From Trueperaceae bacterium (GTDB lineage: Bacteria; Deinococcota; Deinococci; Deinococcales; Trueperaceae): 64,000 bases of DNA. Numbering within the stretch: the first letter of the stretch is position 1; each line of letters starts with the position of its first letter. The stretch lies in assembly GCA_965213925.1 (NCBI GenBank), contig OZ243927.1, forward strand, positions 64,001 to 128,000. Reading direction: 5' to 3'. Below are positions 1 to 64,000 of the stretch, piece after piece. Position numbers and translations under genes: made by a program. The notes beneath the pieces were generated by a model. It was given only the letters and a program-made list of their open reading frames with translations, ran no database searches and had not been told where the DNA came from.

Positions 1-1346
1 GCGTTTTTGGGTAAGCCGCCCGCCGCGACAAGCTCTTTGACCTCGACGCCTTCGCGCTCGAACGCTTCGATAATTTCACGTGTACCGTAAGCGGTGCTTT
101 CGATGAGGGCGCGGTAGAGGTCGGGGGCTTCCGTCGCCAAGGTCAGCCCGACGATAAGCCCAGAGAGGTCCGTGTCCACCAAGGTCGAGCGGTTGCCGTT
201 CCACCAGTCGAGGGCAAGTAAACCATGTTCACCGACCTCTTGCTCGGTAGCTTTTTGCTCGAGATACGCATGAAGGTCCAGACCCGCAGCTTCAGCCGCT
301 TTCATGTACTCACTCGGCACCGCGTTCTCCACAAACCACGCGAAGATGTCACCCACGCCCGACTGTCCCGCTTCGTAACCGTAGAGTCCGGGGATGATGC
401 CGCCCTCGACCACCCCGCACATCCCTTCGACGTTGTGGCGCTCGCCCGCCGACATCACGTGGCACGTCGAGGTGCCCATGACCATGACCATCGTACCCGG
501 CGATACAGCGCGAACGGCAGGGGCGGTGACGTGCGCGTCGACGTTGGCGACCGCCACCGCGACGCCCTCTCGTAGACCCGTCGCCTCAGCCCACTCAGCC
601 GTGAGCCCGCCCGCCTTTTCACCCAACTGTGAGAACTCGCGGCTCATCTTGTCGTCCACTACATCCGCAAAGTCGGGGTGGAGGGCGGCGAAGAAGTCTC
701 GAGAGGGATACTCGCCGCCCTGCACCAGCGCCTTGTAGCCCGCCATGCACGCATTTCTTGTCTCGGCGCCGGTGAGTTGCCACACCACCCAATCCGCCGC
801 TTCGATGAGCCTATCCGCTTCTCGGTAAACGTCAGGCGCTTCCTCTAAAATCTGCAAGGCTTTAGAAAAGAACCACTCCGAGGAGTACTTGCCGCCGTAG
901 CGCTTCAGCCACGCCTCCACTCGGTCTTCAGCGACCGCGTTAATCTTGTCGGCTTGGGGTTGCGCCGCGTGGTGTTTCCAGAGCTTGACCCAGGCGTGCG
1001 GATTGTCTTGCCACTGATCCAAACTTCGAAGCGGTGTGCCGTCCGCTAGGGTGGGCAGCACTGTGCACGACGTAAAGTCGATGCCCAGACCGACCACCTC
1101 TTTGCTGTCAACCCCGCTTTTCTCCAGCACAGCGGGGACGGTTTGCTTGATGACCTCTAAGTAATCCAGCGGGTCTTGTAGCGCCCATTCTGGCGCTAAA
1201 CGCTCGCCCGAAGTCGGTAACGTTTCATCAACGGCTCCGCTCGGATAGTCGAGGACGGCGCTTGCGACCTCGTCGCCATTCTCCGTATCGACGAGCACAG
1301 CGCGCCCTGACAAGGTGCCGAAGTCTAGACCTAAGGTACAACTCAT
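1..1346 (-). CDS. araB: Ribulokinase (FGGY family), 3' end outside window
   Basis: Manual translation from ATG at 1346 gives MSCTLGLDFGTLSGRAVLVD..., then GIDFTSCT, WVKLWKHHAAQ, YGGKYSSEW and LDWWNGNRS motifs. ATGA overlap with the LacI stop. Not in the ORF track because it runs off the window. Confidence 0.93.
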   Translation of the reverse strand, partial: MSCTLGLDFGTLSGRAVLVDTENGDEVASAVLDYPSGAVDETLPTSGERLAPEWALQDPLDYLEVIKQTVPAVLEKSGVDSKEVVGLGIDFTSCTVLPTLADGTPLRSLDQWQDNPHAWVKLWKHHAAQPQADKINAVAEDRVEAWLKRYGGKYSSEWFFSKALQILEEAPDVYREADRLIEAADWVVWQLTGAETRNACMAGYKALVQGGEYPSRDFFAALHPDFADVVDDKMSREFSQLGEKAGGLTAEWAEATGLREGVAVAVANVDAHVTAPAVRAVSPGTMVMVMGTSTCHVMSAGERHNVEGMCGVVEGGIIPGLYGYEAGQSGVGDIFAWFVENAVPSEYMKAAEAAGLDLHAYLEQKATEQEVGEHGLLALDWWNGNRSTLVDTDLSGLIVGLTLATEAPDLYRALIESTAYGTREIIEAFEREGVEVKELVAAGGLPKN

Positions 1347-2365
1347 GGGGTCCTCCTAAGGACGCTCTGCCGCTCGATCAACGTCGGATAGAGCACGCGC
1401 TGGTGCACGGGCGTCTCGGGCTGGCTCATAAGCGTGAGAAGATAGTCTACACTCTGCTGACCGAGCGCGGTGAAGTCTTGGCTGACCGTCGTTAAGGGCG
1501 GCTCGAAAAAAGCCGCTTCGGGGATGTCATCGAACCCGACGATGGAGACGTCTTCGGGTACGCGCAGCCCGTGCGCACGCAGCGCCCGCGCCGCACCTAG
1601 TGCGGTTTGGTCGTTCGCCGCGACCAAGCCTGAAAAGCGCTCGCCGCTCGCTAAGAGCTGCTCGGTCGCCCGGAAGCCGCCCGCAGCCGACCAGTCGCCT
1701 TCGGCGCTCGGGCCGGGGGTGAGACCCGCCGCCCGCACAGCTTCTACCCAAGCCTCGTGCCGCAGCGCCGCGTCGTGCCAGTTAAGAGGACCACTGATCT
1801 CGGCGACGTCTTGGTGTCCCAAATCTATCAGGTGCTGCGCGGCGAGCCTCGAGCCTGCCACCTGGTCTATCACCACCGAGGGCACGTGCGCCCCTTTGGG
1901 AACGTCGATCATGACGACGGGAATGTCACCGCATAGGCTTAAGACATCGGCAGGGTCAAGGCCGATAAAGGGGGCCGCCATCACAATCCCGTCTACCTGG
2001 TGGTCTCCGAGCGTGTTGATCGCGTTTCGCAACTGCTCAGTTGTAAGCTCGTCGATGCTGTAAAACGTCAGCCCATAACCGCTCGCCCTGACCGCCTTCT
2101 CGATCTTAGCGAAGGTCTGCGCGGGACCATAGTAGGTTGTGCCGAAACTGATGATGCCGATTGTGTTCGAGTTGCGCGTGACCAAGCTGCGAGCCATCCG
2201 GTTCGGGCGATAGCCCAACGTTTTGATGGAACTCAGCACGCGTTCGCGGGTGCTCTCGGCGACATGTGGGTGTCTATTAACGACACGCGAGACTGTTTGG
2301 TTCGACACACCAGAGGCTCTAGCCACGTCGCTGAGGGTGATCTGTTTGTCGGTACTGGTCGCCAT
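1343..2365 (-). CDS. LacI-family transcriptional regulator
   Basis: N-terminal ITLSDVARASGVSNQTVSRVVN HTH; C-terminal VPEDVSIVGFDD...PPLTTV. Confidence 0.96.
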   Translation of the reverse strand: MATSTDKQITLSDVARASGVSNQTVSRVVNRHPHVAESTRERVLSSIKTLGYRPNRMARSLVTRNSNTIGIISFGTTYYGPAQTFAKIEKAVRASGYGLTFYSIDELTTEQLRNAINTLGDHQVDGIVMAAPFIGLDPADVLSLCGDIPVVMIDVPKGAHVPSVVIDQVAGSRLAAQHLIDLGHQDVAEISGPLNWHDAALRHEAWVEAVRAAGLTPGPSAEGDWSAAGGFRATEQLLASGERFSGLVAANDQTALGAARALRAHGLRVPEDVSIVGFDDIPEAAFFEPPLTTVSQDFTALGQQSVDYLLTLMSQPETPVHQRVLYPTLIERQSVLRRTP

Positions 2366-2421
2366 CGCTCCTCATTCTAATTCAAACCGCGGCGGATTCA
2401 CTATCAAAGTCTCGGAGTTTT

Positions 2422-2436
2422 TTGATAACGATAACA
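2422..2436. promoter_or_regulatory. LacI-type operator 1 (TTGATAACGATAACA)
   Basis: Imperfect palindrome with central CG; reverse complement of the 2584-2598 site with 1 mismatch; lies just downstream of the leftward promoter. Confidence 0.7.
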
Positions 2437-2465
2437 ATTTACTATCGCGGCAAATACTTTGTCAA
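2436..2465 (-). promoter_or_regulatory. Sigma70-type promoter for lacI-araB
   Basis: TTGACA-N18-TAAATT on the minus strand. Confidence 0.6.
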
Positions 2466-2552
2466 TGTACAAGAGAGTTAATATTAAGGGACAGTGTATA
2501 TACCTTGCATTCGTAAAATCGCCCAGTTTAGATTTCGTTAAGGGCTCTCAAC

Positions 2553-2598
2553 TTGACAAACGCTCGATTATTTGGCTTAATACTGTTAGCGTTATCAA
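2553..2598 (+). promoter_or_regulatory. Promoter (-35 TTGACA) and LacI-type operator 2 (TGTTAGCGTTATCAA, 2584-2598) for the ABC operon
   Basis: Consensus -35 at 2553, weak -10, operator matching site 1. Confidence 0.6.
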
Positions 2599-2676
2599 TT
2601 TGTAGGCATTCGACGAGCTTATAGGTATGTCACCTCTGTCACGCTTTGTCTTAGCAAAGTCTCGTCAACAGAAAGG

Positions 2677-3957
2677 ATGGAGAGTATGCGTCTTATCGTC
2701 AGGTGGTCAGCTATTCTTATCGTCGCCCTCAGTGGCTCAGCTGCCGTTCACGCGCAAGAGGAGCTTTCGGGCACCCTCGAGATTTGGGGATGGCAAGCGC
2801 CCTTAGAGGCGTTGCAACTCGTCGACGCCGAATTCAACGAGCTTTATCCGAACGTCACGCTGGAATACGTGGCGCGCGATGCGGCAGAAACCTATCAGCA
2901 GATTCAGCTCGCCGTCACTGCGGGCAGTGGCGTGCCAGACGTTGCCGTAATCGAGGATTCTAACCTAGCGCAGTTCGCTCAGCTCGGCGTGCTAGCAGAC
3001 ATTACCGACTGGGTTGAGCCCTATGTCTCAGACATCAACGCCTATAAGTGGAATCAAGCGACGGTAGACGGGCGCTACTACGCCATGCCCTGGGACAGCG
3101 GTCCGGTCGCCGTTTTCTACCGGCGCGATGTGTTTGAGCAAGCGGGCATAGACCCGGCGGCCATTCAAACCTGGGACGACTACTTTCAGGCGGCTCAAAC
3201 CATCATGGAGCAGACTGGCGTGTCCATGCTGCAGCACTCAAAAGCGCGCAACAACGCCCGCATGTTCGAGAAACTACTGTGGCAGCGCGGTCTCGGCTAC
3301 ATCGATGAGGAGGGGAACGTTATCCTCGACCAGGACCCGCGCATCTTGGAGACGCTCGAGTATCTCGGCAGCTTCTGGGATGAAGGGTTGACTACAGACG
3401 CCGAAGAATGGACGGACGCCTGGTACCGCAACTTTTCTGAAGGTCGCGTGGCGACCCACCCCGGCGCGGTCTGGATGGGCACCTTCTTCAAAGGCTTTAT
3501 TGCGCCCGAGGCGGCTGGCGAGTGGGGCGTCTTTCGCCTGCCCGCTTGGGGCGACAGCGAGGTTCGGGCTTCGAACGACGGCGGCTCGAACTTGGTCACG
3601 TTCACCCAAAGTGATCGGCAGGAACTCGCTTGGGCTTATATCGAGTTTCACTTAACGCGGCAAGAGCAGCAGCTCGAGATTTACCGCGAAACCGACCTCT
3701 TTCCGAGCTTGCAAACCACCTACGACGCGCCACTTTTCACCGAGGAAGACCCCTACTTTGGCGGTCAGAGCGTGCGTCAGCTCTTTGCCGACGTCGTTCA
3801 AGAAATTCCGACCGCAGGTATTTACAGCCCTGACTATCAGGAGATGAACGGTATCCTTCAGCAAGAGATTCAGCGCTACGCCCTCGGGCAACAGAGCGCC
3901 GAACAAACCCTGCAGCGAGCCGCCAGCGCCATCCGCGACAGAACCCGCCGCCGCTAG
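2677..3957 (+). CDS. Sugar ABC transporter substrate-binding protein
   Basis: Signal peptide; GSGVPDV, YAMPWDSGP...FYRRDVFEQAG and GGS motifs of carbohydrate SBPs. Confidence 0.93.
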   Translation: MESMRLIVRWSAILIVALSGSAAVHAQEELSGTLEIWGWQAPLEALQLVDAEFNELYPNVTLEYVARDAAETYQQIQLAVTAGSGVPDVAVIEDSNLAQFAQLGVLADITDWVEPYVSDINAYKWNQATVDGRYYAMPWDSGPVAVFYRRDVFEQAGIDPAAIQTWDDYFQAAQTIMEQTGVSMLQHSKARNNARMFEKLLWQRGLGYIDEEGNVILDQDPRILETLEYLGSFWDEGLTTDAEEWTDAWYRNFSEGRVATHPGAVWMGTFFKGFIAPEAAGEWGVFRLPAWGDSEVRASNDGGSNLVTFTQSDRQELAWAYIEFHLTRQEQQLEIYRETDLFPSLQTTYDAPLFTEEDPYFGGQSVRQLFADVVQEIPTAGIYSPDYQEMNGILQQEIQRYALGQQSAEQTLQRAASAIRDRTRRR

Positions 3958-3972
3958 CGAAAGGAGTCGCTG

Positions 3973-4920
3973 TTGCAACGCACGAATTCAAACAGGGTGA
4001 CGGCTGCCAAACAAGGTTCGGACGCGCCTGCACCGCGCCACACCCCCTGGTACCGGGTGGTGTGGCGTCACCGCTGGGCTTACATCTTCGTCTCTCCTTT
4101 CTTTATCCTCTTCGCCGTTTTCGCGCTCTACCCCATTCTCTTCTCGCTCTGGTTGAGCTTTCACGAGTGGAACGGATTTACGGCGATGCAGTTCACCGGT
4201 TTAGACAACTACCAACAGCTTTTCAGAGATTCCTACTTCTGGAATTCGATGCTCAATACCGTCATCCTCTTTTTTATCTATGTGCCGTTCATGACGTTTT
4301 CGGCTATCGTCCTAGCGACGGCGCTGCACAACAACTTCCTCAAGTTTCAGGGGCTGTGGCGGGCGCTGCTCTTCTTGCCGCACCTCACCTCAATGGTTGC
4401 AGCGGGTTTTGTCTTCAGGCTGATTCTCGACACGCAAAGTGGCATTGCCAACCAGGTTCTAGGCTGGTTTAGTCTTTCGCCTATCCCTTGGCTTGACGAT
4501 ATTTGGTGGGCGCGTGTCTCGCTCGGGCTACTGATGATCTGGGCGTGGCTCGGTTACAACACCGTTATCATGCTGGCGGGGCTCCAAACGATTTCCAACG
4601 AGCTTAACGAGGCGGCGCGTATCGACGGCGCGAACCGCTCGCAGATTTTTTGGAGCATCACTGTACCGCTGCTCAGGCCCGTCATCCTCTTTTCGGTGAC
4701 GCTCTCCATTATTGGCACCTTTCAGATGTTTACTGAGCCGTTCATCCTCACGCGCGGCGGGCCCATCGGCGCAACGGAAACACCGGTTATGCAGATTTTC
4801 TCGACGCTTTTTAACAACATTCGCTACGGCTACGCGGCAGCTATGAGCTACGTGTTCTTTGTCACCATCTTGATCGCCGCCGTGATACAGTCGCGCTTTT
4901 TCAGGGGAGGTACCTCATGA
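3973..4920 (+). CDS. Sugar ABC transporter permease
   Basis: Hydrophobic; EAARIDGAN loop. Confidence 0.95.
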   Translation: MQRTNSNRVTAAKQGSDAPAPRHTPWYRVVWRHRWAYIFVSPFFILFAVFALYPILFSLWLSFHEWNGFTAMQFTGLDNYQQLFRDSYFWNSMLNTVILFFIYVPFMTFSAIVLATALHNNFLKFQGLWRALLFLPHLTSMVAAGFVFRLILDTQSGIANQVLGWFSLSPIPWLDDIWWARVSLGLLMIWAWLGYNTVIMLAGLQTISNELNEAARIDGANRSQIFWSITVPLLRPVILFSVTLSIIGTFQMFTEPFILTRGGPIGATETPVMQIFSTLFNNIRYGYAAAMSYVFFVTILIAAVIQSRFFRGGTS

Positions 4921-5768
4921 CGCAGCGAACGCCCAAGCGACGCACCCACGAGCCGCTTGTCAAATTCGCAACCTACTCGGCGCTCGTCCTGATCAGCGCC
5001 CTCATGATCTTTCCGTTTGTATGGATGTTAGTGTCATCGCTAAAGCCGTTCGAGGAGATTTTTGCGGGGACGACCTTTTTACCCCAGCAGCCCACCCTAG
5101 ATAACTACGCTCGGCTGTTTTCGCAAAACGACGCCCTGCTCAAAGTCTGGAACAGCTTTTACATCGCAACCGCGCGCACGGTTCTTTCGGTGTTTTTATG
5201 TGCTTTAGGGGGTTACGCCTTCGCTAAGTTCCGCTTCCCCGGTCGCGGCACCCTCTTCGCAATTATGCTTGGCTCAATCACCGTGCCCTTTGCTATTTTA
5301 CTTGTGCCGCTTTTCGTCATGATGCGCAACGTCTTCGGCTGGATCGATACGCCGTGGCCGCTTATTATCCCTTTTGCCGCCAATGCTTTCGGCATTTTTT
5401 TCATGCGGCAGTACATGCTTTCCGTGAGCGACGACATGCTCGACGCCGCCCGTATTGATGGTGCATCGGAGTTTGGCATCTTTTTGCGAGTGGTGCTGCC
5501 CACGACGCTGCCCGGACTCGCTAGTTTAGGCATTATCTTTTTCATGCAGTCGTGGAACGACTTCTTGTGGCCGACCGCCGTTTTGCGCTCCGAAGCGATG
5601 CAGACCGTGCCGCTCATGCTCAATTCGTTGCAAGGTCCGGCGGGTAGAACCGCCTTTGATGTGCTGATGGCGGGCTCGGTAGTGAGCCTCATCCCGATGC
5701 TCATTATCTTTCTGTTCTTGCAGCGGTACTTAGTTGCAGGAATTACGGCGGGTTCTGTAAAAGGTTAA
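4917..5768 (+). CDS. Sugar ABC transporter permease
   Basis: DAARIDGASE loop, WNDFLWP, C-terminal AGSVKG. Confidence 0.95.
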   Translation: MTQRTPKRRTHEPLVKFATYSALVLISALMIFPFVWMLVSSLKPFEEIFAGTTFLPQQPTLDNYARLFSQNDALLKVWNSFYIATARTVLSVFLCALGGYAFAKFRFPGRGTLFAIMLGSITVPFAILLVPLFVMMRNVFGWIDTPWPLIIPFAANAFGIFFMRQYMLSVSDDMLDAARIDGASEFGIFLRVVLPTTLPGLASLGIIFFMQSWNDFLWPTAVLRSEAMQTVPLMLNSLQGPAGRTAFDVLMAGSVVSLIPMLIIFLFLQRYLVAGITAGSVKG

Positions 5769-5815
5769 AGGTTTATTCGGTCTCGTCTGCCTACCCATAG
5801 AGGAGGAAAGCCAGC

Positions 5816-6412
5816 ATGTATATAGTGAGCATTCGCGCACTGACGGTACTTGTAGTCAACCTTGTTCTGCTAAGCGTGCTCGCTGCTTGTCACATGACAA
5901 GCCCTAACGATGAGCTTGCGACTCAAGCAACGCGAATACTTTCGAACGAAACAGTTTGGCACGATACGAACGGCAATAAGATACTCGCGCAGGGCGGTAT
6001 GGTAACGAAGGTTGGAAGTACGTATTACTGGATTGGAGCAGAATTCCCGTCAGACGACTATCGCTTTTCGGCGATCAAATGTTACGCCTCAAATGACCTC
6101 AAAAGCTGGAGTTTTGTCAATGATGTACTTAGCGCACAGCCGAGCGGCGAGCTATCGTCCAACCACTGGGTCGGGCGACCAGACGTTATCTATAACTCTG
6201 CTACAAACAACTACGTTATGTACGTGGAGTGGGCTCCCATTGACCCACAGACGACGCGGAACCTTATTGGGGTTGCTATAAGCGATTCGATCTGCGGAGA
6301 CTATTCCTGGCGAGGTACATCTAAAGTTTTAGGTAGGACGATTGGCTTTTGGTCTGACGCAGATGCTAACCAGTGGCTGAATGTGGACGATGTGGAACTC
6401 TATAAAAAGTAA
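5816..6412 (+). pseudogene. GH43-like lipoprotein with large in-frame internal deletion
   Basis: Lipobox LAAC; GH43_24-like start (WHDTNGNKILAQGG...YYWIG, GRPDVIYN) joined abruptly to a CBM-like terminus (IGFWSDADANQWLNVDDVELYKK); too short for a 5-blade propeller. Confidence 0.65.
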
Positions 6413-6465
6413 CGCCGCTTTGAGATCGGTATACGTTCCGATAAACTCGCTGAAGAGGTAAACTT

Positions 6466-7386
6466 GTGAACAACTTGATCACCAAACGACCTTTAAGACC
6501 CCCCGAGCACCCCTTAACCAGCAACGGCTACACCCTCTCACCAGAGCATCTCGGCGCGTTGGTACCGAGCCATCCCGAGACGTCTATAGAGGATTTAAGA
6601 GAGCAGTACCGTGCCCGAGGTTATCTGTGGCTCAAGGGGTTTTTACCTCGAGACGAAGTACTAAACTTTCGCCGCCGTTTCTTCGAGGCGTTCCAAGAGG
6701 TCCGTCTTTTACAGCCTGATACCGACCCGGTCGAAGGCATCTTTTCAGGTACAGAGGACAAGCAGCAGACCAACAAAATCTTAATGGAACAAACCCGCAC
6801 CGCAGCTTATGAGTCGTTCTGCTTGCAACCGCGCCTGTGGCAGTTCTTCGACGCCTTTTTGCGAGGTCCCTCATACCTCCACAAGCGCAAGATCATCCGC
6901 CACCTCACACCGGGGAGCGCGTGGACGACACCCGCCCACTACGACCTCATCTACTTGCGGAGCGGCAGCGACAGCGTGGTGTCTTGCTGGATTCCTTTGG
7001 GTGATATTCCCCTAGAAATGGGCGGGTTAGTGTATCTCGAGCACTCCGACCGCACAGGACGTGAGCTGGAAGCCGAATTCACAAGGCAAAACGCTACGCT
7101 TCCGCCCGAGGAGCGCATCAGCGCCTACAACCAGAACATGAGCGAGGGGGGCTGGGTCGGCAAAGATTTGTCTGCAATGGCAGAAAAATATACCTCGCGC
7201 TGGCTCGCCGCCGACTACGAGGCAGGTGACGTAGTGCTGCACAGCGCCTATATGGTCCACGCGGCAACCGATAACGTTGACCAGCAGGGGCACATCCGGC
7301 TCTCGACGGATATCCGCTACCAGAACGTGCGCCGTGAGATTGACGCGCGGTGGGCTAACCACTGGTCCTTGGAGGACATGCTGTGA
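6466..7386 (+). CDS. Phytanoyl-CoA dioxygenase (PhyH)-family Fe(II)/2-oxoglutarate enzyme
   Basis: TPAHYD (HxD), CWIPLGD, GDVVLH...VHA, RLSTDIRY. Confidence 0.88.
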   Translation: MNNLITKRPLRPPEHPLTSNGYTLSPEHLGALVPSHPETSIEDLREQYRARGYLWLKGFLPRDEVLNFRRRFFEAFQEVRLLQPDTDPVEGIFSGTEDKQQTNKILMEQTRTAAYESFCLQPRLWQFFDAFLRGPSYLHKRKIIRHLTPGSAWTTPAHYDLIYLRSGSDSVVSCWIPLGDIPLEMGGLVYLEHSDRTGRELEAEFTRQNATLPPEERISAYNQNMSEGGWVGKDLSAMAEKYTSRWLAADYEAGDVVLHSAYMVHAATDNVDQQGHIRLSTDIRYQNVRREIDARWANHWSLEDML

Positions 7387-9374
7387 GCTTTCCTTTTGGC
7401 GTGGACTACTACCCTGAGCACTGGCCGGAGGAGCGCTGGTCTGAGGACGCGCGGCTCATGGCTGAGATCGGCGTCAACACGGTGCGCTTGGCGGAGTTTG
7501 CTTGGTCGCGACTCGAGCCTCAAGAGGGCTGTTTCGACTTCGCCTGGTTGGACCGCGCGATCCATATCTTAGCCGAGAAAAACATCCGCACAATCTTAGG
7601 CACGCCCACCGCCTCTGCCCCACCTTGGCTCATGAACAAAGACGAAACGCTCTTCCTCGTGCGCGAGAACGGCGTGCGCCTCCCTTACGGTCATCGCCGC
7701 GAATACTGCCCGAGCCATCCGCTCTACTTTGAACACACCAAAGCTATCGTGACCGCGCTGGCGGAGCACTACAAAGATCATCCTAGCGTCGTCGGCTGGC
7801 AAATCGACAACGAGTTCGGCGACCGCTGCTACTGCGAGATTTGTCGCGAGAGGTTCCGCGCGTGGTTGCGGGACAAGTACAGCACGTTAGACGCCCTCAA
7901 CGAAGCGTGGGGGACGATCTTCTGGAGTCACGTTTACAACGACTGGTCGGAGATTCCCGTTCCGCTTAGCCCCGCGCCTTCGCACAACCCCGGCTTGGCA
8001 CTCGACTTCAAACGTTTCGCGTCGGACGTATACGTGAACTATCAAGACCTTCAACTCAGCGTCCTCCGCGAGCAGTGTCCCGAGCACTTCGTCACCCACA
8101 ACTTCATGGGCTTCGGCTTCGACCAGCTCAACTACTTCGACCTCGCTAAAGACTTAGACCTCGTCACCTGGGACAACTACCCGCGCGGCTTTTGGGACCT
8201 CAAGGCGCAGGTGAACGCGAGTGAGATTGCCCTCGCTCACGCCACCATGCGCGGACTTAAAGAGCAGAACTTCTGGCTGATGGAGCAGCAGTCGGGACCG
8301 GGCGGTTGGGACACGTTGAGCGTGACGCCGCGCCCCGGCGAACTCAGACTATGGGCGTATCAGGGGATTGCGCACGGCGCGGACGGGATGATCTTCTTCC
8401 GCTGGCGCACGGCGCGTTTCGGCGCGGAGGAGTACTGGCACGGGCTCCTGAACCACGACGGCACCACGGGGCGGCGTTTTGAAGAGATTAAAGAGGTAGG
8501 GCTCGAGCTGCAGCGCATCGGCTCCGAAATTCTCACCTCTAAAGTCGAGGCTGAAGTCGCTATGCTCCTCGACTACGACTCGCGCTTCGCCTTTCAAGTA
8601 CAGGCGAACAACCCGCAGTTTCGCTACCCCGAGCACTTCGCCACCATTTACGGAGCGTTTCACCGTTTGAACATCTCTGTTGACATCGTGCCGCCGGACG
8701 CGGACTTGTCGCGCTACAAGCTCGTCATTACGCCCGCGCTCTACGTCCTACCTGAAACGTTAGCTGAACGTCTTAAAACGTTCACCAAAGCGGGCGGCGT
8801 GCTCGTCACGACGCTGCGGAGCGGCGTTAAAGACGAGGCAAACGCGGTGGTCGATATGCCGCTGCCAGGACGGCTAGCCGAGCTTTGCGGCGTGACAATT
8901 CAGGACTACGACTCGCTACCAGAAGGTGCGGGACAAAAGCTCGAGTTCGCCTCCGACATCCCCTCTAAAAACGAGGCGAAAGCCGATATTTGGTGCGACA
9001 TCGTGACGCCGCAGAGCGCCGAGGTCGTCGCCCGCTACACCGCGAACTACTACCAAGACGAGGCGGCGGTGACGCGCAACCGCGCTGGGCAGGGTCACGC
9101 GGTCTACGTCGGCACAGCGGGTAACCGGGCGCTCTACGACACGCTTGCGCCGTGGCTTTTAGAGCTTGCGGGCGTTTCGGTATCTGCCGGGGAAGCGGGT
9201 CCCGAGCTTACCGAGCGCGTTAGAGGTGACACGCGCTTACGCTTCGTGCTGAATCACTCGGACCAAGAGAAGCGCGTCTATGTGCAGGGTCACGACTTAC
9301 TTTCAGACCGCTATTTGAATGGCGAAGTGACGCTGCCCCCCAAAGAGGTCTTAGTGCTGCGGCTTTCGCAGTAG
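7383..9374 (+). CDS. Beta-galactosidase, GH42
   Basis: GVDYYPEHW, AEFAWSRLEP, WQIDNE, LMEQQSG, FFRWR. Confidence 0.96.
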   Translation: MSFPFGVDYYPEHWPEERWSEDARLMAEIGVNTVRLAEFAWSRLEPQEGCFDFAWLDRAIHILAEKNIRTILGTPTASAPPWLMNKDETLFLVRENGVRLPYGHRREYCPSHPLYFEHTKAIVTALAEHYKDHPSVVGWQIDNEFGDRCYCEICRERFRAWLRDKYSTLDALNEAWGTIFWSHVYNDWSEIPVPLSPAPSHNPGLALDFKRFASDVYVNYQDLQLSVLREQCPEHFVTHNFMGFGFDQLNYFDLAKDLDLVTWDNYPRGFWDLKAQVNASEIALAHATMRGLKEQNFWLMEQQSGPGGWDTLSVTPRPGELRLWAYQGIAHGADGMIFFRWRTARFGAEEYWHGLLNHDGTTGRRFEEIKEVGLELQRIGSEILTSKVEAEVAMLLDYDSRFAFQVQANNPQFRYPEHFATIYGAFHRLNISVDIVPPDADLSRYKLVITPALYVLPETLAERLKTFTKAGGVLVTTLRSGVKDEANAVVDMPLPGRLAELCGVTIQDYDSLPEGAGQKLEFASDIPSKNEAKADIWCDIVTPQSAEVVARYTANYYQDEAAVTRNRAGQGHAVYVGTAGNRALYDTLAPWLLELAGVSVSAGEAGPELTERVRGDTRLRFVLNHSDQEKRVYVQGHDLLSDRYLNGEVTLPPKEVLVLRLSQ

Positions 9375-9385
9375 CGCTCCGGCCT

Positions 9386-9885
9386 ATGATCCACGGAGAA
9401 TTCAAGCTCTGGCTCTACGCGGCTGAGGAAACTGCGTATGAGCGGCTCGAGCTACCCCAGCGGCGGCTCTCCTGTTGGGTCATCAGCTACCTCGAGCAAG
9501 GAAGCGTCACCCTCAACTTACCGAACGAAAAGCGCGTGGTTAGAGCGGGAAGTGTGACGGTGCATCCGCCCAATCAACCGTTTACCGAACGCTCGAGCAC
9601 GCCAGGTGTTCATACGGAATTGCACGGTTTACTTATCCTTACCGAGAGCGTCAGAGCTTTTCAGCGGCTCAGCCACCGGCTAGCGGGTTTGGGCCGAGTT
9701 TACGTCCCATCACAGATGGGCACGGCATAGTTTGCAAGCTATGTCGTGCAACCTCGTATCACCAGTGGCTCCTTTTGGACATCAAAGAGGGTGCAGGCGT
9801 CGAACTACTCAGGCGTCATTTGCTGCCGCGCGTTGTAACCCTCGACGCTTCCGGTAGGTTTGAAAGCTGCTTTAGTACACTCTTA
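9386..9885 (+). pseudogene. AraC-family regulator remnant (cupin domain, MITE-interrupted, HTH missing)
   Basis: Cupin-like WVISYLEQGSV...VTVHPPNQPF. Removing 9613-9758 plus one TCA restores ...PGVHQWLLLDIKEGAGVELLRRHLLPRVV...; the frame breaks again at TTA|TACGGATTCC (9886). Confidence 0.65.
9613..9758. mobile_element. 146-bp MITE with TCA target-site duplication
   Basis: Imperfect TIRs TACGGAATTGCACG / CGTGCAACCTCGTA; TCA at 9610-9612 and 9759-9761; excision restores the reading frame. Confidence 0.8.
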
Positions 9886-9930
9886 TACGGATTCCTTATG
9901 ACCTGCTGAAATGCTGATAGCCCCGTCTGC

Positions 9931-10920
9931 CTAAAAATTAGCGCCTCCCCTTAAAACGCCTACCGTGATGTAGCCGATATAAACCGCATAAATCGCCAAA
10001 ACGACGAGCCCCTCAATCCGCGTGAACTTGAGGCGCAACGTTAGAAAAATCGCGACGACAACGCTAACCCCGATCATCGTCCAGAAGTCCGGGCTATAGA
10101 ACTCAGGCGGCACATTGAGCGGCACGACCATCGAGGTAATGCCGATAATCGAAAGCACGTTAAAGATATTCGAGCCGACCAGATTGCCTAAAATAATGTC
10201 GCCCTCTTTTTTCAGCGCAGCCGCGACGCTCGCCGCGAGTTCGGGCAGGCTCGTGCCGACGGCGACTAGCGTAATCCCGATGACGCGCTCACTAACGCCC
10301 GCAGCCCGCGCCAAGCCCGTCGCACCGCCAACCAAAAGCTGCGCGCCTGCGACGAGCAGCACCGCGCCAACTGCAGCGAAGATAAGCGGCTTAGCGACGC
10401 CCTCATCTTCGACCTCTTCTAACTCGCTCGCCATCTCCTCGATTTCGCTCTGCTCATCGCTGCGCAAAAGGACGACGACGTAGCCGACGAGTAGACCGAA
10501 CAAGAGGAGACCCTCGAGCCGGTTGATTCGCGCTAGCCCATCCTCGCCTGCGCCAAAGGTCAACACGAGTAGTAGCAAACTCGTCCCGATCATAAAGGGA
10601 ACTTCGCGCCGCACAAAACTCTTCGTCGTCGCGAGCGGATAGATAAGCGCCGCTACGCCCATGACGAGCGCAAGGTTGGCGATGTTCGAGCCGATGATGT
10701 TACCCATGACAAGGTCGTCTGCGTTTTGAAAGGCGGCGGTCAGCGCGGCGGCGAGTTCAGGCGCACTCGTGCCGAACGCTACGACGGTTAAGCCGATAAA
10801 AAGCGTGCTGACGCCGAAATGACGCGCCAGTTTCGCCGCGTTATCAATGAGGTAGTCGCCGCCGAAATACAAACAGACGATGCCCGCAATAATGAGCCCG
10901 AAGGCGAGGAAGATATTCAC
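9931..10920 (-). CDS. Ca2+/Na+ antiporter (YrbG family)
   Basis: Two alpha-repeats GTSAPE...GSNIAN and GTSLPE...GSNIFN. Confidence 0.95.
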   Translation of the reverse strand: MNIFLAFGLIIAGIVCLYFGGDYLIDNAAKLARHFGVSTLFIGLTVVAFGTSAPELAAALTAAFQNADDLVMGNIIGSNIANLALVMGVAALIYPLATTKSFVRREVPFMIGTSLLLLVLTFGAGEDGLARINRLEGLLLFGLLVGYVVVLLRSDEQSEIEEMASELEEVEDEGVAKPLIFAAVGAVLLVAGAQLLVGGATGLARAAGVSERVIGITLVAVGTSLPELAASVAAALKKEGDIILGNLVGSNIFNVLSIIGITSMVVPLNVPPEFYSPDFWTMIGVSVVVAIFLTLRLKFTRIEGLVVLAIYAVYIGYITVGVLRGGANF

Positions 10921-11089
10921 GTAAAAGTCCTTTGGTGTAGAGAGTTGAGTAGCGTCTCAGCAGAGAGGTTGAATAGTTTGGCGTATACAGCATTTCAGCC
11001 AGTCAGCTTATCAGATTTTTCCTGACCTGCTGACTAGCTGACCGGCTGATTGGTTTTTACAGTACGAATTGCGCTACCTTAGTTCTCAC

Positions 11090-11668
11090 TTAGAGGTGAG
11101 GCGTAATCGACGGCATCAGGTTATCAAACGTCCGCCCCGAAGCGTTCTGCCCAATGGCTTGAAACTGCCAGCTATTTCCCTCACGGTAGACTTTCGTCAT
11201 GATCTGCGCGGTGTGGTTTCCTTGCGCCGAGAGGTCGAAGCGGGCGATTTCCTCGCCCGTGCTCTTGTCCACCAAACGGCAAAACGCATTCTCAATCTGC
11301 GAGAAGTTCTCGCCCGTAAAGCTGTTGACGACGAAGACGATGGTCGAGACCTCGCTCGGCACGCCGCTCAAATCTACAATGATTTGCTCATCATCCCCTT
11401 CGCCCGCGCCCGTGCGGTTGTCGCCCGTGTGGATAATGCTCCCGTCACGGCTGCGAAGTTGGCGAAACCAGACCTCATCCACCTTCTGCTTCTGCGCGTT
11501 GAACAAAACCGCGCTCGCGTCCAGGTCGATATCTTGCTGGCGCTTGCCGAAGCCGAAGAACCCGCCTGTTTCCTTCGCGTCCCAGCCGAGCCCCATCACG
11601 ACCTCTTTCAAGCCGCTGCCGCCTTTTTCTAGGCTGATTTTTTGTCCCTTGCTTAAACTTACGCTCAT
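11090..11668 (-). CDS. TerD-family protein (TerZ-like)
   Basis: [25 protein letters not shown]. Confidence 0.93.
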   Translation of the reverse strand: MSVSLSKGQKISLEKGGSGLKEVVMGLGWDAKETGGFFGFGKRQQDIDLDASAVLFNAQKQKVDEVWFRQLRSRDGSIIHTGDNRTGAGEGDDEQIIVDLSGVPSEVSTIVFVVNSFTGENFSQIENAFCRLVDKSTGEEIARFDLSAQGNHTAQIMTKVYREGNSWQFQAIGQNASGRTFDNLMPSITPHL

Positions 11669-11730
11669 GAAGTTCCTTTCGCTGATAATGGTAAGTGCTG
11701 ATGTATTACGGAGATAAACCGCTTAGTTGA

Positions 11731-11799
11731 AAGGACTGAGAGAAAAGGACTGAGGACTGAGTAAAACCCTCTTTTCTCTCAGCATTCAGTCCTTTTCTC
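11731..11799. repeat. AGGACTG heptamer-based inverted repeat (possible terminator)
   Basis: AGAGAAAAGGACTGAGGACTGAG...CTCAGCATTCAGTCCTTTTCTCT; related copy at about 15267-15332. Confidence 0.7.
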
Positions 11800-12954
11800 T
11801 TACTTCCTTCCTGCTCTCCAATTAAACCCAAACCCGTAATGCTCATCCGCCTCACGGTGTCCCGCGAAGTAACGCTCCTCTTTCGTAATCAGAACGTCGC
11901 CTTGGCGGTTTTCAATCGTGCAGATGGCGCAAAAGGTACGCTTAGGGTCGGGGTTATCCAAATTGATGACGATTTCGCGCCCGTTCGGGTCGGTGAGGCT
12001 GAGCCGCGCGTTGACCTCGCCGAAGCCGCGTGCGCCCTCGTAGATAAAGGTGAAGACCATGACCTTGTCGATGAGGTCGGGGCGAAATATCGTCAAGTTC
12101 TCGCCGTCTTGTGATGCGCCGCTGCGGTCATCCTTATCCAAAAGGATATAGGGCGACTCGCCCTTTACGCCGAAGTAGCCGCCGACGGGCTGGATGACGT
12201 GCGAGTCGCCGTCTTGCATCATGAACATGCAGCCCAAGTCGAGGTCGGGCGCTTTTTGGGCAAACCTGCGCTTTTCGGGACTCTGCCAGTTGAGGTTGAC
12301 GTGAACTTGATTCGCGCCGCGTTTGCTGAGGTTGACGCGCTGCTGATCGCCGCGTTTCTCCAGAGTGACTTTGCTCAGATTGACGGTAGGAGGAGGCGCA
12401 GGCTCCGGTTCAGGCGTCGCGGGTTTGATCTCTTCGCCGCCAAAATGCTCGAGAAGAGCACTCAGACCGCCGTTAAACCCTTGCCCCACCGCTGAAACGC
12501 GCCACTCCTCTTTGCGGTAAATCTCGAGCAAAATAATCGCTTTTTCGCTCGAGAAGTCACTCCCCGAAAACTCAAAGCGCATGACCTCTTGGTCGGACGC
12601 GCTGAGGCGAACGTAGCCACTATTTAAGCCGTTCATGCTGCCCGTACCGTCGAGCGACACGGTGAGAACGAGCCGTTCAATCGTATTCGGCAGCTTATCC
12701 AAGTCAATGCGGAACTGCTCGCGCTCGAGCATGTTCCCACCCAACGACTCTAACGCCCCCTCGGGGCTGCGCTTTTGGTTATAAAAGATAAAGTAGCGGT
12801 CGTCGGAGAGCTTGCCGTTCGCGTCCACTCCAAAGAGGCTCACGTCCATATCGCCGGGGACTTGGCTGGATAAGCCGACGCCTAGCTCGAGCCTCTTCTG
12901 CGGGGTCAACGCACTTAACTTGCTCTTCTGACCGCGAACGAAGGTTTGAGACAC
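11800..12954 (-). CDS. TerD-domain plus TerA-like C-terminal domain protein
   Basis: N-terminal KLSDDRYFIFYNQ...[14 protein letters not shown]; Pro linker; C-terminal DLDLGC...LDKDDRSG...GENL. Confidence 0.88.
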   Translation of the reverse strand: MSQTFVRGQKSKLSALTPQKRLELGVGLSSQVPGDMDVSLFGVDANGKLSDDRYFIFYNQKRSPEGALESLGGNMLEREQFRIDLDKLPNTIERLVLTVSLDGTGSMNGLNSGYVRLSASDQEVMRFEFSGSDFSSEKAIILLEIYRKEEWRVSAVGQGFNGGLSALLEHFGGEEIKPATPEPEPAPPPTVNLSKVTLEKRGDQQRVNLSKRGANQVHVNLNWQSPEKRRFAQKAPDLDLGCMFMMQDGDSHVIQPVGGYFGVKGESPYILLDKDDRSGASQDGENLTIFRPDLIDKVMVFTFIYEGARGFGEVNARLSLTDPNGREIVINLDNPDPKRTFCAICTIENRQGDVLITKEERYFAGHREADEHYGFGFNWRAGRK

Positions 12955-12957
12955 CCT

Positions 12958-14523
12958 TTACCGACCCCCGCTGATGATGTCGCCTAAGAGCCCCGAACCA
13001 CCTGCGCCGCGCTGCTCGCCCGTCTGCCGCCTGAGAGCGGACTTTAGCCGGTCGGCGAGTCTCGACAACGGTAAGCTCTGCAAGTAGATACGCCCCGGAC
13101 CCTTCAAGGTTGCCATAAAGAGACCCTCGCCGCCGAAGAGCGCGTTTTTGAAGCCGCCGATGAACTCGATGTTGTAGTCCACCGTGGGAGCCATGCCGAC
13201 TAAGCAACCCGTATCTACGCGCAAGGTCTCGCCCGATTTAAGGTCACGCTGGACGATCGCGCCGCCCGCGTGGATAAAGGCGCGTCCGTCCCCCTTAAGC
13301 CGCTGGAGGATGAACCCCTCACCGCCGAAAAAGCCCGCGCCGATGCGCTTGGTGAAGGCGACGCTGATGTCTACGCCCTTCGCGGCACATAAAAAAGCGT
13401 CCTTTTGACAGAAGAACTCGTTGCCGAATTCGTTCAGGTCAAGCGGAACGATGCGCCCCGGATAGGGCGCGGCGAAGGCGACGTGCCCTTTGCCCTGACC
13501 CTGATACACGAACGAGGTGATGAAGAAGCTCTCTCCGCTGATGGCTCGTCGCAGCCCGCCTAAAAGCCCCTGCATGATGCCGCCGTCACCACCGCCCATG
13601 CCCGTATTCATTTTGATACCGTCGCCCATGTACATCATCGCGCCGACCTCGGCTTGGACGGATTCGCCGTGGTCGAGTTCGACTTCGACGAGCTGCATGT
13701 CGTCACCGAAAATATGATAGTCGATGACGTCGGCGCTACCGCCCTGGTTCATAGTCTGTCCACTGCTCCTCCGAATACTCTCCGCCCCTTGCATCCCTGA
13801 GCCCGACATGGCGGCTCTCTGTTGTTGCGTGGATCCTTGTTGGAAACTTGAGCTTCCCGACGAGGAGGTATTAGAGGCACCAGGCGGCATATTCGGCTTC
13901 GAAGTCTGCACGCTCGGCATGGGCGGCGTGGTCTGTCCGGTGTACTGTCCGTATTGGGTATTGGTCTGAGGGGGCGGCTGGTAATTAGGGTGCGCTTGCG
14001 GCGGCTGGGGTGGAGGGGGCGAGGCGGACTGACCGCCGAAGTGCTCCAAGAGCGCCTCCAACCCTCCCTGAAAGCCTTGCCCTACCGCCGCGAGTCGCCA
14101 CTCATCCTTGAGGTAAAGCTCCGCGAGGATAAGCGCTTTTTCGCCCGAAAGTTCGGCGGCGGCGGTGCTGTAGGTGGCAAAGCCACCATCTGAGCCCGTC
14201 AGCGTGAACTGCGTGTTGCCCGGTCCAGCCTGCTCGCCCGTCACCGTGAAGACGAGCCGCTGCACCTGTGGTGGCAACTTAGCAAGGTCAACATTCACGT
14301 TGACCCTGCCGCTGCTCGCCGGACTCGCGACGATGGCTCCTTCGGGCGAGCTTAACTGGTTGTAAAAGATGAAGTAGCGGTCGTCGCTGAGCCGCCCCGC
14401 GCCGTCCACCCCGAACACGCTGATGTCAGCGTCACTACGGTCGCTGCTCATCGCCACTTGCAAGTTCGTGCTGCGCGTGATTTCCCCCAGCTTCGTCTTC
14501 TGTCCGCGAACGAGGGTGGTCAT
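12958..14523 (-). CDS. TerD-domain / AIM24 (TIGR00266-like) fusion protein
   Basis: N-terminal TerD domain, Pro/Gln/Ser-rich linker, C-terminal GESFF...AFAAPYPG...FFGGEGFILQRL...LFGGEGLF. Confidence 0.88.
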   Translation of the reverse strand: MTTLVRGQKTKLGEITRSTNLQVAMSSDRSDADISVFGVDGAGRLSDDRYFIFYNQLSSPEGAIVASPASSGRVNVNVDLAKLPPQVQRLVFTVTGEQAGPGNTQFTLTGSDGGFATYSTAAAELSGEKALILAELYLKDEWRLAAVGQGFQGGLEALLEHFGGQSASPPPPQPPQAHPNYQPPPQTNTQYGQYTGQTTPPMPSVQTSKPNMPPGASNTSSSGSSSFQQGSTQQQRAAMSGSGMQGAESIRRSSGQTMNQGGSADVIDYHIFGDDMQLVEVELDHGESVQAEVGAMMYMGDGIKMNTGMGGGDGGIMQGLLGGLRRAISGESFFITSFVYQGQGKGHVAFAAPYPGRIVPLDLNEFGNEFFCQKDAFLCAAKGVDISVAFTKRIGAGFFGGEGFILQRLKGDGRAFIHAGGAIVQRDLKSGETLRVDTGCLVGMAPTVDYNIEFIGGFKNALFGGEGLFMATLKGPGRIYLQSLPLSRLADRLKSALRRQTGEQRGAGGSGLLGDIISGGR

Positions 14524-14538
14524 CTTTAACCTACCCGA

Positions 14539-15117
14539 TTAACCGACGTTGACGCCGAAATTCCGCGCCAACGGTCCTAAGCCGCCGTTATAGCCCTGCC
14601 CGACGGCTCTAAACTTCCACTCGTTGTTATGGCGGTAGAGTTCGCCGAAGATCATTGCCGTTTCGGTGCTCGCGTCTTCCGAGAGGTCGTAGCGGGTGAT
14701 TTCGTTGTTACTTTCAGCGTTCACCACACGGATAAAGGCGTTTTGGACCATGCCGAAGTTCTGCTTACGCGAGTCGGCGTCGTGAATCGTTACAGCCACG
14801 ACGAGCTTTTGCACGTCATTGGGCACGCTCGGAAGCTGCACTTTAATCGCTTCGTCGTCCCCTTCGCCCTCGCCCGTGCGGTTGTCGCCCGTGTGCTCGA
14901 CAGAGCCGTCCGAGCTTTTCAGATTGTTATAGAAGATGAAGTCCTGGTCACTGCGAATCTTGCCCGACTCGTTCAGCAAAAAGACGCTCGCGTCGAGGTC
15001 GAAGTCCGAGCCGTCCGTGCTGCGCACGTCCCACCCTAAGCCGACCATCGCGCTCTTTAAGTTCGGGTCTTCCTTGCTGAGACTGACGTTGCCACCTTTT
15101 TGTAGACTGACTGCCAT
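14539..15117 (-). CDS. terD: TerD-family protein
   Basis: [49 protein letters not shown]. Confidence 0.93.
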
Positions 15118-15191
15118 GTTGTGCTCCTCTCGAGATTTATCTTGATAGTTTATTATGCCAAATGTACGTTAAGAATGCGTCAACATCAGGA

Positions 15192-15361
15192 GAGCAATGA
15201 GTTCCGAGCAATTCCCTTTCGGGGTTACGCAGTTTTCCGAAGGAAACGAACGGTGAGCAATAGGTGAGAGAAAAGGACTGAGGACTGACGACTGAGGTTT
15301 GGTCTTTACTTTTCTCTCAGTCCTCAGTCCTTTAACCTTATTTTATCATTGCTCATTGCTG
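15192..15361. repeat. Composite heptamer repeat (GCAATGA/TCATTGC, AGGACTG) carrying a 42-bp nested micro-insertion at 15212-15253
   Basis: Compared with the empty motif GAGCAATGAGTTCCGAGCAATGAG at 45301. Confidence 0.75.
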
Positions 15362-15368
15362 CTTACAC

Positions 15369-15944
15369 CTAAGCGTTCACCCCGTAGGAAGACGCCAGCG
15401 GTCCCAGTCCACCATTAAACCCCTGCCCCACCGCGCGAAACTTCCACTCGCCGTTGTGACGGTAAACCTCGCCAAATACCATCGCCGCTTCAGTGCTGGC
15501 ATCTTCGGAGAGGTCGTAGCGGGCGATTTCGTTGTTACTTTCAGCGTTCACAACACGGATGAAGGCGCTCTGCACCATCCCGAAGTTTTGGCGGCGGCTC
15601 TCGGCGTCGTGAATGGTTACGGTGACGACGACTTTTTGCACGTCGTTCGGGACGCCCTCTAAATTCACTGCGACGACTTCGTCATCGCCCTCACCCTCGC
15701 CCGTGCGGTTGTCGCCTAAGTGCTCCACTGCGCCGTCACTGCTCTTGGCGTTGTTGTAGAAGATGAAATCCTGGTCGCTACGTACCTTGCCCGACTCGCT
15801 GAGCAAAAACGCGCTCGCGTCTAAGTCGAAGTCTGCGCCGTCCGTCGCCCGCAAGTCCCAGCCTAAACCCACGTTAATTTTTTTAAGTCCGGGCTCCGAC
15901 TTGGTCAGCGAGACGTTGCCGCCTTTTTGCAAGTTGACTGCCAT
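15369..15944 (-). CDS. terD: TerD-family protein (TerD/TerE paralog)
   Basis: Close paralog of 14539-15117 with the same motifs. Confidence 0.93.
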
Positions 15945-16130
15945 ATGTGCCTCCTTTACTTCTTCTATTTACGTTAGCATCAGTTTAGTATAGAGATACC
16001 GTTAGAAATGTTACAGGTTATTGGCATCTTAGCTAGTCAGCATTTTAGATAGCCAGGAAAAGCCTCTCGAGCTTCGGCTAACATGCACCCCGACACCGCA
16101 GAGAAAGAAGCTCTATATCTCTTTCAACCT

Positions 16131-17087
16131 CTACATCACGTTCACCGGAACGAACTCGTGATGCAGTTCTTCTGCACCTAAGGGCGTCACCTCGAGCCCG
16201 TAATGCGCCGCTCTTTGCACAATCTGCTCCGCCCACTTTCTATGCGTGTTCGGCTCGCAGAGTCGCCCGTTGCGCAAAAAGACGGCGGGCGCGTCCGCTT
16301 CTAAAATGGCTTGCGCGCTCTCCCACTCCCGCGGGTTGACCTTGTAGCACGCTTCGATAACCGGGATTTGCTCGGGGTGAATCGCCGTTTTGCCGAAGAG
16401 CCCGTGTTGCAAGTCGAGCTTGACCTCTTTGGTTAGCGTTGCGGGGTCGTTCACCGCGTCGTAAACGGGCGCACTGAGGTTGAAACCGAAGGGTTTGAAT
16501 AGCGTAACGAGGCGGTCAACTACGTGCGAGAGAGGCGTGTCGTAAAGGAGCACGCCGCGCTCGCGCCGCAAGGAGAGCAAATTCAAGAGGTCGTTGCCGC
16601 CGATGCGAAGGGATAAGACGCGCCGCCTAATGTGGGGTGAAAGGAGCGTCTCTCTAAGCTGGGTCATGCTCGCTTCGCTAAAGACCTCTTGCGTCTCGAG
16701 CGTCAGCATCAGCGAGAGGTGGCTCTCGATAGGCAAGAGCCCCAAGTAGTGCGCCAAGCTCTCCACCGTCACCTTGGGCAAGACTAAACCGTGCAAGGGA
16801 GCGGTGTTCATGGCGAGGACGTGGCGCATGACCTCAGCGTTGCGAACGCGCACAAAGCGCATAGGCGCGGCGTCGTCGTCCAAGCTGAGGGTGTTTAGAG
16901 CCGTTGCCAGATTATGCAGCGCGTAAGGCAGTTTGGACAATCCTACCGCGTCCTCCGTGCAGTAAATCAGCGAGCGAAGCGGAAACTTCCGACCTCTTCC
17001 GATCGCGACGAGGTCGGGGTGTGTAGCGGGAACGTACAGACTTGCGCCGAGGGCGAGGGCGTCATTCGTGTGAACCGTCGAGGTCAT
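16131..17087 (-). CDS. HpcH/HpaI aldolase/citrate-lyase-like protein, Ter-associated
   Basis: LGASLYVPAT, CTEDAV, RIGGNDL, GKTAIHPEQI. Confidence 0.9.
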   Translation of the reverse strand: MTSTVHTNDALALGASLYVPATHPDLVAIGRGRKFPLRSLIYCTEDAVGLSKLPYALHNLATALNTLSLDDDAAPMRFVRVRNAEVMRHVLAMNTAPLHGLVLPKVTVESLAHYLGLLPIESHLSLMLTLETQEVFSEASMTQLRETLLSPHIRRRVLSLRIGGNDLLNLLSLRRERGVLLYDTPLSHVVDRLVTLFKPFGFNLSAPVYDAVNDPATLTKEVKLDLQHGLFGKTAIHPEQIPVIEACYKVNPREWESAQAILEADAPAVFLRNGRLCEPNTHRKWAEQIVQRAAHYGLEVTPLGAEELHHEFVPVNVM

Positions 17088-18193
17088 ACGAGCCGCCGGA
17101 TGAGGGAGACTGCCTCGTAAGGCGTGGCGCTGTCTTGCTCGGTAGGAACACCTTTCTCCTCTGCCAAAACGCGCAGGTGTTCAGTGTCGGGGTCGGTCAT
17201 GTCGCGCAAGATGACTAGCGCAGGCGTACGCCGCAAAAGGACGCGGGTCGCCTCGCCGATACCCGGTTTGACGAGGTTTTCGTCCTCTATCTTGTGCTCT
17301 GCTTTGAGATGATCTAAGTATTGGCGGCGATTCTTGAAGAGGTCGGGGGTGGGCTCGAGCGTCTTTATATTTGGCGTGAGGGAAGTTGCGACCTCCTCAA
17401 TCTGTTCGATAAACCAGCGGCTCCGGTCGAAGGGCGAGAGGTCATCCAATAACACGCAGCCGTGAAAGTCATCCTCTTCAATCTGCTCATTCAAAATTGA
17501 ACGGCTGACGAGCCCGCTCACGACGCCGCCCAAAATCGCACTCGGGATGAGGTAATCTTGACTAGTCGCGCTGTGCGCCGCGCTGCCGCAGAGGTCACTC
17601 ACGGCGAGAAGCTTAGTAGGAAGGTCCGTGCCGTGCGCAGCGTTGAACGCTGTGATGCTCTGCTGAAGCTCCCTAGCGATCACTCCTTTGCCCGTCCATC
17701 CATCCAGAAAATGAATTCGGTCTTCCGGGTGATGATTCAAGATAAAACGAAGGGCGTTCGCGTCAATCCCCCGGTCACGAATGATGCTTACGGAGTAATG
17801 CTGCACCGCTCGGTTAAAGCGGCTGCGCAAGAGGCGCGTCAGGGCGACGCCGACGGGCGTTCCCGCTCTCGCCAATGAAACGAGGACGACTTCGCCGCTC
17901 GGGGTAACTTCGTCCGAATAAGCCGCCAAGTCCAAGAGGTGCTGAGCAAACCGCGTCAAATTCCGCGCTATCGCCTCGTCAAAGACGCGCCAATACGCCG
18001 CGCTCGGGGCGCGTTCACGGCTTATCATCTCGCTGTAATGCTTCGCGCCGCTCTGAATGTAACGCTCTTTTTCAGCTACGGGCGTGGGCTCGAGCCTCAA
18101 CACTTTGAGCAAAAACGTCACGTCGCTCGGCGCGTAAGACCCGCTTAGTCCCCTTTGCATTTCATTTCTAAAGCCGTCAATGACCTGAGACAT
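17084..18193 (-). CDS. StiP-family (PRTase-like) protein with C-terminal PELOTA-like domain
   Basis: GSY...DVTFLLK, HYSEM, LVSLARAGTP, DGWTGKG, DYLIPS, VKPGIGEATRVLLRR. Confidence 0.9.
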   Translation of the reverse strand: MSQVIDGFRNEMQRGLSGSYAPSDVTFLLKVLRLEPTPVAEKERYIQSGAKHYSEMISRERAPSAAYWRVFDEAIARNLTRFAQHLLDLAAYSDEVTPSGEVVLVSLARAGTPVGVALTRLLRSRFNRAVQHYSVSIIRDRGIDANALRFILNHHPEDRIHFLDGWTGKGVIARELQQSITAFNAAHGTDLPTKLLAVSDLCGSAAHSATSQDYLIPSAILGGVVSGLVSRSILNEQIEEDDFHGCVLLDDLSPFDRSRWFIEQIEEVATSLTPNIKTLEPTPDLFKNRRQYLDHLKAEHKIEDENLVKPGIGEATRVLLRRTPALVILRDMTDPDTEHLRVLAEEKGVPTEQDSATPYEAVSLIRRLV

Positions 18194-18944
18194 AATGTTC
18201 CAACCCCTCCTCTCGAATTTGCGAACGGCTGGGCAGGACCGCGTAGTCGCAACCCAGCATATAACCCAGGTCGCTCAGACTGTCGCCCAAGCCCAGCGTC
18301 ACGACCTCTTCACGCTGTTCAAAACGTTCTTTTAAGTAGGTGACTGCGTTTGCTTTACTTATCGCCTCGGGCAAAACGGCGACGTTGTTGCCGTTGGCGA
18401 TTACGCGCAACTCGGGCTCGTTCTCGAGCAACTCCTGACAGAGACGGTGCGCCTTTCCTACCGCTTCTAAGTCCGCCCGGGGATGCTTAATGACCAGATA
18501 GACCTCTTGCCCGAAGTCCCCGATGAGGCGTACACGTAAGCCTAAAGACTCGCTCTCGCTAAGGTGCTCGAGTTCTTTCACCACCTTGTTCAAGACCTCT
18601 TGCGTTTGCGCTAAGACCTCTCCGACGTGCGCCAGCCAACCCTCGTCAGGGCTGCCGTCAGCCTGCAAAACCGTGCCGCCGTGGTTGACGATTGCGCCGT
18701 GTGCGAAGCGGCATCCGCTCGGGAGCTTCACGCGAGAGAGCGCCGCCGCGTCGCGCCCCGTCGTTGGGATAACGGTGGTGGTGCTGAGGAGCCACTCGAG
18801 TAGGGTCCTCTGCGCAGGCGTCATAAAGGAGAGCGGTTCGCCCGTTTTGCTGATCGCGCCAACTTCAAGTACCGCGTCAGGCGGACACTTGCGCCGGGTT
18901 TGAAAGATCGTGTCGTCCAAATCCAAAAAGGTCAGGATGCGCAT
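18177..18944 (-). CDS. HAD-superfamily phosphatase, Ter-associated
   Basis: DLDDTIFQT motif I, PTTGR, SKANAV, GDSLSD. Confidence 0.9.
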   Translation of the reverse strand: MRILTFLDLDDTIFQTRRKCPPDAVLEVGAISKTGEPLSFMTPAQRTLLEWLLSTTTVIPTTGRDAAALSRVKLPSGCRFAHGAIVNHGGTVLQADGSPDEGWLAHVGEVLAQTQEVLNKVVKELEHLSESESLGLRVRLIGDFGQEVYLVIKHPRADLEAVGKAHRLCQELLENEPELRVIANGNNVAVLPEAISKANAVTYLKERFEQREEVVTLGLGDSLSDLGYMLGCDYAVLPSRSQIREEGLEHYVSGH

Positions 18945-20092
18945 AAGGTCTCCTGCACCGCTAAAGTAATAGGGATTCCACCCAGTTGTTCGGATAGGTC
19001 GTGCTCGGGGTGAATATCTGGTGTGTCGTAGAGAATGAGGACTGTGCCGTATTGACCTCTTGTGACGTTATAAAGGTAGTTAGGCGTCGTACCGTCCACC
19101 GGGTCAGCAAACCGTAAGATGCTGCCGATACTCTCCCCTTCTAAAATGGGGGAACGGGTGGTGCTCTGAAAGTAGACGGTGTAGCCGCGCTGCTCGAGGT
19201 CCAAAGCGAGGCGGTAAGGTAGATGCAAATGTTCACCTGTGCCTAAAACGAGGATGTTTTCGTCTGGAGATAGGTTCAAGGACTCGAGCATTCTACTTGC
19301 ATCCACCTCTAAAGCTGCTCGTTTACCCAAGCGCCCATACTCACGGCTCACCTCGACCATCTGACCTCTTGACTCATAGCTCAAATCGGGTGGACGAAAC
19401 GAGGGGTTCGGCTCAAAGGTGTAGCGCCCTTGCAAGAGGTTGATGCGGGTCAGCGGCGCGGGCATACTGCGCTTCACCTCTCGGGGCTCACTCAACCAAT
19501 CCGTGAGGCTGACGAGGGTGATATGTTCGACGTTCGGGTTAATCTCGGCGTAGCTTCGCGCAAGGTTCGTCAGGGTCGTTCCGGTGCTTATTTCGTCGTC
19601 AACGAGCACGAGACTTCTGGCGCTCTTAAAAATCCGCTGACTTTCCGCGTTATTCGGTCTATAAATAAGGTGTCCCGTCGCGTGTGAGTGAGGTTCCCTA
19701 AAGCTGAGGGCGACGCTCGCGTCCTCTAGCTGCGCTCTCGTCGTGTGGATGAAAAGCGCATCGTCTAAACCTCTTTCTAAGCACGCCTCGAAAACGCCTT
19801 GCCCTAACCCCGTCGCCGTCTCCGCCATCGCGATAAAGAGGATAGGCTCGGGAAGTTGTAACGCCGCAATCTTTTCTGCGAGTTTCTGGTGAGTCGCCTT
19901 CACCGTGCTCGGTGGCACGCTCAAATGCTTACCCAACACCTTGCTGACGAACAAAAAGCCGCGTTTCGGGTTCGCCCGAACTGCGAAGCCGCATAGCTCG
20001 TCCAAAGCCCAATCTTGCCGAGAAAGCTCGAGTCTCAAAACCCCACTAGGCAACCTAACCATGTGCGTATCAGCAGGAGAAATGCGGCTCAT
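18932..20092 (-). CDS. Phosphoribosyltransferase with TRSP domain
   Basis: RANPKRGFLFVSKVLGKH, AETATGLG, EPHSHA, LVDDEISTG, TTRSP, NYLYN. Confidence 0.92.
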   Translation of the reverse strand: MSRISPADTHMVRLPSGVLRLELSRQDWALDELCGFAVRANPKRGFLFVSKVLGKHLSVPPSTVKATHQKLAEKIAALQLPEPILFIAMAETATGLGQGVFEACLERGLDDALFIHTTRAQLEDASVALSFREPHSHATGHLIYRPNNAESQRIFKSARSLVLVDDEISTGTTLTNLARSYAEINPNVEHITLVSLTDWLSEPREVKRSMPAPLTRINLLQGRYTFEPNPSFRPPDLSYESRGQMVEVSREYGRLGKRAALEVDASRMLESLNLSPDENILVLGTGEHLHLPYRLALDLEQRGYTVYFQSTTRSPILEGESIGSILRFADPVDGTTPNYLYNVTRGQYGTVLILYDTPDIHPEHDLSEQLGGIPITLAVQETLCAS

Positions 20093-21150
20093 CCCGCAAC
20101 CTCTTGTTCAACCTCTCCCAAGGCGAGCGCCGCGCTCCCCATCGCCACGCGCAAGCCCGTGCGCGGCTGCGGCACATCATGAGGTTCACACCTGCCTGTA
20201 AGCAGTTGCAGCGCCCAGTGGTAAAAGTTCAAGCCGCTCAGCATCGCCATCGGCAAGCCGCCGGAGGCTCTCGGGTTGATCTCCAAGAGGTAAGGTACGT
20301 CCCGCTCATCATCCTTGAACTGAATGTTGTACACCCCCGTGAGCTTCAAAGTTTTTGTCAACGCCGCCGCCATCTCGACAACGTCAGGATTGTCCTCCAA
20401 CACCTGCGCGGACCCCTCCCCTTTGCGCCGCACTACACACCGGACGAGTTCGCCTTGATGCGCCAAGCAGTCCACGCTACGCTCGTCGCCAGCTAGATAT
20501 CTCATGACTAAAAACGGGGTAAATTCGCCCGTTTCCATCTCTGCTGCTGACATGAGGTCGCGCAGATGCGCAGGCGAGATGATGAGCGCGTTGCGCAAGA
20601 GGTGGCTGAGACGCACCTCGCCCAACACGCGAAAGCCGCTCGCGAAAATGCCCTCTATAGGTTTGATGCAAAGTCTACCGTTTGGGCTGTCAGGTGAATA
20701 CTCGAGTTCTTCTAGCGCCTCGTCAAGCTCGGCCGCCGTTTTGACGACGCGGTGAAGAGGTATAGGGGCTAAGTCGGGAGGCAAGGCGGCGTAGAGGGCG
20801 GCCTTGTTCTCAACGAGTTCCAACACAGCCGGCTCTGCCGCAACGAGTAGGCGCGTTCCCACCTCTTCAAATTTCGTCCGGTTCTTAGCCAGCTCGAGCT
20901 TGTGCCGTTCGGGAATCAGCACGTCTATCTGGTGGTTTCGGCGTAGATTCAACGCCCACCGGAGATACCGCTCAACCTCTTCTCTACTTTCGGAAGTTGC
21001 GTTAGGCTCGAGCACCCTCTTGTCCGCCGCACTAAGCATCACTGCGTTGGCGCGCTTGTGGCTCGCGGTGATGACGTAGTCGCCTTCAGCTTTAAGATTT
21101 TGAATAAGCTGCGCGGTGCTCGAGAAGTTGTGATTAAACCAGATATTCAC
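20089..21150 (-). CDS. ATP-grasp protein, Ter-associated
   Basis: CIKPIEG, ERSVDCL, NIQFK, LLEINPRASGG. Confidence 0.9.
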   Translation of the reverse strand: MNIWFNHNFSSTAQLIQNLKAEGDYVITASHKRANAVMLSAADKRVLEPNATSESREEVERYLRWALNLRRNHQIDVLIPERHKLELAKNRTKFEEVGTRLLVAAEPAVLELVENKAALYAALPPDLAPIPLHRVVKTAAELDEALEELEYSPDSPNGRLCIKPIEGIFASGFRVLGEVRLSHLLRNALIISPAHLRDLMSAAEMETGEFTPFLVMRYLAGDERSVDCLAHQGELVRCVVRRKGEGSAQVLEDNPDVVEMAAALTKTLKLTGVYNIQFKDDERDVPYLLEINPRASGGLPMAMLSGLNFYHWALQLLTGRCEPHDVPQPRTGLRVAMGSAALALGEVEQEVAG

Positions 21151-21236
21151 GTTGCAAACCTCTAGGTGGACGAGTTAAGGAAAGACTCTACCGTAAGCCT
21201 TTTTACATTTTCACCACTATAACGCCTTTATTCCCG

Positions 21237-22835
21237 CTATTCCCGCGAGGATTTCGGTTTCGACTTGCGGGGCGGTTCTCGGAATTGGGTGGTGCGGTAA
21301 GGCGCTAAGTCCTCAGCGAGTTGCTGGGCTAGCTCGAGCCTTTTCGGTTTCCCCGTCGTCGTGTAGGGGACCTCTTCGCCGAAAAGGACGACTTTGGGGC
21401 ATTTTGCAAAGGGAAGTTTCGTCTTTGCGTACGCCAAGACCTCCTCTTCGGTGAGCGTGACCTCTTTTTCAGGCACCACGTAGAGCGCGACCTCTTCGCC
21501 GTAATAATTATTCTCGAAGGGAAAGGCGAGCGCAAACGCCACGCCGGGAAGGTCTCTCAGCGCCTCGTCAATCTCCAAGGGCGAGAGGTTGACGCCGCCC
21601 CGGATAATGAGTTCTTTCATCCTTCCGCTCAAGAAAAAGAACGCGCGCCCCGACTCGTCTAGTTCATAGAACCCTTGGTCGCCGCTCCAGAACCAACCGT
21701 GTTTGAACGCTTTGGCGTTCGCTTCGGAATCGTCCAGATACCCCGCCATCACGCTCTCGCCGCGCACCGCGATTTCACCGGGCTCGCCGTGCGCGGCTTT
21801 TTCTCCATTCGGCTTTAGGATGGCGACCTCGTTACAAGGGAGTGCGCAGCCGACGCTCGGAAAGCCGTAGTCCACGTACCAGCGCCGCCGCGCGTCGTCC
21901 TCCAAACTCATCGGAAACTGCGTGTTGTACGCTGTCGTCTCGCTCATGCCGAAGCCGTGGCAGATGGGCACGCCGAAGCGTTTCTCAAAGCGGAGGACGG
22001 TCTCGCTCAGAAGAGGTCCCGCGCCGCACAAGAGGGTGCGCAAGTGGCTGAGGTCGTAGCGCGAAATATCCTCGTCAGCGGAGAGAAGAAATTCTAAGAG
22101 CGTCGGCACGACGGACGCGACTACCGCCTTTTCAGACGCTAAACGCCGCCAAAAGGTTTGAGGGGAAAATTGGCGGTTCAAGATGTTGCGCCCGCCCGCT
22201 AAAAAAGAGGTCAAGCCCGTCACGACTGCGCCGTTGACGTGGTGGATGGGCAACACGGTCATCACGCCGTCGCCCGCGCCTAGAGCGTGCCAGTCGGCGG
22301 TTGCCTGAGCGTTCGCAAGCAGATTCTGTTGACTGAGCAAGACGCCCTTAGGGTCGCCTGTGGTGCCCGAGGTGTAGACGAGGAAGGCACCTCTTTCGGA
22401 GGAGGTGTGGGAGGGCTCGAGCGGCTCCAAAGCGCGAACCTCTGCCAACACATTTCCTATTGGAATCACTTGAACCGGAGCGTCCAGCTCGCCCAACCAA
22501 GCTGTCTCAGCCAGCAAGACCTCACACGCCGAGCGGCGCAGGATAAACGCTTTGCGCTCTGCGCTCTCCTCCACATTCACCGGACACGCGCACGCGCCCG
22601 TGAGCCAACATGCGAAGTAGCTGAGCAAGACTTCGGGGCGGTTTTTCGACATAATCGCGACGCGCCCACCCTCATTTACACCGCGCTGCTTCAAAAACGC
22701 CGCTAAACGTAAAGCGTCCGCCGCAAACTCCCTATAAGACCACGCACTCCGCGTTCCTTCGTCATCGTAAAAGATGAGGTAAGGCGCGTCGCGAAGGCGC
22801 GCCACAACGTCTTCAAAGGTCCCTTTGAAGTTCAC
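21237..22835 (-). CDS. AMP-dependent acyl-CoA synthetase (adenylate-forming enzyme)
   Basis: YTSGTTGDPKG, HGFGMSET, SGDQG, GRMKELIIRGG. Confidence 0.93.
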   Translation of the reverse strand: MNFKGTFEDVVARLRDAPYLIFYDDEGTRSAWSYREFAADALRLAAFLKQRGVNEGGRVAIMSKNRPEVLLSYFACWLTGACACPVNVEESAERKAFILRRSACEVLLAETAWLGELDAPVQVIPIGNVLAEVRALEPLEPSHTSSERGAFLVYTSGTTGDPKGVLLSQQNLLANAQATADWHALGAGDGVMTVLPIHHVNGAVVTGLTSFLAGGRNILNRQFSPQTFWRRLASEKAVVASVVPTLLEFLLSADEDISRYDLSHLRTLLCGAGPLLSETVLRFEKRFGVPICHGFGMSETTAYNTQFPMSLEDDARRRWYVDYGFPSVGCALPCNEVAILKPNGEKAAHGEPGEIAVRGESVMAGYLDDSEANAKAFKHGWFWSGDQGFYELDESGRAFFFLSGRMKELIIRGGVNLSPLEIDEALRDLPGVAFALAFPFENNYYGEEVALYVVPEKEVTLTEEEVLAYAKTKLPFAKCPKVVLFGEEVPYTTTGKPKRLELAQQLAEDLAPYRTTQFREPPRKSKPKSSRE

Positions 22836-22840
22836 CTAAG

Positions 22841-23362
22841 CTACGAGACCAACCGAATCGTCAGCGGATACTCGTACGGCTTGCCCTCGCTCACCCGAAT
22901 CGTCGCCACGATCGTTAAAACGATCTGCAGGACAAAGAGGACGGGGATGAGCAAAAAGCCGATGAACACAACTGCTAAAAGCGCGGCGACAATGCCGTAG
23001 ATCGTCAGCGAAATTTGAAAGTTGAGCGCCTCTTTCGCCTGTTGCTCGGCGTAAGGGGACTCGTCCTTTTTGATAAGCCAGACGACGAGCGGTCCTAAAA
23101 TATTGCCGAAGGGGATGCCCAGGTAGAGCGACAAACCCGAGAGGTGCGCCGCGACTGCCCAATTGCGAGCAGTTTTGTCTGCACCGGTTGCTACATTCGC
23201 ACTTGTGGTTGGATTCGCCGCTGTACTTGTTGCCGCTGTACTGCCAGACGTATTTCCGTCTCGCGGTGTCTCTCGTGTGCCTTGCGCCGCGCCTTTCGAA
23301 AGCGCCACGCCGCTCTCGCTCACTGCGCTTTCGCTCGCTACATTCTGTTTAGAGTCGTTCAT
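22841..23362 (-). CDS. DUF4870-family membrane protein
   Basis: AHLS...GPLVVWLIKK...AKEALNFQIS...YEYPL. Confidence 0.88.
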   Translation of the reverse strand: MNDSKQNVASESAVSESGVALSKGAAQGTRETPRDGNTSGSTAATSTAANPTTSANVATGADKTARNWAVAAHLSGLSLYLGIPFGNILGPLVVWLIKKDESPYAEQQAKEALNFQISLTIYGIVAALLAVVFIGFLLIPVLFVLQIVLTIVATIRVSEGKPYEYPLTIRLVS

Positions 23363-23419
23363 GGTTCTAAGGTAGCAGGTTTCTTGATGCGTAGCATCAG
23401 ACGAAAGTATGAACGGGAC

Positions 23420-23463
23420 CTCGTACAGATGCCTCTTTCAACTCGTACAAATGCCTCTTTCAA
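23420..23463. repeat. 22-bp tandem repeat x2 in divergent promoter region
   Basis: CTCGTACAGATGCCTCTTTCAA CTCGTACAAATGCCTCTTTCAA. Confidence 0.85.
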
Positions 23464-23491
23464 ACCTAAATTGAGGCGTTATGATACGTTT

Positions 23492-24568
23492 ATGGGGCAG
23501 TTGATTAGAATGTGGCAGTATTCATATATTCGTGTGCTTTTCTTCGTCGTCGCTGCAGCTATTCTTTACTTCTTTTTAGCAGCGACCACGGCCGTTTGGG
23601 TAAGCTTTTTGATCGCTTATACGCTCGCTTATATCGCCAATCCAGTCGTGAGCAAACTCGAGCGTGTGCGGGTGCCGCGTTGGGCGGGTGTGGCGCTCAC
23701 GATGCTCTTACTCGCCGCCTTACTGAGCGTCGCGTCATTTGTTTTAGGGCGTATCGGCTTGGAGTTGACGGGCTTTGTCGAAACGTTGCCGGAGACCGCT
23801 GCGACCGTCGAGGAGCTACCCGAGCGCATCGAACGCAATTTGTCCAACGAGTGGCAACCTTTCTTTCGGCAGAGCTTTAACACATTAGAAGCTTGGGTTG
23901 GGGGTCAGGCGAGCCGGGCGGCGGGGTGGCTCGAGGCCCACAGCAGTGACCTCATCGCGGGCTTCGCTAGCTTAGTCGGCGGCATTTTCCAGTTCTTTAT
24001 CACCTTGGTCTTGACCACGTATCTGCTCTACAGCTTCCCCGACTTTAGCCATAGCTTCTATAGGCTCTTCCCGCCGAGACACCGCGAAGGCGTCAGAGAA
24101 GTCGCCTACAAGCTCGACAACGTCGTGGGAAGTTATGTGCGGGCGCAGCTCCTCGTCGCCGCGCTCGTCGGGCTCTGCGTCTGGCTCGGTCTTTGGGCGT
24201 TGGGCGTTCCGCTCCCTCTCGCCATCGGGTTTTTAGCGGGCGTCGGCAACCTCGTTCCCTTTCTAGGACCGATTTTAGCCAGCATCCCCGCGCTGCTGCT
24301 CGCCGTAGGCGAAGGTTGGGGACAAACCCTCGGGACGCTCGCCCTCTTTCTCATCGTCAACCAGGTGGACACGCACGTCTTTAGCCCGCTCATCTTGTCA
24401 AAAAGTAACCACATCCACCCTGTCACGGTGATTTTAGCGGTGCTTTTAGGGCTCAGCTTGTGGGGTATTTTAGGGGCACTTGTCGCGGTGCCTGTGGCGG
24501 CAGTTATCAAGCTCTTATACGAGGAATATTACTTGGAGAGCCGCTGGTACCGAAAGTCTAGGGCGTAA
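23492..24568 (+). CDS. AI-2E family transporter
   Basis: Hydrophobic; NLVPFLGP, IHPVTVILAVL, GALVAVP; start moved to the ATG preceded by a TATGAT -10 box. Confidence 0.9.
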   Translation: MGQLIRMWQYSYIRVLFFVVAAAILYFFLAATTAVWVSFLIAYTLAYIANPVVSKLERVRVPRWAGVALTMLLLAALLSVASFVLGRIGLELTGFVETLPETAATVEELPERIERNLSNEWQPFFRQSFNTLEAWVGGQASRAAGWLEAHSSDLIAGFASLVGGIFQFFITLVLTTYLLYSFPDFSHSFYRLFPPRHREGVREVAYKLDNVVGSYVRAQLLVAALVGLCVWLGLWALGVPLPLAIGFLAGVGNLVPFLGPILASIPALLLAVGEGWGQTLGTLALFLIVNQVDTHVFSPLILSKSNHIHPVTVILAVLLGLSLWGILGALVAVPVAAVIKLLYEEYYLESRWYRKSRA

Positions 24569-24701
24569 TACGAATTCCGATTGATTGCTGCATAAAATCT
24601 TGCAGAGTTTCTTCCGTTCCCGACGCTACGCGCTTCTGCGGAGTCAGGAGTACTTCGTGAAACTCACCTGCATCCGTATCTTTTTCAACTTGTTACATCC
24701 A

Positions 24702-24735
24702 GGTCAAATACGAAATGTTTATTTCGTATTTGACC
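24702..24735. terminator. Perfect 15-bp-stem hairpin between convergent genes
   Basis: GGTCAAATACGAAAT-GTTT-ATTTCGTATTTGACC. Confidence 0.65.
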
Positions 24736-24745
24736 GGAAACCGTA

Positions 24746-25957
24746 TTATCGCGGGGTCTCGAGGGCGCGCAGCAGCACGGTCTCCAACTGCTTCGCCAGG
24801 TCGTCGCGGGAGAAGCGCGTCTCGGCGAGGTGCCGCGCCCGCTCGCCCGCGTGCGCTAACCACGCTTGGTCACGCAGCCTCCCTAGTAGCGTCTGCGCCG
24901 AACCCGCCACATCGTGAGGGTCTAAAACCAAGCCCGCGCCGTATTCGCTCAGGAGTTCCGCCTGCCAGCCGCCGTAGTTGATGGCGACGGGCGTCCCCGC
25001 GGCGAGCGCGTCGAAGAACTTGTTCGCGGAGTTGACCCACATCTCCTCTAAGTCGATGAAGAGCGAGGTCGCCACCGTGGTGGCGGACAGGATGGCGGGC
25101 ATGTCGGCTTTAGGCACTTTAGGGATCATGAAGAAGCTCCGGTCCAGCACGCCTAACTCGCCCGCTAGCGCGCGGACCTTCGCCTCATCCGGACCGTGAC
25201 CGATGACCAAGAAGCACACGCCGGGCGCGCGCTCTCTAAGCGCGCCCGCGAGTCGCGCCAGGTAGCCGACGCCGTTGATCGTCCCGAGCGTACCCGCGTA
25301 GAGGACGAGCGGTCTGTCCCCTAACCAAGGGTACGCCGCGCGAAACGCCGCGCCCGCCGAGGCGGGCACGCGAAAGAGGTCTAGGTCCGCGCTGTTAGGG
25401 ATCACGTGAACGCGCGCTGCCGGATAGCCTGCGCGCACTACGCCCTCTTTCATCCCTGGTGAAAGGGCGACGACCTGCGCCGCGTTGCGGTAGGCAAAAT
25501 TCTCCAGCCAGCGCGCCGCCGCGACGAGCGGCCAGCCTTTAAGCGTGCCCATCGCAACGGGCAGCTCGGGCCAGAGGTCGCGCACCTCGAAAACCATCGG
25601 GATGCGTTTGCGTTTGGCGGCGTAAACCGCGGGTAGGGCTACTGTCAGCGGGGTGCTCGTCGCGAAGACGAGGTCGCCCTCTAGCTCCGCCGCCTTACGC
25701 GCCGCGCGCCAAGCGAACCTCAAGAACGCCTGAATCCGTCCGTAGGTGCCGAGCATGTTCGAGTAGGGGACAGGAAGCCAATAGACTTGGATGCCCGCTT
25801 CTCGGCTTTCGTACGCGCCGCGCGTCGCCTCTCTGTCGGCGGTGATGAGGTGAACCTCGTGACCCCATTCCACGAGACGCCGCGCCATCTCATAGGAGCG
25901 GATGCTGCCCGCCACGGCGGGCGTGTGAAAATACTGGTGCAAGTAGATGATACGCAT
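24746..25957 (-). CDS. Glycosyltransferase family 4
   Basis: MRIIYLHQYF, FEVRDLWPE, SANKFFDALAAGTP. Confidence 0.92.
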   Translation of the reverse strand: MRIIYLHQYFHTPAVAGSIRSYEMARRLVEWGHEVHLITADREATRGAYESREAGIQVYWLPVPYSNMLGTYGRIQAFLRFAWRAARKAAELEGDLVFATSTPLTVALPAVYAAKRKRIPMVFEVRDLWPELPVAMGTLKGWPLVAAARWLENFAYRNAAQVVALSPGMKEGVVRAGYPAARVHVIPNSADLDLFRVPASAGAAFRAAYPWLGDRPLVLYAGTLGTINGVGYLARLAGALRERAPGVCFLVIGHGPDEAKVRALAGELGVLDRSFFMIPKVPKADMPAILSATTVATSLFIDLEEMWVNSANKFFDALAAGTPVAINYGGWQAELLSEYGAGLVLDPHDVAGSAQTLLGRLRDQAWLAHAGERARHLAETRFSRDDLAKQLETVLLRALETPR

Positions 25958-26113
25958 GGTGCCCCGTCCGGTCGCTTCGCTAAGCACGCCCTCTATCTCG
26001 AGCCTCGCCGCCGTTCTATAAAGGATGCTTGCCGCCGAGAAGCGCGCGACCAACGCGCGTCGGCGCAGCTAGTGGCGTGGTGGAGACTTCACACCGCCTT
26101 CAAACCAACCCGG

Positions 26114-27391
26114 TCAAGGGGAAGGGTTGGGCATATTCTCGGGCACAGTCTTGCGTTTAACCGCCGAGAAGCGCGCCTGTTTTTCGCCCACGAGCGCGCG
26201 CCACGTGTCCTTATAAAAGACCGCGAGCCTGTCGCTGTCGAAGTGGCGCTCCAGGTGTTCGTAGGCCGCTTCGGTCAGCCTCCGAGCGGAGATATCGTCG
26301 GCGAATACCTCTGCGATGTGGCGAGCAGCCTCCGCCGCGTCGCCTTGCGCCACCACGAAGCCGTGCTCGCCGTGCACGAGCAACTCTTCGATGCCGGGCG
26401 TTCGGGTCGTCACGCAGATGCAGCGGCACCCCATCGCCTCCTTGATGACGTTAGGTAGACGCTCCGCGGTGTGCTGCGACATGAGCAAAAAGACCTCGGC
26501 TTGCGCCATCTCCGCGAACACGTCCGCGTGGGCGACGTGACCGCGGAAGGTGACGGCGTGGTCGATGCCGAGCGAACGGCTGAGCGCTTCTAAGCGCTCG
26601 CGCTCGGGTCCGTCGCCGAGCACCACCAGAGTCGCGTCGGACCAGCGCTCGAGCGTCCGCTGGAACACCCTCAGCACGTCGTCCATCTTCTTAAACGAGG
26701 CGAGCCGACCCGCCGTGACGATGCGCCTCTCTACTTTGCGCTGCCAGTCCACCTGTTCGAAGCGCGCCAGCTTGACGCCTCTATAGGCGACGTGGATGAG
26801 ACCTTCCTCGACCCCGAGCTGCTTGATCTCTTCGACGTTCGCTTGCGTGTGCGTCCAGACGATGTCGGCTTGGCGGGCTACGGGCGCACTGCCGCCGTAA
26901 GCTGTTTTGAGGTCGTACGCACCTAAAAAAACCGAGCTGACGATCTCCGGGTGGTGCGCCTGAACGAGGTACGCGAACATCGCGGGGTAGTGACCCCAAA
27001 AGAGGTGAACGACGTCGGGTTTGTCCCGCTCGAGCTGGCCGAAAAGCTGCAGGGAGCGCGGCACGAGCAAGGCGCTCTTGACGAGTTGCTCCAAGCGCTT
27101 GTCACGCTCCGCGCTGCCGAGACTACGACGGGCAATCCAAATGAGCAGCCGAAAGGCGAGGCTGGGCTTTCTAAGCATCATCACCAAACCGCCGAGCATG
27201 GCCCTTGCACTGCTCTGCGTTATCGGCACGTCCGCCAGGTGCCGCGCGGTCAACTCGGGCGCGGCGGGCTGCGCGAAGCGCAGCGAATGAACGGAGACGT
27301 CGACGTCGGCGTCTTTCAGCGTGCGCACGTCGTTGATTGCAAAGGTCTCTGCTAGGATGGGGAAATTCATGGTGACAAACCAAACCTTCAT
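26114..27391 (-). CDS. Glycosyltransferase family 4
   Basis: GRLASFK, GDGPER, ERLPNVIKEAM. Confidence 0.9.
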   Translation of the reverse strand: MKVWFVTMNFPILAETFAINDVRTLKDADVDVSVHSLRFAQPAAPELTARHLADVPITQSSARAMLGGLVMMLRKPSLAFRLLIWIARRSLGSAERDKRLEQLVKSALLVPRSLQLFGQLERDKPDVVHLFWGHYPAMFAYLVQAHHPEIVSSVFLGAYDLKTAYGGSAPVARQADIVWTHTQANVEEIKQLGVEEGLIHVAYRGVKLARFEQVDWQRKVERRIVTAGRLASFKKMDDVLRVFQRTLERWSDATLVVLGDGPERERLEALSRSLGIDHAVTFRGHVAHADVFAEMAQAEVFLLMSQHTAERLPNVIKEAMGCRCICVTTRTPGIEELLVHGEHGFVVAQGDAAEAARHIAEVFADDISARRLTEAAYEHLERHFDSDRLAVFYKDTWRALVGEKQARFSAVKRKTVPENMPNPSP

Positions 27392-27623
27392 AGTGTCACT
27401 CTATCACCCACACGCTGTATCGTAATCCTGCTCTCATGGACCAACTCTCATAACAATTGTCTATTGACTAGCCTAGGCGCAACACTTGCCCCTCTTTGCG
27501 GTCTATACTCTAATGTAGCACCACAAGGCTACCGCTATGTGATCATTTTACAACGACCCCCATGAGATAGATACTTCACAAAGCGTGTGCAACCTCAGTG
27601 CATATAGAATCTAGTCGTTGACG

Positions 27624-27663
27624 TGGGGTCTATAATGTGGGGCCTATGACATGGGGCCTAGCT
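27624..27663. repeat. Three 14-bp-period direct repeats (TGGGG[CT]CTA core)
   Basis: TGGGGTCTATAATG TGGGGCCTATGACA TGGGGCCTAGC. Confidence 0.7.
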
Positions 27664-27772
27664 CATCCAATTTGCTACACTGTTAAGAGGTGCGGCTCAG
27701 CGCCTCTCTCGAGACGAAATGTGCAAACACTATGACGCCGTTGCCAACGGTTGAACTGAAGGGACTGTAAAG

Positions 27773-28759
27773 ATGGAAAGACGTGACGAAGCAGATCGCG
27801 CAGCGCAGAGGAGCGCGCGCCCTTGGCGTTTAAGCGCACGCTGGTTCGCTGTCAGCTTAGCCCTGAGCATGGCGGTTGCGTTCGCACAGATCAGTGCGCC
27901 GCTGTCGCAAGAGGCGCGCGCCGCGCTAGACCGCGCTCAAGCGACTGCCGCCGAAGCGCTGCAGACGTACGAGACGTACCGCCCCGACCAGCCGCTCTTT
28001 CAGGAGGCGGTGCGCTACGGACGCGAGGCGGCGCAGCTCGCGCCCGGCAGTCCCGAACCGCTCCGCTTTTTGGCGGAGGTCTACAGCGTGACGAACTTTT
28101 ACGGTCCGGCCTTCCGAAACTGGCAGGCGTACCTAGACGCAGGCGGCACGCTGACGCGCGACATGAGGGAGCAAGCCGTCGAGGTCGGCACGGAACTCGC
28201 GTACGAGCGCTATAACCGAGACGACAAAGAGGAGGCGCTACGCCTCTACCAAGAGGTCATCGACCTCGTACCTGACAACCCCGAGGCGTACGTGTGGGCA
28301 GGGCGCATCCTTTTGGAGACGGACCGCCCCGATGAGGCCATCGCCTACTGGCAAGAGGTCGCCGACCTTAAACCCGGCGACGAGAGCGCCGAATACTTCT
28401 TAGGTCTGGCACAGGAGAGGGCGCGTTACGGCACCGAAGCGGTGACGGCGTTTAGAGAAGGGGTCAGGCTTTACGAAGCGGGCGACCGGCGCGCGGCGCG
28501 CGAGCAGTTCGCGCGGGCGACGAGCTTTAATGACCGCTACCCGGCGGCTTGGGCTTATCTAGGGCGCACCGCCTTCGAGACCGGGAACTATACCGCCGCC
28601 GAGACCTTCTACCAGAACGCCTCACAGCTCGCGCCAAATAACCAGACCTACCGCTACTTCTATGAGGAGTCGCAGCGGCGGCAGGGCGAGCAAGCGGAGT
28701 CTGAAGACGAGCAGGATGCTCAGGGCGAGCGTCCGTTCAGAGAAGAGAGCGGGAATTAG
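27773..28759 (+). CDS. Exported tetratricopeptide-repeat protein
   Basis: Signal-like segment ending AVAFA-Q; repeated TPR helices (PDNPEAY, PAAWAYLG, LAPNN). Confidence 0.85.
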   Translation: MERRDEADRAAQRSARPWRLSARWFAVSLALSMAVAFAQISAPLSQEARAALDRAQATAAEALQTYETYRPDQPLFQEAVRYGREAAQLAPGSPEPLRFLAEVYSVTNFYGPAFRNWQAYLDAGGTLTRDMREQAVEVGTELAYERYNRDDKEEALRLYQEVIDLVPDNPEAYVWAGRILLETDRPDEAIAYWQEVADLKPGDESAEYFLGLAQERARYGTEAVTAFREGVRLYEAGDRRAAREQFARATSFNDRYPAAWAYLGRTAFETGNYTAAETFYQNASQLAPNNQTYRYFYEESQRRQGEQAESEDEQDAQGERPFREESGN

Positions 28760-28832
28760 GTCGAGGCTCGAGCTTAGACGCGGAGTAGGGACGGTTCATG
28801 AATCGTCCCTGTCTTTTGCCAGCTTCTACACA

Positions 28833-29412
28833 CTACTGTCGGCTCTCCTCGAACCAGACATTAAGCCGCTCACCCTCGAGCCCGTACTCCCGCATCCGGT
28901 AGTACGCGAGAAAGCGCGGCAAGACCAGGTGCCTGCGCCGCTTGCCCACGCGGATGAGGAGCGCGTCCCCCATCTGCTCCACCTCGGGGGTGTCTTCTTC
29001 GACCCGCCCCACGCCCTGCCACTTAAAGACGGTCAGCAGAAGCTCTCTGACGCTGCCGTGATGCTTTCTCATCGAGTAGTATAGCAAGTATCATTTGGTT
29101 TGAGACGCTCTCACGATGTAGAACACCGTGCAGCACGCACATTTGAGAATGATACTTGCGCTATTCCAATCAGTACTTATGTTAATTGCTATACACGTCG
29201 AGTTCTTGGGCGAAGAGGTTCGGCTGCACCTCTTCGGGCTCGGGACCGAGCGGTCTCGCTAGGGCGTCGGCTAGGCTGTGTGCGGGGTCCACGGACAAGA
29301 CGAGGGTCTTGTAGCCCTGCTGCGCGGCTCTTAGCGCGGTGGCGGCGGCAACCGTCGTCTTGCCTACGCCCCCTTTACCCGTGAAGAGGAGTAGCCGGGT
29401 GCGCTCAGCCAT
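28833..29412 (-). pseudogene. ArsA/GET3-family ATPase pseudogene (MITE insertion plus internal deletion)
   Basis: GKGGVGKTT and DPAHSL motifs. Removing the MITE restores ELDVYYSMRKH; the sequence then jumps from FKWQGVGRV to an HSP20-like C-terminus. Confidence 0.85.
29082..29191. mobile_element. 110-bp MITE (TAGC...GCTA ends) with TA target duplication, copy 1
   Basis: TA at 29080-29081 and 29192-29193; interrupts codons GTG TAC TAC; homologous to 31207-31317 and 51108-51263. Confidence 0.88.
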
Positions 29413-29543
29413 GACGAAACCTAAGCAGCCTCTGTAAAACGGGCAAGAAAGGCTCGAGTTTCGCAGAAACAGTCTGAAGTTCCCACCGCTTCACGAATAC
29501 ACTGAGCAGGTGGCTAAATGCTCTATCAGTTACAAAATAAGTG

Positions 29544-29690
29544 ATGTCATTCTGAACCCTACAGCGAGCTATAGGATAGACTCCACGAAGTGGAGTGAAA
29601 GAATCTCGTCTAGCAATCTCGCTTAGCTGAGAATGCAAAACGAGACCCTCACGCCTCCGGCTCAGGGTGACATTCGCGTTGCAAAACTTG
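29544..29690. repeat. REP-like palindromic element (GTCATTCTG...GAATCTCG...CGAGACCC...GTGAC), copy 1
   Basis: Shares ordered blocks and the trailing GTTGCAAAACT with 51293-51449. Confidence 0.75.
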
Positions 29691-29788
29691 ACCGATAGTG
29701 TACCAAACTGGTTCAAGAGATAATAACGCAACACACGACCAGTGTGGGACCAAAAGGCGGCGCTGACTGGGGACGGCTTTACACTCGT

Positions 29789-30937
29789 TTACTTTTGTGA
29801 CAGCGCCTCTAGGATCGCCTTTTCGAACGCGCGGGGGGCGGTGCCCACCGCGAACGCTTCGGCTCTCGCCGGACCGAGGCTGCTCAGCGCCTTCATCCGC
29901 TCGGGGTTACAGAGGAGCGCGTGGACGCCCTGCGCTAGCGCGTCCGGGTTGTCGCTCTCGACGAGCACGCCGTAGCGTCCTCCTTGCAAGACCTCGGCGG
30001 GACCGCTCGGGCAGTCGGTGGCGACCACGGGCGTGCCTACCGCCAACGCTTCAGCGATGACGCGGCAAAAGCCCTCGTAGCGCGAACTCGAGACGAACAG
30101 CTCCGCCCCGCGAAGCCAGGGATAGGGGTTGTCGATAAAGCCCGGCATGAGGACGTGGTCTCGGACGCCGAGCTGCGCGGCGAGTCTCTCCAGGCGCGTT
30201 CTATGCACCCCGTCTCCTAAGATGACGAGCGTGTGCCCAAAGCCCTGCTTCCTAAGCGCCGCGTACGCGCGGATCAGGAGGTCGAAGCCCTTCTGGTGGC
30301 TGAGCCGACCGGCCGCGATGATATAAGGCTGCGGCGGCAAGGTCGCGCCTCGCCGCGACGCCGCCCTGATCTGCTCGACCTCGATGAGGTTATATGCCGT
30401 CGTCGTCCGCCGCTTTAGGGCGGGCACGAGTTTCTGCAGGCTCTCCCGAACGCCGTCAGATACGGCGACCGCGCCCGTAAGGTGAGGATAGAGCCAACTG
30501 ACGAGCGTACGGTGAGCGCTCGGCATCTGCCCCAAGTGGTCGGGGAGCGAGTTCTGAATCAGACCTAAGACGGGCTTGCGGGCGAGTTTCGCCGCGAGGA
30601 TCGCGAAGTACGTCGAGGACGCCTCTTGCGCGCCGACGACGACGTCCGCTCGCCGCGTCGCTCTAAAGAGTTGACGCAACCATAAGGGCGAGTAGTGCGG
30701 CCACGTGCGGTAAGGTGCTAAGCCGTGAACCACCCTAACGCCGTCTAGGAGAGGCTGCCAGTAACCCGGCTCGTTAGGGTGTTCTGCCAGAAATAAGACG
30801 GGCTCGAAGCGCTCTTTCTCGAGGTGCCTCATGATGCTGAGTACGCTCAGCACCGCGCCATTCTTGTTGAGCTTGGTCAGCACAAAAAGAACGCGCACCT
30901 TCCTTGCGGGCGCTGACGGGGGTAAGGTCTCGAGCAC
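29789..30937 (-). CDS. Glycosyltransferase family 4
   Basis: GRLSHQKGFD, SSRYEGF...EALAVGTPVVATDCPSGP. Confidence 0.92.
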   Translation of the reverse strand: MLETLPPSAPARKVRVLFVLTKLNKNGAVLSVLSIMRHLEKERFEPVLFLAEHPNEPGYWQPLLDGVRVVHGLAPYRTWPHYSPLWLRQLFRATRRADVVVGAQEASSTYFAILAAKLARKPVLGLIQNSLPDHLGQMPSAHRTLVSWLYPHLTGAVAVSDGVRESLQKLVPALKRRTTTAYNLIEVEQIRAASRRGATLPPQPYIIAAGRLSHQKGFDLLIRAYAALRKQGFGHTLVILGDGVHRTRLERLAAQLGVRDHVLMPGFIDNPYPWLRGAELFVSSSRYEGFCRVIAEALAVGTPVVATDCPSGPAEVLQGGRYGVLVESDNPDALAQGVHALLCNPERMKALSSLGPARAEAFAVGTAPRAFEKAILEALSQK

Positions 30938-31206
30938 GCGGTTAGCTGCGCCGTGACCCGGCGGTAGGATGAATAAAAATCAGCTCAGTCACAATTGGAT
31001 AGGTCATTTAGATAGGCCATTTGAAGAGGTCGTTAAAGTAATCGCGCCACAACACGCTGAAGCGTTGCGCGACGACTTGCGGGTAGGCTAGCAGAGCGAA
31101 TCGTTGGAAGGGTGAGCGGAAGAGGTTCCCGCGCACGTACCGTTCAAACGCGAGTATACCAGTGAAAGATACCTGCTAGAGGTGCATATGCCCTCTCTTC
31201 TATCTC

Positions 31207-31317
31207 TAGCAGGTATCATCTGGTCAGAGACACTCTCACTTTGTAAAATGATGTCTAACACGCACTTTAAGGGATGATGCCTGCGCTCAACTGTCTCAGT
31301 ATGTCATGGGACTGCTA
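31207..31317 (+). mobile_element. 111-bp MITE, copy 2
   Basis: TAGCAGGTATCATCTGG...GACTGCTA aligns end to end with copy 1; an orphan end GATACCTGCTA lies at 31168-31179. Confidence 0.8.
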
Positions 31318-31411
31318 TCTACACGCTAACCCATCCCTTTTCGGTACGTCAGCCCGCTCATGGTAGCCCTCTGCGCGTTTTAGCGTGCAGGACGCGGTAT
31401 AATCTTCCTTT

Positions 31412-33736
31412 GTGAATGTGAGCGCTGCAACTCTCCAAAAGCTTGACTTTCCTCGCGTGCGAAGGGCGCTAGCGGACCGCGCTGCGTCGTCTCTGGGTGT
31501 GGAGCGGGCGCTCAGGCTCGAGCCAACTTTAGACCGCGCCGACACCGAACGCGCCTGGGCGCGGCTCGGCGAAGCGGTCAGCGGCACCGACCTCTCGCTG
31601 GGCGGCGTCCACGACGTGCGTCCACTGACCGATAAGGTCAAAGACGGGCGCGTCTTAGAAGGCTTGGAGATTTTAGAGATCGCCTATACGATGGACGCCG
31701 CCGGCACCATCAAGCGCGCGATTCTCACCTCGGAGCGTCCGGCGCTCTCCGAACTCGCTGAAGGGCTCGGCTCCTTCGACGGCGCACTCAGACTTGTGCG
31801 CGAACAGCTCGACACCGACGGCAGCGTCCGCGACGACGCTACACCCAAACTCCGCGACATCCGCCGCCGCTTGAATCCGCTGCGAGGGCGCATCCGCAGC
31901 AAGCTCCAAGAGCTTTTGCAGCGCTACGCCGACAGCGTGCAAGACGCGATCATCACCCTGCGCCGCGACCGCTACGTGATTCCGGTTAAGGCGAGCGCGC
32001 AGTCCAAAGTTCCTGGTATCGCCCTAGATTCCTCCGATTCGGGCGCGACGGTCTTCATGGAACCCCAAAGCGTCGTGCCGATGAACAACGAGTTGGCGCT
32101 TTTAGAGTTCGAAGAGCGCGACGAGGTGCGGCGGATTCTGCTCTCCTTGGGTCAGCGCCTAGCGTATGAGCCCGGCTTAGAGGAGAGCCTGGAGATTTTA
32201 GGCGAACTCGACCTCGTCGCGGCGAGCGCGCGGCTGGCGAAAGATTGGCGTCTGGCGCAGCCTTCGTTCAGCGAGGACGGCGCGATCAGTTTAGAAGATG
32301 CGCGCCATCCGCTCATCGAAAACTGCGTGCCGAATTCCATCGCTTTGGACGCCGAACGCCGTTTACTCATCGTCACCGGACCGAACGCAGGCGGCAAGAC
32401 GGTGCTCCTCAAGACATTAGGGCTCGCCGCTGTCATGGCGCATAGCGGGCTCTTCGTCGCCGCAAAAAATACGGTGAAACCGAGCCTACCCCCTTTCGAG
32501 GCGCTTTTAACCGACATCGGCGACGAGCAGAGCATCGAAGCGAGCTTGTCCACGTACGCGGGGCACCTCAAAAACTTGAAAGCGATTGTGGAGCGTGCTG
32601 ACGACGGTATTCTCGTGCTGATCGACGAACTCGGTTCAGGTACGGACCCCGACGAGGGCGCGGCGCTGTCGCAAGCGGTGCTGGAAAAGGTCTTAGCGAG
32701 CGGCGCGCGCGGGCTCATCAACACGCACCTCGCGCCCCTCAAAGTCTTCGCGTCGGAGACCAAAGGCGTGCAGAACGCCGCCATGAGCTTCGACGTGGAC
32801 GCGCTCCGCCCCAAGTTCGAACTCGTCATCGGACAGCCGGGGCGCTCTTACGCGCTCTCCATCGCCGAGCGGTTGGGCTTGCCGAACGAGATTTTAGGGC
32901 GCGCAAGCGAGATTTTAGGACCGGAGGGGGCGGCGCTGGAGTCCCTATTGCAAACGTTAGAGAATCAGCGGGAGAGGCTCGAGCTAGACCAGTTAGAACT
33001 CCAAGAGGTCCGCGAAAGAGCCGTGCGTGAAGCGGAGGTGCTGCGCTCGCACATCGACAATTTACGCGCCAAAGAGGACCGGGTCTTAGCCGCCGCCGCC
33101 GAACGCGCCGACGAAATGTTGCAAAATACGCTGCAGCAGGCCAAAGAACTCAAGCGCACCGCTACGACGGACAAAGAGGCGCGTTCACAAGCGTTGGATG
33201 AGCTGCAAAAACTCCGCCGCAACGCGCAGAAAACGGTTCAGAAGAGCCCGCAGCCTGGGACGCGCACTCAGTCTAAGCCGCAACCCAAACGCCCTAGCTT
33301 AGAACCCGGCGCAGTCGTCCACGTCGAGGAATATGGCGCGAAGGGTCCCATCGCCGAAGTGCGCGGCGACGAGGTGGTGGTGCAACTCGGGCTTCTCAAG
33401 GTGACGGTGCCCAAGCGCGGCGTCAAACTCGCGGAGCAGCCTAAGCCGAAAGTCAAAGGGGCGTCCGGCGCGTTCGCCGCTCCCGCCCGCTTCGAAGAGG
33501 AACTCAACATTCGCGGGGAGCGGGTGGAGCCGGGGTTGGAGAAGGTGCGCGACTTCGTCCTAGAGGCGCACTCGCTCAAGGTGCCCTCGGTGCGGATTTT
33601 GCACGGCAAAGGGACGGGCACGCTCCGCGACGCGGTCCGCAGTTACCTCAAGGATGAGAAGAAGGTCGAGCGTTACGAGGACGCCGTGCCATACGAGGGT
33701 GGTCACGGGGTGACGGTAGCGTATTTGCGGCGGTGA
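31412..33736 (+). CDS. mutS2: Endonuclease MutS2
   Basis: TGPNAGGKT, DIGDEQSIEASLSTY, DELGSGTDP; C-terminal Smr domain HGKGTG. Confidence 0.97.
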   Translation: MNVSAATLQKLDFPRVRRALADRAASSLGVERALRLEPTLDRADTERAWARLGEAVSGTDLSLGGVHDVRPLTDKVKDGRVLEGLEILEIAYTMDAAGTIKRAILTSERPALSELAEGLGSFDGALRLVREQLDTDGSVRDDATPKLRDIRRRLNPLRGRIRSKLQELLQRYADSVQDAIITLRRDRYVIPVKASAQSKVPGIALDSSDSGATVFMEPQSVVPMNNELALLEFEERDEVRRILLSLGQRLAYEPGLEESLEILGELDLVAASARLAKDWRLAQPSFSEDGAISLEDARHPLIENCVPNSIALDAERRLLIVTGPNAGGKTVLLKTLGLAAVMAHSGLFVAAKNTVKPSLPPFEALLTDIGDEQSIEASLSTYAGHLKNLKAIVERADDGILVLIDELGSGTDPDEGAALSQAVLEKVLASGARGLINTHLAPLKVFASETKGVQNAAMSFDVDALRPKFELVIGQPGRSYALSIAERLGLPNEILGRASEILGPEGAALESLLQTLENQRERLELDQLELQEVRERAVREAEVLRSHIDNLRAKEDRVLAAAAERADEMLQNTLQQAKELKRTATTDKEARSQALDELQKLRRNAQKTVQKSPQPGTRTQSKPQPKRPSLEPGAVVHVEEYGAKGPIAEVRGDEVVVQLGLLKVTVPKRGVKLAEQPKPKVKGASGAFAAPARFEEELNIRGERVEPGLEKVRDFVLEAHSLKVPSVRILHGKGTGTLRDAVRSYLKDEKKVERYEDAVPYEGGHGVTVAYLRR

Positions 33737-33749
33737 GGTGGAGAGTTAG

Positions 33750-33769
33750 CAAGGGGTTGTAACCCCTTG
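33750..33769. terminator. Hairpin after mutS2 (terminator or short REP)
   Basis: CAAGGGGTT-GT-AACCCCTTG. Confidence 0.55.
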
Positions 33770-33915
33770 TTCTCAGTAGGCTGTCAACAGGGATAGAGAT
33801 TGAGCAACGAGGGGTGGGTAATCCCTACGGGGCTTTAGGTAGCGACTGAGATAATCGATAAACGTGACTTTAGGGGAAGCTCGAGCCAACCCCTCATTCG
33901 CGCTATGATGAACAC

Positions 33916-34530
33916 GTGACGACCAAAGCGACCTCTCGCCGTACCCAAATCCTCAGCGCCGCCCGCAGTATCCTCGCCGAAAAGGGCTTTGAAGCCACCA
34001 CCGTCTCTGAGATCGTAGCGAGCGCGGGCGTCGCGCAAGGCACCTTTTACCTCTACTTCCCCTCGAAAGTTTCGCTCGTCGAAGCCCTCTGCGAAGAGAT
34101 GTTCGCGCAGATTTTGGAGGCGGTTCACGCTGCGATCACCTCGGCGGAGAGTTTCGCGGCGGGGTTGGGGGCGGGCGTCCAGGCTGTTTTCGAGGAGAGT
34201 CAGAACTACCAGGACGTGCTCGAAATCATCAACGCGCGGCTCGGCTTTTTGAGCACACCGAGCGAGTTAGCGAAGCTAGACGAGCCCTATTACCAACTCG
34301 TCAAAGCGTTTATTGAGCAAGGGCAAACCTCCGGTGAGGTCCGCGTAGACGCCGACCCCGACCTCTCGGCGCGGCTTGTAGTCGGCATGATCGAACGCGC
34401 CACCGAAGACTGCTTTCTCTACCGGCCGGAGTTACCAAGTGAACCTTACATCAAAGAGGTAACGCGCTTTATTCTGCGGGCGCTGGAGCCGCCAAGAAGT
34501 GAGGAGCAAGAAGTGAGGAGCAAGAAGTAA
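33916..34530 (+). CDS. TetR-family regulator
   Basis: GFEATTVSEIVASAGVAQGTFYLYFPSK; 3' end formed by a 14-bp tandem repeat AAGAAGTGAGGAGC. Confidence 0.94.
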   Translation: MTTKATSRRTQILSAARSILAEKGFEATTVSEIVASAGVAQGTFYLYFPSKVSLVEALCEEMFAQILEAVHAAITSAESFAAGLGAGVQAVFEESQNYQDVLEIINARLGFLSTPSELAKLDEPYYQLVKAFIEQGQTSGEVRVDADPDLSARLVVGMIERATEDCFLYRPELPSEPYIKEVTRFILRALEPPRSEEQEVRSKK

Positions 34531-34632
34531 GGAGGCTCAACCGAAACGCACGGGCGCTCTACAGGTGCTTTCCCGAATCAGCGTTTGTACGTTCTCAAGC
34601 TCACATTACTGACCTCGGCAGCCCAACCATAC

Positions 34633-34689
34633 TTGACAAAAAGTGTACGAACGTCTATCTTATCCTTATACATGACTGACAGTCAGTCA
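34633..34689 (+). promoter_or_regulatory. P450 promoter with TetR-type operator
   Basis: TTGACA-N17-TATCTT followed by perfect palindrome TGACTGAC-A-GTCAGTCA (34673-34689). Confidence 0.75.
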
Positions 34690-34714
34690 GTTCTTCTACT
34701 ACAACAAAGGAGAG

Positions 34715-36121
34715 ATGATGACGACGCGCCAACATCCGCCCGTCCCTAGAGGAACCCCTTTCGTCGGCTTCCTCAACGAGTACCGTAAGGATACGCTCGG
34801 CTTTTTGGAGAGCATGGTGCAAGCGCACGGCGACGTGGTGCACCTGCGCGTCTTGGACTACGACTTCTACCTCGTAGCGCACCCCAAGCTCATCGAAGAG
34901 GTCTTGGTCACGAAGTCAACATCGTTCATCAAGAGCAAGGACTACCGTAGCGAGTTGGGGTTTCTGGGCAACGGGCTCATCAATAGCGAGGGCAGCTTCT
35001 GGCTGCGGCAGCGGCGGCTCGCGCAGCCCGCCTTTCACCGCAAGCGCATTTCGTCGTACGGCGAGACGATGGTGGACTACGCCGAGCGGCTCCTGAGCGC
35101 TTGGCAGGTGTCCGCGGAGCGCGGCGCGGTGCGCGACGTGAACGAGGACATGGTGAAGCTCACGCTGGAAATCGTCGCCAAAACCCTCTTTCACGTGGAC
35201 ATCGCGGACGGCGCGCACGAGATAAGTGACGCGCTCGACGTTTTTATGCACAACACCCGCACCGACAAACCGCTCTGGCAGATGCTCATCCCCAAAGGCG
35301 TCCCGACGCCCGCCAACATGCGCTTTAAGCGGGCGAACGAGGAGATGGATAGGCTCGTCTACGACCTTATTGGAGAGCGGCGGCGCGAGTACGAGGCGGG
35401 CGGGCCGGAGGGCAGTGGCGACAAGGGCGACTTGATGTCGATGCTGCTGGAAACCGAGGACGCGGACACGGGCGAAAGGATGACCGACAAGCAGCTCCGC
35501 GACGAACTCCTGACCATCCTCATGGCGGGTCACGAAACGACGGCGAACGCGCTCTCTTGGACGTGGGTTTTGTTAGCGCAACATAGTCAAGTAGAGGCGA
35601 AGCTGCACGCGGAGCTTGACGAAGTCTTAGGTGGACGCGCGCCGACCCTTCAAGACTTGCCGCGCCTGCGCTACACCGAACAGGTCATCAAAGAGTCCAT
35701 GCGCGTCTATCCGCCTGTATGGGGCGTCGGGCGTGAGGCGACAGAGAACTGCGACATCGGCGGCTACGCGGTACCTAAAGGAATGCAACTCTCCCTCCCG
35801 CAGTGGCTCGTTCACCGCGACGAACGCTTCTTCGAGGACGCCAAGACGTTTAGGCCCGAACGCTGGGTAGAGAGCTTCGAGAAAAGCTTGCCCAAATACG
35901 CCTATTTTCCGTTCGGCGGCGGACCTAGGCTCTGCATCGGCAACAACTTCGCCATGATGGAAGCCGTTTTGCTGCTCGCTACCTTGGCGCAGGGGTACAG
36001 CCTCCAACTGACCCACCCCGAAGAGGTCATCCCCCAACCCGCCATCACGCTGAGACCTAAAAACGGCGTCAAGGTGAGGCTCAAAGCGAGGGTTCCTGCA
36101 AAAGTAGAGGTGCCCGCGTGA
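34715..36121 (+). CDS. Cytochrome P450
   Basis: AGHETT, ESMR, FRPERW, heme motif FGGGPRLCIG. Confidence 0.97.
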   Translation: MMTTRQHPPVPRGTPFVGFLNEYRKDTLGFLESMVQAHGDVVHLRVLDYDFYLVAHPKLIEEVLVTKSTSFIKSKDYRSELGFLGNGLINSEGSFWLRQRRLAQPAFHRKRISSYGETMVDYAERLLSAWQVSAERGAVRDVNEDMVKLTLEIVAKTLFHVDIADGAHEISDALDVFMHNTRTDKPLWQMLIPKGVPTPANMRFKRANEEMDRLVYDLIGERRREYEAGGPEGSGDKGDLMSMLLETEDADTGERMTDKQLRDELLTILMAGHETTANALSWTWVLLAQHSQVEAKLHAELDEVLGGRAPTLQDLPRLRYTEQVIKESMRVYPPVWGVGREATENCDIGGYAVPKGMQLSLPQWLVHRDERFFEDAKTFRPERWVESFEKSLPKYAYFPFGGGPRLCIGNNFAMMEAVLLLATLAQGYSLQLTHPEEVIPQPAITLRPKNGVKVRLKARVPAKVEVPA

Positions 36122-36870
36122 ACCCCTGGCTTATCCTCACGCTCGCTATCGTAGGCGAACTCGTCGGCACCACGGCGCTCAAGCTCTCGGCGGGCTTTAC
36201 CCGCTTTTTGCCGAGCTTGTTTGTTGTCGCGGGATACGGCGCGGCTATCTGGCTGTTGTCACAGAGTATTCAGCGTATCCCGATAGGCGTCTCTTACGCA
36301 GTTTGGTCGGGCGCAGGCGTGGCAGCGGCGGCGCTTATCGGCGTCTTCTTCTTCCGCGAATCTTTGGGTTGGTTTCAAGGGGTATCTATTGGGCTCATTA
36401 TCGTAGGCGTGGTGGGGTCAACCTCTCGAGCCAACCTCACTAAAATGCTTCTCACTGAAGTCAACCTCGTCCGCTCACTCAAGCCCTTCTTCTTGGTTGT
36501 TGACTTAGGCTTCATCCTCTACTGGACGGTGACGCTGCTACACCTCATTCCCGAAGCGTATCTTTTCAAGGACTATGACGATCCCATCTTAGCGGCGTGG
36601 AACTGGTCGTTTTTACCCTTGGATTTGCTGATTTCTGCGACAGGACTAACGAGCTTAGCTCTTCTGAGGAGGGAGAACCGCATGTGGCGGAGCCTCGCGC
36701 TCATCTCGCTCGTCCTGACCTCTTGCTCCGGTTTGCAAGCCCTCGCCTTTTGGACACTCCGCGCGGACTTTGACCTTGTATGGTGGCTGCCAAACGCTTT
36801 TCTACTACTCTACCCGCTCTTCTTCATCCCTGCGCTGCTCAGACCGACCCCTCCAGCCACTTCTCCTTGA
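36118..36870 (+). CDS. SMR/DMT efflux protein fused by frameshift to a YvaD-like membrane protein (own ATG at 36445)
   Basis: SMR: ELVGTTALK, YAVWSG; downstream AWNWSFLPLDL. The expected SMR ending LNLSSQPH* lies in the -1 frame (TAA at 36441). Confidence 0.8.
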   Translation: MNPWLILTLAIVGELVGTTALKLSAGFTRFLPSLFVVAGYGAAIWLLSQSIQRIPIGVSYAVWSGAGVAAAALIGVFFFRESLGWFQGVSIGLIIVGVVGSTSRANLTKMLLTEVNLVRSLKPFFLVVDLGFILYWTVTLLHLIPEAYLFKDYDDPILAAWNWSFLPLDLLISATGLTSLALLRRENRMWRSLALISLVLTSCSGLQALAFWTLRADFDLVWWLPNAFLLLYPLFFIPALLRPTPPATSP

Positions 36871-38257
36871 GCACCCTAAAGTCGTCCCAGCGCATCAGCA
36901 AGGAGGGCGCGGGCACACCCAAAAAGAGCGGAAACGACGCCAGCGCGAACGCGAGGCGCAGCACCGCGCTCATCAGGAGTGCGACGCCCGCGCCGCTGAG
37001 CCCAAGGAGCGGCACGAGAAGAAGCAAAAGCGGCACGCTCGCGGCGACGCCGACACTCTGTAGCAAGGTGGCGACGCCCGGTCTATCGGTCGCCATCAGC
37101 GCTTGAATCAGCACGACGATGACGCCGTTGATGACCGTCTCGGCGATGAGGAGGCGCATTAGGGTTGCGCCTTCGCTGAATTCGGCGCTGTAGAGCAGCG
37201 TGAGGGCGAAGGGTCCCAACGCACCTAGCGTCAACGCTGCCACACACGTTACGGCGGTGCTCACGCGCACCGCTCGCCCTGTCATCTCCATGACCGTCCC
37301 CAAGGGTTGCCCCGACGCCCTCGGAAAGAGCACCGTGACGACCGCAAACTGAAAGACGTTGAGCATCCGCGCCAGGCTAAGCGACACGACGAAGAGCCCC
37401 ATGTTGCTGGGTGTGAGCATCCCGACCACCAAAGCGCGTCCGAGATTTTCGGACAGCGCCGCCGTGAGTTCGTTGCCGTAAGAGCGCAGCCCGTAGGAGA
37501 AGAGCTGCGCGAAGGGGCGGCGCAGTGAGCGCCAACTCGGGAAGCGCGCGGGGCGGTAGGCGCGCCAGAGGAAGCTCGAGAGAAACGCCGTAATGGGCAG
37601 CGTGGGCGCGATGTACGCGAGCACGGCTAAAGCGGGTGTTAAGGTGCCGAGCAGCGCTAAGGTAACGAGCAACATCAGCGCTGCGACCGGTCGGATGATT
37701 CTCACCTTGTTAAAGAGCCTGAATTCATCCCTAGCCAGAAGTGCGGCGACGCACAACTCTTCGGTCAAGATAATCGGGGTGAAGAGCATAAAGACCTGTG
37801 CGAGCCGGACGATGTCGACGTCATATTCTGTAAGCCAATAAGGGAGAAAGCTAATCCCTGCGAGCGTCGCCAAAAGACCCGCGGCAGGCGCGGCTAAAAA
37901 ACCCGCGCTGACGAGCGAGCGAGCCGCACCGGGGTCGCGCCGCAGATGAAACACGAACGCCGAGGGCAGCCCAAGCGTAAACGCGCGCGCTAAAAATACG
38001 GGCCACAGCATGAGCGCCTCCTGCTCACCCCGACCTACTGGGCCCAACACCCTAGCGGTGATAACACCCGTCAACACGTTGATGAACAAAACGGCCAGAT
38101 TGACGCCGAACGTCTGCACGGAGACCGAAAACCCACTTGAATCAGCGCGGCTTAAGCGACCTACAAACCTCTTCAAGCTGGTCATGAATAGCCTGCTAGC
38201 GTGGCGCGCATAAAGCCCTCTTCTCAACCGGCTCGGTTGCCGTGGTGCTGAACTCAT
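36839..38257 (-). CDS. Oligosaccharide flippase / polysaccharide export protein
   Basis: Multi-TM; ITARVLGPVGRG, VLFPRAS, LLYSAEF, GLSGAGVA. Confidence 0.85.
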   Translation of the reverse strand: MSSAPRQPSRLRRGLYARHASRLFMTSLKRFVGRLSRADSSGFSVSVQTFGVNLAVLFINVLTGVITARVLGPVGRGEQEALMLWPVFLARAFTLGLPSAFVFHLRRDPGAARSLVSAGFLAAPAAGLLATLAGISFLPYWLTEYDVDIVRLAQVFMLFTPIILTEELCVAALLARDEFRLFNKVRIIRPVAALMLLVTLALLGTLTPALAVLAYIAPTLPITAFLSSFLWRAYRPARFPSWRSLRRPFAQLFSYGLRSYGNELTAALSENLGRALVVGMLTPSNMGLFVVSLSLARMLNVFQFAVVTVLFPRASGQPLGTVMEMTGRAVRVSTAVTCVAALTLGALGPFALTLLYSAEFSEGATLMRLLIAETVINGVIVVLIQALMATDRPGVATLLQSVGVAASVPLLLLLVPLLGLSGAGVALLMSAVLRLAFALASFPLFLGVPAPSLLMRWDDFRVLKEKWLEGSV

Positions 38258-38425
38258 ACCACAAAGCTGAGTTCACAGCATCTAAGCCGACGCTATTCAA
38301 GGGCGAACGGAGACGATGAGGTCGCAACCAAGCGCTCTACCCTTTGTGCGTAAGGATAACAAAATCATAGGGCAACCTATTTGCAGGGATAGTTGAAAGG
38401 GAACTGCGGCAGTTTTAGCGCGACG

Positions 38426-38788
38426 CTACAGCAGTTCTGGGCGCTCTGACCTCTTGAGACCCTTCACAACCAAGCTGTAAGAGAAGTCGATGAGCTCCAA
38501 CACTTTGTGCTCGGGTACGCTGCCGTTTAGCACGACCGTATTCCAATGACGCTTGTTCATGTGATAGCCAGGGGTAATGGCGTCGTACTTTTCGCGCAGC
38601 AGCTCGGCAAGCTCCGGCTCGCACTTTAAGTTGACGGACAAGGGGTCATCGTCCACCCTACTTTTCGCTGGGCAGAGGGCGAACATCTTACCCGCGACCT
38701 TGAAAACGAGCGTATCGGGACCGAAGGGGAAGTCTTCATATGCGCCCGGTTTGGAGAGACAAACGGCGCGCAAGTCTTTTAGGGTCAT
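38426..38788 (-). CDS. MmcQ/YjbR-family protein
   Basis: FPFG...VFKVAGKMFA, NLKCEP, PGYHMNKRHWN. Confidence 0.93.
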   Translation of the reverse strand: MTLKDLRAVCLSKPGAYEDFPFGPDTLVFKVAGKMFALCPAKSRVDDDPLSVNLKCEPELAELLREKYDAITPGYHMNKRHWNTVVLNGSVPEHKVLELIDFSYSLVVKGLKRSERPELL

Positions 38789-39165
38789 GGTTCGAGCGGG
38801 GTGTTTAGCTCGAGCAAGTTTCCCTCCGGGTCCCTAAGATGCGCCGTGCGAATCCCCCACGAGGGTCGGTCTTGAATCTCGGTGACAAAGGTTGCACCTC
38901 TCTCTTTCAAGCCTCGAACAGCGCTTTCTAAATCGTCAACGTGGAAGATGAGCACAGCGCTGTCCGAATGAGAGGTCAAAGGAGCGATAATACCAGTCAT
39001 GACTTCGTGGGCGCTAATGGCGATGAGCAACCCGTCTCCCGCTCGAAAGTCGGCGTAGCTGCCCGATTCTCCACCCCAGACGACCTCGAGCATCATCACG
39101 TCACGGTAAAAGTGGAAGCAAGCCTTATAGTTGTCAACAAGCAAGCGGGTGTGGGTGAGTTTCAC
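38785..39165 (-). CDS. VOC (glyoxalase) family protein
   Basis: FYRDV, FHVDDL, WGIRTAHLRDPEGNLLEL. Confidence 0.92.
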   Translation of the reverse strand: MKLTHTRLLVDNYKACFHFYRDVMMLEVVWGGESGSYADFRAGDGLLIAISAHEVMTGIIAPLTSHSDSAVLIFHVDDLESAVRGLKERGATFVTEIQDRPSWGIRTAHLRDPEGNLLELNTPLEP

Positions 39166-39250
39166 AGCGTGACCTCTTCTATTTTCATAATCATCAACCT
39201 AACGAACGCGAAAGACAACGTTGTGTCAGTAGCACGTAGAGGGTCAGTGT

Positions 39251-40435
39251 TCAACTCGAGATAATAAGGTCATCCAAACCTCTTGGGTATTCCGTCAAAA
39301 ATTCAGGCTCACCTTCTGTCACCAAAATCGTGTCCGAGTGGCGGAAGCCTCCTAAGTCCGGCACGTAGAGCCCAGGCTCGACGGTGAAGAGCATTCCGGG
39401 CTCCATCACGGTGTCGTCGCCGATGTCTAAAAACGGACCTTCGTGATAGCGGATGCCGATGTTATGCCCGGTGTGGTGCCGCCAGTTGTCCATGAGGTCG
39501 TGGCGCTTAAAGTAGGCACGCACCGCTTTATCTACGCTGCTGCACGGCTCCCCCGCGCGGCAGAGGTCAATGGCGAGGTCTTGTAAGGCGAGCATGTGCC
39601 CGAAGTAGCGCCGCTGCACCTCACTCGGCTCGCCGACGAACATGGTGCGCTCGAGTTCAGAGTAATACCCGAACATCGGACAACTCGCCCCGGTCACGAG
39701 CGTGTCCCCCTCCTTAAAGACCGCGTTAATATCTAAGCTGTGCGGCAGGGCGCTGTGCTCGCCGACTTGTCCTCGGTAGGTCGCAAAGGGACCGCTCCGT
39801 CCCCAAGCGAGGGCGCGGTATTCGCCTCCGTACTCGGCAAGAAGCTCACGGTTCGCTTCCGCGCTCGCCCTTTCCGAAACCTCGCTCTCGTTCGCGCCGA
39901 CTTCCGTGTAATCCTGCAGCAGCCGGTGCGCCCGCGCCGCCCACCGCGCCGACTCGCGAATGAGCGCGACCTCTCCTTCGCTTTTAACGTACATCGCCGT
40001 GTCTATATCAAAAGGCTCGACTTCAATGTCCAACAACTCGGTGAGTTTCGGTCCCCTATAGCCCATCACCTTGCCGTAGCCGTCTCCGTCTCCGAGGAGT
40101 CGCCCCTGTCCCATCTTCAATTCTCGCAAGAGGTCGCTCAGATAATTCATGGGATGCCGCGCGTCCGGGTACTCGGGGTACGCCTCGACGCGGTCCACGA
40201 GGGCGTAGGCTCGGGCGTGTTCAAGCTCGAGGCGCGGCGCGAGCAAGACCGCCTCTCCTGCGCGGGAGAGCACGAGGGCGATGGGGCGCTCGGTCGGCAC
40301 GAAGGAGAAGCCCGAGAGGTAGAAAATGGGGGCGCTCCCCCACCAGACGAAGCCCTTTGCATCCTCCTCGAGGTGACCCAGCAGCGTCTCTCTTCTCTGC
40401 GCGTACTCAGCGGCGTGAATTGGAGTAGCAGTCAT
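39251..40435 (-). CDS. M24-family peptidase/hydrolase (Xaa-Pro peptidase fold)
   Basis: KSEGE, SELERT, HHTGHNIG, TVEPGLY, FRHSDT; several canonical metal ligands are substituted. Confidence 0.88.
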   Translation of the reverse strand: MTATPIHAAEYAQRRETLLGHLEEDAKGFVWWGSAPIFYLSGFSFVPTERPIALVLSRAGEAVLLAPRLELEHARAYALVDRVEAYPEYPDARHPMNYLSDLLRELKMGQGRLLGDGDGYGKVMGYRGPKLTELLDIEVEPFDIDTAMYVKSEGEVALIRESARWAARAHRLLQDYTEVGANESEVSERASAEANRELLAEYGGEYRALAWGRSGPFATYRGQVGEHSALPHSLDINAVFKEGDTLVTGASCPMFGYYSELERTMFVGEPSEVQRRYFGHMLALQDLAIDLCRAGEPCSSVDKAVRAYFKRHDLMDNWRHHTGHNIGIRYHEGPFLDIGDDTVMEPGMLFTVEPGLYVPDLGGFRHSDTILVTEGEPEFLTEYPRGLDDLIISS

Positions 40436-40588
40436 AGCTTTAGCTTACCCGGCGAAGTGTCTCGAGAGGGCGGTTTGTAGCGTGGGAAGCTCGAGGAGGC
40501 GTTGTGAGGTCTTTTTGCTCGAGCGGTGATGCTGCTTAACCCTTTGAATTTCACACAATCATCTTTTTTAGAGAGAGTGCGCGGCGTA

Positions 40589-40616
40589 GTAGGGGGGATT
40601 CATGAATCCCCCCTAC
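40589..40616. repeat. GTAG-type REP palindrome
   Basis: Perfect 28-bp palindrome GTAGGGGGGATTCATGAATCCCCCCTAC. Confidence 0.8.
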
Positions 40617-40688
40617 ATTTGCCTCCTTCTGTGATTTTTCCAGCGTGGTCTACCAATACCTACGAGACCGCAACCCGTACAATGACCC

Positions 40689-41696
40689 ATGCATTTTCGC
40701 CGCACCTACACCACCATCGACACGCACACCGCAGGCGAGCCGCTGCGCATCGTCACAGCGGGCATTCCGCGCATCCCCGGCGAGACGATTTTGGAAAAGC
40801 GGCGCTGGGTCAGCACCCACATAGACGACGTACGTAAAAGCCTCATGTGGGAGCCGCGCGGACACGCCGACATGTACGGGGCGTACCTCACGGAGCCCGT
40901 CACATCCGAGGCGGATTTCGGCGTCATCTTTATGCATAACGAAGGCTACAGCGATATGTGCGGGCACGGCGTCATCGCGCTAGCGACGGTGGCAGTAGCG
41001 CAGGGCTTGGTGGAGGTGACGACGCCAGAGACGCGAGTCGGGATGGATACGCCGGCGGGATTCATCGAGGCATTTGTAGCGTGGGATGGACACAAAGTTG
41101 GGACGGTCAGATTCAGAAACGTGCCGTCCTTTCTCTACGCTCGAGACCTCCGCGTGAACACGCCTAGCTTCGGCGAAGTCACAGTGGATATCGCCTTCGG
41201 CGGCGCGTTTTACGCCTATTTAGACGGAGCACAAGCGGGGCTAGAGGTTAGACCAGAGCGTTACAGCGAACTTATCCAACTAGGCGACGAGGTGAAAAAA
41301 GTGGTGATGGCAACCGCGGCGGTGCAGCACCCCCTCATCCCCGAACTGAACACGCTTTACGGCGCGATTATTGGCGGCGAGCCGCAGCATGAGGGCTCGA
41401 CGCAAGCCAACGTCTGCGTGTTCGCCGACCGAGAGGTGGACCGCTCGCCGACGGGCACGGGTACGGCGGGGCGGGCGGCGCAGCTTTACGCGAGAGGTAA
41501 GCTGAGTAAAGATGACGTGCTTGTAAACGAAAGCATTATCGGCACGGTGTTCGAGGGGCGGGTGCTTGAAGAGGTCACGGTGGGCGAATTCGCTGCCGTT
41601 ATTCCCGAGGTGAGCGGACGCGCCTTCATCACAGGATTTAATCAGTGGGTGGTGGACCCTGATGACCCAGTAGCGAAGGGGTTTTTTCTCCGGTAG
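40689..41696 (+). CDS. Proline racemase family; probable trans-3-hydroxy-L-proline dehydratase
   Basis: EPRGHADMYG, MCGH (Cys) and DRSPTGTG (Thr replaces the second Cys). Confidence 0.88.
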   Translation: MHFRRTYTTIDTHTAGEPLRIVTAGIPRIPGETILEKRRWVSTHIDDVRKSLMWEPRGHADMYGAYLTEPVTSEADFGVIFMHNEGYSDMCGHGVIALATVAVAQGLVEVTTPETRVGMDTPAGFIEAFVAWDGHKVGTVRFRNVPSFLYARDLRVNTPSFGEVTVDIAFGGAFYAYLDGAQAGLEVRPERYSELIQLGDEVKKVVMATAAVQHPLIPELNTLYGAIIGGEPQHEGSTQANVCVFADREVDRSPTGTGTAGRAAQLYARGKLSKDDVLVNESIIGTVFEGRVLEEVTVGEFAAVIPEVSGRAFITGFNQWVVDPDDPVAKGFFLR

Positions 41697-41820
41697 ACTT
41701 GCGTCAAGCTGTTAGCGCTTAGCTGTTAGCAAAACCCGAAAGTCGGTGCCTACAGGCTAAAGGTCGAGCGCTGCAAAAAACAACACTACATCCTCTTCAC
41801 TGCCAACGATAGGAGACTCC

Positions 41821-42771
41821 GTGCTCGCCTTTTTAACCCGCCGCGTTTTACTCTCTCTACCTGCACTCTTCGGCGTCGCGCTGGTCGTCTTTTTGCTGAT
41901 GCGAGCCGTGCCGGGGGACGTGGTGACGAGCCTCGTGGGGCTAGAGGGCAACATCACCCCGGAGCGGCGCGCCGAGATAGAACGCATGTTCGGGCTGGAT
42001 TTGCCCGTTCATGTGCAGTTCGGACAGTGGCTCGCGGCGGCGGTGCAGGGCGACCTCGGCAGTTCGCTGCGGACGGGGCGACCTGTCGGGGTTGACTTAG
42101 CGTTGCGCTTTCCTGTGACCTTGCAACTCACCTTATTCAGCCTGCTCGTCGCGCTCCTCATCGCGGTGCCTGCGGGCATTGCCGCCGCGCTTAAACGCGG
42201 GCGCGTGCTGGACTATGCAGTCTCAGTCTTCGCGCTGCTCGGGCTGTCGCTGCCGAGCTTTTTTCTGGGTATTCTGCTCATCTTGCTCTTCTCGCTCCAG
42301 TTAGGCTGGCTGCCCCCTGCGGGCTACGTGCCTTTCACCGAAGCGCCTTTAGAGAATCTGCGGCACATGCTCCTCCCGTCCGTCTCGCTCGGGCTGGTGC
42401 TCGCCGCCGCGACCACGCGCATCGTTCGCTCCACCATGTTAGAGGTCTTAAACCGAGACTTTGTGCGCACAGCGCGGGCGAAAGGGTTGGGGGAGCCGCG
42501 CGTGGTCTACCGTCACGCGCTGCGCAACGCACTCATCCCGGTGGTGACGGTGGTGGGGCTTCAGTTCGGGACGCTCTTAGGCGGCGTGGTCATCATCGAG
42601 CAGGTTTTTAGCTTGCCAGGGGTAGGGCGCTTCGCTTTGGAAGGGATTAATCTCCGCGACTACCCGGTGGTACAAGGGGCGGTGCTCCTGATTGCGTCCG
42701 CGTTTATCGTCGTGAACCTCTTCGTGGATGTGCTCTATTCGCTCATCGACCCGCGTATTCGCTATGGTTAG
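41821..42771 (+). CDS. Peptide ABC transporter permease (DppB-like)
   Basis: GDLGSS, RTARAKGL, HALRNA, RDYPVVQG, DPRI. Confidence 0.95.
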   Translation: MLAFLTRRVLLSLPALFGVALVVFLLMRAVPGDVVTSLVGLEGNITPERRAEIERMFGLDLPVHVQFGQWLAAAVQGDLGSSLRTGRPVGVDLALRFPVTLQLTLFSLLVALLIAVPAGIAAALKRGRVLDYAVSVFALLGLSLPSFFLGILLILLFSLQLGWLPPAGYVPFTEAPLENLRHMLLPSVSLGLVLAAATTRIVRSTMLEVLNRDFVRTARAKGLGEPRVVYRHALRNALIPVVTVVGLQFGTLLGGVVIIEQVFSLPGVGRFALEGINLRDYPVVQGAVLLIASAFIVVNLFVDVLYSLIDPRIRYG

Positions 42772-43639
42772 GGGAGGCTCGAGCACGACGAAATCCAGCC
42801 GATTAAACACTTTGGGAAACTCCCTGGGCAACAACCTCGCGGGCGTTACAGGTGGACTACTCGTCCTCACCGTAACCTTCGCAGCCCTCTTCGCGCCGCT
42901 CGTCGCGCCTTACGACCCCATCGCCCTAAACCCGTCGGCGCGGCTGCAAGGACCCACGGTAGAGCACTTCGTCGGCACCGACCAGTACGGACGCGACACC
43001 TTCTCGCGCATCCTCTACGGCGGGCGTGTGTCGCTCTTCGTGGCGTTCGCGTCGGTGGCGTTCGCTGCGGTTGTCGGCGGCTTACTGGGACTTCTGAGCG
43101 GCTTTTATAGGGGCTGGCTCGACGCGCTTTTGATGCGCGTGACCGACGTGCTCCTCTCCTTCCCTGCCATCCTCTTAGCGATTGCACTCCTAGCTTTCTT
43201 CGGCAGCGGCACGACCAACCTAGTTCTCGCCATCGGCATCATCTATACGGGACCCTTCGTGCGGGTGGCGCGGGCGGCGGTCTTCACCGTGCGCGAGGAG
43301 CTTTACGTCGAAGCGGGGCGAGCGTTAGGCGCAAACGACGGACGCATCCTCTTCGCCGCTGTGCTCCCCAACGCCGCCGGACCCCTCATCATCGAAGTGA
43401 CCCTGCGACTCGCCTACGCGATTCTCGCCGAAGCCTCGCTCTCCTTTTTAGGGCTCGGCGTGCAGCCGCCCGCGCCGAGTTGGGGGCAGATGATCGCGGA
43501 CGGGCGCTCCTTTTTAGCGCTGAGCCCTTGGGCAACCGTCGCGCCAGGGCTCGCCATCATGGTCACGGTACTCGGCTTCAACCTCTTGGGCGACGCGCTG
43601 AGAGACGCGCTCGACCCTAGATTGAACAAAAGCAGTTGA
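42764..43639 (+). CDS. Peptide ABC transporter permease (DppC-like)
   Basis: GTDQYGRD, EASLSFLGLG, NLLGDALRDALDP. Confidence 0.95.
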   Translation: MVRGGSSTTKSSRLNTLGNSLGNNLAGVTGGLLVLTVTFAALFAPLVAPYDPIALNPSARLQGPTVEHFVGTDQYGRDTFSRILYGGRVSLFVAFASVAFAAVVGGLLGLLSGFYRGWLDALLMRVTDVLLSFPAILLAIALLAFFGSGTTNLVLAIGIIYTGPFVRVARAAVFTVREELYVEAGRALGANDGRILFAAVLPNAAGPLIIEVTLRLAYAILAEASLSFLGLGVQPPAPSWGQMIADGRSFLALSPWATVAPGLAIMVTVLGFNLLGDALRDALDPRLNKSS

Positions 43640-43694
43640 AAGCAATGAGCAATGAGTCTAAAGCCTTTCACTCATTGCTCGGCACTCATTGCTG
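43640..43694. repeat. GCAATGA/TCATTGC heptamer inverted repeat
   Basis: AGCAATGAGCAATGAG...CTCATTGCTCGGCACTCATTGCT. Confidence 0.75.
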
Positions 43695-43759
43695 TCCTTC
43701 TCCATTAGAATTGCGTTAGAATCATCTTGAGGCTACGTTACAACTCACGGAGGTTTCGC

Positions 43760-45295
43760 ATGAAGAGGTTTTTCGTCGTCTTTCTCGCCCTTTTACCCTT
43801 TGCCTTAATGTCACTCGTTGGGGCGCAGCAGCCCGGCGGCACGCTCCGCGTAGGGATGCAGACCGACCCCGTCGGGCTCGACCCGCACACTACCAACGCC
43901 ACAGCGACGCGCAACATGCTCGAGAACGTCTACGACACCTTAGTCATGTTCGACAGCACCTTACAGATCGTCCCCGGCTTAGCCGAGTCGTGGGAAGCGT
44001 CCGAGGACGGGCTCACCTGGACCTTCACCCTACGCCCTGACGTGACCTTTCACAACGGCGACCCGCTCACCGCTCCCGACGTGGTCTTTTCGCTGAACCG
44101 CATCACCGACCCAAGCGTCGCCTCGCCCCGCTCGGGTGACTTTGCGGTGATCGAGTCGGTTGAAGCGCCGGACGACGCCACCGTCGTCATCAACCTCTCC
44201 GAGCCCTTCAGCCCGCTCTTGTCCAAGCTCGCGCAGAGCCTCAACGTTATTGTCTCAGAAGAGGTGGCGACGGAGAACGACAACGACCTAAATAGCGTCG
44301 TTATCGGTACAGGTCCATTCACGTTTGTGGAATACCTGCCGCAGACGCGGCTCGTCTTGGAAAAGTACGAGGACTTTTGGGGCACGGACGACGCGGGTAA
44401 CGCGCTGCCCTACTTGGACGGCATCACCTTTCAGTTCTACCCGGAGCCTGCCGCTCGCACCACCGCCGTGCAGACGGGCAACGTAGACTGGATCGAGTAC
44501 GTGCCAGCGGCGGACGTGGCGATCCTCGAGGCGGACCCCAACATCGAAGTCGTCGGCGGGCTCTCGGCGAACTTCAGGAGCATCTACCTCAACGTGACGC
44601 GCGAGCCTTTGGGCGACCCGCTCGTGCGCCGCGCCCTCGCTTATGCGATTGACGAACAAGCCGTGGTAGACATCGCGCTCTTCGGGGCGGGCGGCGTGGC
44701 GGCGGCAGGCACGACGATTCCGACGGGCAACTTTTACGCGGTGGAAGAGAGCCCCTATACCGGGCGAGACGCGGAGCGAGCCAGAGAACTCTTAGAGGAG
44801 GCGGGCTACGGCGACGGCTTCTCCTTCGACCTCTACGTGACGAGCACCTACGACTTTCTGCGCACGCCCGCCGAAATCATCCAAGCCAACCTCGCCGAAA
44901 TCGGCGTCACCGCCAACATCGTCGCAGAGGATTGGAGCATCTATTTGCCTACCGTGCAAGAATTCGACTTCGACGCGACCATCCTGGGCGAGTCCGGTCA
45001 GAGCGACCCCGACGACTTTTTGTACGATGTGTTTCATTCGGAGGGCGGCGGCAACTTCGGCGAGTACAGCAACCCGGAACTCGACGCACTTTTAGAGGAG
45101 GGACGCCGCGTGAGCGGTCAAGAGGAGCGTAAAGCAGTCTACGAAGAGGTGCAAGCGCTCATCTTAGAAGAGTCTCCGCATGTATTCCTCTTTCACTCCG
45201 CGCAGTATGAGGCGTTGCAGTCTTATGTGCAGGGGTTCGAACACTTTCCGAATACGAGTTATTTAGGATTGCGGACGACGTGGTTGGAGAGGTGA
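43760..45295 (+). CDS. Peptide ABC transporter substrate-binding protein (family 5)
   Basis: Signal peptide; LDP, PGLAESW, TFHNG, GTGPF. Confidence 0.95.
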   Translation: MKRFFVVFLALLPFALMSLVGAQQPGGTLRVGMQTDPVGLDPHTTNATATRNMLENVYDTLVMFDSTLQIVPGLAESWEASEDGLTWTFTLRPDVTFHNGDPLTAPDVVFSLNRITDPSVASPRSGDFAVIESVEAPDDATVVINLSEPFSPLLSKLAQSLNVIVSEEVATENDNDLNSVVIGTGPFTFVEYLPQTRLVLEKYEDFWGTDDAGNALPYLDGITFQFYPEPAARTTAVQTGNVDWIEYVPAADVAILEADPNIEVVGGLSANFRSIYLNVTREPLGDPLVRRALAYAIDEQAVVDIALFGAGGVAAAGTTIPTGNFYAVEESPYTGRDAERARELLEEAGYGDGFSFDLYVTSTYDFLRTPAEIIQANLAEIGVTANIVAEDWSIYLPTVQEFDFDATILGESGQSDPDDFLYDVFHSEGGGNFGEYSNPELDALLEEGRRVSGQEERKAVYEEVQALILEESPHVFLFHSAQYEALQSYVQGFEHFPNTSYLGLRTTWLER

Positions 45296-45300
45296 GGAAG

Positions 45301-45370
45301 GAGCAATGAGTTCCGAGCAATGAGTAAAAGTCTTTCAACTCATTGCTCATTGCTTTCAACTCATTGCTTC
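45301..45370. repeat. GCAATGA/TCATTGC heptamer inverted repeat (empty reference copy)
   Basis: GAGCAATGAGTTCCGAGCAATGAG...CTCATTGCTCATTGCTTTCAACTCATTGCT. Confidence 0.75.
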
Positions 45371-45393
45371 TTACCTTTTCGCTACACTGCGCT

Positions 45394-46505
45394 ATGCTTC
45401 TCACCCCTCGGCGCATCCTCCACATCGACGCGGACGCCTTTTACGCCAGCGTGGAGCAGCGCGATAAGCCCGAATTAAGAGGTCAACCTGTCGCGGTGGG
45501 GTGGTCCGAGCAGGGCGGGGTGGTCTTGACTGCGAGCTACGAGGCGCGGCGCTACGGCGTCCATAGTGCGATGCCGTCTATTCAAGCAAAACGTCTTTGT
45601 CCCGAACTCATCTTCGTGCCCGCTCGTATGGCGCTTTACAAAGAACTCAGCCTCGCCATCCGTGAGATTTTTGGACGCTATACCGATGTGCTCGAGCTTG
45701 TCTCCATCGACGAGGCGAGGCGTATTTGGACGTGACCCAACCTAAACAGGGTCCGGCGTCGGGCACGCTCGTTGGCAGAGCGATCAAGCAAGAGGTCAAA
45801 GAGGAGACGGGGCTCACCGTCTCGGTAGGCGTGGCGGCGGGCAAGTTCTTAGCGAAGCTCGCCAGCGGGATGAACAAGCCCGACGGTCTCACCGTGATTA
45901 CACCAGAGGACGCCGCCGCGATTTTGATCTCTTTGCCTGTTGCCAAGATTCACGGCGTCGGTCCGGTGACAGCCCAGAGACTGCATGAACGTCATATCTT
46001 TACAGGGGGTGACTTGCTGGAATGCTCGTTGGGAGAACTCGAGGCTCACTTCGGCAAGTTCGGCGGTTTTCTCTACCAGATTGTGAGAGGTCAAGACGAG
46101 CGTCCGGTTAAAGCGAGAGAGCGCAAGTCGTACGGGGCAGAACGCACCTTTGTAACGCCTTTGCAACGTGAGGAAGAGGTGCTGGGGGTGCTGGGGCCAC
46201 TTACTGAACACGTTGCGCTTTACCTCGAGAACGCCAACCTCTGCGCCCGCACGCTAACGCTTAAACTTAAAGACAAGCACTATCAGGGCGTCACCCGCTC
46301 CGTGACGCCTGCGCAGCCGCTCCAAAACGTCGAGACGATGACCTTGTTTGTTCGGCAACTCCTACGCGCCAACCTTGACCAGCTACCCGTTCGGCTCGCT
46401 GGGGTGAGCGTGAGCAATTTGCAAGGACCGAGTAAGGTGGTGCAGCCTGGGCTTTTTCCTGACTTAGATTCTAATTCAGCGTGCGCACAAGCTGAGCGTC
46501 AATAA
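45394..46505 (+). pseudogene. dinB: DNA polymerase IV, frameshifted by a 5-bp duplication
   Basis: HIDADAFYASVE, ASYEAR; SIDEA|YLDVT split by GAGGCGAGGC at 45712-45721; LAKLASGMNKPDG downstream. Confidence 0.92.
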
Positions 46506-46872
46506 TTTTCTGGTCTTGTGTGAGCAGAGTTGCGCCTAAAACCCGCGCTGTTGCAACGATGACGCGGTCCCCAGGATCACGGTGAAAACTGTCGGGGAGG
46601 GCAGCGACCTCAGCGGCGATGGCGGGCGTGATGTTGACCTGTCTTACATGCGGAGGCGTAACGGCTCGTTCCAAAAAATCTCTTAGGGGTATCTCGAGTT
46701 CGATGCGGTTCAAGCTGTAGAGCGTCGCGATTTCCCAAAGCGTCATATCAGACACGAGGAGAGGTATTCCTGTTTCAAAAGCCGTCTTTATAGCTTCTCG
46801 GTGACTCGGCGCGAGTCGAGGGTCTTTGAAAACCCAGTGCAAAAGCACATGAGTGTCGAGTAGCACATTCAA
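46471..46872 (-). CDS. vapC: VapC/PIN toxin
   Basis: LLDTHVLL, WEIA, HRDPGDRVIVATA, TQD. Confidence 0.92.
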   Translation of the reverse strand: MNVLLDTHVLLHWVFKDPRLAPSHREAIKTAFETGIPLLVSDMTLWEIATLYSLNRIELEIPLRDFLERAVTPPHVRQVNITPAIAAEVAALPDSFHRDPGDRVIVATARVLGATLLTQDQKIIDAQLVRTLN

Positions 46873-47111
46873 AACTCACCGCGCTCGGCGTCCCAGGCTT
46901 CGGGCGGCAGGGGCGGTTCGATAACATCGCCGATAATTCTCCCTGTTCCAGCGAGTGTATCTTGTGGATAGGTCTCTCTCGGTACAGGCGGCACGAGTTG
47001 AGCCACAGGTTTACCGCGTTTGAGAATCGTCACCGTCTCACCTGTTTGACCGACTTCATCTAAAATCGCTAGGCACTTCGCTTTGAATTCAGAAGCGTTG
47101 ATAGTTTTCAT
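46869..47111 (-). CDS. Phd/YefM antitoxin
   Basis: ASEFKAKCLAILDEV...TILKRGKPVAQLVP; 4-bp overlap with toxin. Confidence 0.92.
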   Translation of the reverse strand: MKTINASEFKAKCLAILDEVGQTGETVTILKRGKPVAQLVPPVPRETYPQDTLAGTGRIIGDVIEPPLPPEAWDAERGEF

Positions 47112-47161
47112 ATGACCAGTTTAACTGACTAGATCAAAACTTACAACCAACTTGTCAACCT

Positions 47162-48085
47162 CTAGCGGTTGCCCCAGTAATACGTCTTCACATAATGCGC
47201 CCACAGCCCCTGATACCAGCCGTAGCGCTCGGCAAGTTCTCTGGCGCTGCCCTGGCTAATCTCGAGCCCGCTCGTATACACCCCAGAAATAGCAGGCAAC
47301 AACCCCGTATCCGTCCAGGGCGTCCGCTCATAGCGCCCCAACCCGCGCAGCATAATGAAGTCAATCGACCACGCGCCGATGCCTTTAATTCCCGTGAGCC
47401 ACTTCGATACCTCGGCGTAAGGTGCAGTGCGCAAGAAGTCTTCATCCGCAGTGGCAAAAACGCGGATGAGGTCTAAAAACCGCTCCGTCTTACGGGTGTT
47501 GTTCGTCGCCTCTAAAACTCTTTTTTCGGGATTGTCCAACATCTGCGAGGCTTCGGGAAAGGCGCGGAGCGTCACGCCATTAATTTCTAAACTTTTACCG
47601 AACAACTCGGTGAGCCGCTTCATTGTGAGGTGCGCGAAGGAGTTGGGCGTGCGCTGCTGAATGAGCGCCCAGCACGCCGCCTCAAAGGGTGTCAAGACCT
47701 TAAACGCATGGTAGCCGTAGAGGTTGCGCACAAGCTCTGAAAAGATGGGGTCACTCTGAGCAAGGGTGTGAAAGGGCGTGAGATCATCGTCCAATGAGAG
47801 GAAGAAGCGGATGCGGTCTTGGGTAGCGTTTACAAATTCATCCGATAAAGATTCGGCGTGGAGGGTGCACTCGAGCCCCGGCTCCTCCACCGTCCCCACA
47901 TCTTTAACGCGAAAAAACACGGGCTCACCACCCACACTCACGACTCTTCGCAGTACACTTCCCTCTATTTGCTCATGCGCGGGGTTGCGTTCGTAGTCTC
48001 GAGCGCGAAAGCGGCGCACGAAGTTCAAAGTCTGCTCGAAGTCGAAAGGTGGCGTCGGCGTCAGCGTGAGGGTATGGCACTCCAT
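47162..48085 (-). CDS. alkA: DNA-3-methyladenine glycosylase II (AlkA family)
   Basis: PFEAACWALIQQ, AFPEA, HhH motif IKGIGAWS, downstream D. Confidence 0.85.
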   Translation of the reverse strand: MECHTLTLTPTPPFDFEQTLNFVRRFRARDYERNPAHEQIEGSVLRRVVSVGGEPVFFRVKDVGTVEEPGLECTLHAESLSDEFVNATQDRIRFFLSLDDDLTPFHTLAQSDPIFSELVRNLYGYHAFKVLTPFEAACWALIQQRTPNSFAHLTMKRLTELFGKSLEINGVTLRAFPEASQMLDNPEKRVLEATNNTRKTERFLDLIRVFATADEDFLRTAPYAEVSKWLTGIKGIGAWSIDFIMLRGLGRYERTPWTDTGLLPAISGVYTSGLEISQGSARELAERYGWYQGLWAHYVKTYYWGNR

Positions 48086-48140
48086 GCCTTATGAGACAGC
48101 GTTCGCGTGTAAAAGACAGGGCGCTGGCTTGCAGGATAAA

Positions 48141-48262
48141 AGCAGCAACGAGTTCCGAGCAATGCTCCGACCGCAGGGAGACCGCCCGCAATGAGTCAAA
48201 AGCAACGAGTCTAAAGCCTTTCACTCACCGTTCGTCCAGCTCGACTGGATTGCTCACCGCTT
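48141..48262. repeat. Heptamer repeat with two micro-insertions (48165-48193 and 48228-48249)
   Basis: Comparison with copies at 43640 and 45301. Confidence 0.7.
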
Positions 48263-50116
48263 TTAACTTCTTCCTAACGACCTATCCAAATTATACGCCG
48301 CGCTAATCAGCGCCAAGTGCGTAAACGCCTGCGGAAAGTTCCCTAGCGCTTCGCCGTGATGCCCGGTCTCCTCGGCGTAGAGCCCTAAGTGGTTGGCGTA
48401 GCCAAGCATCTGTTCGAACATGAGCCTCGCGTCTTCTAGGCGGCTGGTCTCGAGCTGCCCCGCCCGAGTCAGCGCCTCGACGAGCCAAAAGGTGCAGATA
48501 TTGAAAGTTCCCTCTTCACCGGAAAGCCCGTCTTCACTCTCGCTGATGTTGTAACGGTACACCAAGCTGTTCGAGACGAGCCCGCCCTCTTCGGGCGTCT
48601 TGAGCGTCGCGTCTAAGGTGCTGAGCATACGCGGGTCTACGGGCGAGATGAAAAAGACTAAAGGCATGATGAGGTTGGCGGCGTCCAAAGCGGTGCTCTC
48701 GTAGTGTTGCACGAACACCTCGCGCTCTTCGCTCCAGCCCTTCGTCATGATCTCCTCGTAAATCTCGTCGCGCACGCTAAGCCAGCGGGCGCGGTCGGCG
48801 GGAAACGAGCGCTTGTCCGCTAGGCGCAACCCTCTATCCACCGCCACCCAGCACATCACGTTCGAGTAGACGAACTGCTGCTTGCCGCCGCGCATCTCCC
48901 AGACGCCCTCGTCTTTGAGACGCCAGTTGTCGCAGACCCAATTCACGAACTCGCGCACCGAGCACCAGAGGTCGTAGGAAATCGGCGCGCCGTACTTGTT
49001 GTATAGGTAGATCGCGTCCATGATTTCGCCGTAGATGTCGAGCTGAAGCTGGTCGTGCGCGGCGTTACCGATGCGCACGGGCTTGGAGTGGCAGTAGCCT
49101 TCTAAATGGTCTAAGGTCTCCTCGGTGAGCGTCTTTTCCCCGCCTATGCCGTACATGATCTGCAAGGGGTAGCCGTTGGGGTTGTCCTCTTCGCAGAGCT
49201 TTTCCAGATACTTCATGAACGCGCCCGCCTCCTCCGTAAAACCGATGCGCAAAAAGGCGTAGAGCGTAAAGGCGGCGTCGCGAATCCAGGTGTAGCGGTA
49301 GTCCCAGTTGCGCTCGCCGCCGATGCCTTCGGGCAGGCTCGTCGTGGGCGCGGCGACGATGGCTCCGGTGGGCTTATAGGTCAGGAGCTTGAGCGCCAGC
49401 GCCGAGCGGTGGACGTTCTCGCGCCAGCGTCCGGTGTAGGTGCATTGCGAGAGCCAGCGCCGCCAGTAGTTCACCGTTTCGCGGAAGACCTTGACCGCGC
49501 CCTGCTCAGAAAGGACGTCACCGCAGCCCCTAAACTCACCGATTTCGCGCAGCACGAAGGTGGTCGTGTGACCCTCAGAGAGCGCGAATTCGGCGGTGAC
49601 GGCGCTGCCGTCGTTCTCCAAGGGGACTTCGGCGGAGAGCCCTAAGCTGAGGTGTTCGCTCGAGAAGCAAACCCCGTCCTCGTACACTTCAACCTCATGT
49701 GTATCTCTCGCGTAATTAAAGGCGGGCGCACAGGTCATCTTGAAATGCACCGTGCCGCGCACCGCCTTGACGGTCCTGATAATCTGCCGTTTATCGAGGT
49801 CATAGGTTTCGTCGCTCACGGGCATGTAGTCCGTGACCTCGCCGACGCCCTCTTCGGACAAAAAGCGCGTGACCAAGATGTTCGTCTCAGGCCAGTAAAA
49901 CTGCTTGTGGGTGACGGTCTCGGCGACCATCTCGAGCTTAAACCTGCCCCCCTTCTCGTCGTCCAGAATCGCCCCAAAGACCGAAGGCGAGTCGAAGCGG
50001 GGCAAGCAGCACCAGTCGATGGAGCCGTCCTCTCCAACGAGCGCCACGGTATGCATGTCGCCGATGAGCCCGTAGTCTTCGATGGGTTGATAGCTAGACT
50101 GAGATACGTCGGACAT
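48263..50116 (-). CDS. Glycoside hydrolase family 15
   Basis: [47 protein letters not shown]. Confidence 0.96.
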
Positions 50117-50257
50117 GGGGGTCTCCTTTTAGCTGTAGGTCGAAACGCTTTCGTCAGCCTAACATAGCCTCTTTGAGCGTCCGAGTCTTGAAAAGAGTTG
50201 CGCTCAGCGATCCGAGAACAACAGCGCTAGCGACGCTTAGCGGACATAGAATGACGT

Positions 50258-51091
50258 ATGAATCATCAACCCTCTCAAACAGATATAGCGCGCGTCTCCG
50301 TCGTCGGCGCGGGCACGATGGGCGGCGGCGTCGCCGCGCTCCTTCTGCTGAACGGGCTCAGCGTTCACCTCTTCGACCCCTCCGAAGGCGCTTTAGAAAG
50401 AGCACGGAAACGCATCGCCAAACGCAACGACGAGGCGGCGTTAGAACGTCTTTCCGTCACATCGAACTTAGAAGAGGTGGCGAGGGCGGACTATGTGATT
50501 GAAGCGGTGCCGGAGAAGTTGGACCTCAAACGCACCCTCTTCGCGCAGTTGGACGAGGCTGCGCCCGCACACACAATCTTAGCCACCAACACGAGCGAAC
50601 TCTCCGTTACCGCCATCGCCGCCGCGACGAAACGCCCCGACAAGGTCATCGGGATGCACTGGTTCAACCCGCCCGAGCGCATGAGCCTCATCGAAATTGT
50701 GCGGGCGGTGCAGACCTCAGACGAGACGCTAGAGGTGACGCAAGCTTTGTCGGAGAGGTGCGGTAAGACGACGGTTGTCGTACAAGATAGACAGGGATTC
50801 GTGACCACGCGGGCGCTAGCCGCCCTTTTAACCGAAGCCATGCGCATGTTAGAAGAGGGCGTGGCGTCGCCCGAGGATATCGACACCGCGATTAAGCTCG
50901 GGCTGAATCACCCGATGGGACCCTTGGAGCTTGCCGATTACGTCGGCTTAGACACCATGCTCTTCATCTCCGAGTCGATGACCGAAGGGGTGGGCGAGCG
51001 CTTTCGTCCGACGCAGGGGCTTAGAAAGTTGGTAGAGGCGGGACGGTTGGGGCGGAAGAGCGGACACGGATTCTATGAGTATGAAGACTGA
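50258..51091 (+). CDS. 3-hydroxyacyl-CoA dehydrogenase
   Basis: GAGTMG, EAVPE, TNTS, GMHWFNP, PMGPLELAD. Confidence 0.95.
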   Translation: MNHQPSQTDIARVSVVGAGTMGGGVAALLLLNGLSVHLFDPSEGALERARKRIAKRNDEAALERLSVTSNLEEVARADYVIEAVPEKLDLKRTLFAQLDEAAPAHTILATNTSELSVTAIAAATKRPDKVIGMHWFNPPERMSLIEIVRAVQTSDETLEVTQALSERCGKTTVVVQDRQGFVTTRALAALLTEAMRMLEEGVASPEDIDTAIKLGLNHPMGPLELADYVGLDTMLFISESMTEGVGERFRPTQGLRKLVEAGRLGRKSGHGFYEYED

Positions 51092-51107
51092 ACGAAGAGG
51101 TTACCAA

Positions 51108-51263
51108 CAGCAGTTCCAAAACATACTGAGACGGATGAGCACAGGTCTCAGTTCGAAGAACTAGCGGGATTTCATCCCTCAAAATGCGTGCTAGACATCG
51201 TTTTACAAGGTAAGAGTGTTGCTTCGCATCGCTTCGCGCACTCTGAGCGGATGATACCTGCTA
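51108..51263 (-). mobile_element. MITE copy 3 (111-bp backbone) carrying 24-bp and 21-bp insertions
   Basis: Reverse complement aligns to 31207-31317 once 51148-51171 and 51220-51240 are removed (111+24+21=156). Confidence 0.85.
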
Positions 51264-51292
51264 CAAGTATAGCGTTCGGTAAATAATAAAAC

Positions 51293-51449
51293 ATGTCATT
51301 CTGTTCACGAAGTCGGGCGGAGCCTTGCGTCAGCGGAGAGAAAGAATCTCGTTTTTCATTCTCAACTAATAGAGTTTGCAAGACGAGACCCCTCGACTAC
51401 GCAAAGCTACACTCGAGGTGACATAGTAAGAGGTTGTGTTGCAAAACTC
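51293..51449. repeat. REP-like palindromic element, copy 2
   Basis: ATGTCATTCTG...GAAAGAATCTCGT...ACGAGACCCCTCG...GGTGACAT...GTTGCAAAACT. Confidence 0.75.
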
Positions 51450-51519
51450 AACTAGCAGTTTGCTAAGAGGTTGAGAAGAGGTCAAAGGTGAAGAGGACAG
51501 AAATCAAAAGGTCAATGGT

Positions 51520-52476
51520 ATGAGGCTCGAGTTTCCCAACCTCGTCGGCGCACACTGCTCCTCATCCGCGCTGAGAAGCGTACTCGCCTATGATGGTATA
51601 GAGATGTCCGAAGCGCTGACCTTTGGCTTGGGGAGTGGTTTGGGTTTTTTCTATCTGGAAGAACCCAACGGAAGCCCAACCCGCCGCTTCAACGGACGTG
51701 CGCCCGACTTGGAGGGCAACTTTTACCGCTTGGTAGGGAATCCTATTCGGTGGGCAGAGGCTTGGCAACCGGACCTTATCACCGAATCGCTAGCAGCAAA
51801 CCGTCCTGTTTTGGCGCAGACCGATATTCACCCGATTCCCTACTACGACGACGCGCACTTTACGGGGCACGGACTTGTCGTCGTCGGTTTAGAAGGTAAA
51901 GAGGTCTTGACGGCAGATATTGCGGCGGAGGGGTTCTCGAGCATGACCCTCAAAAACTTTCGCGCCGCCGTCGCAGAGAGCCGTCCACCTCTGCTCGAGC
52001 CCTACCACTACGCCCCTGCGCCTAAAATTCAAGAGGTTGATGTGGCTACACTTGCACCTCTAGCGATTCAAAAGACTGTTGAGTACATGTTGGAGCCTCC
52101 CTCGGACCATGAAGGGCTCGCCGGGCTCCGCCGCTTCGCCGCCGACTTGCCCAACTGGACTGAGTTGCCCGACCTTGCCTGGGCAGCGCGGTACGGCTAT
52201 CAAGGTATTGAAAAACGCGGCACGGGCGGCGGGGGCTTTCGGCTTTTGTACCGCGACTTTTTGGGAGAGGTCTCCCCTGTTTTAGAACTTGGTAAGGACC
52301 TCATCACGGGTTTTGAACGTTCGGGAAACCTCTGGACTAGCTTAGCGCAAGAACTCAAGGCCGTTTCGTTCGCTCAAGCGGATGAGCAAGCTGCGCACCT
52401 CATTAGGGCGAGTCAGGTCGCAAGGGAGATTGTGGGGCTCGAGAAAGGCCTCTTCACCTCTTTGGGTCGTTTTTGA
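51520..52476 (+). CDS. BtrH N-terminal / DUF4872-type papain-fold protein
   Basis: GAHCSS, SEALTFGLGSGLGF, HFTGHGLVVVG, GTGGGGFR. Confidence 0.8.
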   Translation: MRLEFPNLVGAHCSSSALRSVLAYDGIEMSEALTFGLGSGLGFFYLEEPNGSPTRRFNGRAPDLEGNFYRLVGNPIRWAEAWQPDLITESLAANRPVLAQTDIHPIPYYDDAHFTGHGLVVVGLEGKEVLTADIAAEGFSSMTLKNFRAAVAESRPPLLEPYHYAPAPKIQEVDVATLAPLAIQKTVEYMLEPPSDHEGLAGLRRFAADLPNWTELPDLAWAARYGYQGIEKRGTGGGGFRLLYRDFLGEVSPVLELGKDLITGFERSGNLWTSLAQELKAVSFAQADEQAAHLIRASQVAREIVGLEKGLFTSLGRF

Positions 52477-52635
52477 GTCGTTCTCTAACCCTGTAGAGGT
52501 CACGCTCGAGCCTCCTCCCGCTAGTTCCTGAGGACCAGAAAGATACCCTTACGCCAGTACCTATCAGCAGAGAACATCTGCCCTTGTCCCTCACGCTCTT
52601 GTGTACGCGCACAAAGGTAGGTATGCTAGGGCTTC

Positions 52636-53547
52636 ATGAGCGTAAGTGTCATCCTCGTCACGAATGTGGGTCAGGGCTTCGGCAGAGCCGTCGCGCTCGC
52701 CTACGGGCAAGCCGACTACGACGTGGTTTGCGCCGACAGGGACGTAGACTTAGCCTCTAAAACGGCGGCTGAAATCGAGGAGTTGGGCGGTCAAGCCATC
52801 CCCATCCAAGCCGACATGACCAGCCAGATGGACGTCAAAGCCGCCTTCGACAAGGTATTTGAAATCTTTGGGGACCTAACGGGCGTGGTGCATGTGGCGA
52901 GTTTCGAGAGCAACACGCGCTTTCGTGACCTGGGCGAAGGGGAGTTCGGCGAGCTGTTGGACGAAAACTTCAAGAGCACTTTTTTAGTCCTTAAAACCGC
53001 CGCGCGCATCCTCAATGAGAGTTGGCTCGTCTTGGTTGCGCCGCCCCGCAACGCCGTCGAGCCGCACATGGTGGCGGTGCGCGGCGCGATCACGCGCATG
53101 GCGGCGGGCTTCGAGTCGCGCTACGACAACTTGAATGTCAATGTCGTGGTGCCGTCGCGCTCGGCGTCGGACCCCAAACACGACGCGCCCCTGGTGCAAA
53201 ACGTGCTGTATTTGGGCTCGAGGCAAACGGGCCTCTCCGGTCACAGGCTCTACGTCGAGCTGCCCCCGCCCCCCAAGGTCATCGAATCGCTCCTGCCCGA
53301 AGTGCGCGCCGCACTCGACGAAAACGTGCGCCAAGATGACTTAGAGGCGAGTCTGTTCGAAGAGGACGACGATATAGAGGATGATTTGGGAGATGAAACG
53401 GGCTACGGCGAAGACGACTTCCAAGACGAGGATTTAGAGGACACTGACGATTTGGAAGAAGATTTAGAGGACACCGACGACATCGAGGACGAAGACCCCG
53501 AGATGGAGCGCTACTACTTCTCGCTAGGTACGGAAGAGATATCGTGA
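52636..53547 (+). CDS. Degenerate SDR-family protein with long acidic C-terminal tail
   Basis: Rossmann start ILVTNVGQGFGRAVA, IQADM; no clear YxxxK; Asp/Glu-rich tail. Confidence 0.8.
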   Translation: MSVSVILVTNVGQGFGRAVALAYGQADYDVVCADRDVDLASKTAAEIEELGGQAIPIQADMTSQMDVKAAFDKVFEIFGDLTGVVHVASFESNTRFRDLGEGEFGELLDENFKSTFLVLKTAARILNESWLVLVAPPRNAVEPHMVAVRGAITRMAAGFESRYDNLNVNVVVPSRSASDPKHDAPLVQNVLYLGSRQTGLSGHRLYVELPPPPKVIESLLPEVRAALDENVRQDDLEASLFEEDDDIEDDLGDETGYGEDDFQDEDLEDTDDLEEDLEDTDDIEDEDPEMERYYFSLGTEEIS

Positions 53548-53571
53548 GGGACGTGCGATGAGAGAAACCCT

Positions 53572-54030
53572 GTGAAGTGCCCCTACTGCTCGTCCTTGGA
53601 GACGCGCGTCGTCAACTCGCGCCCCTCCGACGAGGGCAACGCCATCCGGCGGCGGCGCGAATGCACAGTCTGTAGCCGCCGCTTCACCACCTACGAACGC
53701 GCCCAGTTCGAAGCCCTGATGGTCACCAAGCGCTCCGGGCGGCGTGAGGCGTTTAACCCCGACAAGCTCCTGGACAAACTCCGCATCGCCTGCAACAAGC
53801 GCCCCGCCACCGAAAAGCAGCTTAGAGAGTTCGCCTACACCTTCGAAGACACCGTGCAAAGCCCCGAAATCGGCGCGGAAGAGATCGGCGTTCGCGCCCT
53901 CAAGTTTCTAAAGAGCTTAGACGACGTCGCTTATATCCGCTTCCTGAGCGTCTACCGCGACTTCGACTCGGTGGATAGGTTTATCGAAGAAATTAAGCAG
54001 CTGGAGGGGTTGTCTGTAGAATCTAGCTAA
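53572..54030 (+). CDS. nrdR: Transcriptional repressor NrdR
   Basis: MKCPYC, RRRREC..CSRRFTTYE, ATP-cone, VAYIRF. Confidence 0.97.
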   Translation: MKCPYCSSLETRVVNSRPSDEGNAIRRRRECTVCSRRFTTYERAQFEALMVTKRSGRREAFNPDKLLDKLRIACNKRPATEKQLREFAYTFEDTVQSPEIGAEEIGVRALKFLKSLDDVAYIRFLSVYRDFDSVDRFIEEIKQLEGLSVESS

Positions 54031-54530
54031 TCTGCAACCTCCAACTGCTTGCGGTGATGCGCCATGTGCAAGCTCGCCGCCTGCACCCACTGTAGGGCGT
54101 CTAAGTCACCAAAAACAGGATGAAATATCGTGCGCTCATGCCATGTGGACGTTTTGTCCACCTCTTGCAGATGGCGCGCTCTCACCTCTTTCCATTTAGG
54201 CAACAGCGCTTCTAAGGGTCGCGGCTCGCCAGGTAAGGCGAACTCGGGCGATTGAATTTTCCCGTTCTCGATGTTGGCGGGTTTTTTGGGCATCTCGGGC
54301 AGCGGCGCGTCGCGGCGCAAGAGGTAGAGCACCTTGCTCATCGAGACGTTCGTCTTCAAGACGTGCTCGAAAATCTGCGCGGGGCTCCACGCCTCGGGGC
54401 GTAGCGGCACCGTCCAGCGCTCCTGTAAAGAGGTCTGAACCCCTTCAAAGGCGTCGAATTCGTGCACGAGAACCGCCTTCGCCTCTTCGGGGTCCAAACC
54501 GAAATGGGATAATGCGTCTTTATTGGGCAT
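54027..54530 (-). CDS. DinB/DUF664-like four-helix metalloprotein
   Basis: WSPAQIFEH, HPVFG, HMAHHRKQL. Confidence 0.85.
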   Translation of the reverse strand: MPNKDALSHFGLDPEEAKAVLVHEFDAFEGVQTSLQERWTVPLRPEAWSPAQIFEHVLKTNVSMSKVLYLLRRDAPLPEMPKKPANIENGKIQSPEFALPGEPRPLEALLPKWKEVRARHLQEVDKTSTWHERTIFHPVFGDLDALQWVQAASLHMAHHRKQLEVAD

Positions 54531-54577
54531 GGGGGAGTTTACCGTGAAAAGAGATGAGGTAGCGGCGTTGTTCCAAT

Positions 54578-54695
54578 AAGCAATGAGTGAAAATCTTTAG
54601 ACTCACCGTTCGTTCCTTCGGCTAGTGGGAGCGTATGCGACTGTACTGCGTAACCAGCTCGACTGGATTGCTTTCAACTCGTTGCTCATTGCTTC
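54578..54695. repeat. Heptamer repeat with 62-bp nested micro-insertion (54606-54667)
   Basis: CTCA[CCGTTCGT...CCAGCTCGACTGGA]TTGCT. Confidence 0.75.
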
Positions 54696-54750
54696 ATTTT
54701 GGGTTAAGCGGTTGACGGTAAAGAGGTCGAAACGCCGCTAAGCTAACGCT

Positions 54751-56016
54751 ATGAGACAGCTCGTTTGTATGATGATTTTCCTTTTAGGAAGCACCTTGGC
54801 GCAGAGCACGCTCGAGAGCGCGTTTAGACGCCTCAGTACGAATACAGAACGCGCCAACATCCCCTTAGAAGAGGTCTTGAGCGGTGGTCCTCCCCCGCAG
54901 GGCATCCCCGCGCTCGGCTTTGGCGGAGATTGGCAAGAGGTCGCGTCCGCGTCCGAAGCGCCTGCGTTCGTCTCGCAGGACGAGGCGGCGGGGTGGTTGG
55001 AGCCCCAAGAGCCCGTCGCCCTACTCTCGTTACGAGACAACGCCAAGATCTACCCGCTACAAATTTTGACCTGGCACGAGATCGTCAACGACACCTTAGG
55101 TGATGTGCCCGTCGCCGTGACCTTCTGCCCGCTTTGCAACAGCGCTCTAGCCTTCGACCGCCGCGTTCCGCTGAGTGAAGAGGCGTTAGAGAGGGTTCAG
55201 AATCTCAACCCCGAAGCTGAAGTTGCCTCGCTCGAGCCCACCTTCATAGACGCCTACGCCGCGCAAGTCGGTGAAGAGGTCGGAGTCAGTCAGGGTTTGG
55301 AAGTCACCTTTGGCGTCTCAGGGCTTTTGTACAACTCCAACTTGCTCATGTTCGATAGCGAGACGAGCACCTTGTGGTCGCAGATTTTAGGCGAGGGCAA
55401 CGTCGGCACGCTGACCGGCACCGAACTCTTGCGCCTGCCCGCGCAAATCGTCTCGTTCGAGCAGGCACGCGAGGCGTTTCCGGACGCGAGCGTGCTCTCC
55501 CAGGACACGGGTTACCGCCGGAACTACGGACAAAACCCCTATGTCGGTTACGACGCGGTGGGCAGCCCCGCCTTTCTCTTTCGGGGCGTGACGGACGGCA
55601 GGCTCACGCCCAAAGCGCGCGTGGTGAGCGTGATTCAGGACGAGGAAACAGCGGCGTATCCCTTCGAGATTTTGTCGCAGGAGCACGTGATTAACGACGA
55701 ACTTAACGGAACACCTCTTGTGGTCTTTTGGCAAGAGGGCACGGCGAGCGCGCTGGACACCCAGAGCATCGCCCAGGGTCAGGATGTTGGCGCAGTCGGC
55801 GTTTTCGACAGGCGTTTAGGAGACCGAGACCTCACGTTCGCATGGCGAGAGGGCGCGTTCGTAGACACAGAAACAAACAGCACCTGGAACCTCTTGGGCG
55901 AAGCGGTAGCGGGAGAACTCTCCGGTGAACGCCTCTCCCCCATCGTCCACGACAACACGCTCTGGTTTGCGTGGGCAGCGTTTAAGCCGGAAACGCGCAT
56001 CTATTTGGGCGAGTGA
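54751..56016 (+). CDS. DUF3179-family exported protein
   Basis: SGGPP.GIPA, WHEIVND, FCPLCNS, FGVSGLLYNSNL, WFAWAAF. Confidence 0.9.
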   Translation: MRQLVCMMIFLLGSTLAQSTLESAFRRLSTNTERANIPLEEVLSGGPPPQGIPALGFGGDWQEVASASEAPAFVSQDEAAGWLEPQEPVALLSLRDNAKIYPLQILTWHEIVNDTLGDVPVAVTFCPLCNSALAFDRRVPLSEEALERVQNLNPEAEVASLEPTFIDAYAAQVGEEVGVSQGLEVTFGVSGLLYNSNLLMFDSETSTLWSQILGEGNVGTLTGTELLRLPAQIVSFEQAREAFPDASVLSQDTGYRRNYGQNPYVGYDAVGSPAFLFRGVTDGRLTPKARVVSVIQDEETAAYPFEILSQEHVINDELNGTPLVVFWQEGTASALDTQSIAQGQDVGAVGVFDRRLGDRDLTFAWREGAFVDTETNSTWNLLGEAVAGELSGERLSPIVHDNTLWFAWAAFKPETRIYLGE

Positions 56017-56840
56017 GCTTCCAACAGTCCTACCGCCCTCGTGATGTGGATGGAGCCTTCGTCAGCAATTCGTTTCTCGAGATAGCTCCTAAACGCCTCG
56101 AGCCTTTTCGCGACCTCTTCTTTTAGTTGCTCCTTGAAGGCTTCCGACGAATTCATGGAGAGGATAAAAGCGATAAGAGGTTCTGCCTCGGTCACGAAGA
56201 GGTCATTGCTTTTCAAAAGATGGAGCGTGACCTCTCCAAAGTGCGTTTTGAACAACCTTTCCCCCTCTTCAAGCTTGAATGGTTGCGAGCCGAAGGTTTC
56301 TCTAAAGGCTCGTAAAGACACCTCATCCATGAAATGTGCAGCCAACTCGCTTAGCTCCTGCAGGTGCGCTCTGCTACTCGCCCCGATGTAGACGCGCCCG
56401 CCAGGTTTAAGCACACAGCGTATCTCTTGAAGGGCTCGGTTCGCGTCCGGAATGTGGTGGAACACTTGATTCGCCATAACCATGTCGAAGCGGTTATCTT
56501 CGAAAGGAATCTCCTGCGCGTCTATCTCTGCAAATTCGAAATGATGAGGAACGCTCTTTAGGCGCTCTTTCGCCTCTTTCAGCATCCCCGCCGAGAGGTC
56601 AGAAAGCGTGACGTCCCATCCTTCGGGGATGCGCCCTTCGTTCTCGAGCCAAAATGTACCGGGACCACAGCCTAGCTCTAACACGCGGCTCTTTTCCGGC
56701 ACGTCGTACCGGTCAAAAAGCCAGCGATGCCAATTCACTGCTCGCTCACCAAAACGCCTGTGCAGCGTGATACGGGCGTCTAAGTTCGAGGCGTCCTTGT
56801 ACTGCATCTCTCTGAGATAAGTTTGGTCTGTATAGTGCAT
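56001..56840 (-). CDS. Class I SAM-dependent methyltransferase
   Basis: VLELGCGPG, DLSAGM, FDMVMAN, VLKPGG. Confidence 0.93.
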   Translation of the reverse strand: MHYTDQTYLREMQYKDASNLDARITLHRRFGERAVNWHRWLFDRYDVPEKSRVLELGCGPGTFWLENEGRIPEGWDVTLSDLSAGMLKEAKERLKSVPHHFEFAEIDAQEIPFEDNRFDMVMANQVFHHIPDANRALQEIRCVLKPGGRVYIGASSRAHLQELSELAAHFMDEVSLRAFRETFGSQPFKLEEGERLFKTHFGEVTLHLLKSNDLFVTEAEPLIAFILSMNSSEAFKEQLKEEVAKRLEAFRSYLEKRIADEGSIHITRAVGLLEAHSPK

Positions 56841-56949
56841 GAGTCATCATAAACCTCTTTAGGAAATTTCGAACTTTGCAGCGCTCGGACCTCTTCGCCG
56901 TGCAAAGCCGAACAGTCAGAGAAAATGCTTTGCTTTATACTGTTGCTTT

Positions 56950-57825
56950 ATGTCCGACGTTGCGACCAAACACCTCCCCGTACTCATCTCCACCCCGCAC
57001 TCCTCCGGCTTCGTCCCCGACGACATCTTGAGCGAGATGTTGGGCGACAGAGCGAGCGATGAAGGTTTGCGCGAGCGGTTCTTAAAGCGGCTTTTCTTCG
57101 AGGGCGACCCCTACACCGACCAGATTTTCCGGGCGGAGGGGGCGCTGCACTTCAACGCGGCGGCGTCGCGCTTTGTGGTGGACTATAACCGGCGGCGCGA
57201 CGAGAGCGGCGCGAACGGCGTCATCAAGCTCACTGACTTCAGCGCCGAACCGCTTTATCCCGAGGATTATAGGCTCAGTCACGAAGCCGCCGAAGCCCGC
57301 TTAGAAACCTATTGGGACCCTTTCCACAAAGCCATCGAACACGCCCTAGAGCGCGAAGACATCCTCTTTTTCGTGGATGGTCACGCGATGGCACCTGTAG
57401 GACCCGCCATCGGACCCGACAGCGGCAAGTTGCGCCCGGCGCTCACGCTGATTACGGGTGGCGACAAGGAGGGCAAACCCGCAACACCGGGAGCCTACAC
57501 CAGCGTAGACGCCGAGACCGCGCACGCGCTCATTGAGAGGCTCGAGCATCGCTTCAAAGGCATTATGAACGTCTGTCCCAACGTGCCGCCGCGCGCCCTT
57601 CTCAATTCGCCCTTTATGATGGCGGACATCCAGCGCCGCTACAGCAACCCCGTCTTCGCGCACCATAAACCGGGCTTTTCGCTAGAGGTCAACCGCGCCC
57701 TCTACTTGCAAGGTTGTGAGAACGGCTTCGACGAGGCGATACCGGAGCACATCGAGATGCTCAATGCGGCATTCAATAACTTTTTAGAGGACATTATTCC
57801 GCTGTTTGAGAAGCGCGGGGGGTAG
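56950..57825 (+). CDS. N-formylglutamate amidohydrolase family
   Basis: STPHSS, DPYTD, SRFVVDYNR, YWDPFH, DGHAM, LEVNRALY. Confidence 0.9.
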   Translation: MSDVATKHLPVLISTPHSSGFVPDDILSEMLGDRASDEGLRERFLKRLFFEGDPYTDQIFRAEGALHFNAAASRFVVDYNRRRDESGANGVIKLTDFSAEPLYPEDYRLSHEAAEARLETYWDPFHKAIEHALEREDILFFVDGHAMAPVGPAIGPDSGKLRPALTLITGGDKEGKPATPGAYTSVDAETAHALIERLEHRFKGIMNVCPNVPPRALLNSPFMMADIQRRYSNPVFAHHKPGFSLEVNRALYLQGCENGFDEAIPEHIEMLNAAFNNFLEDIIPLFEKRGG

Positions 57826-57849
57826 GCTCGAGGGTTGAATAGTACGTCG

Positions 57850-57883
57850 AAAGCGGTGCAAAGGTGATTTTGCACCGCTTTTT
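57850..57883. terminator. Bidirectional intrinsic terminator
   Basis: AAAGCGGTGCAAA-loop-TTTGCACCGCTTTTT between convergent genes. Confidence 0.75.
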
Positions 57884-57919
57884 GTTGATGGGACTTTCAG
57901 GTCGGTGTGAGCTGTCGGC

Positions 57920-58105
57920 TCAATCTCTCTTATTGATGCCGTCCCTTTTATTGATCCCATCTCGTTTGTTGATGCCGTCCCTTTTGTTAATCCCGTCTTG
58001 GTCTTTTCCCTCCCCGCCCTTCGAGGGTTCACCCGAGTCTTTTTTCTCTTGCTTGAGAAAATCATTCTTATTTGTGGAATCAGCTTCTCTACTTTGGTCG
58101 CTCAT
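57920..58105 (-). CDS. 61-aa peptide with C-terminal (DGINKR)x4-D repeats
   Basis: AAGGAG RBS 8 nt before ATG; repeat units differ only synonymously; downstream hairpin. Confidence 0.8.
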   Translation of the reverse strand: MSDQSREADSTNKNDFLKQEKKDSGEPSKGGEGKDQDGINKRDGINKRDGINKRDGINKRD

Positions 58106-58177
58106 GCCCGGTCTCCTTAGTCTGAATTTAGAGCAAAGCTCTTTGGGTCGTGCGAAGGTCTTTCCTTCAGAAGCAGT

Positions 58178-60577
58178 CTAAACACTTACCTCTGACTGCA
58201 CCCTGAACGGGTGACTTTTAGGAAGCTGATTCTGATGCTGCTTGATGTTGTCGGGATGTCCGGTGACTTCGAAGAGATACATCGCCTCTTGCCACGCCTC
58301 GAAATCTTCGTTTAGCTCTGCAAGGTTAGCGAGTGTCGTCGCAATAACGTAGGAGTCTCCCGCTTTCTGCGCATGTTCGTACGCCTGTAAATACGCCCCT
58401 TCCGCCTCACGTAAGTCGTTCATCTTATGGCAGTCGCCCAAATTGTTCCAAGCCACAGCCATCGTCGCAGGGTCACTGACTTCCTCAGCCAAAGCGATAA
58501 CGCCTCGGTATATCTCTATCGCCCTTTCAAATTCTTTGAGGTTCTCGTACACGCACCCGAGATTGATAAGCACCATCGTACGCAACTCCGGGTTTGTTCC
58601 TGCCGCCGCCAACGCCTCCCGGTACGCTTCTTCCGCATCCTCACCTGCACTGCTCTGCGCTACCGCTGCGTTGTTGAGCGCCCCCACCCACCGCGTCTTC
58701 TTCCCGACTGCCAGCCACAACGCCGCCGCCCGCCTGAACTGCTTCGCCGCCTCTTCGTACTTACCTTTTGAGAACGCCACGTTCCCCAACACATTCTGCC
58801 CCTCCGCCCGCGCCTCGATACTCCCTTTAAGTGCGATTTCCGCCGACCTCTTCGCCTCTTGCGGATGACCCAAGCGGTAGTGAAGCGTCGCTCTAAGCGC
58901 CAGCACTTCAGGTGTTTCGGCGAGGTTTTGGATGCAGGCGAACGCTTCTTGATAGCGACCTGAGCGCTCTAAGGCGCGACCTTTCAAAAAGGTCACGGGG
59001 CGCGTGTCGGGGGCGTCTTGGAGGGTTTCAAAAGCGCGTTGCGGAAAGCCGCGACGCAAGAGTTCTTCCGCCCAGGCGAGGTACGCACTAACAACATCGG
59101 CTTCGTCCTCTTGCGCCCAAAGAGGTCTCGAGCGTTTATAGAGCGGAAACGCCTCGACGCCCGATAAGCAGCGGGCGAGTTGCAGCGACAGGGGACCTAA
59201 GCGGGTGGGGTGCGCTTCTAAGAGTTCTAGCGCGACGCGGCGCACGCGCACCTTGCCCGAAGGCTCGACGAGACCGGCGGCGAGCAAGGACTCGAGCGCT
59301 TCAGCCATCGCTTTGGCATTGAGGGACAGTGCGCGGCGCACGAGCGCGGTGTCCGGGTCGGCGTCGTCTAAAAGGGCGAGCGTCAAGTAGACCTCTTTGG
59401 CGGTGGCGGGCAGGGCGGCGAGTTGGGCTTCCAACGCTTTTTCAGGCGGTTCGCCGCGCAAGAAGGCTTCGACCAAGGCGGGAACGCCTTGGGTGTGTTC
59501 CCACGCGCCGGTGTGCTTTTCCAAAGCGCGTTCGGACAAGGGGGACAGCTCGAGCCGCATATCCACCCCGAACGGCGGGTTCTCGCGTGAGGCGATGACG
59601 AGGCGGGCTTTCGGGCGGAGGTCATGAAGCTTGCGCAGGAGCGCTTGACTGGCGGTGTCCACGTTCTCCCAGTTGTCGACCAGCCAAAAGCCCTCCAGCT
59701 TAGCCAGCGTCTGCAGCACCGCACCCTCGCCCTCTTGGAGTGTCGCGCCTACGAGGGGTTCCAGCGTCGCGTAGGGCAACCCGGAACGTCCGGGCAGGTA
59801 GGTTCCTTGCGCACTCTTGAGGAGCGCCGTCTTGCCTATGCCCGCGCCGCCGCAGACCCAGGCGCATTCGCCCCTAGCCAAGGTCAGGAGCCGCGCCGCT
59901 TCGCTCTCGCGCCCGACGAGCACGCGCTGGAGCCGCGCCCTCGCGTCGCGCGGAGAGAACACGAGCGTGACGCCGTACCCCTGCGCCTCCGCTTTAAGGT
60001 GCGCCGCTAGCGGGTGGTCGCCCGCTTGTAGAAGGAGGTAGAAGCGGCTCAGGTCTTCGGGCTCGCTCTCCGGTGCGCCGGGCAGCGTGAAGGCACGTTC
60101 AGCGCGCGCCGCCGCCCCGGTAAAACGTCCTTGGGCGGCGCCATTTTCGGCTAGGCGCAGTGCGGCATGTTGAACCCGCGCCGCGAGGTCCTCTCTCGAG
60201 GCGTAGACCCATTCCTCTAGCTCGGGGCTCCAGTCGGAGAGGTAGACGCCCTCTAGGAACGCGCCCGTGTAGAGCGTCAACGCCCGCTCTGCGTCGCCAC
60301 GCTCTAACGCTCCTAAGAGGTCCGCTACATCCGAGGAGAAGGCGGGCCATACGCGCAATTCGTCCGCTTCCAAGGTGCCCGGCGCACCCTTGCGGAGCCG
60401 ACTGAGCGCCGCCGAAAGGCTGTTCAGGTGACTGCTCGCGCTAGGCCAGAAGAGTTCGGCTAAGTAGCGCCGCTCCTTTGGACCCTCCAGGGCAAGATAC
60501 GCCAGCAACAAGAGCGGTTTGACCCGCGAAAAGTCGCCGTCCTCAAAGCGAAGCCCCCCCAAGGTCAAGAGCTTCAT
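58178..60577 (-). CDS. SARP/AfsR-like regulator: wHTH-BTAD, P-loop NTPase (STAND-like), TPR repeats
   Basis: KPLLLLAYLALEG...LAELFWP, LYTGAFLEG, GGAGIGKT, WLVDNWE, C-terminal TPRs (NVLGNV, NLG, WNNLG). Confidence 0.85.
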   Translation of the reverse strand: MKLLTLGGLRFEDGDFSRVKPLLLLAYLALEGPKERRYLAELFWPSASSHLNSLSAALSRLRKGAPGTLEADELRVWPAFSSDVADLLGALERGDAERALTLYTGAFLEGVYLSDWSPELEEWVYASREDLAARVQHAALRLAENGAAQGRFTGAAARAERAFTLPGAPESEPEDLSRFYLLLQAGDHPLAAHLKAEAQGYGVTLVFSPRDARARLQRVLVGRESEAARLLTLARGECAWVCGGAGIGKTALLKSAQGTYLPGRSGLPYATLEPLVGATLQEGEGAVLQTLAKLEGFWLVDNWENVDTASQALLRKLHDLRPKARLVIASRENPPFGVDMRLELSPLSERALEKHTGAWEHTQGVPALVEAFLRGEPPEKALEAQLAALPATAKEVYLTLALLDDADPDTALVRRALSLNAKAMAEALESLLAAGLVEPSGKVRVRRVALELLEAHPTRLGPLSLQLARCLSGVEAFPLYKRSRPLWAQEDEADVVSAYLAWAEELLRRGFPQRAFETLQDAPDTRPVTFLKGRALERSGRYQEAFACIQNLAETPEVLALRATLHYRLGHPQEAKRSAEIALKGSIEARAEGQNVLGNVAFSKGKYEEAAKQFRRAAALWLAVGKKTRWVGALNNAAVAQSSAGEDAEEAYREALAAAGTNPELRTMVLINLGCVYENLKEFERAIEIYRGVIALAEEVSDPATMAVAWNNLGDCHKMNDLREAEGAYLQAYEHAQKAGDSYVIATTLANLAELNEDFEAWQEAMYLFEVTGHPDNIKQHQNQLPKSHPFRVQSEVSV

Positions 60578-60747
60578 GCGCTCACTATAGCGGATTCACG
60601 TCCTTTTTTCACGTTTCAAAGGGTGAGCTAAGGCGTTTATCATCCGCTCGAGCCTCTAGCTTGACGAGAGCGAAATGCGTGCCAGCTTTTCTCCCACTTG
60701 GTGCACCGTCAAATAAAGCGGAATCCGTGTGAAATCCTCGAGACTCA

Positions 60748-60768
60748 CCGTTCGTCCCCGAAAGGGGA
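60748..60768 (+). mobile_element. 21-bp hairpin micro-element in a CTCA^TTGCTC site
   Basis: CTCA[CCGTTCGTCCCCGAAAGGGGA]TTGCTC. Confidence 0.7.
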
Positions 60769-60829
60769 TTGCTCGTTCCTCATCGCTCTTCGTTCATCAC
60801 AACACTATTCGACTTCGCGAACCCGAGTT

Positions 60830-61438
60830 TTATTTTTTATACGCCCACACCGCGTAGAGCGGGTCGCCCTGCTCGGGCTGGTGGTGTTGGCTATACGTCG
60901 AGCCGAACGCGGGCGTTTGCCCGAAGTAGCTCCGCACGAGCCGCACGTGCGAGGCGTCGTCGCCTGCGCGCCACGCGAGCACGGCTTTGGTCGGGAACAT
61001 GCGGTTGGAGAAGGTCACGATAAAGGGCGCGCCGGGCTTTAAGCTGTGGGCGACCTCAGCGAAGGTGTCGTCGGGGCGGGTCATGTACTGCACGCTCACC
61101 GTGCACACCGCGCCGTCAAAACGCTCGCTCTCAAAAGGAAGCGTCTCTGAGCGGTTGAGGTCGAAGACGAGAGGTTCGCTGACTAAAGGGTTGTTCGACA
61201 ACTCTTCTATGTTGAGACCTAAGCCCGTCACCGCCGCGAATTTGTCCGGCAGGTGCGAGACGTGGCTCGCCATGAGGTCTAAGACGCGACCGCCGGCGGG
61301 CAAAAGCTCATCATAGAGGTTATAAGCCGCACCTCTCGCCGCCTCGTCGATGTGCGTGACAAAGCGCGGATGCTGGTAGAAGTAACTGTCGGGACGCTCG
61401 TCCTGACGGCGAAAAAATTCAGGAAGAAGCTTGCTCAT
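60830..61438 (-). CDS. Class I SAM-dependent methyltransferase-like protein
   Basis: FY..PRFVTHID, VLDLMASHVSHLP, VSVQYMTRP, FSNRMFPTKA. Confidence 0.88.
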   Translation of the reverse strand: MSKLLPEFFRRQDERPDSYFYQHPRFVTHIDEAARGAAYNLYDELLPAGGRVLDLMASHVSHLPDKFAAVTGLGLNIEELSNNPLVSEPLVFDLNRSETLPFESERFDGAVCTVSVQYMTRPDDTFAEVAHSLKPGAPFIVTFSNRMFPTKAVLAWRAGDDASHVRLVRSYFGQTPAFGSTYSQHHQPEQGDPLYAVWAYKK

Positions 61439-61703
61439 GACCCTAGCCTGACCCTTTACGAGGCGATTAGCAGCAAGCCACCTCACGATTCTAAAGGTTG
61501 AACGTTAAGGTAAAGGAAGAGTGAGAAAATGCATAGGAGATGCCGTCGCTGCTGAATCTCGCACTAGTCCTCGCGCTGAGCACCGCCCTGAGTTGAGACG
61601 TCAGCCGCTGAGGTTTAGCTGACGAGCGCTCGAGGTGGGTGGTGCGAATAAAGCGCCGCGAAATACCCCTTAGGAATGGAGACCGGCACCGCAAAAATAC
61701 CGC

Positions 61704-62597
61704 TCAGCTTGCCTCGCTTAGTCCCGGCGCCGCGCCCCACGCGAGCTTAGTGCGCAAGATATCGAAGTAGTTGTGCTTGCCCGACGACACGAGAAAGAAG
61801 TCGGTGGGCGCGGCCGCCACGGTGAAGCGGTCGCCCTCTTGCAGCTCTAAGCGCTCCTGACCGTCCACCACGAGCGCCACCTCGTTGAGGGGACCTTGCA
61901 CGCAAAAGGAGACGCGCGAAGACCCCTCTAAAACCATCGGGCGGTTCGTGAGCGAGTGCGGCGCAATCGGCGTGATGACAAAGGCGCGCAGACCCTGCGC
62001 CAAGATGGGACCGCCCAGCGAGAGCGAGTACGCAGTCGAACCTACAGGCGTCGAGATGACGAGCCCGTCGGCTCGGTACTGCGAGGCGTGAAAGTTGTCG
62101 ACTGCCATGTCGATGCTGACAAGGCGCGTCATCACACCCTGCGAGATGATAACGTCATTGAGGGCGTAGCGCGTCGCCTCTTCCGACCTGCCGTTGAGTT
62201 GGAGGGCGACCTCGAGCATCATCTTGGGGTCTAAGCGCCAGCCCTCTTCGGAGGTGTCGCCGCTCAGGTACGCCCACAAATCCTCGGCGCTATGCTCCGC
62301 CAAAAAGCCCAGCTTGCCCAAGTTCACGCCCATCGTCGGCACAGCCGCGCCGACGAGACGCCGCGCTGTCGAGAGGAGCGTGCCGTCGCCACCGATGGAG
62401 ATGATGAGGTCGGCGTGGGCGGCGTCTTCGGCTAAGTGGAGCGTACCCTCGGTATCTTCGGTGACCTCCGCGCCCAGCGAGCGCAGTTTTCTCGCCGCCT
62501 CTGCAACGAGCTCGTGCGCCTGCGGTTTGTACTTCGAACTCGTGATGACCACGCGCTCTAGCGCGGCGGCAGGCGTGGCGAACGACTCCGAGTTCAC
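61704..62597 (-). CDS. nadK: NAD kinase
   Basis: GGDGTLL, NLGKLGFL, ALND, DGLVISTPVGSTAYSLSLGGP. Confidence 0.96.
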   Translation of the reverse strand: MNSESFATPAAALERVVITSSKYKPQAHELVAEAARKLRSLGAEVTEDTEGTLHLAEDAAHADLIISIGGDGTLLSTARRLVGAAVPTMGVNLGKLGFLAEHSAEDLWAYLSGDTSEEGWRLDPKMMLEVALQLNGRSEEATRYALNDVIISQGVMTRLVSIDMAVDNFHASQYRADGLVISTPVGSTAYSLSLGGPILAQGLRAFVITPIAPHSLTNRPMVLEGSSRVSFCVQGPLNEVALVVDGQERLELQEGDRFTVAAAPTDFFLVSSGKHNYFDILRTKLAWGAAPGLSEAS

Positions 62598-63277
62598 GCA
62601 CGCACCTTGCTTAGAACGGTCTCGACGACGCCCTCGAGCGTCAAATCCTGCGTCTCGATGTGAATAGCGCCGGGCGCGGGCGCAAGTTGCTTCGCGTCGC
62701 GCTCGTCGCGCAGCTTCAACGCTCGGGCAACCTCTTGCAAGCTCATATCGCGCTCGCCCACGCGCCGCGCCGCCCGCACCTCAGCCGGGGCGCTCAGGTA
62801 GAACTTATGCGCCGCATTCGGAAACACGACCCTGCCCATGTCGCGCCCTTCGATCACGAACGAGCCGCGAATCTCCCTGAGCCGCGCGTTGACCCACGCG
62901 CGCACGCCAGGGTGACGAGCGACGGCGGAGACGTTCGCATCTACCGACGTGGTGTGAAGCCGCGCGGAGACGTCCTCGCCGTCGAATAGAACACGGTCGG
63001 GCGCACCTCGGCGGGCGATAAGTTCGACGTCGTGTCGGCCTAAAAAGGCGAGCACGGCGGCTTCGTCTTCTGGGTTGACGTTATGCTCCAGGACTATATA
63101 GGTTGCGGCGCGGTAAAGGAGACCGCTCGAGACAAAGGGCACGTCCAGCGCCTGCGCCACGCGCCGCGCCACGCTCGACTTGCCCGAGGCAGCAGGACCG
63201 TCTAAGGTCACAATCAACCTGCTGCTCTTTTGGTCATCCTCACCGTCCACGCGCCTCACTTCACCAAGTACGTCCAT
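62594..63277 (-). CDS. cmk: Cytidylate kinase
   Basis: LDGPAASGKSS, GLLYRA, EGRDMGRVVFP; start set at the ATG behind a TATAAT box. Confidence 0.95.
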   Translation of the reverse strand: MDVLGEVRRVDGEDDQKSSRLIVTLDGPAASGKSSVARRVAQALDVPFVSSGLLYRAATYIVLEHNVNPEDEAAVLAFLGRHDVELIARRGAPDRVLFDGEDVSARLHTTSVDANVSAVARHPGVRAWVNARLREIRGSFVIEGRDMGRVVFPNAAHKFYLSAPAEVRAARRVGERDMSLQEVARALKLRDERDAKQLAPAPGAIHIETQDLTLEGVVETVLSKVRA

Positions 63278-63365
63278 AAAGTGCATTATAACCCGTCACT
63301 CCGCGCGCGCTAAGCGCGTCACCTCTTGCATAGGGACGATTTTTAGGATAGCTGCGACGTCGGCT

Positions 63366-64000
63366 TCATAGTGCCGCGAGCACCTCGAAAAACTCAGGGA
63401 ACGTTTTGCGCACGCAGCTCGGGTCTCGAATGACGATGCCCGGCACCTTCAAGCCGATCAGCGCAAACGCCATCGCCATGCGGTGGTCGTCGTAGGTGTC
63501 GATCTCTACGCGCGAAGAGGGAAAGGTCTCGAGTGGATGGACGACGATGTAATCTTCGCCCTCTTCCACCTCCGCGCCCAGCTTGCTCAGCTCGGTATAG
63601 AGCGCTCGCAGCCGGTCAGTTTCCTTGATGCGCAAGTTCCAGATGTTCGTGATGCGCACCGGGCTGTTCGCGAAAAGCGCGACGACGGCGAGCGTCTGCG
63701 CCTGGTCGCTCATGTCGTTGAGGTCGAAGGTGCCACCCTTCAACGTTCCTTCGGGCGCGGCGACTTCGCAACGCTCATCGGTCCAGGTCACAGCGCAGCC
63801 CATCTCGCCCAAAACGTCAGCCAAGCGCTTATCGCCTTGCGACGAGCGCTTGCCTACATTCTCAACCCGCACGCGCCCTCCAGTGATCGCCGCCGCCGCC
63901 CAAAAGTACCCTGCCGCCATCGCGTCCCCTTCGACGCGGTAGGTCTGCGGCTGGTATGTCTGTGGCATGACGGTGAAGCGCTCGTAGCCCTCGCGCTCGA
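63366..64000 (-). CDS. aroA: EPSP synthase, 5' part outside window
   Basis: VEGD, QGD, LRIKETDRL, TYDDHRMAM, CVRKTFPEFF. Confidence 0.96.
   Translation of the reverse strand, partial: EREGYERFTVMPQTYQPQTYRVEGDAMAAGYFWAAAAITGGRVRVENVGKRSSQGDKRLADVLGEMGCAVTWTDERCEVAAPEGTLKGGTFDLNDMSDQAQTLAVVALFANSPVRITNIWNLRIKETDRLRALYTELSKLGAEVEEGEDYIVVHPLETFPSSRVEIDTYDDHRMAMAFALIGLKVPGIVIRDPSCVRKTFPEFFEVLAAL

Follow-up and report, generated by a model that had tools for sequence, protein, structure and literature searches.

The SDRs of Nostoc punctiforme and its relatives, SDR4-6 in particular, are reportedly dispersed repeats of about 21-27 nt. They are said to consist of conserved flanking parts around a variable hairpin core, and their mobility is said to have been deduced from insertion into near-identical sequences, often heptamer arrays or mobile elements. 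Since the description of SDRs in Nostoc, the movement of DNA as short as about 20 nt has been an open question. IS200/IS605 elements transpose as single strands: they carry hairpins at both ends, need the Y1 transposase TnpA and insert seamlessly 3′ of a short target. Rickettsia palindromic elements, yeast mitochondrial GC clusters and 'byp' elements measure about 30-150 nt and are often kept in frame. SDRs are treated as confined to Nostocaceae in PMC5861425, and further background on them is found in PMC2884548. In PMC3733652, CGTC REPs have 8-9-bp stems with A/T first pairs, a 4-5-nt loop and a CCA tail, and are without a dedicated transposase; PMC2817692 describes RAYT units, in which a rayt (Y1 transposase) gene is flanked by two inverted REPs.

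We analyzed a window of 64,000 nt (G000:C1:64001-128000) from a genome of the Deinococcota (4.75 Mb, ~58% G+C, 96.9% complete). An earlier note on this DNA had described four filled sites and two empty arrays, nested forms among the former, and had taken them for a site-specific micro-element system in an apparently non-cyanobacterial lineage. On re-reading the sequence we found all four filled sites and both empty arrays in place, as follows (the circumflex marks the insertion point; families A and N are defined below).

15212-15253, minus strand: composite family-A element of 42 nt, CCGTTCGT + TTCCTTCGGAAAACTGCGTAA + CCCCGAAAGGGAA
15246-15253, minus strand: head CCGTTCGT of this element
15225-15245, minus strand: family-N unit TTCCTTCGGAAAACTGCGTAA nested in this element
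15212-15224, minus strand: hairpin CCCCGAAAGGGA and terminal A of this element
43640-43694, no strand: empty host hairpin, made of GCAATGAG units, a central loop and then CTCATTGC units, with a 7-base period
45301-45370, no strand: second empty host hairpin array, an inverted repeat with a 7-base period
48228-48249, plus strand: simple family-A element of 22 nt, CCGTTCGT + CCAGCTCGACTGG + A, at CTCA^TTGCT
54606-54667, plus strand: composite family-A element of 62 nt, with its head CCGTTCGT at 54606-54613
54614-54653, plus strand: inner block of this element, 40 nt, ending in ACTGCGTAA
54654-54667, plus strand: hairpin CCAGCTCGACTGG and A of this element
60748-60768, plus strand: simple family-A element of 21 nt, CCGTTCGT-CCCCGAAAGGGG-A, between CTCA and TTGCT, with an alternative hairpin

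The two empty arrays are unbroken CTCATTGCT-type arrays in 7-base register that form long inverted repeats, and the corresponding host pattern, GCAATGAG-N10-30-CTCATTGC, has 73 matches in the genome against none for the reversed control. The element at 15212 occupies the left arm of such a heptamer-array hairpin, flanked by two paralogous ORFs of 191-192 aa whose translations read as TerD-like; its hairpin differs from that at 60748 by one G>A change. The element at 48228 lies just 3′ of the loop of its array hairpin. The nesting is real, sites 15212 and 54606 carrying 21 and 40 extra bases, respectively, at the joint between head and hairpin. The 40-nt block at the latter site had been thought to hold a third insert. 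The block does exist and belongs to a recurring subfamily with three genomic copies (it is found also at two other sites), but no clean third insertion can be discerned inside it.

Family A follows a constant plan: an 8-nt head CCGTTCGT, an interchangeable hairpin of 4-5 bp (12-13 nt) and a terminal A, for a total of 21-22 nt. The head occurs 188 times genome-wide and is preceded by CTCA in 32 cases, while the runner-up 4-mer precedes it only 7 times. Searching the genome with the pattern CCGTTCGT-N0-30-CCAGCTYGACTGG gave 41 matches, and none with its reversed counterpart, which places the family beyond chance. Also as first described, the ends are constant and the hairpin varies, the same head being joined to CCAGCTYGACTGG, CCCCGAAAGGGG and others. 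A regular expression for head, hairpin and A retrieved 61 instances at 57 distinct sites, on which the target and length counts below are based.

The target CTCA^TTGCT originally put forward turned out to be the main context, though a loose one: CTC[AG]^TT[GA]C surrounds 37 of the 57 sites (43 of 74 in the relatives G001 and G002), and the rest lie elsewhere. The base at position −1 was A at 50 and G at 7 of the 57 sites and never C or T; similarly, the relatives showed A at 68 and G at 6 of 74 sites, again never C or T. Positions −2 and −1 read CA at 40/57 sites. The preferred place is the arm just 3′ of the loop in inverted repeats built of heptamers; elsewhere the elements have entered insertion-sequence genes, a gttagagCA^AAGCTCAG repeat, arrays of GTCAGC type and further targets. 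Most copies are intergenic, within hairpin arrays beside gene ends, and no family-A element was found in a long open frame beyond two insertion-sequence cases. The two ends (CCGTTCGT and ...CTGGA) do not form an inverted repeat and a target-site duplication is absent, which sets the elements apart from MITEs. In a subfamily of five sites, G-CCGTTCGC-hairpin-G, position 8 of the head and the final base have changed jointly.

The second family, N, has a T-stem-3-nt loop-stem-A hairpin and, after it, a tail that reads (A/G)ACTNCGTAA or similar, 19-24 nt in all. Read on the opposite strand it becomes a head, TTACGNAGT, followed by a hairpin with loop GAA, GTA or GCA closed by a C-G pair, which is the plan of family A in mirrored polarity. 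The word ACTNCGTAA occurs 185 times in the genome and its reversal 52 times. A perfect hairpin of at least 4 bp ending no more than 2 nt upstream accompanies 79 of the 185 occurrences, compared with 3/52 and 3/86 in controls, and these 79 copies comprise 60 different hairpins. Family-N units are hosted by the head-hairpin joint of family A, by the 3-nt loops of further N hairpins (TCC-T[24 nt]GC-GGA is one case) and by other repeat arrays, including CTCAGTCC heptamer arrays and a repeat of ~115 bp, GGGTCTCG.... Since family N lands in all these places, composites of stepwise length arise: the classes seen among the 57 family-A sites are 22 nt (21 sites), 41-43 nt (18), 46 nt (6) and 62-67 nt (6), and several different modules are found at one and the same joint. 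A longer hairpin, CCAGC[20-22 nt]ACTGG, looks from its letters like the standard one into whose loop another block has been set.

We then compared the occupancy of sites with two species of the same genus, G001 and G002, whose flanking genes are 75-92% identical. Filled and empty alleles at orthologous loci had been named as a check, and three of the four window sites proved cleanly empty in at least one congener. At 15212 both congeners are empty (gagcaat|gag); the opposite arm of that hairpin is empty in G000 and G001, whereas G002 carries a 43-nt composite of its own there. At 48228 G001 carries CTCATTGCTCGTTGC unbroken beside the same right flank, and G002 has a composite of ~150 nt one heptamer further on. 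At the place orthologous to 60748 G001 reads CTCGTTGCTCA|TTGCTCGTTCCTCATC without a break. The G001 spacer corresponding to 54606 holds an element with other inner modules.

A reverse survey gave a similar picture. The 500-nt flanks of 73 pattern sites (26 from G001, 47 from G002) were mapped onto G000, both flanks being required within 1.5 kb, and each interval was scored for presence or absence of an element. Both flanks mapped for 53 of the 73 sites, the other 20 having no mappable ortholog. No element lay in the G000 interval at 33/53 sites and only an element in opposite orientation at 7/53. A different element in the same orientation was present at 8/53 sites (five of these eight map to a copy of an IS3-like sequence and are therefore paralogues), an identical one at 3/53 and a hairpin only at 2/53. 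Seven gap alignments were displayed and five of them were clean. One site outside the arrays (locus L160, CTCGG^TAGCCC) has boundaries that cannot be shifted: the insert is 22 nt, CCGTTCGT...CTGGA, with no target duplication. Since occupancy differs between sister species, insertion or loss went on after their split, a three-species comparison without outgroup leaving presence and absence unpolarised.

There is no sign of very recent movement in the near-identical DNA of G000 and G002. A 45-kb stretch shared with G002 contig C1 (95.5-98.3% identity; ~44 kb aligned in four blocks and holding several elements) showed no filled/empty difference in the aligned blocks, nor did near-identical DNA of contig C7. 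The sequencing-run contigs carry little weight here, as they break at the repeats; the rows listed showed no gain or loss of 21-22 nt. A single loop reads ATTC in one and CTCC in the other species inside otherwise near-identical DNA. This difference and the diversity of hairpins would be expected if hairpins were made anew or changed rapidly in place, while simple copy-paste from a master copy fits poorly with a nearly private hairpin in each N copy.

As to distribution, phycobilisome families are absent from the 96.9% complete G000 assembly, with a positive Synechococcus control, and the host is, in agreement with the earlier note, not an ordinary cyanobacterium. The family-A pattern has 41, 26 and 47 matches in the three genomes of the genus (G000, G001 and G002, respectively), the host hairpin 73, 117 and 55, and the family-N tail 27, 31 and 22. 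Among other relatives, family A was found in 0/38 genomes and the N tail in 0/28; the host hairpin gave a single match in each of 2/28. A sample of the phylum had family A in 4 of 301 genomes, these being the three of the genus and one from another genus with three copies (G260, flagged as unpublished). Further Trueperaceae assemblies with the same arrays and elements (L021, L041, L042, L045, L065 and L067) were among the matches listed.

At least 14 assemblies from the Chloroflexota (Anaerolineae, Anaerolineales, Anaerolineaceae, Chloroflexia and Ca. Desulfolinea among them) contain the identical 21-mer, and five such carriers have 4-18 matches each to the gapped family-A pattern. It is rare in that phylum, being found in 0/400 evenly sampled genomes besides the query genome. 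The Chloroflexota copies have different flanks and lie in DNA of ~51-53% G+C, both of which argue against binning contamination from Deinococcota. They form head-to-tail tandems, contain other nested hairpins and follow ...GCA, ...TCA or ...AGA; a variant head, TCGTTCAT, occurs with the same hairpin in both phyla. These carriers show no enrichment of family N. Single matches with odd gap lengths turn up in other phyla at close to the chance level, about 17 being expected for the gapped pattern by our estimate. The 21-mer was also met in viral contigs (two loci in two records with the same sequence); these were judged chance or unrelated, the surroundings being coding-looking, AT-richer and devoid of the usual flanks. 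At one Chloroflexia locus we observed a cassette-like array suggestive of an integron.

Set beside the known systems, SDRs appear to be the closest kind, a likeness drawn from their description and not from the sequences of SDR1-8. Family A (21-22 nt) and family N (19-24 nt) fall in or near the same size class (~21-27 nt). Both kinds have conserved ends and a variable hairpin, the tail ACTNCGTAA alone being found with 60 hairpins here; both show filled and empty look-alikes, 7-base arrays as homes and nesting, and the mechanism of movement is established in neither. The present elements differ in residing in Deinococcota and Chloroflexota instead of Nostocaceae, in the letter identity of one unit between phyla, and in the nesting of two families of mirrored polarity in each other. 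A literature search found no description of the family A/N system. The present analysis adds the second, interacting family and the letter-identical sharing between Deinococcota and Chloroflexota.

Filled and empty alleles, varying hairpins and nested modules thus support the site-specific micro-element system in a non-cyanobacterial lineage that the earlier note had proposed. The genus offers a cleaner test bed for movement at this scale, with exact boundaries, an insertion polarity given by broken transposase frames, many species-private sites, two interacting families and one unit common to another phylum; because the distribution is patchy, the mobilising gene could be sought by phyletic comparison. 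In practical terms, the elements fragment assemblies, break genes and remodel intergenic hairpins.

Both families are inserted as exact units without target-site duplication, and we consider it very likely that they are real mobile units, precisely inserted. The best explanation, which we regard as quite probable, is that A and N are non-autonomous micro-insertion families. They would be moved in trans, since they are far too small to code for anything. How they move is a more tentative matter. A mechanism acting on single-stranded hairpins is possible, if somewhat short of an even chance: the substrate would be folded single-stranded DNA handled by a structure-reading nuclease or transferase, as in REP/RAYT or IS200/IS605, a picture suggested by the hairpin-prone targets, the seamless insertion and the unpaired head beside a sequence-variable hairpin. 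Such an enzyme would not be a recognisable Y1 HUH transposase in G000. The letter-for-letter identity of the 21-mer in Chloroflexota suggests that the elements, and possibly their mover too, may have spread horizontally between the two phyla. A bolder version is speculative and, taken as a whole, rather improbable: a widespread, phylum-crossing system whose 19-24-nt units would rank with the smallest mobile DNAs known. An activity other than a recognisable HUH, DDE, serine or tyrosine transposase would cut and paste hairpins folded from single strands, or would synthesise them anew with an altered stem and an unchanged head, the heptamer arrays serving as landing pads and the shared 21-mer marking recent horizontal spread of this machinery.

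Units might also be copied between hairpin-prone repeats without any dedicated enzyme, by template switching of a polymerase or by short-patch gene conversion where forks stall, and so spread passively. Hairpins would then cause the strand to dissociate and anneal again, and the apparent elements would be templated insertions. The diversity of N hairpins and the loop that differs (ATTC for CTCC) within near-identical DNA make this a serious rival, albeit an unlikely one. No transposase candidate co-occurs with the elements; their targets are hairpin-forming repeats and other elements; the hairpins, highly diverse, are yet always self-complementary, as snap-back synthesis would give; and head-to-tail tandem arrays exist in Chloroflexota. 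However, unrelated sites, some in coding DNA that is unlike the arrays, agree in their boundaries to the single base, and comparison of flanks with element ends revealed no microhomology past one base. Head and tail are moreover conserved and polar, and a 21-mer that is letter-identical across phyla points to specific recognition.

We next consider which enzyme could act in trans. Co-occurrence with an HUH/Y1 or GIY-YIG gene had been suggested as a check, and no mobilising enzyme was found. Y1_Tnp (PF01797) has no match in G000, at 96.9% completeness, nor in G002. G001 has a single match, within an ORF of 1106 aa or more whose translation resembles a methyltransferase or restriction enzyme and which has no elements nearby. 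The GIY-YIG candidate, a 91-aa ORF also with no elements nearby, was rejected: it has homologues in 3/3 genomes of the genus and also in 6/28 element-free relatives, and is not exclusive to carriers. Scanning 20 of the 47 multi-copy ORF families of G000 identified IS1, an HTH_32-domain family, DDE_Tnp_1_3, DDE_3, ISL3, a group II intron reverse transcriptase with maturase and HNH (4 copies) and a phage-type integrase. A tblastn search with 322 ORF pieces of the Chloroflexota loci against G000 returned only ordinary conserved genes, for example a three-gene cluster at 36-61% identity. A single-strand model predicts a bias of the elements relative to replication, but cumulative GC skew and the orientation of long ORFs defined no replichores in G000.

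Among the Chloroflexota carriers, PF01797 has no match in G041, nine in G042 and one in G045, and in G042 two tandem RAYT-like genes (151 and 167 aa) stand between element copies at G042:C7:7112 and 8880. This would suit a reading in which the elements are REP-like products of a RAYT-type Y1 (HUH) transposase still present in some Chloroflexota carriers and lost here, our copies being fossils. The head-plus-hairpin plan and the seamless insertion do resemble REP (PMC2817692 and PMC3733652) and IS200/IS605, and the aligned blocks of the stretch of 45 kb (95.5-98.3% identity) revealed neither gains nor losses, which would suit fossils. We nevertheless find this quite unlikely. G041 has 18 gapped family-A matches and zero Y1; G000 and G002 are without Y1 and yet the insertion sites of each species are mostly private. 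The two G042 copies are in direct, not inverted, orientation and amid many other hairpin repeats, which could be the true cognate REPs, and family N shows no enrichment in these carriers.

The comparison of features leads the same way. In common with REPs, as these are presented in the cited papers, the elements have a short unpaired conserved tag beside a hairpin, are mostly intergenic, form clustered composites and belong to lineage-specific families; a CGTC spans the joint between head and hairpin, and as with CGTC REPs a dedicated transposase is absent. Against the same descriptions, however, the stems here have 4-5 bp, there is no CCA tail and no GTAG, and copies number tens per genome instead of >100. 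No rayt gene exists in G000, and the present elements are seen to have entered genes, and one another, with exact boundaries. With IS200/IS605 the elements appear to share seamless insertion without duplication, reliance on hairpins and polarity, but each 22-nt unit contains a single hairpin, the genome has no Y1 gene, and the target is looser, either A or G being accepted at −1. By tag and tail, by the length of their stems, by hairpin number and by the absence of Y1, the elements fall outside REP/RAYT and IS200/IS605.

Whether the hairpin matters was judged by pairing. A covariation check, as proposed, showed pairing kept while the stem sequence varies: at least seven stem types directly follow the head (TTGC/GCAA, TCAC/GTGA, TCCC/GGGA, TTAC/GTAA, TCTC/GAGA, TCGC/GCGA and TTCC/GGAA), and at an orthologous site (L182) a paired change, CCC..GGG to CTC..GAG, separates the species. 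A simple element folds at −3.9 kcal/mol, equalled by 15 of 200 shuffles, and composite elements fold no better than shuffles; as the folds are weak, the case for structure rests on covariation and not on energy. Conserved pairing, and the mostly intergenic position in hairpin arrays near gene ends, could also be expected of cis-acting signals under selection (terminators, RNA motifs or motifs that bind proteins) that originated where they now stand and are not mobile. This is very improbable, given that copies disrupt genes, that identical units recur at dozens of unrelated sites and in another phylum, and that, besides the weak folds, an Rfam scan of the 64-kb window gave 0 matches. A function may have been acquired after insertion.

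The polarity of the change can be read from split insertion sequences. All four copies of a 995-999-bp insertion sequence, 99.9-100% identical, carry 22 bp at nt 782. Deletion of exactly these 22 bp by script fuses two ORFs (...RKRFI|IETVNDQLKNISQIEH..., RKRFI|IETVNDQLKN), and on the 155-position Pfam profile DDE_Tnp_1_3 one half aligns with positions 2-133 and the other with 134-154; the break thus costs and doubles no profile position. No empty copy of this insertion sequence was found in G000, and the insertion sequence is absent from G001 and G002, so that the reading frame is the sole guide to polarity at this site. A second insertion sequence, which looks IS3-like by its translated flanks, has inserts at C1:1241333 (42 nt) and C1:1242291 (22 nt). 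Its 75%-identical paralogue near 2.914 Mb aligns across the C1:1242291 site without the 22 bp and with the frame kept, and has an insert of its own elsewhere, at C1:2913923. These frames indicate insertion, not deletion. A derivation of the short forms by deletion from a single, longer ancestral repeat, with precise loss at the empty sites, is hardly credible: the three-species comparison, lacking an outgroup, does not polarise presence and absence, but the elements interrupt transposase frames that were once necessarily intact (in one case with no profile position lost or doubled, in the other relative to a paralogue), inner modules stand alone in unrelated hosts and several different modules share the same joint.

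As very small hairpin units inside genes and inside each other, the elements recall Rickettsia palindromic elements, GC clusters and 'byp' elements, but the units here are smaller, and the one intact-looking gene family that they have entered is frameshifted by the 22 bp. The presence of four identical split transposase copies is puzzling in itself; another copy may have mobilised them, the same site may have been hit repeatedly, or the break may be bypassed in some way.

All four copies of a DDE_Tnp_1_3 insertion sequence in the Trueperaceae genome under study (G000), at G000:C1:2309091-2310089 and three further places, are near-identical, and all four are split by an identical 22-bp element, located immediately upstream of a conserved IETVN...LK motif. 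A group II intron protein, with reverse transcriptase, maturase and HNH domains, occurs in four copies (G000:C1:291150-293060 and three others), and a full-length RecA ORF (G000:C1:1383089-1384174) is one of a family of three ORFs whose members are at least 85% identical.

The second micro-element, family N (a small hairpin with a short tail, 19-24 nt), was found within repeats of different kinds. Its units are housed in CTCAGTCC arrays at other places in the G000 genome and, in 16 copies of a GGGTCTCG...CTGTCAGAGGAGTCAGCAAG repeat, a unit stands after GGGTCTCG(G). This repeat is comparable in size to, and probably of the same family as, a dispersed repeat of about 115 bp on G000:C1, which is present for example at 479770-479884 and in at least 18 other places with 84-98% identity. 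An array of this CTCAGTCC type, a second kind of 7-base array composed of GACTGAG / CTCAGTC units in inverted repeat, occupies 15264-15330 of the window and adjoins the composite family-A element at 15212-15253.

Comparison with G002, a genome of the same genus, revealed long stretches of very similar DNA: its contigs C1 (24.2-69.4 kb) and C7 match G000:C1:1.836-1.881 Mb and 4.136-4.144 Mb at 95.5-98.6% identity, while the remaining compared loci, this high match aside, are 75-92% identical to G000. A mixture introduced by binning would account for such similarity; the alternative is a recent exchange. One family-N hairpin lying in near-identical surroundings carries the loop CTCC in G000 (C1, ~1857240) versus ATTC in G002 (C1, ~45500); in this single hairpin, the loop seems to change faster than the DNA around it.

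Outside the genus, a locus of a Chloroflexia assembly (L114, G045:C6:40000-53000) carries 8 element copies, all on the same strand and placed between short unrelated genes, which encode hydrolases, a methyltransferase, NYN and isochorismatase. GTTAGGC-like motifs were observed near these copies, and the layout of elements and short genes resembles a cassette array. Two viral contig records (L111 and L112, one locus each) share an identical sequence containing the family-A 21-mer, here in a coding-looking context and without the usual CA/T flanks. Finally, a single typical copy (..cgcgaagCA followed by the element; L051) was detected in an assembly titled uncultured Alphaproteobacteria; it comes from another host or else from a contig placed in the wrong bin.

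Follow-up and report, generated by a model that had tools for sequence, protein, structure and literature searches.

Behind the gene of a 799-aa AfsR-type regulator in a member of the phylum Deinococcota lies a short open reading frame (ORF) that encodes 61 amino acids and ends in four tandem copies of the hexapeptide DGINKR. Is this ORF a gene and, if so, is its product a partner of the regulator that precedes it? An earlier reading of the same DNA from its letters alone (hereafter the sequence-only reading) had placed both ORFs on one strand, 72 bp apart, and had proposed the peptide as an intracellular ligand, inhibitor or output of the regulator, or as a precursor processed in trans. Coordinates, gap and ORF lengths were all confirmed in the stretch of 64,000 nucleotides analysed here (the window), in which both ORFs lie on the minus strand, and the features are collected in Table 1.

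Table 1. Features of the regulator/repeat ORF locus (positions are those of the window).
Feature	Position	Strand	Remarks
AfsR-type regulator, 799 aa	58178..60577	minus	SARP domain, STAND NTPase, TPR repeats
Putative SARP domain (OmpR-type winged helix + BTAD), residues 1 to ~220	59918..60577	minus	predicted-fold match
Walker A P-loop GGAGIGKT, residues 243-250	59828..59851	minus	motif invariant in family
C-terminal TPR sensor region, residues ~489-799	58181..59113	minus	Pfam TPR and all-helical model
Promoter-like site GTGAAA, 17 nt, TATAGT	60584..60612	minus	ends 6 nt before regulator ATG
Spacer between regulator and 61-aa ORF, 72 nt	58106..58177	minus	AAGGAG Shine-Dalgarno at 58113-58118
61-aa ORF	57920..58105	minus	ATG start, TGA stop; head 57998-58105, DGINKR x4 57926-57997, final Asp
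Hairpin with 12-bp stem	57851..57880	unassigned	between 61-aa ORF and convergent FGase gene (56950-57825, plus)

The predicted product consists of a charged head of 36 aa followed by (DGINKR)x4 and a single Asp, exactly as described before, codon by codon. Tandem Repeats Finder reports the array at 57930-57997 with a period of 18, 3.8 copies, 78% matches and a score of 80. The peptide is hydrophilic (GRAVY -2.02; 14 of its residues are acidic and 15 basic; Gly 13.1%) and contains a single Phe and a single Leu besides four Ile; by this composition it has neither a signal peptide nor a hydrophobic stretch, in agreement with the sequence-only reading. Searches against Pfam and NCBIfam matched no family, including no similarity to LEA, KGG or CsbD proteins. 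Assignment of DGINKR to EF-hand, dockerin, RTX or left-handed beta-helix repeats was considered and dropped, since the positions of Asp, Asn and Gly along the unit do not agree with these motifs.

The four 18-nt units vary in 7 of their 18 columns, namely all six third codon positions as well as the first base of the Arg codon. Compared with the consensus unit there are ten differences, and in the DGINKR frame all of them are synonymous. The analytic probability of this outcome is (10/54)^10 = 4.7e-8, and none of 300,000 simulations with the same number of random substitutions reproduced it. When the units were compared with each other, pS was 0.82-1.5 in every pair, i.e. synonymous sites are saturated, while dN was 0. 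The DGINKR frame is under purifying selection, and the earlier proposal that selection acts on the peptide, as opposed to DNA slippage, is borne out by these figures. As every one of the ten differences is synonymous, translation of this frame is probable. The window and 14 related loci listed (224 kb in all) contain 1851 ORFs of 30-200 aa, and of these only the 61-aa ORF and its antisense shadow have at least three tandem peptide units.

That shadow belongs to a reading in which DGINKR is not the coding frame, the repeat being either a non-coding 18-bp intergenic element or part of an antisense, Leu-rich ORF of 105 aa (57864..58181, plus strand). The antisense frame, read as SLLLIP, keeps 7 of the 10 substitutions synonymous, whereas the other four frames keep none or one of 10. 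However, its three remaining changes are non-synonymous (M/I and L/R among them), and its GTG start falls within the hairpin and has no ribosome site. A non-coding repeat would agree with the absence of the 61-aa ORF, even as a self hit, from two protein collections (1.8 and 5.8 billion entries), from which it follows that gene callers have not called it. It would also agree with the codon usage, which is foreign to this genome: GC3 is 0.517 against 0.703 expected from the amino acids (P 0.0012), its five Arg codons all belong to the rare ones, and both GC3 and the adaptation index (0.549) are below those of all 54 genes of the window. Against it stand the exclusively synonymous pattern confined to the DGINKR frame, an ATG preceded at 7 nt by AAGGAG, and the absence of any Rfam family over 57700-58400. 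We regard this reading, in either form, as quite unlikely.

The signals that flank the ORF were assessed separately. The ribosome-binding site of the sequence-only reading is present, but AAGGAG at 5-9 nt from a start codon occurs nine times in the window compared to 5.7 times in shuffled sequences (1.6x), so that it is supportive and not decisive. Similarly, a stable hairpin does exist where a downstream terminator had been reported (-27.7 kcal/mol, z -4.40, none of 200 shuffles as stable). However, its tail on the minus strand is only UUUC and the consensus terminator scan does not list it; the T-run lies on the plus strand, so that the hairpin suits the convergent amidohydrolase gene better than the 61-aa ORF. 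Within the spacer the same consensus scans listed neither a terminator-like nor a sigma-70-like site. All 24 spacer codons are open in the regulator frame, which the small ORF shares, and therefore a single TAG separates the two. This arrangement would allow the repeats to be a C-terminal extension of the regulator produced by read-through, a scenario that we consider extremely improbable. A shared frame together with 24 open codons is expected by chance at ~0.1 and is thus not significant; the 61-aa ORF starts at an ATG of its own, preceded by a separate ribosome site; and the TAG coincides with the conserved protein end, relatives of the regulator stopping at the same place with ...RSGVNV, ...RSGVGV or ...RSGSSV.

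The regulator itself was described in the sequence-only reading as a wHTH-BTAD-NTPase-TPR protein, and Pfam TPR matches and structural models agree with that architecture. The model of residues 1-230 (pLDDT 90.2) has only four PDB matches at E<=0.001, the best three being AfsR SARP chains (8k60_J, E 1.1e-5; 8hvr_I, 2.9e-5; 8k60_I, 4.8e-5; TM 0.52-0.62), followed by EmbR (2ff4_A, 5.4e-4). By sequence, no family was matched in the putative SARP domain of the window regulator itself, and Pfam BTAD matches 2 of 11 family N-termini, with a best E value of 6.7e-4, weak sequence support for a SARP domain; source databases nevertheless label relatives of the regulator SARP, AfsR/SARP or BTAD. G246, G248 and K249 of the P-loop are invariant in 21 family members. 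Regarding the NTPase, AAA_16 matches weakly (E 0.006), and many relatives have a precomputed NB-ARC (PF00931) assignment; the 'HD' latch motif of NB-ARC proteins was not located in the regulator. TPR families of Pfam match with E values of 9e-15 to 2e-5, the best stretches being 591-620 and 669-738; TPR_12, TPR_2 and TPR_1 score above their own Pfam cut-offs and TPR_MalT below its cut-off. The full-length model (pLDDT 85.9) shows all-helical repeats in the TPR part, and its best PDB match is the STAND-TPR protein 6mfv (E 1.1e-12). By its modelled domain order, SARP-STAND-TPR, the regulator is AfsR-like. Orthology to Streptomyces AfsR was not supported at the sequence level, a profile of the family N-termini matching no AfsR chain of the PDB at E<=10.

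The NTPase-plus-TPR body also resembles that of other STAND-TPR regulators, among them Pyrococcus PH0952 (PDB 6mfv) and MalT. These proteins respond to small molecules or to larger protein partners, and we know of no tandem-repeat mini-protein partner for regulators of this type.

In order to see whether the small ORF accompanies the regulator elsewhere, relatives of the latter were compared. The regulator belongs to a family of ~800-aa proteins that is spread across Deinococcota and forms its own clade; its best relatives are 85, 83 and 81% identical. The downstream comparison covered 14 loci listed, none with a regulator more than 51% identical, and the DNA of the 81-85% relatives was not among them. 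It comprised four full-length orthologs (44-51% identical) and six longer paralogs among the matches listed. A repeat-bearing small ORF was found downstream in none of the four orthologs and none of the six paralogs, which indicates that the pairing is not conserved in the regulator family. Repeat ORFs beside homologous regulators were the test that the sequence-only reading had set for itself in advance, and on these ten relatives its expectation failed. Instead, in all four full-length orthologs listed the regulator is followed by a secreted subtilase (Peptidase_S8) of the subtilisin/thermitase type, not the kexin type, accompanied in three of the four by a conserved mini-ORF. The 64-kb window contains no subtilase, and its gene order around the regulator is shared with none of the full-length orthologs listed. 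The small gene would be an addition specific to this lineage and not a partner conserved in the family.

A regulator of this domain order with a small repeat gene behind it nonetheless has a counterpart. The AfsR/AfsS pair, a textbook example of a global switch for making antibiotics, is seen as a speciality of Streptomyces and other actinomycetes. According to one report (PMC10832544), afsS lies directly downstream of afsR and is activated by AfsR; AfsS of S. coelicolor has 63 aa with three 12-aa repeats and that of S. avermitilis 87 aa with four copies of the hexapeptide NTHITD; and AfsS-like proteins are only 17-38% identical, yet all contain 2-5 repeats. As described there, AfsS binds AfsR with a Kd of 4.7 uM, binding requires the repeats, and AfsS raises the promoter occupancy of AfsR, although the mode of action of the repeats is still unclear. 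A preprint (bioRxiv 10.64898/2026.09.02.748808) adds that AfsS orthologs are invisible to BLAST even within Streptomyces, are recognised as repeat-containing short ORFs (<200 aa) just 3' of afsR, and are broadly conserved alongside afsR. The 61-aa ORF falls within this working definition: it is short, immediately downstream, on the same strand and contains four tandem repeats.

The likeness extends further. The window peptide is similar in size (61 aa compared to 63-87 aa), has four hexapeptides as in S. avermitilis AfsS, contains no DNA-binding domain and is too variable for BLAST, and the two regulators share their predicted domain order. The differences are that the window pair belongs to Deinococcota and AfsR/AfsS to Actinomycetota; that DGINKR is built of Lys, Arg and Gly, whereas AfsS repeats such as NTHITD are rich in Thr, His, Asn and Asp; that the window regulator is ~190 aa shorter than AfsR (799 aa against 980-993 aa); and that, unlike afsS, the ORF is absent from the loci of all ten relatives listed. 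Published surveys of such regulators cover Actinomycetota only, and the papers found on AfsS-like proteins all deal with actinomycetes. Literature searches returned no paper combining SARP, Deinococcus and TPR, and among papers on AfsR and Deinococcus none describes such a system in its title or the opening of its abstract.

By analogy with this precedent, the reading that we tentatively prefer, albeit at less than even chance, is that the 61-aa protein serves the adjacent AfsR-type regulator as a cofactor or output in the manner of AfsS. The gene would then be real and encode a disordered, highly charged protein working like Streptomyces AfsS; the protein would be expressed, either by co-transcription with the SARP-STAND-TPR regulator or through activation by it. 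Its four tandem hexapeptides may bind the regulator, repeats being the binding element of AfsS, and such binding may tune the DNA binding or activation of the regulator. The earlier proposal of an intracellular partner or output thus acquires an experimental precedent, which it had not named, in the AfsR/AfsS pair (PMC10832544); given the same precedent, its designation as a novel system was too strong. Against a conserved partnership speak the ten listed relatives without such an ORF, the subtilase that takes its place behind the four orthologs, the lack of homologs of the peptide in the searches below and its foreign codon usage. A complex predicted from the full-length regulator alignment and the peptide scored 0.01 against a mark of 0.32, a value that, with the peptide fold uncertain, speaks neither way on binding.

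Homologs of the peptide were sought in several collections. A word-indexed search of 5.8 billion proteins returned 238 candidates, none at E<=10 and the peptide itself not among them. Exhaustive phmmer searches of 1.84 billion representatives gave four matches (E 1e-4 to 9e-4), all of them low-complexity repeat proteins of 240-401 aa, which were rejected as homologs; one of them (P0122) carries ~12 hexapeptides of the form (D/E)VNK(K/R)D. The ESM Atlas contained no usable match. By tblastn there was no hit among plasmids, and hits to seven phage records all had E>=0.04; in tblastn and blastn searches of the window and the 14 loci listed the ORF found itself only.

The lack of homologs in these searches, the absence of the small ORF from all ten relatives listed, a local gene order that matches no listed ortholog and the foreign codon usage would suit a hydrophilin-like orphan, a disordered protein that serves in stress or as a 'filler', co-transcribed with the regulator through an accidental rearrangement and without specific partnership. 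LEA proteins have loose 11- or 20-mer motifs, and like hydrophilins and LEA-like proteins the window peptide is small and probably disordered; unlike in LEA proteins, its hexapeptide is exactly conserved. Hydrophilins are defined in PMC7448490 by a hydrophilicity index >1 and Gly >6%; by its GRAVY and Gly content the peptide falls into this class, which is compositional and not a homology family. However, the four hexapeptides are identical over saturated synonymous divergence, which argues for a sequence-specific interaction, as bulk hydrophilicity would tolerate conservative changes, and the AfsR/AfsS precedent lends meaning to the position of the ORF. We judge the hydrophilin-like reading to be somewhat unlikely.

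The peptide might also be a precursor cut at Lys-Arg into four hexapeptides, yielding either a signal sensed by the TPR region, as in RRNPP systems, or a multi-core RiPP processed in trans. Its layout, with a leader ahead of identical repeats that are delimited by Lys-Arg, is that of multi-core RiPP precursors and of Kex2-processed fungal precursors. RRNPP pairs (Rap-Phr, NprR-NprX, PlcR-PapR, AimR-AimP) have mature ligands of 5-10 aa, and the window order of a TPR-receptor gene followed by a small peptide gene is that of Rap-Phr and AimR-AimP. Subtilisin-type proteases mature Phr peptides in Bacillus, and the pairing of all four full-length orthologs listed with a secreted subtilase might be read in this light. 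Yet these subtilases are not kexin-like and the window has none. Within ~6 kb on either side of the ORF there is no maturase, exporter or protease: the neighbours encode the FGase amidohydrolase and two class-I methyltransferases already noted as the nearest enzymes, DUF3179, NAD kinase and cytidylate kinase. The only recognised maturase-type gene of the window, an ATP-grasp gene, lies 37 kb away within the Ter cluster. Each of the three analogies drawn in the sequence-only reading breaks down on a defining feature: that with RiPPs on the missing modifying enzyme; that with Kex2 precursors on a bacterial host and a peptide without a secretory-pathway signal; and that with RRNPP systems on the lack of a secretion signal, on export and import genes that are not adjacent, on a host that is not a Firmicute, and on a receptor in which SARP and STAND domains, and not an RRNPP HTH or phosphatase domain, precede the TPR. 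Precursor processing is, in our view, very unlikely.

Returning to an AfsS-like partner, one scenario for its origin, which we regard as unlikely, is that a SARP-STAND-TPR regulator outside Actinomycetota independently gained a tandem-repeat partner in place of the mini-ORF and subtilase usual in its family. If true, it would be a recurrent, convergent design that a STAND regulator has a repeat mini-protein as the partner of its TPR sensor; the mini-protein could act as a multivalent ligand, bridging regulator molecules or gathering them in clusters, and behind such regulators there would be a hidden class of cofactors, encoded by repeat ORFs that evolve rapidly and are missed by gene callers. 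An analogous pair in Deinococcota would offer an independent minimal system for the engagement of STAND-TPR proteins by tandem repeats, with a simpler and perfectly repeated hexapeptide, and would suggest that annotation systematically misses small, fast-evolving repeat ORFs behind these regulators. The secreted subtilase and the conserved mini-ORF to which the ~800-aa regulator family of Deinococcota is usually linked provide in turn a first functional handle on that family.

Control of the small gene by the regulator was considered at the level of promoters. SARP boxes consist of two 11-bp direct repeats (a 22-bp box) with the 3' repeat 8 bp from the -10 element. Such an afs-box-like promoter was not found in the 72-nt spacer, where the sole repeat spaced by 11 bp, GAAAGACC/GCACGACC, is weak (6/8) and lies 12, not 8, nt before TAAATT, a poor -10 hexamer; the box rule may not fit this SARP. 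The promoter of the regulator contains ACGTGAA twice, 13 bp apart, and no motif common to this promoter and the spacer was seen. The promoter-like site upstream of the regulator ends so close to the ATG that the mRNA would be leaderless or nearly so, and -10-like hexamers are also located just before the start codon in several relatives of the regulator.

The product of the small ORF consists of a 36-residue head, in which Lys, Asp, Glu, Ser and Gly are abundant, followed by four copies of DGINKR and a final Asp; translation ends at a TGA stop. The ORF lies 72 nt behind the AfsR-type regulator, and the spacer, read on the minus strand, ends in TAAGGAGaccgggcATG. The sequence-only reading had described this ORF correctly in all details, the strand (minus for both genes) being absent there. 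It had also placed a terminator downstream: a strong hairpin is indeed present 3' of the ORF, but its T-run is on the opposite strand, and the hairpin is therefore mainly the terminator of the convergent amidohydrolase (FGase) gene. Regulator and small ORF share a reading frame, the 24 spacer codons being open and a TAG the only interruption. An ORF in frame behind a single TAG might represent a read-through extension of the regulator; however, this TAG is located at the conserved C-terminus of the family, and since close relatives stop at the same position, read-through is extremely unlikely.

Coordinates of features in the window and at loci carrying full-length orthologs (L001–L004) or a paralog (L006) of the regulator
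Feature	Sequence	Position	Strand	Remark
Regulator ORF	window	58178-60577	minus	799 aa
Small ORF	window	57920-58105	minus	61 aa
Tandem array	window	57930-57997		period 18, 3.8 copies (Tandem Repeats Finder)
Hairpin 3' of small ORF	window	57851-57880		-27.7 kcal/mol, z -4.4
Spacer with single TAG	window	58103-58180	minus	
Regulator promoter-like region	window	60575-60625	minus	
Subtilase gene	L001	5363-6949		
Subtilase gene	L002	8444-10051		
Subtilase gene	L003	8573-10198		
Subtilase gene	L004	7239-9191		
MPRSA mini-ORF	L001	5311-5360		~20 nt past regulator stop
MPRSA mini-ORF	L002	8395-8444		~20 nt past regulator stop
MPRSA mini-ORF	L004	7187-7240		~20 nt past regulator stop
Candidate tRNA gene	L006	~9000-9060	opposite to regulator	
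Ter-type cluster	window	11090-21150	minus	
14-bp repeat	window	34493-34534		3 copies, 96% matches
Y-family polymerase ORFs	window	45343-45735, 45726-46505	plus	130 aa (N-terminal) and 259 aa

Variation among the four 18-nt units is confined to 7 of 18 columns: every third codon position, six in total, and the initial base of the Arg codon. Each of the ten differences from the consensus unit is synonymous, as had been claimed from the sequence alone, an outcome reached in none of 300,000 random placements of an equal number of substitutions. This synonymy is specific to the DGINKR frame (10 synonymous, 0 non-synonymous): the antisense SLLLIP frame, with which third positions are shared, gives 7 and 3, and in the remaining four frames of the array 0–1 of the ten differences are synonymous. 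That there is no gene in this frame, or that the antisense ORF is the gene instead, is therefore quite unlikely. In pairwise comparisons of the units synonymous sites are saturated throughout and amino-acid changes are zero, indicating that the repeats are old and under tight constraint. Apart from the antisense shadow, no further ORF of 30–200 aa with at least three tandem peptide units was found in the 224 kb made up by the window and 14 related loci. The ribosome-site motif occurs 9 times versus 5.7 in shuffles, which is weak evidence taken alone. The initial observation is real and statistically solid, and we consider it likely that the small ORF is a genuine gene.

Codon usage of the small ORF, which is foreign, counts against a gene: GC3 is 0.517 versus 0.703 expected from its amino acids (P 0.0012), each of the five Arg codons is a rare one, and the adaptation index is lower than that of all 54 window ORFs. 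A second point against a gene is that searches of two very large protein collections did not return the ORF, self match included. Gene callers probably skip it, so that the lack of homologues in those collections is uninformative. In a search of 1.84 billion representatives, P0122 (E 1.5e-4) came nearest to DGINKR; this metagenomic protein of 401 aa has about twelve tandem hexapeptides (D/E)VNK(K/R)D at residues ~290–370, a resemblance that was attributed to low complexity and not to homology.

In the regulator, Pfam recognised only TPR repeats and a weak P-loop. The full-length AlphaFold model (pLDDT 85.9) had the STAND-TPR protein 6mfv as its top solved match (E 1.1e-12), and a separate model of residues 1–230 (pLDDT 90.2) retrieved, as its top three matches in the whole PDB, the Streptomyces AfsR SARP domain bound to the afsS promoter, followed by Mycobacterium tuberculosis EmbR. 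These matches bear out the previously proposed order of wHTH-BTAD, NTPase and TPR domains. Sequence evidence for SARP is thin, BTAD matching 2 of 11 N-termini of the family, and a profile search with the family N-terminus found no AfsR chain in the PDB; source databases nevertheless name relatives SARP, AfsR/SARP or BTAD. A promoter-like -10 element of the regulator, TATAGT, ends 6 nt before the ATG, implying a leaderless or nearly leaderless mRNA. Similar hexamers 5–8 nt before start codons were also seen at five loci carrying relatives (L002, L003, L005, L006 and L008), and two perfect ACGTGAA heptamers, 13 bp apart, span the -35 region of the regulator.

The regulator family (~800 aa) extends across Deinococcota (Trueperaceae, Meiothermus, Calidithermus and Deinobacterium) and forms in the maximum-likelihood tree a clade (100/100) apart from longer paralogs; within it, the window regulator clusters with three relatives of 81–85% identity. 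The genome scan yielded at least 14 loci, with at least four full-length orthologs (44–51% identical), at least six longer paralogs and at least four partial matches. All four full-length orthologs listed are followed by mutually homologous secreted Peptidase_S8 subtilases of 530–650 aa (subtilisin/thermitase type), three of them with a lipoprotein-type signal with Cys, suggesting an extracellular protease as the usual target or working partner of the family. Between regulator and subtilase, three of these orthologs carry a conserved mini-ORF with the consensus MPRSA(Y/L)xL(E/M)(E/D)xx(Y/W)(V/L/I)EV, which reads in a different frame across the subtilase start and its ribosome site. Across the three genomes its codons 1–5 show synonymous differences only; the mini-ORF might be translated as an upstream ORF or encode a small protein partner. 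Directly 3' of the paralogous regulator at L006, an opposite-strand candidate tRNA gene with a GGTTCGAATCC-type T-arm was noted by eye.

The mini-ORF was not found in L003 or in the window, nor was a subtilase found in the 64-kb window, and none of the flanking genes in the window was found in the orthologous loci. It thus appears that the ancestral downstream partners were replaced in the window lineage, and the DGINKR gene is located at the junction where this happened. The arrangement of the Lys-Arg pairs and the association of the family with a secreted subtilase are suggestive of a processed signal or RiPP precursor, but the small ORF has no signal peptide, the window contains no maturase, exporter or subtilase, and the subtilases of the orthologs are not of the kexin type. 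We regard such a precursor as very unlikely; the first two of these features agree with the sequence-only reading, which had likewise reported the lack of a signal peptide and of an obvious adjacent maturase. Similar repeat ORFs beside homologous regulators, proposed there as a test, did not turn up: none of ten complete relatives among the matches listed has a repeat-bearing small ORF downstream. This lack of conservation, together with composition, would fit an orphan protein of the hydrophilin type that is not specifically linked to the regulator, an alternative that we find doubtful because the perfect conservation of four hexapeptides is hard to reconcile with it.

The closest known system is AfsR/AfsS, with which the layout agrees. 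In Streptomyces, afsS lies directly downstream of afsR and is activated by AfsR (PMC10832544). AfsS of S. coelicolor has 63 aa with three 12-aa repeats (PMC10832544, PMC2267785) and that of S. avermitilis 87 aa with four NTHITD hexapeptides; AfsS-like proteins share only 17–38% identity, yet all possess 2–5 repeats, and AfsS binds AfsR in a repeat-dependent manner (Kd 4.7 uM), raising its promoter occupancy (PMC10832544). BLAST fails to find AfsS orthologs, which are identified as short repeat-bearing ORFs just 3' of afsR; the survey of AfsR-like regulators in the same preprint is restricted to Actinomycetota (bioRxiv 10.64898/2026.09.02.748808, 2026). No AfsR/AfsS-type pair in Deinococcota was found in literature searches. 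The small ORF corresponds to this working definition in position, size and repeats. However, it is not co-conserved with the regulator among the matches listed, and no clear SARP box was found for it; we therefore favour AfsS-like action without assigning it to the AfsS family. Its product probably works like AfsS, and the small ORF is best read as encoding a lineage-specific AfsS-like repeat mini-protein joined to an AfsR-type regulator in Deinococcota. On this reading the pair would represent a variation on a known type of system, not a novel type.

Elsewhere in the window, two overlapping ORFs, one for the N-terminal 130 aa and the other for the remaining 259 aa, together make up a gene for a Y-family DNA polymerase (IMS/DinB type); the split reflects a frameshift or else an error in sequencing. 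A triplicated 14-bp unit, CAAGAAGTGAGGAG, marks the 3' end of a TetR-family gene and is located immediately 5' of a gene for a cytochrome P450. The window also has a complete Ter-type stress cluster, which contains five TerD-domain genes, one of them AIM24-fused, as well as genes for a C-C bond lyase, StiP protease-PELOTA, PRTase_2/TRSP and a Ter-associated ATP-grasp protein.
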